This document shows positions 1 to 19,554 of a stretch of 19,554 nt of DNA, in pieces. Positions within the stretch are counted from its first letter, which is position 1; every line of letters starts with the position of its first letter. The notes under the pieces were generated by a model. That model searched no databases. It was not told where the DNA came from and worked only from the letters and a program-made list of their open reading frames with translations. Location of the stretch: positions 1-19,554 of the forward strand of contig JBCBUK010000030.1 in the NCBI GenBank assembly GCA_039818205.1, given 5' to 3'. Origin of the DNA: Verrucomicrobiota bacterium. GTDB lineage: Bacteria; Verrucomicrobiota; Verrucomicrobiia; Opitutales; Cerasicoccaceae. Both the position numbers and the translations under genes were made by a program.

Positions 1-433
1 ATTCACCGAGCTCAGCGCGATTGATCGCTGATATCTCAGCCGCGGTCTTGCCGGTGTATTGTGGTGGCAGGCTATGTTCAAAGCGCCGGCTGAGCTCTTT
101 GAACAATTCAGCCAAATGAGTCTGCATTCGGTTGCTGCAAATCTCTCGGTGAACGTAGAGACCTTTATCTTTCTCGAAATTGAACTTGGCCCGGTCGAGA
201 TCGACCCGCAATTTCTCGAGCTTCACCGCTTTTTCATCGGGCGTTTCGTGCCCCTTGAGCTTGTGCTTCTCACGGAACTTTTCCCAGGCGTCGACACAGT
301 GCCCGCCATTCGGTTCAGGCTTTGGTGCTCCCTCCATCTTGCGCCAACTATCCAAAGCTTGCCGGGTCACCCCGAGGGTTTTGGCCAGCTGAACCAACGT
401 TCGAACGATGTTGCGTGTCTTTTTTCTACCCAT
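1..433 (-). CDS. Terminase small subunit, lambda Nu1-like (3' end runs off the left edge; absent from the ORF track)
   Basis: Manual translation from ATG 433 is open to base 1: MGRKKTRNIVRTLVQLAKTLGVTRQALDSWRKMEGAPKPEPNGGHCVDAWEKFREKH...KLEKLRVDLDRAKFNFEKDKGLYVHRE... It has an N-terminal winged-HTH pattern (LAKTLGVTRQALDSWRK) followed by a coiled coil. AAGGA lies upstream, and the gene sits after the replication module. Confidence 0.75.
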   Translation of the reverse strand, partial: MGRKKTRNIVRTLVQLAKTLGVTRQALDSWRKMEGAPKPEPNGGHCVDAWEKFREKHKLKGHETPDEKAVKLEKLRVDLDRAKFNFEKDKGLYVHREICSNRMQTHLAELFKELSRRFEHSLPPQYTGKTAAEISAINRAELGE

Positions 434-560
434 CAACGAATCCTTATGTGAAGATATTAGTGTAAAGTTGTGAGAAATTTTGTCTCATAAAAAGAAAGTG
501 CTCTTCCGCGGAACCTGCAAATGCCCTCAAACCCTGATAGATTCCTTTTTGCATTTTTTG
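434..560 (-). other. Candidate cos/packaging-initiation region
   Basis: Lies directly upstream of the Nu1-like terS. Contains a perfect palindrome TTCCGCGGAA (504-513) and an inverted repeat TGAGA..TCTCA (471-487). The minus strand CAGGTTCCGCGG...TTTATGAGACAAAATTT loosely resembles lambda cos CAGGTTACGGGG...TTTATGAAAATTT. Confidence 0.35.
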
Positions 561-1414
561 TGATACAATTTACGTGATTTCCCACCAAAACCCCTTATGC
601 CATGCAGTTCCGCATACTCAAGCGATTCTATGAGGCCACCACGATGCGATTGAGCATGATCTGACCACAACCCACGTGCGACATTACCGGCGTCAGGTAG
701 GGGATGCCAGTGGGCCCTGTGGTCCATTGGTGCAATGTGCATCAGGGCACGATGCACAACGGGTAGACCATAGGCTGGCCTGGGTAGGTAGCCTTCCCAT
801 CTCAGGATGAACTCGTAGAGCGATAGCTGTATGCTGTAGTGTGAGAGATTCGCGTCAGGCACCTTGGCACAGCGACCGGTGCCCGTGGTATCTTGGAACG
901 CCTCCCAAGTGAGCTGCTTATTCGTCTTCCAATCTAGCACCAGATATGCCCCGGTCTCAGGATCGCGCATCAGTAGATCCAGTGTCCCAGCAATTCGAGC
1001 ATGCGGTGAGAACACAAGTTTCTCTGTCTCGACCAGCTCCCAACGTGCGAGCAACTTATGGCTGGCCTCAATGGCGGTAGCAAATGCAATGGCCTCTTTA
1101 TCATTGCTTGGTGTGTGCCTAGGTGGACGGCCATTGAGTACATCTTCGGCTGTCTCATGGACCCGGGTGCCATAGGTGCACGCTGCCTCACGGGTAGCAT
1201 CCCACTCTGCTAGCACATCATCGACCTTGCGCCCTTCTCTGGTAGCGATTCGCCACGCTGCTGCCTCGGCGTTGAATTTTGGAAAGTCAGATTTTGCGAC
1301 CGTGGTAACGCTGGCATACTCCGCACCAGTGGAATCGACGTATCGATGATCGGCTTCGGTGAATGTCAGCGAAATCGGCTGTGTTGGGTGTTCGACTGTG
1401 GTGGATCCGGGCAT
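527..1414 (-). CDS. PD-(D/E)XK nuclease, Cas4-like/phage exonuclease family
   Basis: Motifs H-R-Y...SVTT, GTRVHETAE, E-KLV...IAGTLDLL, LVLDWKT and YSIQLSLY, typical of RecB/Cas4-like nucleases. Confidence 0.85.
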   Translation of the reverse strand: MPGSTTVEHPTQPISLTFTEADHRYVDSTGAEYASVTTVAKSDFPKFNAEAAAWRIATREGRKVDDVLAEWDATREAACTYGTRVHETAEDVLNGRPPRHTPSNDKEAIAFATAIEASHKLLARWELVETEKLVFSPHARIAGTLDLLMRDPETGAYLVLDWKTNKQLTWEAFQDTTGTGRCAKVPDANLSHYSIQLSLYEFILRWEGYLPRPAYGLPVVHRALMHIAPMDHRAHWHPLPDAGNVARGLWSDHAQSHRGGLIESLEYAELHGIRGFGGKSRKLYHKKCKKESIRV

Positions 1415-1429
1415 TTAAAAAAAAACTCG

Positions 1430-1694
1430 CTACACACACGTTACCACGCCTAACACGGGTGTTTTTCCATTGTATCGTTCTGGATATACACACCCCTTAT
1501 TTATGCATATTTTCAGCAATACTCTAATAGAGAAACCGTGTTTACTGTGTGTAAGGCTGAAATACCTGATGAATGCTAGGGTTTTGGACACACGGGTATG
1601 GTGTGTGTATAATGTGTTTGTTGTGTGTGCTTTTTTCATGATTTCAAAATAGGTTTTCAAAAATTGGTGTGTTTAACGTGTGTAGTGTGTGTGA
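1430..1694. repeat. Putative replication origin: clustered ACAC/GTGT short repeats in both orientations with AT-rich spacers
   Basis: About a dozen (AC)n/(GT)n tracts in 265 bp, mostly ACAC on the left and GTGT on the right. ACACGGGT occurs twice. AT-rich stretches at about 1497-1535 and 1631-1665. Lies immediately 3' of the primase gene. Confidence 0.6.
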
Positions 1695-4085
1695 CTAAAT
1701 GACCTCCATTATCTTTCTTCCGCTCATTCCAACAATTCGGACGGTCTCGCTGTGTGTGGATTCGGGCGTCCACATGATGCCTCGCTTGCGCTTTGGCCCA
1801 TTATTCGGATAGATGTGTGGCTTGGGATCGAATCGTTGGGTCAGGTGATTTTTGGCCAGATTTCGAATATACTGAGCCCCCTTTTTCTCGCCTGGAAAGA
1901 TGTCATCAAGCCACACCTTCAGCACCTCGCTGCGAATAAAAATTCGATCGGTTCCAGGCTGAAAACCGGCGTCGATCAACCTCGACTGAAATTCATCCTC
2001 GATGGTCTTGGCTTGTTCTTCTTCGATGTTTGATGCTGCCTTGGCCTCTTCAATTGCCGTCAAGGCAGCTTGATATTCCTCTTCGTTCTCACAAAGCGGG
2101 CCGAGTATCTCCGAACAAAACCCTGGAAAGCGCGTCTTGGGTGCGCGCCTATTGCCGTTCTCCAATTGATCAATAATGTCAGCGAAGATTTGCAAGCGAT
2201 TGGCTTCGATGTAGCGCAATATATCAATTTCCCAGTTTGCAGACAATTTGGGCTGCTTGACATAAATGAAATAACATCGCTCTGCGAGATCATTGTCCAC
2301 CGTTGCAGAGTTCGCCGTGATCGTGTAAACAAGATCATTCGGCCTAGTTTCCTCACCGCGACCATAGGGCGCTTTCCCGCTGATGCTCTTGCTGGTCATC
2401 ATGTCGGCAAGTTCATCACAGGAAAATTGCCCCGTTACATTGTCCATGAGAAAGATGCGCTTGGCACGTCCGCTTGCAGACATCAGGCGCTTAATGACTT
2501 CGCCGAAATTGCGTTTCATTTCCTGTGCATTGCTTCTGATCGGATCACTTGAATATAAATAACCAACCATCTCTATAATGGTCGTTTTGCCACATCCCGC
2601 CCCGTCTTCACTGTCAATAATCCAGCCTGGGCGAGGAATGCGAGGCACATACCAGAGAGGCGCGGCAATGAACGCTTTCAGAATCGTTCGGTAGGCATCC
2701 GAAGCTGGGCTGAACATATTTACGAATTCCTCGAATATGTGGTAACCGGGCGATGGCAGCGGTAATGGCTCGTGGGTGTAAAACACATCATGGCGTTTAG
2801 GCCAATTGGGTATCTCGGAAATTGCTTCGTAAGATATGCCCTCGCGCGTCAATCGGTCATAAAGTTGCGCTGCTGTTCGAAAATTCTCGCCAGTCGAAAA
2901 TGAGCAATTCTTGCCACTTTTGGCGTCAATCCAACCAATGAGATGATCGGCTTTGTAGAACATATGCACCTCGCCCGTATCAAGATCGTGATCGAACAGG
3001 CAACCGCGGCCAATGACTCGAGGAAAGTCCATGAACCGCTTGTAGATGTCCTTGACCATATCGTTTATGTGGCGCGGTTTCTTTTCGGCTTTCTCTTTCC
3101 CACGCTCGTTTTTGACCTTGATCGCGATGAAATTGGAAAATGGGTAGCGGTTCGCCTCTTTGGCAATGGCTCGAGCCTCGCTGAATTCTTCCTTCGACAG
3201 GTCGAGCTCAGGAAGTGCTTTCATCCACGCAAAGAGCTTGGTTGCATCACCTGATTCTTTCTCGAACCAGTCCGTCACATCGCCCTTTGGGAGATTGGAA
3301 ATGGCACCCATGCGAACGGTTTTTGCGATACCATTCAAGCGAGCCGCCACTACCTGAGCCTTGTCCTGGCCCGCATCGTCATTGTCACTAATGATGCAGA
3401 CATCTTTGCCGGCGAATCGATTCAGGGTGTCTTGGCTCCACTTTGAGGCGGTGCGACCGTTTGTAGCAGGCAAGCCGGCGGAGATCAATGTATCAACATC
3501 CTTCTCACCTTCCACGATGATGCACCAGGGGGCAGACTTTGCCGCATCGGTCCAGCGGTAGAGCAATGGCTCAATTCCTTTCACTGTCCACTTGCCGTCA
3601 GGTGTGCCTTGGCGAAATTCCTTTGATTTCTCAGGATGCTCGAAACGTGCATTGAAGTATATGATATTGCCGGCGTCATCCTTGTATTCATACCGTTTGG
3701 TCTCTGCATACCCTTCGTCCAATAATGCTTGGATTGGATTGTGACCATCGGAAACAATGCGGCGCTTTTGGCGAGGTTGCACCCCTGCCCACTCGGCAAG
3801 AATCGAAAGCGTTTGATTGAAATAACCGGGATCCGTTTTCGCGTCTCGAATGCCGTCAAGTTTGGTAACCTGAACCAGCTCAATCAGTCCCCCGCCCTCG
3901 TTAGCAACGTGATCATACCACTGATCAGCGCTCACAGCGACGGCACTCGGATTATCACCAGAACGCCACATGGCCGCGCATCGACCATTGCGGACGTCAA
4001 CGCCGATATAGTTGAGATAGGCTAAACAGTCGCCACACTGTGGCAGAACATCTTCTTTATGGTAGAAATCAATGGCGGTAATCAT
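1695..4085 (-). CDS. Primase-helicase: degenerate CHC2-type N-terminal domain + TOPRIM primase + P-loop ATPase
   Basis: TOPRIM motifs IIVEGEKD and ISDNDDAG, plus KGDVTDW. Walker A GAGCGKTT and Walker B-like IFLMDNV. The N-terminal GRCAAMWRSGDNPS...WYDHVANEGGGLIELV resembles the DnaG zinc-binding domain. Confidence 0.85.
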   Translation of the reverse strand: MITAIDFYHKEDVLPQCGDCLAYLNYIGVDVRNGRCAAMWRSGDNPSAVAVSADQWYDHVANEGGGLIELVQVTKLDGIRDAKTDPGYFNQTLSILAEWAGVQPRQKRRIVSDGHNPIQALLDEGYAETKRYEYKDDAGNIIYFNARFEHPEKSKEFRQGTPDGKWTVKGIEPLLYRWTDAAKSAPWCIIVEGEKDVDTLISAGLPATNGRTASKWSQDTLNRFAGKDVCIISDNDDAGQDKAQVVAARLNGIAKTVRMGAISNLPKGDVTDWFEKESGDATKLFAWMKALPELDLSKEEFSEARAIAKEANRYPFSNFIAIKVKNERGKEKAEKKPRHINDMVKDIYKRFMDFPRVIGRGCLFDHDLDTGEVHMFYKADHLIGWIDAKSGKNCSFSTGENFRTAAQLYDRLTREGISYEAISEIPNWPKRHDVFYTHEPLPLPSPGYHIFEEFVNMFSPASDAYRTILKAFIAAPLWYVPRIPRPGWIIDSEDGAGCGKTTIIEMVGYLYSSDPIRSNAQEMKRNFGEVIKRLMSASGRAKRIFLMDNVTGQFSCDELADMMTSKSISGKAPYGRGEETRPNDLVYTITANSATVDNDLAERCYFIYVKQPKLSANWEIDILRYIEANRLQIFADIIDQLENGNRRAPKTRFPGFCSEILGPLCENEEEYQAALTAIEEAKAASNIEEEQAKTIEDEFQSRLIDAGFQPGTDRIFIRSEVLKVWLDDIFPGEKKGAQYIRNLAKNHLTQRFDPKPHIYPNNGPKRKRGIMWTPESTHSETVRIVGMSGRKIMEVI

Positions 4086-4092
4086 TAGGCAA

Positions 4093-4296
4093 TCAATCTC
4101 CGGTAATCATCATGCAAGCGATCGTCTTGCGATCGAATGTGCAACTTTCGGGTGAGACTTCTGCACGCAGTCGATTGAGACCGTCCGTGCCCTTTTCTTC
4201 AATAAGCTTCATCAGATACTCAAGTAGCTCTGTGTCGGTAGCTGCTGGCAGATCTTTCGTATTGAATTTCTTCCTTGGTAATCGTCGTTTAGGCAT
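4093..4296 (-). CDS. Hypothetical protein (67 aa)
   Basis: Fills the gap between the MTase and primase genes in operon orientation and ends 7 nt before the primase ATG. Confidence 0.6.
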   Translation of the reverse strand: MPKRRLPRKKFNTKDLPAATDTELLEYLMKLIEEKGTDGLNRLRAEVSPESCTFDRKTIACMMITGD

Positions 4297-4320
4297 ATGT
4301 TCACTCTAGTATAAAGGACT

Positions 4321-5190
4321 CTAAGAGTCATTGTTGTTCTCATTCAAAATTTCCCATGCCCTCGCTGCCACTGCTGGAACTTGCCCATTTCCAATGGCTC
4401 TAAGTCGGTCCACCCGATGGGCCACCCCATTAGCCACTCGACCCACAGCGGGTTCAGACTCCCACCAGCTACCGCATTTAAAGGTTTTGTGTTGCTCCGT
4501 TTTACAGCCGTCGCAAGCCCGTCTCCGGACTTCGCACTCAGTCCCTTTCGGTTGTTGTTCCCGTTCACTGTCGGAGTTGGCCAAAACGCTGCCACATCCT
4601 GCAACCTCGCTTGAACTTTGGCTCCTGACTCTCTTGGGATGCCTAGCAAAGCTTTCTTCGCATCGGTTGCACACGGCTTGCGATCGTTGCTGCAATTGGG
4701 AGTAGGCCAGAATCCAGATTCGGTCTCGCTTGTGAGGGGCACCGACGTGGCGCGCGCCCACAATTCCCCATTTCGCATCATACCCCATTTTGGCAAGGTC
4801 ACTGAGGACTCGTGTAAGTCCTCGGGTAATAAGCATTGGTGAGTTTTCCACGAAGACGAATTGAGGTCGAACTTCACCGATAATCCGTGCCATTTCTGAC
4901 CACAACCCGCTTCGTTTTCCGGTAATGCCGGTTCCCTTTCCGGCAACACTGATGTCCTGGCATGGGAATCCTCCAGAGATGACATCGACTTTACCACGCC
5001 ATGGTTTGCCATCGAACGTTTGCACATCATCCCAGATTGGGAACTTGGGCAAGATTCCGTCTCGCTGCCGTGCGAGCAAAACTTTTCGTGCGTAGGCATT
5101 AATCTCAACAGCGCATACGGTGCGCCATCCAAGGAGTTTTCCTCCCAAGATTCCGCCTCCTGCCCCTGCAAATAGTGCCAGCTCATACAT
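4321..5190 (-). CDS. C5 cytosine DNA methyltransferase, alpha polypeptide (motifs I-VIII and X); start at 5190 or 5193 rather than 5235
   Basis: Motif I LFAGAGG, motif IV GGFPCQDIS, motif VI VENSP, motif VIII HKRDRIWI and motif X RLRAIGNGQVP. No recognisable motif IX in this frame. Confidence 0.9.
   Translation of the reverse strand: MYELALFAGAGGGILGGKLLGWRTVCAVEINAYARKVLLARQRDGILPKFPIWDDVQTFDGKPWRGKVDVISGGFPCQDISVAGKGTGITGKRSGLWSEMARIIGEVRPQFVFVENSPMLITRGLTRVLSDLAKMGYDAKWGIVGARHVGAPHKRDRIWILAYSQLQQRSQAVCNRCEESFARHPKRVRSQSSSEVAGCGSVLANSDSEREQQPKGTECEVRRRACDGCKTEQHKTFKCGSWWESEPAVGRVANGVAHRVDRLRAIGNGQVPAVAARAWEILNENNNDS
4344..5186 (-). CDS. Nested alternative-frame ORF: putative MTase beta polypeptide (TRD-like WPTP repeats + motif IX-like segment)
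   Basis: 280 codons open entirely within the MTase gene. Its ATG overlaps the upstream gene's TGA (ATGA, 5186-5183). Contains FWPTP twice and GGSLNPLWVEWLMGWPIGWTD, resembling motif IX (LTPRE..RLQGFP). Confidence 0.75.
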   Translation of the reverse strand: MSWHYLQGQEAESWEENSLDGAPYALLRLMPTHEKFCSHGSETESCPSSQSGMMCKRSMANHGVVKSMSSLEDSHARTSVLPEREPALPENEAGCGQKWHGLSVKFDLNSSSWKTHQCLLPEDLHESSVTLPKWGMMRNGELWARATSVPLTSETESGFWPTPNCSNDRKPCATDAKKALLGIPRESGAKVQARLQDVAAFWPTPTVNGNNNRKGLSAKSGDGLATAVKRSNTKPLNAVAGGSLNPLWVEWLMGWPIGWTDLEPLEMGKFQQWQRGHGKF

Positions 5191-5371
5191 CATCCATATG
5201 ACATTGGGAACGCATCTTCTGCACTTCCTTAACAAGGTTTCGATTGGTGCCGCTAACTTTATACGCGAGCTTTCGCCAACGTACTAGATCATTAAGAATA
5301 ATCAGAAAGAAGATGATTAAAAAAACACCAGCTTCCCAGCTAACATATACGTTGATAAAGCTTTCCATCAT
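5183..5371 (-). CDS. Small membrane protein (62 aa)
   Basis: Hydrophobic stretch AGVFLIIFFLIILNDLV followed by basic residues; ATGA overlaps at both ends. Confidence 0.65.
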   Translation of the reverse strand: MMESFINVYVSWEAGVFLIIFFLIILNDLVRWRKLAYKVSGTNRNLVKEVQKMRSQCHMDDV

Positions 5372-5532
5372 TCGCCTTCATTAGCCATTTCGGCCATACA
5401 CTGCATCATTTTGAATGCAGCATATTGTGCTGGAGAAGTTGAATCTTCTGGCTTTAGTTCTGGTTCGAAGTTGGCATCCAAATTCACGGCACCATCTTCG
5501 GAATCTGTTAAGACTATTGTTACTTTTGGCAT
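5368..5532 (-). CDS. Hypothetical protein (54 aa, below the ORF-track cutoff)
   Basis: Manual translation MPKVTIVLTDSEDGAVNLDANFEPELKPEDSTSPAQYAAFKMMQCMAEMANEGE*. Its TGA overlaps the next ATG (ATGA, 5371-5368). Confidence 0.65.
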   Translation of the reverse strand: MPKVTIVLTDSEDGAVNLDANFEPELKPEDSTSPAQYAAFKMMQCMAEMANEGE

Positions 5533-5554
5533 TATTTCTTCTTAGGTTTGATAG

Positions 5555-6724
5555 TTAAGCAACCTCCTGCTTTGAAAGTTCCTGAATCACCGTGCGCTTG
5601 CTGGTGACCTTCATGCGGCCTCGTTGGAATGCACGATGCTCGCCAACGACGGCACACATCTCACGGGTGCGCGTAACTGCGGTATAGATTAATGAGCGGG
5701 TTAGCAACGCATGCTGATCACGACCAAGCGCAACGAACATCACGCGGCGATACTGCGAACCCTGTGACTTGTGAACAGTGAGCGCGTAGGCCAGTTTGAG
5801 ATTCTTGGCTTCATCCCTGGTCAAGTGAACGGTGCTCTCGTTTTCGTCCGTTGGCACATCCAGCTCAATATGCATATCGCCCTTCTGCCCGATCGCCTGA
5901 ACGGTTCCTGTCGTTCCGTTCCAAATATCTTTCTCGGCAACGTTCTTGGTGTTAATGACCCGATCGCCAACTTTTATTGAACCATCATCGGGATCACGCG
6001 GGTTCACGATTTCGGCAATATCCTCATTGAGCGATTTCACCGTGCAGGGCGCCGCCTCGCTGTCGCCGTTCTTTGGGCAAAGTATGATGTCCTGGTCGAA
6101 ATCAAATGCATCATCTTCGACCAGTTTTAGGATGTATTCATGGGTCTGCTTGGCGTCACCGGTTTCAGCAATGCACCAGCGCTCACCAGGAGATTGATCA
6201 AAGTTCATTAGCGACTCACCATTGCGAATTGCGGTTGCGGCTTTGAATACGGCCTCGCGATTGCGAAAGCACTTGGTCAAGTTATAGACCATGTTCGGCG
6301 CTTCGATAATAATATCATGAAACGGCTGGCCCTTGCCGACTGGCGGCAGCTGGGCTTCGTCGCCTACCAAGATCAGACGATCGGGTTTGCGCATGATGAT
6401 CGCGGCCATTAGCTCGCTGTCGACCATGGAGGCCTCATCCACGATCACCGTGGATCCGGCCAGAGTCGGATTCGTGAACTTTACGCCGTTGTAGCCAAGC
6501 AGGCGGTGAATGGTGGACGTTTCCCGGCCAGTGGCCTCCTTCAGGCGAGCCGCGGCCTTTCCAGCAAACGCGCAAAGGTGGACCGGTTTTTTCTCTTTGG
6601 CCAAGCGAGCAACCATTTCCTTAATGATGGTCGTTTTTCCAGTGCCGGCACCGCCTGTAATGATCGAAAAGCGATGACTGACGGCATGGTCAACCGCGGC
6701 TACTTGTGTTGGGTCAAGTTTCAT
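5555..6724 (-). CDS. recD2: RecD2-like SF1B helicase, motor (C-terminal) part
   Basis: Q motif LDPTQ, Walker A GGAGTGKTT, VIVDEASMVD, LVGDEAQLPPVG, LTKCFRN, AYALTVHKSQGSQY and LIYTAVTR. Confidence 0.9.
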   Translation of the reverse strand: MKLDPTQVAAVDHAVSHRFSIITGGAGTGKTTIIKEMVARLAKEKKPVHLCAFAGKAAARLKEATGRETSTIHRLLGYNGVKFTNPTLAGSTVIVDEASMVDSELMAAIIMRKPDRLILVGDEAQLPPVGKGQPFHDIIIEAPNMVYNLTKCFRNREAVFKAATAIRNGESLMNFDQSPGERWCIAETGDAKQTHEYILKLVEDDAFDFDQDIILCPKNGDSEAAPCTVKSLNEDIAEIVNPRDPDDGSIKVGDRVINTKNVAEKDIWNGTTGTVQAIGQKGDMHIELDVPTDENESTVHLTRDEAKNLKLAYALTVHKSQGSQYRRVMFVALGRDQHALLTRSLIYTAVTRTREMCAVVGEHRAFQRGRMKVTSKRTVIQELSKQEVA

Positions 6725-7128
6725 TATTTACTGCCGTCATAGATTAGTTCAAACGTTCCAAACCCATCCTTGAGCAAAAACTTCAGCTCATGCAGATCCA
6801 TCATACTCCCAAATTTAGGGTGCATATCGTTCTCGTCACACCACGTGTCAATTACTGTAGTGACTGCCGATTGTAGGGATTCTTCCTCTTCTTGCGTAAA
6901 GTACCAATCATCGGCAACCTCACCGTGCTCATCAGAAGAGTTGTTGATTAAGTATTCGGGGATGTCTGGCGCATAACTGGAAGCTTTGGAATACACGACT
7001 GTTCCGCCATAAACCGTCACGACATCACCGGCCTTGAGGTCACGGCGAGGAGCTTCCCATATCTCTTCTAGAACTTCATAAGGGTCATCGCTACGAAAGA
7101 TTTCATTATCACTGCTGTATTTTTTCAT
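6724..7128 (-). CDS. Hypothetical acidic protein (134 aa)
   Basis: In operon orientation; its stop overlaps the helicase start (TAATG). Confidence 0.7.
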   Translation of the reverse strand: MKKYSSDNEIFRSDDPYEVLEEIWEAPRRDLKAGDVVTVYGGTVVYSKASSYAPDIPEYLINNSSDEHGEVADDWYFTQEEEESLQSAVTTVIDTWCDENDMHPKFGSMMDLHELKFLLKDGFGTFELIYDGSK

Positions 7129-7146
7129 CGAACTTATTGGTTGAAG

Positions 7147-7452
7147 TTATTCGTCATCTAAGAGGTTGAGCTGTGGAGATTCCTTGCTCATCAGTTTTGG
7201 CGAGTGAGAGGTATGCCCCCAAAGTTTCAGGAACGCGCCAACCAGCGACCAAACGGATTGATGTTGCCGTTTGAACTGGCGGACATAGCCCTTGCGGCCA
7301 TCAGATCCAGTGTATTCGGCGTGAAGCGTGCCTCGATAATTGCCGATTTCGTCTGTGCCGGTTGAATCGTTAGCTATATCCATTGTAGCAATGGTTCTCT
7401 TTGCCGACTCAACGCCCTTGGGCACGAGTTCTACCGTGATTCTAATCATCAA
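7147..7452 (-). CDS. Hypothetical phage protein (101 aa)
   Basis: ATGA overlap with the RecD2 N-part stop; ends QLNLLDDE. Confidence 0.7.
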   Translation of the reverse strand: MMIRITVELVPKGVESAKRTIATMDIANDSTGTDEIGNYRGTLHAEYTGSDGRKGYVRQFKRQHQSVWSLVGAFLKLWGHTSHSPKLMSKESPQLNLLDDE

Positions 7453-8327
7453 AATGGGTCTCCAGTTAGAAAGTTCCAGATTTCGAGTTCGTTGCGAAAG
7501 TCGCTGGCGAGCGCTATACTCTGTGTTTGGGTAAACCCCTTGAGCGTGCCTTCCTCGAACATGGCACTCACCTGCTCGCCAATGAGTTTACCCATGCCGC
7601 CAAGTTGCTTGATTCCGGCCTCGAGCAGTTCAGACCAGGTGACCACCGTTGAACCACTACTGGTCATTTGGCGGATCACATAGACCAATGCGGCACGAAT
7701 GCGGCGCGGGTCATCATCGGCTATGCCATAGTAAAGGCGGATATCGGTATCCACGTGGCAGAAGCCATAGTTCGGCAACTCAGCAAGGCGGTAGGGATCA
7801 GCTCGCACAACACCAAGCGTTTCGGTTTCCCACTTCTGGAATGCCGCGGTTGCCATGTTCATGCTCGCGCCGGCCTTGAGAAGTTCGGCAATCACCTGCC
7901 CCTTGCCGCGGTCCTGTTCGACCAGTTCCATCGCTTTGCAAAAGCTCTCATACTTTGTGCCTTTGAGGCGCGGTATATCAGTGTCAGTGAGCTCTGACCA
8001 ACGCTCGCCTAGCTTCTCCCATATTTGGGTTTCCATGGCTGGGCCGATGCCGTTAGCCATCTCGCAAACGTAGTGAAGCAAGCCTCGTGAATCCGTTGGC
8101 ACATTCAGGGCTGCGGACGTAAACTTAAACTCGCGCCGGCCTTGGTATTGACCAAATCGACCGCGGAGAACTAGGCGCTCTTTGGCTCGAGGGCGCCAGT
8201 TCATGCTTCCCTTACAAGTGCCGTGGTCAGTATCAAGAATGAACCAGGTGGCATTCTCAACGGTGTCCGCTGGATAGCAGACGCGGTTCACGGTAACCGC
8301 TAAATCTTGAATCGGTTCAAGACTCAT
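7449..8327 (-). CDS. RecD2 N-terminal (OB/HhH) region as a standalone gene; start at 8327
   Basis: NGIGPAM HhH motif, DPYRLAELPNYGFCHVD and GIADDDPRRIRAALVYV...SGSTVVTWSEL match the RecD2/YrrC N-terminal pattern. RBS AAGGGGGA precedes ATG 8327. No P-loop. Confidence 0.82.
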   Translation of the reverse strand: MSLEPIQDLAVTVNRVCYPADTVENATWFILDTDHGTCKGSMNWRPRAKERLVLRGRFGQYQGRREFKFTSAALNVPTDSRGLLHYVCEMANGIGPAMETQIWEKLGERWSELTDTDIPRLKGTKYESFCKAMELVEQDRGKGQVIAELLKAGASMNMATAAFQKWETETLGVVRADPYRLAELPNYGFCHVDTDIRLYYGIADDDPRRIRAALVYVIRQMTSSGSTVVTWSELLEAGIKQLGGMGKLIGEQVSAMFEEGTLKGFTQTQSIALASDFRNELEIWNFLTGDPF

Positions 8328-9117
8328 TCTCGTCCCCCTTCCTGGCCGCGTCGATCGCTTTGCGTGCGTCGGCGGCGTGCTTTCCGCGAACCGCATTTCC
8401 GTTACCCCAGCATAGATACATCTTAGCTGGGTTAGCCGTCATAAAGTCCAGCCGCTCCTTGTCCGCCCTGAGCCTCTCGACCCGCTCGTCAGTCCGCAGT
8501 TTGCTCCGGGTTAGTCGGTCTACGGCTTCCTGGAGTTGCTCCTTGTCTTTGCGCAGCTCAAGTGCTCGCTCGATCGCTACGGTTAGTTCTTCAGGCTCGT
8601 TGCCAGTGAGGCGGGAAAGATCGCCGTCTAGAACCTGCTCTATTAGGCGCATACGGTTTGCCCATACGCGCCGCAGCTCATCGAGTTCTTCCAGTTCTTT
8701 ACGGTCAACGGTCCACTTTTTCTCATCGACCCGCATTAATGCTTCGATCGCAATACCATCGGCACGCTCATGATGTTGCCCAAGGCTCACTATTTCGCCA
8801 AGTGCGTCGATAAGCTCGGCGTTCTCTTTCTCTAGCTGCGAGACCTTCTCCCGCAGCTTCTTCACTATCTCATGCGCTTTGGCCTGGAACTGCCGCTCAG
8901 CACTTAAATCCGCTAGATTGCACCCGAAAACCGGCGATGACTCCTTTAGTTCAACGCCAACCGCTTTTAAATCTTCTATCAGTTCGTCATCGCTGGCGTT
9001 CTGCAAATACGCTTCCAGCTCGTCAAGCATCGGATCTACCTTCGTGTTCTTGCCACAACGCGGGCACGGCAAGGCGTCATCTGGGCAATTGCATTCTGTT
9101 CTCGGTGTGTTGCTCAT
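8317..9117 (-). CDS. Coiled-coil phage protein with N-terminal Cys cluster (266 aa; start at 9117 rather than 9321)
   Basis: MSNTPRTECNCPDDALPCPRCGK start is ATGA-coupled to the ERCC4 gene stop; long E/L/K/R-rich heptad region. Confidence 0.7.
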   Translation of the reverse strand: MSNTPRTECNCPDDALPCPRCGKNTKVDPMLDELEAYLQNASDDELIEDLKAVGVELKESSPVFGCNLADLSAERQFQAKAHEIVKKLREKVSQLEKENAELIDALGEIVSLGQHHERADGIAIEALMRVDEKKWTVDRKELEELDELRRVWANRMRLIEQVLDGDLSRLTGNEPEELTVAIERALELRKDKEQLQEAVDRLTRSKLRTDERVERLRADKERLDFMTANPAKMYLCWGNGNAVRGKHAADARKAIDAARKGDENES

Positions 9118-9581
9118 GGGTTCGTTGAAAGTTCTAGCCAGCGTTCGCGCAAAACGGATGTTGCTAATCCAGTAGCGAGCTCGGCGTTGTGGGCAAAAAG
9201 CACGGACACGCCGCGCATGGAAAGTTGAGCAATCCGCTTCATTACGAACTGCGGAGTCAATTGGTTGTGGCTGTGATCGGGTCCGATCATCGCGCCGCCC
9301 TGGGCTTCGCGGAAACAGCAATCACAGAAATCGCCTTCGACGATGATCACCTTGGCTGACCATTCGGCCATGCGGTTGATCTCTTTACAAAATACAGGCC
9401 ACCGTGTGGCAATGGTCCCGAGAAAATCATCCAATGACTTGCGCTCAATGGCGAACGAATCATCGCCATCAAGAGCATAGTCACCGGTTTTAAGGGTGCC
9501 GACACGGGCGCGAACGGCCCCCGGATCAAATGACCAGGGACGCTGTTCACGCGTGTCGATTATGACGTGCATCGGCTCCAT
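9114..9581 (-). CDS. ERCC4-domain (XPF/Mus81-like) nuclease
   Basis: IIDTREQ, LKTGDY, IERKSLDD (ERKxxxD) and IIVEG. Confidence 0.88.
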   Translation of the reverse strand: MEPMHVIIDTREQRPWSFDPGAVRARVGTLKTGDYALDGDDSFAIERKSLDDFLGTIATRWPVFCKEINRMAEWSAKVIIVEGDFCDCCFREAQGGAMIGPDHSHNQLTPQFVMKRIAQLSMRGVSVLFAHNAELATGLATSVLRERWLELSTNP

Positions 9582-9586
9582 TTGAT

Positions 9587-9988
9587 TTATGCAACGAGCT
9601 TGATTGCGTCTGCAATGGCATCCTCGCCATCATCGTACTTATCAAGATTCACTTGATCGATGATCTTCTGAGCCTTGCCATCGAGAGCATTATTTCGCGC
9701 TTCAATGCGCTTCTGTTCCGATTCAAACTCACTATTCGCCTCCCTGTATGACTTGGGAGGAGCAAATACCGATTCCAATGCCAGGCTTGGTCGGTATGTT
9801 CCATCGATCACTGCTTTCTCAGCTGATTCATTGATCTTTGCAGTTGGCAGCAGTTTTGCCTGACCACTGCAAATGGCACGCTTGATATGTTCTTCAAGGC
9901 TGGGCCGCTTGCATGAACATTCGATATGTTTCTTTCGAACCTCGTTATTGATTCGATCAATCGTGTAGTTCTTCTGTTGGCGATTCAT
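9587..9988 (-). CDS. Hypothetical protein (133 aa)
   Basis: AAAGGAA RBS upstream; in operon orientation. Confidence 0.7.
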   Translation of the reverse strand: MNRQQKNYTIDRINNEVRKKHIECSCKRPSLEEHIKRAICSGQAKLLPTAKINESAEKAVIDGTYRPSLALESVFAPPKSYREANSEFESEQKRIEARNNALDGKAQKIIDQVNLDKYDDGEDAIADAIKLVA

Positions 9989-10014
9989 TGTGTTCCTTTC
10001 TCGAGTTTCGGTTC

Positions 10015-10620
10015 TTAGGCGAATGGGTTAGGCACGCCGCCATTTCCAGCTGGCTGTGCTGGTTGCTGTGGCTGTGCTGGCTGTTGAGGTTGAGCCTGCT
10101 GCTGCGGGTATGCCATCTGAGCCGGTGCCTGTTGGGCTGGCTGTGCGGGTGCCATGGTTTGAGCCGGTGCAGATTGAACGGGTGCTGGAGCTGGTGCGGC
10201 ACCGCTCATCATTTGCATTCGACGCATAGCTTCGTTTTGGTCGATAGCGTTCACCGAATCATCGCTGCCGAGGTATTTGACATCGTAGTACATCTTACCA
10301 TTGTACTCGCGACCTTCGACCACCCCTTCGATCTCGATACCGACTAAGGCTTGCAATCGGGCGAGATCAAGGCCTTCACCGTCATAGCCAATCTTGCGCA
10401 GCGTCTCCATTGTGAGCTGGGTTTGCGTCTTGTGAGAGACATTGCCATTTCCGAATCGCTGACTGATCTCTCCAGACCAAAAGCCTTTCTGATTTGGGTC
10501 ATCGACACGATGCACACCAATTGCGATGTCGAATGCGTTAGGGTCATTCTTGTTGAACTTGGCTTCCGCTGGGAAAACCTCGGTGACCTTCAATTTGAAA
10601 CGTCCTTCTTCTTTGAACAT
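10015..10620 (-). CDS. Putative single-stranded DNA-binding protein (DUF669-like)
   Basis: Beta-rich N-terminal domain (REYNGKMYYDVKYL), Q/P/A-rich disordered tail ending VPNPFA, and a position after the annealing and exonuclease genes. Confidence 0.6.
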   Translation of the reverse strand: MFKEEGRFKLKVTEVFPAEAKFNKNDPNAFDIAIGVHRVDDPNQKGFWSGEISQRFGNGNVSHKTQTQLTMETLRKIGYDGEGLDLARLQALVGIEIEGVVEGREYNGKMYYDVKYLGSDDSVNAIDQNEAMRRMQMMSGAAPAPAPVQSAPAQTMAPAQPAQQAPAQMAYPQQQAQPQQPAQPQQPAQPAGNGGVPNPFA

Positions 10621-10650
10621 GATATTTAGTGTTTTAGTTTATTTTGATGA

Positions 10651-11313
10651 TTAGAATAGGATGCCTTGCATCCGTTCGAAAATGGCTAGCGTCAGTTCAC
10701 AATCGCGTTTGCAGTAGTCCTCAATTTCAGTGAGCTTGGCTTCGTCACCCGATTTGAGTGCGGGCAAGAACTCTTTGAAATCAATCTCGAGCTTGCCTTG
10801 GTCCTCGAACATGACCCGAGAAACATCATCCAACTTCTGGAACTGATTGTATCCCGCCCACAGGGCCATGAGATCGATATGAATCTTGCTGCCTCGTTTG
10901 GTGAACTGACTAAGAGCTGGAACATTCCAGGCTTCCGGACAAATCCCAAGAATCGCTGCCCGTTTGAAAATGAATGGCAGATCAAATCCATTCCCGTTCC
11001 AGCTCGTGAACGTCAGGGTATCACTATTGAACAGACCGAAGAAATGTTGGATAACAGTGGACTCGGCTTCATCGCTGTCTTCTTGGATACGTGAGCAAAA
11101 GCTTTTGCCATCATCCTTGGCGATACCTATACAGAACACGCGCCCATAGAGCGGATCCAGGCCCATGCTATCTTGTTGCTTTTGCTTGGCCTCGGCGCGC
11201 TTGGCTTCGATCTTGGCGGGGTCTTTCAGGTTGCCAAGCGCCACAGACGGCGCGGGCAAGCGATCAATCATCCGCTCATTGGGGATCGTCTCAATATCGA
11301 ATGCGATAATCAT
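10651..11313 (-). CDS. DnaQ/PolB-like 3'-5' exonuclease (DEDDy); start at 11313
   Basis: ExoI FDIETIP, ExoII WNGNGFDLPFI, ExoIII YCKRDC; ATGA overlap with the upstream gene. Confidence 0.88.
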   Translation of the reverse strand: MIIAFDIETIPNERMIDRLPAPSVALGNLKDPAKIEAKRAEAKQKQQDSMGLDPLYGRVFCIGIAKDDGKSFCSRIQEDSDEAESTVIQHFFGLFNSDTLTFTSWNGNGFDLPFIFKRAAILGICPEAWNVPALSQFTKRGSKIHIDLMALWAGYNQFQKLDDVSRVMFEDQGKLEIDFKEFLPALKSGDEAKLTEIEDYCKRDCELTLAIFERMQGILF

Positions 11314-12047
11314 GATACTGCGCACAAGGCTTTGTTGATTTTGCGTGCTTCTCGTCTATGAAGCTCTTCGTTGATGACGTTCTTGTATTCTTGGGCGATA
11401 GGCTGCTTCAGAGCCATTTTAAGCACGTTGCTAGGGTGTGTAGACCAAGGCTTGCCCCGCACCTCGTCATTCCCGATGGGACAAACCGAAAAATCGACTT
11501 CAACGGGCGTTGGCTTTGAAGTGGGCTCGGATTGATTGACCTGCAAGTTATCCTCGGCTTCATCCTCGCTATTTACCCCGCTTTTCACCTCGGGCATAAG
11601 CGCGTCAATGGTGTCCGAAAGCACTCGAGCCCAAAGCATCTTTTTCGGGTGATTGGCCCAGTTGTGAAGCAAGGTCTTGCCGTCCTTCTTAAAGCAGATC
11701 TTAGCTCGAACAGCATCCTCCATGGTGAATGCGAAAGTGCCCATACACTCGCCTTTTATAGATACCTCGATCGCAGCGCATGTATCACTGCGTTCGATGA
11801 TCTTGTAATGGCCACCTAGTTCACGAAATCGCGCTGCCATGACATTGGTTTTCATGCTCGGGCCATTCGGCAAGAAGTGATATCGTGAATGTAGTTCGGC
11901 TAGTGAAAGACCTTCACCGTAAGCCATCCAGGCAATTACCGCACCAGCTTCAGCGCTTCTAATATTGTCGCCAAACATCCCTGACGCAGCGATCTGACGA
12001 CCGATCTCGAGCGCGTCTTGTGGTGAACTGATTCTAAGATTATTCAT
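11310..12047 (-). CDS. RecT/Bet-like single-strand annealing protein; probable start 12047
   Basis: IAASGMF, FTMEDAVRAK and NWANHPKKMLWARVLSDTIDALMPEVKSGVNSEDE match the RecT/Bet-like W..xP..ML.AR..S......P....G....E pattern. Confidence 0.72.
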   Translation of the reverse strand: MNNLRISSPQDALEIGRQIAASGMFGDNIRSAEAGAVIAWMAYGEGLSLAELHSRYHFLPNGPSMKTNVMAARFRELGGHYKIIERSDTCAAIEVSIKGECMGTFAFTMEDAVRAKICFKKDGKTLLHNWANHPKKMLWARVLSDTIDALMPEVKSGVNSEDEAEDNLQVNQSEPTSKPTPVEVDFSVCPIGNDEVRGKPWSTHPSNVLKMALKQPIAQEYKNVINEELHRREARKINKALCAVS

Positions 12048-12249
12048 TCCAAATCCCATCTTCGTGTTCCTGTTTTAAGGCGTTGAGATTACGTCGTATG
12101 TAGTCGGCTACGGGACAACGTTTGTCCTGTGATTTCCCGTCATTCCAAAGCCAATGAAAGTAGCGGGCAGGGACATCCTGCATCGGAGTACCCTTGTGCT
12201 TTCCAAAAGGCATCGGGTCAGTGTCCTGTAGCGCACTATTAGGCGTCAT
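12040..12249 (-). CDS. DUF3820-like small protein
   Basis: MPFGKHKGTPMQDVPARYFHWL signature. Confidence 0.8.
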   Translation of the reverse strand: MTPNSALQDTDPMPFGKHKGTPMQDVPARYFHWLWNDGKSQDKRCPVADYIRRNLNALKQEHEDGIWNE

Positions 12250-12703
12250 TGCGTTTCACCTCCCCTAGCCCAACCAAATAGTCGATGACCTCGCCTCGAA
12301 AATCGGCATCCAGCTCAATATTCCGTAACACGGCAGTCCTGATCACCTCAAGACCAACCAATTTACGTAATTCTCCCAGAGTTCCGCTGTCACAGAATTC
12401 CTCAACATGGTCATCGAAAATCAATGAGAATATATCATTTCTGAAATCCCATTCAGTCATCGCATTTCCTATTGCACTTAGAGGAACCGACTCCACAACT
12501 CTCTGCTGTTGGTCAAGATCAAGCTCGTTGACCTCAGCAATGATGTCATCCAAATCGAGTACTTTGTCTTCAACACCTTGCTTCTCAGCAATTATTTCAA
12601 AGGCATCGGCATCCAGATACAACCCCACCTCACGGCAAAGTGATTGGTCACTATTTAGTTCATCGGCGATAGCGACGCCGTTCTTCATGGTTTCGGTAGG
12701 CAT
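12239..12703 (-). CDS. Hypothetical acidic protein (154 aa)
   Basis: Starts 6 nt after the dnaN stop and overlaps the next gene. Confidence 0.7.
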   Translation of the reverse strand: MPTETMKNGVAIADELNSDQSLCREVGLYLDADAFEIIAEKQGVEDKVLDLDDIIAEVNELDLDQQQRVVESVPLSAIGNAMTEWDFRNDIFSLIFDDHVEEFCDSGTLGELRKLVGLEVIRTAVLRNIELDADFRGEVIDYLVGLGEVKRNDA

Positions 12704-12709
12704 GATGGT

Positions 12710-13798
12710 TTACTGTTTGCGAACCGGCATGATGATAAACAGGCCATTCGCGGTTTTGATTTCGAGTGCGTTCAGTTCATCGCGAAACACGATGGTAACG
12801 GCTTCGTCGTTGACCGACCCGAGGGCGGCCAAGAAATACTCAATGTTTAAGTTAATATAGCGGTCTTGGATGTCGCATTTGACTTCGATCTGGTCTTTCG
12901 CCTCACGACCTTCGGCGGCAATGGACAGTTCAAGAACACCGGGATTAAAGCGCATGAGCGCAGCCCGGTCATTGTCACTGGCTGCAACCAGCAAGCGCTG
13001 GAGCCCAAGAATTAGGCGCTTTCGATTGACCTCAACAGGCTCGCCAACAGCGGTTGGAATGACCTGTCTCCAGTTCGGATATCGGGTATCGTGAATCGCT
13101 GAATTCATCTCAGTGCCATTAGGCAAAGCGAATTTTACGCGGCGCTCATCTAACCAGATTGTAATCTCGCTTTCAGAATCACACCGGCAACGAACAAGCT
13201 CGTTAACCACATTGTATGGTAGCGTAACGTTCGCGTCCACCGCCGACGTTTCTCCAAGATTCGTGATCGTCGCACAATGGCCATTAGTGGAAATAACTGT
13301 AATGGAGCCATCGCGAACTTCTAGATTTATGCCGTCAAGCGGTGGACGTTCACCAGGCTTGCGCATTGACCACTTAGCGGATTTCAAAGCGTCAAAGAAC
13401 TGCTGTGCATTCAACAGTAGAGGCTCACCTGCATTGGGAAGAACCGTTGCACCTGGAAATTCACCAGCGTTGAATGTTGGAAGGCCGAATTTTGATTTGC
13501 TGGCTGTAACTGACGCCCTTGATTTACTGACATTGATACAGATATCGGCGTCCGTTAGATTTGCGATCCGCAGCAAGGCCGCATGTGATAAAGCGACACT
13601 GCCAGCCTTCTGAACCTTGGCAGCGACGGTAGCGATCAACTCCATTTCGCTGTTGGTAGTTCGCATCGAAAGATTGCCATCGCTCTTGGCATCAATCAGC
13701 ACGGTCGAAAGAATCGGCAGCGAGGAGTTCGCTTTGACGGATCCACCCACCGCATTCAGTATGTTAATCAGTGCATCTTTGGTTATCGTGATCTTCAT
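12710..13798 (-). CDS. dnaN: DNA polymerase III beta sliding clamp (phage-encoded)
   Basis: 362 aa; LPILSTVLI, GEFP, RPPLDGI, STNGH (cf. ATDGH), RYPNWRQVIP, NIEYFLAAL and C-terminal IIMPVR. Confidence 0.93.
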   Translation of the reverse strand: MKITITKDALINILNAVGGSVKANSSLPILSTVLIDAKSDGNLSMRTTNSEMELIATVAAKVQKAGSVALSHAALLRIANLTDADICINVSKSRASVTASKSKFGLPTFNAGEFPGATVLPNAGEPLLLNAQQFFDALKSAKWSMRKPGERPPLDGINLEVRDGSITVISTNGHCATITNLGETSAVDANVTLPYNVVNELVRCRCDSESEITIWLDERRVKFALPNGTEMNSAIHDTRYPNWRQVIPTAVGEPVEVNRKRLILGLQRLLVAASDNDRAALMRFNPGVLELSIAAEGREAKDQIEVKCDIQDRYINLNIEYFLAALGSVNDEAVTIVFRDELNALEIKTANGLFIIMPVRKQ

Positions 13799-13823
13799 TG
13801 CTCGAGATTGTTAGTTGATCAAC

Positions 13824-14099
13824 TCAGGCGCCCTCGCCCAACCTTCGGTAGAGTTCATCACGAACCGCGTTGGCGGCGTCATCCAGCGCAACCGTGTTCG
13901 GATCGAGTGGATTGCTGTGCCCATGGCCAAGTTCACAGTGGGCCTCGACCAGGAAGAATGTTAGCTTCTCGGTGCTGTCATCGAGGCTGACGTTCAGGTC
14001 ATGGCGGACAGGTACACGTGATGTGTATGTGTAAAGTGGTTGCGCTAGCTTTTTGGTAGGAGCCTTGCGCGTCGTAGTTCGTTTCTTTGCAGCTGCCAT
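13824..14099 (-). CDS. Hypothetical protein (91 aa, basic N-terminus)
   Basis: In operon orientation, tightly packed with neighbours. Confidence 0.65.
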   Translation of the reverse strand: MAAAKKRTTTRKAPTKKLAQPLYTYTSRVPVRHDLNVSLDDSTEKLTFFLVEAHCELGHGHSNPLDPNTVALDDAANAVRDELYRRLGEGA

Positions 14100-14104
14100 G
14101 GCGA

Positions 14105-14299
14105 TTACTTCGCTAGTAGTTCGAGAGCTGCACGTTTGGCCTTACGCCAACCGTTAATCTTCTGATAGCGACGATAGGCAACTCCCTTTCGGTCTGTTAC
14201 CGTTTTGACGTGCAAGATTTCGTCTTGGTACTCTGACGGATTTTGCCGCACCAAATCACTCGCTAGGTGACGGACTTGCTTTGCTTTACGACCATTCAT
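14105..14299 (-). CDS. Hypothetical basic protein (64 aa)
   Basis: MNGRKAKQVR... with an A/C-rich leader; operon context. Confidence 0.65.
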   Translation of the reverse strand: MNGRKAKQVRHLASDLVRQNPSEYQDEILHVKTVTDRKGVAYRRYQKINGWRKAKRAALELLAK

Positions 14300-14376
14300 G
14301 ATTGTTTTGGTTGATTTTTAAAGAATGAGGGACGGCCACCCCTGAGCCGCCGGGATTGCTCCCCTAGCCTCTTGTG

Positions 14377-14688
14377 TCAGTAGGCTGCTTTGAGCCCCTT
14401 GAAATAGTCCTTTATTGATTGTCGTGAAATGATCACTGGAACACCGATGACCTTGCCCGGTACGCGCTTTATAAGCCCACGATTGACCATCTCCATGCAC
14501 TTGCGCTCGGTGATGCATTCGGGTTCGCCAAATGGAACACCTGAAATGATCTCACATGCGATTTTGAGAGGCACACCTTCTGACTCCTCTCGAATCGATT
14601 TATCAACTTCTAGTTGTTCGACTCTATCAAGCAGTCCGCCAAGTTTAGGTGCCAACTTAACAAGTGTTTCCAATGCTCCTTCGCTCAT
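14377..14688 (-). CDS. Excisionase/MerR-like winged-HTH DNA-binding protein
   Basis: N-terminal coiled coil, then VPLKIACEII...ITERKCMEMVNRGLIKR...VIISRQSIKDYF, the Xis/HTH_17 pattern; GAGG RBS. Confidence 0.6.
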   Translation of the reverse strand: MSEGALETLVKLAPKLGGLLDRVEQLEVDKSIREESEGVPLKIACEIISGVPFGEPECITERKCMEMVNRGLIKRVPGKVIGVPVIISRQSIKDYFKGLKAAY

Positions 14689-14780
14689 ATCATTTGCCTC
14701 GATTGTGGGGCTGACGCCGGTTCGTCGACGCCAGCCCGCTGCTGCTACTACTACGATACTACTGGTTAAGTTCCCGGCAG

Positions 14781-15101
14781 TTAGGCCGGAAGTTTTTGGG
14801 CTTCAGCAAGCTTAGCCATTTCAATGGCGATCAAGCTTGCTTCCTGTCGGTTGAACTCGATTTCGATGTCGTTCTCGACACGCTCGAGCATCTGCCGCTC
14901 CTCGGTTGAAATATATCCAACCTCCAGGCGCTTGTTCAATAGATCCAAAAGATCCTCGAGTATGCGACAACCCACGGGTCGCACACTGATGACCTTCGTT
15001 TCCCGTCTGTCGCCATTGACAATCAGTTGCCAATGGATTTCGGCGTCATAAAATGTCGAACCACTTGGGACGAGAATGATGGAATAAATATTGGTTATCA
15101 T
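14781..15101 (-). CDS. Hypothetical protein (106 aa)
   Basis: Operon orientation and spacing. Confidence 0.65.
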   Translation of the reverse strand: MITNIYSIILVPSGSTFYDAEIHWQLIVNGDRRETKVISVRPVGCRILEDLLDLLNKRLEVGYISTEERQMLERVENDIEIEFNRQEASLIAIEMAKLAEAQKLPA

Positions 15102-15122
15102 GGTAGGGATTGGTTGTTACGT

Positions 15123-15383
15123 TTATGCGGCATCAAGAAGGGCGCTCGCAGGAACCAAGGTCGCTTTCAGCGAATCAATGTGAGCTTGCCACTCTCGAAC
15201 GGCTTGGGCTTCGCGGCGTATGGAATAAGCCATGGCCTCATCATCGGCCCCATAAAGACCATTCACTTTTGCCTCATAGCGTCTCGCTACGGTGTCCAAA
15301 TGGTTGGCATAGTCCCCTAGATCGACTAGGCCAATGCGCTCCATAGTGCCGCGAATAGCTAGTTTTTGCTCTAGGGTCAGCAT
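15123..15383 (-). CDS. Hypothetical protein (86 aa)
   Basis: AAGGAGG RBS upstream of ATG 15383. Confidence 0.7.
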   Translation of the reverse strand: MLTLEQKLAIRGTMERIGLVDLGDYANHLDTVARRYEAKVNGLYGADDEAMAYSIRREAQAVREWQAHIDSLKATLVPASALLDAA

Positions 15384-15385
15384 GG

Positions 15386-15604
15386 CTAATTGGCCTCCTT
15401 GATGGTTGCTTGATTGCTTCCGGGCTCGCCATCCACAGATGGCGGTAAAGCTGTTTCGCGGTCTCCAAACAGCGGGCAGTCTTCGATGTATGATTCAATC
15501 TGATCAAGTTCAGCTAACGCTGCGCCGTTGCTTTGGTTGTGGCTACGTGAGGCCTTCAGTACTTGTCGGATTGCCTTACGCGTTGTTTTGCTAGTCTTAG
15601 TCAT
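15386..15604 (-). CDS. First gene of the lytic operon (Cro position), function unknown
   Basis: ATG at 15604 (TTG 15610 is an alternative); basic N-terminal helix but no clear HTH. Confidence 0.6.
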   Translation of the reverse strand: MTKTSKTTRKAIRQVLKASRSHNQSNGAALAELDQIESYIEDCPLFGDRETALPPSVDGEPGSNQATIKEAN

Positions 15605-15702
15605 TTCCAAATATCGATTATTTATCGACTTTGGATTATTTATCTATCAGTCGTCAACAACTAAAATTGACTTTTTATCCATTTTAGATCAAAACACTGA
15701 TC
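15605..15702. promoter_or_regulatory. Divergent lysis/lysogeny switch: back-to-back promoters and candidate operators
   Basis: Quasi-palindromic GATTATTTATC occurs twice (15616-15626, 15634-15644). Leftward -35 TTGACG (15657-15652) and rightward -35 TTGACT (15667-15672); the -10 boxes are weak. Confidence 0.65.
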
Positions 15703-16986
15703 ATGAACCAATTCGGACCCACACTTGAAGGCCTTATCGCATCCGGAGAAATGACAAAGAAATCACTGGCAGAGAAGGCCGAGATTGATCCCACTACCTT
15801 GACAAGGATATGCCAAGGCAAGTTGGACCCGACCCCCAAGGTCTTGCGTGCACTCTGCGAAAATGTAAATCAAAACCCAGCTGTGAGCGCTTCCTTAGTG
15901 ATTGCCCGAATGGAAGATATCATTGAAAGCTCTGGATTAAGCGCATCTCTGTTTCACGTTTCGCAAGCAAATGAGAATCCAACGAATTTTGACGGCGTCC
16001 CCCCTGCAATCTTAAAAGTTGCATCTCAGCTCGCACAGCTTTCCACCAAAAATGTCGAATTCTTTGAGCTAATGAAAGCAAGCGTGGCCCTTGCGGACAC
16101 GACAGAAGAACCTGACATCGACGATGAAATCGAAGTTGAGGTCAACGAGCCAATCCAAATGACCAAGCCCGAACAATGGCATACGCTTCCCTGCTATGGT
16201 GTAGCTGCCGGCTCTCCAATTTCTGGCGATGAGTTTGATGCTGAGTTCAAATTTGATTACAGCAAAGATCATTTCGCTGTAAAAGTATTCGGCAACAGCA
16301 TGGAACCAATGATTGATGATGGCCAAATCGTGATCGTTCGAACTCTCGAATCTCTTAACAACCCTAACGTCAAAAAAGGCGAAATTTACTGCTTCCAAGT
16401 GAAGGGAGAACGCACACTCAAACGCTACAACACCCGACCCGCAACACAGGAAGAAATTGATACTGGCCTGAGTTACACATCCCCAAGGGGTACTCAGCGC
16501 GTTAAGATATTGGAATCGATCAATCCAGATTACCCTGAAATAGTCCTTCGCGAAGGTGATGAGATGCTTGGATGGTATGACCCTGTAAATCAACCGAACT
16601 CAAATAAAATTGAGTCAAGATCCCAGTCGCCAATGCTTGGTGATCCCCTTCCTGCGCCTAAGGGACCACCATCACCATATGAAGGATGGATTTTACCAGG
16701 CGAATCGATCGAAACATTTAATATTCGTTTTCGGAAAGAATGGGAGAACAAGCATTTTGAACTGGCAAGTGTGATTGCAGTTCATCCGAGTTTCGTAAAA
16801 CGGGAACTCGAATCGAACATGCCTATAAATCAGGAAATGCTGAGAAACCCTAGTCAATGGGCTCGTCATGAAGGGAAAGAGCACATACCTGGATTTGGCC
16901 TGAAACGCTGGACATTGTTTAGAGAGTCAGTGGAATCTGCCGAGAATGAGGCCGAAACAAAAAGCGCTCAAGCACGACGTGCTTAA
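15703..16986 (+). CDS. CI/LexA-like repressor (XRE HTH + S24 autopeptidase) with an extra C-terminal domain
   Basis: HTH MTKKSLAEKAEIDPTTLTRICQGKLDP; Ala-Gly cleavage site VAAGSP; catalytic Ser GNSMEP and Lys TLKR; ESINPDY; then about 130 further residues. Confidence 0.9.
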   Translation: MNQFGPTLEGLIASGEMTKKSLAEKAEIDPTTLTRICQGKLDPTPKVLRALCENVNQNPAVSASLVIARMEDIIESSGLSASLFHVSQANENPTNFDGVPPAILKVASQLAQLSTKNVEFFELMKASVALADTTEEPDIDDEIEVEVNEPIQMTKPEQWHTLPCYGVAAGSPISGDEFDAEFKFDYSKDHFAVKVFGNSMEPMIDDGQIVIVRTLESLNNPNVKKGEIYCFQVKGERTLKRYNTRPATQEEIDTGLSYTSPRGTQRVKILESINPDYPEIVLREGDEMLGWYDPVNQPNSNKIESRSQSPMLGDPLPAPKGPPSPYEGWILPGESIETFNIRFRKEWENKHFELASVIAVHPSFVKRELESNMPINQEMLRNPSQWARHEGKEHIPGFGLKRWTLFRESVESAENEAETKSAQARRA

Positions 16987-17015
16987 ACGCTTGAAAAGAA
17001 TATATTCAATAGTTC

Positions 17016-17189
17016 CTATTTCTTTGGATCCTCTGGCTTGCCTTCATTGTCTGGATTTGGGTCACGCACTTCACAAGGGAATGTTCCCCATCCTGCTGTA
17101 GTTACTGGTCCGAGGCCGGAACCGTTGTCGAATATTCCGGCGTTGTATTTGGCGGTTGCGATTAGGGGTATCAGGTATTTTCTTATCAT
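17016..17189 (-). CDS. Unannotated 57-aa peptide downstream of the sensor kinase
   Basis: Manual translation MIRKYLIPLIATAKYNAGIFDNGSGLGPVTTAGWGTFPCEVRDPNPDNEGKPEDPKK*. The ATG is 13 nt after the kinase stop, behind an A/C-rich leader like those of other genes here, and the ORF fills the kinase-repressor gap. Confidence 0.55.
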   Translation of the reverse strand: MIRKYLIPLIATAKYNAGIFDNGSGLGPVTTAGWGTFPCEVRDPNPDNEGKPEDPKK

Positions 17190-17202
17190 TGTGCTTTGGG
17201 TG

Positions 17203-19149
17203 TTAGATGTTGGTTCTGTTTTCGTTCACCGTCATTTGGTCTGGTGGTGCGAAAGGTATTGTTAACACAAAAACAGCGCCCTGATTCTCGTTTTGCACAT
17301 ATCTAAGTTTGCCTCCCATACTCTCTGCCATTAATCGACTCACGTATAGACCAATTCCTGATCCTCCTTTGGCAAGTCGATAAAACTTCTGGAATATTTT
17401 CTCTTCATAGCCTTCAGGAACTCCAATTCCATTATCTTCAACAGCAATTTGAAGTTCGATTATTCCATCTGCTCTAACATGTGTTTTGGGGACTACACGC
17501 ACTACGGCGCTAGCATGTCCTTCAGTTGAGTGTTTCAGCGCGTTAGCAATCAAATTGAACATTATACGCTCCAACATGGCTTGATCGCCATACAAGCCAG
17601 TGACTTCAACGTTTTCAAATCCTTCGAAATCCCAAGTATAATCTATTTTATTCTCCAAAACTTGGGCTCGAAAACACTCAAGCATACGTGAAGAAAATGG
17701 AATCAAATCAAATATTTCGGGCTCTAAATCAATAGTACCTGCCTCAAGATCATCCAGCTGAAAAGCACCTTGAAAATTTACGTCAATTTTTCTGAAGATC
17801 AATTTCAAGGCAGCTAATGAAGCTTGCGCTTGTAGGCTGATATTTTTGTCTTTTGAGGCCGCTTTGATATGATTGAGGCCAGAGAATACCAAATTCTTAT
17901 ATCCGTGAACAGCGACGCGAAGATTTGCGGTGCCTGCTTTTTGCGCTACCGTAGAAGTTTTCTCGCTTTCAACTACTTTCGATTCCAATCTAGCAACTTC
18001 ATTAGCATGTTGTATTCTTTCTGCTTTCAGCTTTTTGATGATTGGCTGTCTGTATATGTTCATTAATGCGAAAACAATCACTCCCGCAAAGATCACATAT
18101 TGAGTAATCATAATCGGGCTTCGCCAAAAAGGTACACTTGCTGGAACAATTTTTGCCGAATACTGAATTGGATAACTGATTGATCCATTGCTGTTTCGTG
18201 CTTGAAATTCCAATATGTCGCCGTTCGAAATTTCCTTAATTTCTATAACAGGAACATCCGCGAAATTTGACCAACTAGAACCAGATAGCCTCCAGCGATA
18301 GTCGATATTTCCGAATATACCTTCAGGACTAGATAGCGAAAAATTGATCTGAGAGAAAGGTTCCTGAATTCCTTTAGTAATGATTTCACTATCGCTCTTT
18401 ACACTACTAATCACAGGTGAGGCCGCTCGCATCGGATCTTCGAAGTACTTGGCAAGCAGCACATCTTTTCCCGAAATCATTACTTTACCCTCCGAGACAT
18501 TCACAACCAAATCAGTTGGAATATCAAACAATCGAAGGTTTGGTACCAAATACTCTTTCTCCCGAAGCTTACGCCCAAATTTCTCTAGTCGCTTTAGCCT
18601 GTAATGGCCTTCATCACCATCAGGAAATAGAACCCAAAGCGCTGACTCTCCCTCTTTATAAGTAACGATTCGGTAACCATCCTGCCCCAAGTCATCTCCA
18701 AGGTTATCTCGATGATAGAATACATTTTTATCATCATTATACGAAAATATTCCCTCATTGCTAATCACGTATAATTGCCCATCGAGAGTGACAACATGAG
18801 CCCAAGACACCTTATCAGGGCTGCTACCAAATTGATTCCATCTATCGATGTCAATGTACTGCAAATCCTCGGCAGTTGGATCAAGCGTCGAAACACGAAA
18901 CAGACCCCGATCAATTGTTCCTACCCAAATAGTATTCTCATCCTCAATTGCAACGGATGTAGCTTGATTCCAATCGACCGCGAGCGGTTCGCTCAAAATA
19001 ATTGATTCACCTTCTCCAACAATCAACCGAATACTGTTACTGCCAGATACGATTCTGTTACCGCCAAAGAAAGGGAAAATTTTATTCAGAAAATATGTAT
19101 CCACAAGTTTGGTTACATCCTGTTCTCTAAAGAAATATATACCATCCAA
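17203..19149 (-). CDS. Sensor histidine kinase, C-terminal fragment (propeller blades, Y_Y_Y, TM, HisKA-like, HATPase_c)
   Basis: IWVGTIDRGLF blades; DYRWRLSG...FQARNSNG (Y_Y_Y); PFWRS + TM helix; divergent H-box AVHGYKNLV; N-box NLIANALKH; G1 VEDNGIG; F-box IFQKFYR; G2 GSGIGL. Confidence 0.88.
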   Translation of the reverse strand: MDGIYFFREQDVTKLVDTYFLNKIFPFFGGNRIVSGSNSIRLIVGEGESIILSEPLAVDWNQATSVAIEDENTIWVGTIDRGLFRVSTLDPTAEDLQYIDIDRWNQFGSSPDKVSWAHVVTLDGQLYVISNEGIFSYNDDKNVFYHRDNLGDDLGQDGYRIVTYKEGESALWVLFPDGDEGHYRLKRLEKFGRKLREKEYLVPNLRLFDIPTDLVVNVSEGKVMISGKDVLLAKYFEDPMRAASPVISSVKSDSEIITKGIQEPFSQINFSLSSPEGIFGNIDYRWRLSGSSWSNFADVPVIEIKEISNGDILEFQARNSNGSISYPIQYSAKIVPASVPFWRSPIMITQYVIFAGVIVFALMNIYRQPIIKKLKAERIQHANEVARLESKVVESEKTSTVAQKAGTANLRVAVHGYKNLVFSGLNHIKAASKDKNISLQAQASLAALKLIFRKIDVNFQGAFQLDDLEAGTIDLEPEIFDLIPFSSRMLECFRAQVLENKIDYTWDFEGFENVEVTGLYGDQAMLERIMFNLIANALKHSTEGHASAVVRVVPKTHVRADGIIELQIAVEDNGIGVPEGYEEKIFQKFYRLAKGGSGIGLYVSRLMAESMGGKLRYVQNENQGAVFVLTIPFAPPDQMTVNENRTNI

Positions 19150-19196
19150 TCTTAGAACTGTAAAACCGCCATCTTCCGGTATAACCTGAGTCGACG

Positions 19197-19318
19197 GCGT
19201 ATCGACTTAGAGGTGCATCGATTTGATCGATCAGAAGGAATCAAAGATGTGCGAGCGCTAGTGAAGCATAATGATTCCTTCTGATCGATCAAATCGATGC
19301 ACCTCTAAGTCGATACGC
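19197..19318. repeat. Perfect 47-bp inverted repeat with 28-nt spacer interrupting the kinase gene
   Basis: 19197-19243 (GCGTATCGACTTAGAGGTGCATCGATTTGATCGATCAGAAGGAATCA) is the exact reverse complement of 19272-19318. Confidence 0.97.
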
Positions 19319-19554
19319 GCCAATCCTCCAGGGTATGACGCCCACAAATAGCGTCCATCAAAACGACAGCTAAATATAGTTGCTGATGGCACTAGGTTCG
19401 ACCAGTCGAATTCGACCTTTCCATGTTTATTGGCTATTAGAAGGCCTCTCCCCTTTGTCGACAACGCTACCAAACCATTTCCTATATAGGTGGCATCCAT
19501 AATCAAAATATCATCAATTGCACCAAGTCTAGAAAACTGACTATCCGAGATCTC
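19258..19554 (-). pseudogene. Upstream fragment of the same sensor kinase (open to the right edge, truncated in the IR spacer)
   Basis: The frame is open from 19554 (EISDSQFSRLGAIDDILIMDATY...) with propeller-like LVALSTKGRGLLI and YLWASYPGGLARI. It is in the same frame as 17203..19149 (offset 357 nt). Confidence 0.75.

What the first reader, a model, noticed from the sequence alone, without database searches (positions are those of the whole stretch)
17016..19554. Sensor kinase plus small peptide cassette converging on the phage repressor: candidate phage-borne peptide signalling system
Seen: a membrane histidine kinase with a large extracellular propeller/Y_Y_Y sensor is followed 13 nt later by an unannotated 57-aa ORF. 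The peptide has a basic/hydrophobic N-terminus, a Gly-rich core (GSGLGPVTTAGWGTFPC, single Cys) and a charged Pro-rich tail (DPNPDNEGKPEDPKK). It stops 29 nt from the repressor stop codon, and the cassette is visibly more AT-rich than the lytic operon. Known: AgrD-type autoinducer precursors have a leader/core/charged-tail layout and are sensed by a histidine kinase; arbitrium controls lysis-lysogeny with a peptide but uses a cytoplasmic RRNPP receptor; the region next to cI commonly holds lysogen-expressed accessory genes. Inference: this may be a peptide-receptor pair, or a kinase with a small regulatory partner, feeding an extracellular signal into the lysogeny decision or host regulation. 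Caveats: no response regulator, AgrB-like protease or exporter is in the window, the peptide is not a sequence match to AgrD, the kinase is disrupted in this sequence, and it could be a host gene at the prophage edge.
Basis: partly seen in the sequence, partly recalled or inferred. Interest (0 to 1): 0.72.

Follow-up and report, generated by a model that had tools for sequence, protein, structure and literature searches.

The report
Prophage peptide–kinase module beside its repressor
A prophage of a marine verrucomicrobium carries its own version of a host peptide gene and a matching membrane sensor kinase right beside its repressor, and the repressor has an extra domain seen only next to such modules, so these phages may use a host-type peptide signal to choose between dormancy and killing, though no binding or induction has been tested.

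Summary
The 57-aa ORF is under purifying selection (dN/dS about 0.3 against a paralogue). It belongs to a peptide family whose host copy lies between a hybrid sensor kinase and a stand-alone YcaO-like enzyme. YcaO homologues occur in 68 of 401 genomes of the order. Five prophage loci of this genome have kinase, peptide and converging repressor. The three complete ones add an upstream receiver protein and lie between integrase and repressor, so this is phage cargo. The break in the kinase is most likely a fold-back assembly artefact. It is not AgrD-like: no AgrB is present, and the tail is not conserved. All five cassette-adjacent repressors share a ~110-aa C-terminal domain despite different DNA-binding domains; three repressors lacking it have no cassette. 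This window's kinase lacks the acidic residue after the phospho-histidine and may act as a phosphatase. Best reading: host-matured peptide, phage kinase, receiver, then repressor domain, tuning lysis–lysogeny (0.45). No binding, expression or induction was shown. Only one genome holds the full cassette in my searches. The scan noted this system earlier on other DNA of this genome (e1-7816424).

The parts
17203..19554 (-). Membrane sensor histidine kinase, 5' end cut by the contig end (about 220 aa missing by comparison with the C29 paralogue). Propeller/Y_Y_Y-type sensor, one membrane helix near aa 345-365 of the 648-aa ORF, His415 with motif HGYKN (no acidic residue after His), intact N, G1, F, G2 boxes
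19197..19318 (.). Perfect 47-nt inverted repeat with 28-nt loop that puts three stops in the kinase frame; most likely a fold-back misassembly
17016..17189 (-). 57-aa precursor-like peptide: leader with YNxG motif, core ending F-P-C-E-V, then a 16-aa Pro/charged tail shared in kind only with the C33 paralogue
16962..16992 (-). Terminator-like hairpin (14 pairs, T run) for the cassette transcript, lying in the last codons of the repressor gene; hairpins at the same place in C33, C13, C1
   Evidence: the number of such sites in the region, 4, is not above shuffles, 2.6 +/- 1.7
15703..16986 (+). CI-like repressor: XRE-type HTH, Peptidase_S24 domain with Ala-Gly site, Ser and Lys motifs in place, and an extra C-terminal domain
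16630..16986 (+). About 110-aa helical C-terminal domain of the repressor, shared by all five cassette-adjacent regulators; no Pfam family, no significant fold match

Best explanation
A prophage-borne signalling module captured from a host peptide system and wired to the immunity region. Shown: the operon order receiver - kinase - peptide, tail-to-tail with the repressor; the peptide belongs to the family encoded between the host's hybrid kinase and its YcaO-like gene; the repressor's extra domain travels with the cassette. Inferred: (1) the cassette is transcribed in the lysogen; (2) the host YcaO recognises the shared leader and modifies the Cys of the conserved hydrophobic-Pro-Cys/Ser/Thr motif, as the phage has no enzyme of its own; (3) the matured peptide reaches the periplasm of neighbours, perhaps through the TonB-dependent receptor of the host locus, and binds the phage kinase; (4) the kinase sets the phosphorylation of the single-domain receiver, which has no DNA-binding part and acts on the repressor's C-terminal domain; (5) repression is tuned by lysogen or host density, on top of SOS cleavage through the S24 domain. 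This window's kinase and its C33 sister lack the acidic residue after the histidine and may work mainly as phosphatases, whereas the C13, C29 and C1 kinases keep it.
For: Five phage loci with kinase-peptide-repressor in one genome, kinases only 20-44% identical in the sensor. Peptide dN/dS 0.29 (C30/C33), 0.07 (C13/host), 0.24 (C13/C1); third codon positions differ most, 0.65 against 0.43 and 0.34. Host locus: 26 of 28 YcaO loci with enough flank have a divergent sensor kinase (6 of them built the profile); 24 of 26 distinct candidate precursors carry hydrophobic-Pro-C/S/T in the last 25 residues, shuffles mean 4.7, max 12; the window peptide has F-P-C at the aligned place. Only one YcaO-like gene in the genome. 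Receivers keep the acidic pair, phospho-Asp, Ser and Lys. C-terminal domain: in 5 of 5 cassette-adjacent regulators, fused to three different N-terminal layouts, 19-38% identical to the window's; absent from three repressor-like genes without a cassette (C22 into C23, C42, C45). A 660-nt block holding kinase end, peptide and this domain is 87% identical between C13 and C29 while other matched parts are about 70%. Sister phage C28 has the window's N-terminal layout but the C13/C29 form of the domain. A phage-type kinase from an outside contig (P0003) has as best non-self hits the YcaO-adjacent kinases in 8 of the top 9 and 9 of 15 places.
Against: All full cassettes come from one genome; the domain was found in 1 of 401 genomes and no cassette in viral or metagenome scans. 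The five loci are kin and linked, so co-occurrence may be inheritance of one block. The C13/C29 peptide is 79% identical to the host's while their sensors are 16-18% identical to the host sensor, which fits a peptide aimed at the host kinase as well as a private pair. The joint clade of host and phage sensors has weak support (76, quick tree, long branches). The window peptide lacks the Arg after YNxG that 11 of 12 family members have, and its leader is not significantly amphipathic (p 0.32). No exporter or protease is identified. The window's own receiver is not on the contig. The host YcaO scores below the Pfam cut-off (23.2 of 25.7 bits).
Confidence: 0.45

Rival explanations
1. Lysogenic conversion aimed at the host: the phage peptide is an agonist or antagonist of the host's hybrid kinase, and phage kinase plus receiver drain or feed phosphate in the host circuit (receiver-LuxR regulator of the host locus). 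The repressor is only a neighbour.
For: No DNA-binding regulator in the cassette. C13/C29 peptides and about 25 nt upstream match the host gene closely, 80% DNA over 159 nt, while sensors do not. phiCDHM1 likewise lacks AgrA and is proposed to signal to the host (PMC3901668, PMC7790227). The His motif of the window kinase fits a phosphatase (PMC3510030).
Against: Does not explain why an in-frame repressor domain accompanies the cassette in 5 of 5 cases across three repressor layouts and is missing in three without it. The window peptide ends its core in PCEV, like two other genomes of the genus, not like this host's PCGF.
Confidence: 0.27
2. The peptide is not released: it stays in the cell or membrane as a small modulator of the kinase or a ligand of the repressor's C-terminal domain, and the kinase senses something else (envelope stress, superinfection).
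For: No enzyme, exporter or signal peptide in the cassette; best 11-residue hydropathy only 1.2. Peptide and repressor domain moved as one block.
Against: Phage peptides keep both the leader and the Pro-C/S/T motif of the YcaO-linked host family; the host family sits beside a periplasmic sensor and often a TonB receptor.
Confidence: 0.15
3. The host product is an antimicrobial or metal-binding RiPP rather than a signal, and the phage cassette senses it as a competitor or nutrient cue.
For: YcaO enzymes and TonB receptors also serve microcins and metallophores (recalled, not tested); TonB receptor at the host locus.
Against: No exporter or immunity gene seen at the six host loci read; the core varies between species; the phage would not need its own peptide gene merely to sense.
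Confidence: 0.08
4. Decaying passenger DNA picked up from a host, without function in the phage.
For: Kinase appears broken in this assembly; atypical His motif; low GC.
Against: Break is probably an artefact; peptide under purifying selection; three paralogous kinases are full-length open frames of 1009-1030 aa; the phage kinases group apart from host kinases.
Confidence: 0.04

Closest known systems
agrD/agrB/agrC cassette of Clostridioides difficile phage phiCDHM1 (PMC3901668, passages read; PMC7790227, first third read)
   Same: Temperate phage carries a peptide precursor and a histidine kinase taken from a host peptide system, without a DNA-binding response regulator; lower GC than other modules.
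   Different: Here no AgrB; the peptide is of a YcaO-linked family; the kinase has a large propeller-type sensor (the phage AgrC has no identified receptor domain); a single-domain receiver is present; Gram-negative host; cassette abuts the repressor, which has an extra domain.
Arbitrium (AimP/AimR/AimX) of Bacillus phages (PMC7790227)
   Same: Phage-encoded peptide and receptor next to the lysis-lysogeny switch, in several specificity types.
   Different: Arbitrium uses a cytoplasmic RRNPP receptor and an imported linear peptide; here a membrane kinase, a receiver and a host modifying enzyme. No shared protein family.
Phage eavesdropping on host quorum signals (as introduced in PMC7790227; the VqmA-Qtip details are recalled)
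   Same: Phage encodes a homologue of the host's receptor and may read a host-type signal.
   Different: Signal here is a ribosomal peptide that the phage also encodes; receptor is a kinase, not a transcription factor.
Host kinase-peptide-YcaO locus of this verrucomicrobial order (unpublished as far as searched; scan notes e1-8292989, e1-8292983)
   Same: Same peptide family, related sensor.
   Different: Host: kinase divergent from peptide, hybrid with receiver, YcaO downstream. Phage: kinase and peptide in one direction, separate receiver upstream, no YcaO.

Membership tests
Agr (AgrBDCA) | AgrB processing enzyme | tested here: not met
   PF04647: 0 matches in the 99.97% complete genome; the control set held no match over the cut-off either, so the search had no positive control
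Agr (AgrBDCA) | AgrD layout with conserved charged follower after a Cys core | tested here: not met
   Tail present in 2 of 7 copies in the genome; 1-18 residues after the motif in host peptides; Cys replaced by Ser/Thr in many; no Pfam hit
Agr (AgrBDCA) | Multi-pass AgrC-type sensor and LytTR regulator AgrA | tested here: not met
   One membrane helix before the kinase core and a soluble propeller-type sensor; receiver is single-domain, 124-136 aa
Arbitrium / RRNPP | Cytoplasmic TPR receptor adjacent to the propeptide | tested here: not met
   Adjacent genes are a membrane kinase and a CI-like repressor; no TPR family in either
YcaO-modified RiPP | YcaO enzyme linked to the precursor | tested here: met
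   Host copy only: weak PF02624 (E 5e-5, under cut-off), Atlas neighbours 0.95-0.97 in YcaO clusters, adjacent to the peptide in the loci; not linked in the phage
YcaO-modified RiPP | Leader plus conserved modifiable Cys/Ser/Thr core | tested here: met
   YNxG invariant in 12 of 12; hydrophobic-Pro-C/S/T in 24 of 26 host candidates against shuffle mean 4.7
YcaO-modified RiPP | Chemical modification and leader removal | not testable with these tools
   Needs mass spectrometry; no TfuA partner in the genome (control positive)
HisKA two-component kinase | Phospho-accepting His and ATP-binding boxes | tested here: met
   His invariant in 11 of 11 aligned kinases; N, G1, F, G2 present
HisKA two-component kinase | Acidic residue next to His, needed for autokinase activity (PMC3510030, abstract) | tested here: not met
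   Gly in the window and C33 kinases, Glu in the 10 others; Asn at +4 in the window, the residue that paper ties to phosphatase activity; no HisKA Pfam hit for the phage kinases
CI/LexA-type phage repressor | HTH plus S24 autocleavage domain | tested here: met
   HTH_3 and Peptidase_S24 over cut-off, phrog_4, cleavage and catalytic motifs located
XRE/Cro helix-turn-helix (repressor C-terminal domain) | Significant sequence or fold match | tested here: inconclusive
   Model pLDDT 85.6; Foldseek E above 1, many top rows XRE proteins; best Z 3.7; Atlas 0.83, a lead only

The most novel reading that the evidence does not exclude
Temperate phages of Verrucomicrobiota have repeatedly captured type-specific copies of a host YcaO-matured peptide signal and read it through their own membrane kinase and receiver, which acts directly on a new domain fused to the phage repressor; kinase-type and phosphatase-type versions would let co-resident prophages answer different peptides, or in opposite directions. 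This would be a peptide-based lysis-lysogeny circuit in a Gram-negative host that runs by phosphorelay.
Probability: 0.3. Interest if true: 0.92.

Novelty: new variant of a known kind. Interest (0 to 1): 0.76.

Why it matters
Peptide control of lysis-lysogeny is known from Firmicutes with cytoplasmic receptors, and the one phage-borne peptide-kinase set I found in print (phiCDHM1) has no known output. This cassette offers all testable parts in a Gram-negative marine lineage: short peptides of several types, a candidate maturing enzyme, cognate sensors, a receiver, and a repressor domain of no known family as candidate target. Several prophages with different peptide types share one host genome, which makes cross-talk and competition between co-resident phages directly testable. 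It also points to an undescribed function for stand-alone YcaO enzymes.

Tried and rejected
Searches for the cassette outside this genome found none with context. Viral contigs: window kinase, peptide alignment, C13 kinase, P0003, C-terminal domain, two degenerate DNA patterns (72: 2 matches, both inside tail-region genes of unrelated phages and rejected as chance; 73: 0). Metagenome contigs: peptide alignment (67, 173 pattern hits, none confirmed, but confirmation used the window peptide, which does not detect the 39-aa type) and one pattern (74, 0). GenBank phages: only generic kinase-core matches, none for the domain. Protein database: only self for kinase sensor, peptide and domain (32, 33, 54; single queries, length-limited). 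These tools may leave out records near the window's genome. In one search four weak peptide hits (G112, G180, G313, G002:C1; E 0.002-0.008, short or with stops) were dropped. No RNA holder listed, so expression is untested. Rfam: nothing in the window. No solved structure matched YcaO or the sensor by sequence. The C-terminal domain is not like the host LuxR HTH (127) and has no significant fold match. Promoter scan not above chance. A fold of the window kinase had not finished at submission and is not used. The careful tree did not finish; the quick tree is quoted. Depth differences were not interpreted. Literature searches without a description of this system: (listings and abstract starts only; subscription journals are mostly missing). 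bioRxiv supplements were not consulted and could hold lists of phage-borne kinases.
Full report
Setting. The window is the whole of contig C30 of a 4.85-Mb, 66-contig genome, rated 99.97% complete. Positions 527-15610 hold an early phage operon (exonucleases, primase, methyltransferase, RecD2-like helicase, sliding clamp), and 15703-16986 a CI-like repressor. The one named genome record returned with the host locus described below is Cerasicoccus maritimus (60% identity), and the Atlas neighbours are Verrucomicrobiota, so the host is inferred to be a Gram-negative verrucomicrobium.

The observation. Spacing is as stated: 13 nt from kinase to peptide, 29 nt from peptide to repressor. The kinase is 41% GC against 51% for the early operon; the peptide gene (48%) and the other phage kinases (47-50%) are not AT-rich. 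Three stops interrupt the kinase frame, all inside a perfect 47-nt inverted repeat. Of three public runs laid on 15000-19554, one covers it; one of its contigs (depth about 10) passes the loop in the other orientation and then leaves the window for 69 other letters, and that path has no stop as far as the window letters go. Of 9 such perfect hairpins in the genome, 8 lie within 500 nt of a contig end. I read the break as a fold-back misassembly. That run may be the source of the assembly, so it is a second assembly and not a second occurrence.

The peptide is a real gene. The window peptide alone finds a 57-aa paralogue on C33 (E 2e-13). A profile of six copies finds seven places at E below 1e-20 and nothing else below 0.6; only C54 was outside the model. 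In 400 other genomes of the order it finds strong matches in 5 (4 of 5 of the genus, one of the family). dN/dS is 0.29 for C30/C33 and below 1 in five of the six further pairs tried (0.07-0.53; the sixth was saturated), and third codon positions differ most.

The host system. On C3 the peptide lies head-to-head with a 1311-aa hybrid kinase (Reg_prop, Y_Y_Y, HisKA, HATPase_c, receiver) and upstream of a 306-aa YcaO-like gene, followed by a TonB-dependent receptor and a receiver-LuxR regulator. This is the only YcaO-like gene found in the genome; there is no TfuA and no AgrB. Homologues occur in 68 of 401 genomes. Of the 30 best loci, 28 had enough flank and 26 of these have the divergent sensor kinase. 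I picked one small ORF by eye in 27 of the 28; 24 of 26 distinct ones carry hydrophobic-Pro-Cys/Ser/Thr near the end, against a mean of 4.7 in shuffles, and 1-18 residues follow it. The window's F-P-C is that motif, and its tail is within the range of the family, so it is not an AgrD-type follower. The window core ends PCEV like two other genomes of the genus, whereas this host's ends PCGF.

The phage cassettes. C30, C33, C13, C29 and C1 all have kinase, peptide and a converging regulator. C13, C29 and C1 are complete: a single-domain receiver with its catalytic residues precedes a kinase of about 1010-1030 aa, and an integrase lies further out; on C13 the order is tRNA-Pro, integrase, one accessory gene, cassette, repressor, early genes. 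So the cassette is inside the prophage. Contig C44 holds tRNA-Ala, integrase, two small genes, a receiver and a kinase start; its receiver GC (0.416) is like the window kinase (0.414) and unlike C33 (0.479), so it is the likely 5' part of this cassette, by inference only. In a quick tree of 57 sensor regions (45 generic ones chosen from 144) the five phage sensors and P0003 form one group (95), the host sensors another (100), and their union is weak (76); long branches meet. P0003 comes from a 9.6-kb contig outside this assembly whose context I could not see. Its best non-self matches in the order are the YcaO-adjacent kinases in 8 of the top 9 and 9 of 15 places, with two candidates scored per genome, which supports descent from the peptide-linked kinase.

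A repressor domain that travels with the cassette. The last ~110 residues of the repressor are shared by all five adjacent regulators, although these are HTH+S24 (C30), a short N-terminal domain+S24 (C13) or short ribbon-helix-helix-like proteins (C29, C33, C1; Pfam support only for C29 and weakly C33). The profile finds six places in this genome, the sixth cut by the end of C28, and none in 400 other genomes. Three repressor-like genes without the domain (C22 continuing into C23, C42, C45) have no kinase beside them; this list is not exhaustive. C13 and C29 share an 87% identical 660-nt block of kinase end, peptide and domain, with about 70% in the other matched pieces. C28, a sister of the window phage (74-81% DNA over the early operon), has the C13/C29 form of the domain (93% over 103 nt to C29). 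The domain folds with confidence into six helices (pLDDT 85.6) but matches nothing significantly; weak rows lean to XRE-type helix-turn-helix proteins. A terminator-like hairpin for the cassette lies inside the domain's last codons in four loci examined, a second reason for the two to stay linked.

Kinase or phosphatase. The residue after the histidine is Gly in C30 and C33 and Glu in the ten other kinases aligned; the window has Asn at +4. By the rule in the abstract of PMC3510030 the acidic residue is needed for kinase and Thr/Asn for phosphatase activity, so this copy may be phosphatase-biased, while C13, C29 and C1 lack Thr/Asn at +4. This is an extrapolation to divergent sequences that Pfam does not call HisKA.

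Mechanism. Most likely (0.45): host YcaO matures the phage peptide, the phage kinase senses it, the receiver relays to the repressor domain, and induction is tuned. Every step after gene order and conservation is inferred. The main rival (0.27) sends the output to the host circuit: the C13/C29 peptide is 79% identical to the host's while the sensors are 16-18% identical. No binding model could be made, and there are no RNA data.

Known systems. phiCDHM1 carries agrD, agrB and agrC without a regulator (PMC3901668, abstract and passages; PMC7790227, first third), and arbitrium uses a cytoplasmic receptor (PMC7790227). A 2026 review of phage communication mentions histidine kinases once, for Rap-Phr (PMC13389391, one passage). 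Searches listed no paper on this system. It fails the Agr and RRNPP membership tests but may work like them. Earlier notes of this scan describe the host locus and a cassette on other DNA of this genome; I had found both before reading them and re-tested most claims. The repressor domain, the His motif, the hairpin artefact and the C44 link are not in the lines shown to me.

Verdict. Real, phage-borne, selected, and not in print as far as searched; limited by one genome and no functional test. Interest 0.76; new variant of a known kind.

Noticed in passing
window 4321-5235 and 4344-5186 (-): Two overlapping reading frames of 304 and 280 aa both hit phage DNA methyltransferase families (phrog_363, phrog_1008).
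   Followed up: no
window 7449-8396 and 5555-6724 (-): A RecD2-like helicase appears split into an HHH part and a helicase part with two small genes between.
   Followed up: no
L014:6280-6470; L016:9783-9973; G000:C29:9726-9841: A conserved non-coding stretch (83-93% identity, 117-192 nt) upstream of the receiver gene in three cassettes, beginning with a GC hairpin; no Rfam match. Not seen on C44.
   Followed up: partly
L018 (G000:C54): A second host-type peptide and kinase start, 86% DNA identity to C3 but with another core; either a second locus or DNA of a related strain in the assembly.
   Followed up: partly
L015:11976-12040: Hammerhead type II ribozyme above the Rfam cut-off, between an ArdC-like gene and the integrase of the C29 prophage.
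   Followed up: no
L042:8823-8960: In G008 a second peptide copy lies beside a TonB receptor and LuxR-type regulator, away from the kinase-peptide-YcaO locus.
   Followed up: no
L017:8956-9360; L037:12629-13066; L039:4012-4410: A 130-145-aa gene of no Pfam family lies tail-to-tail with the host kinase in three genomes of the genus.
   Followed up: no
G000:C16:13079-14107: A cluster of seven tRNA genes in about 1 kb, possibly phage-borne.
   Followed up: no
window 12040-12249 (-): 69-aa ORF with QSregVF_b domain in the early operon.
   Followed up: no
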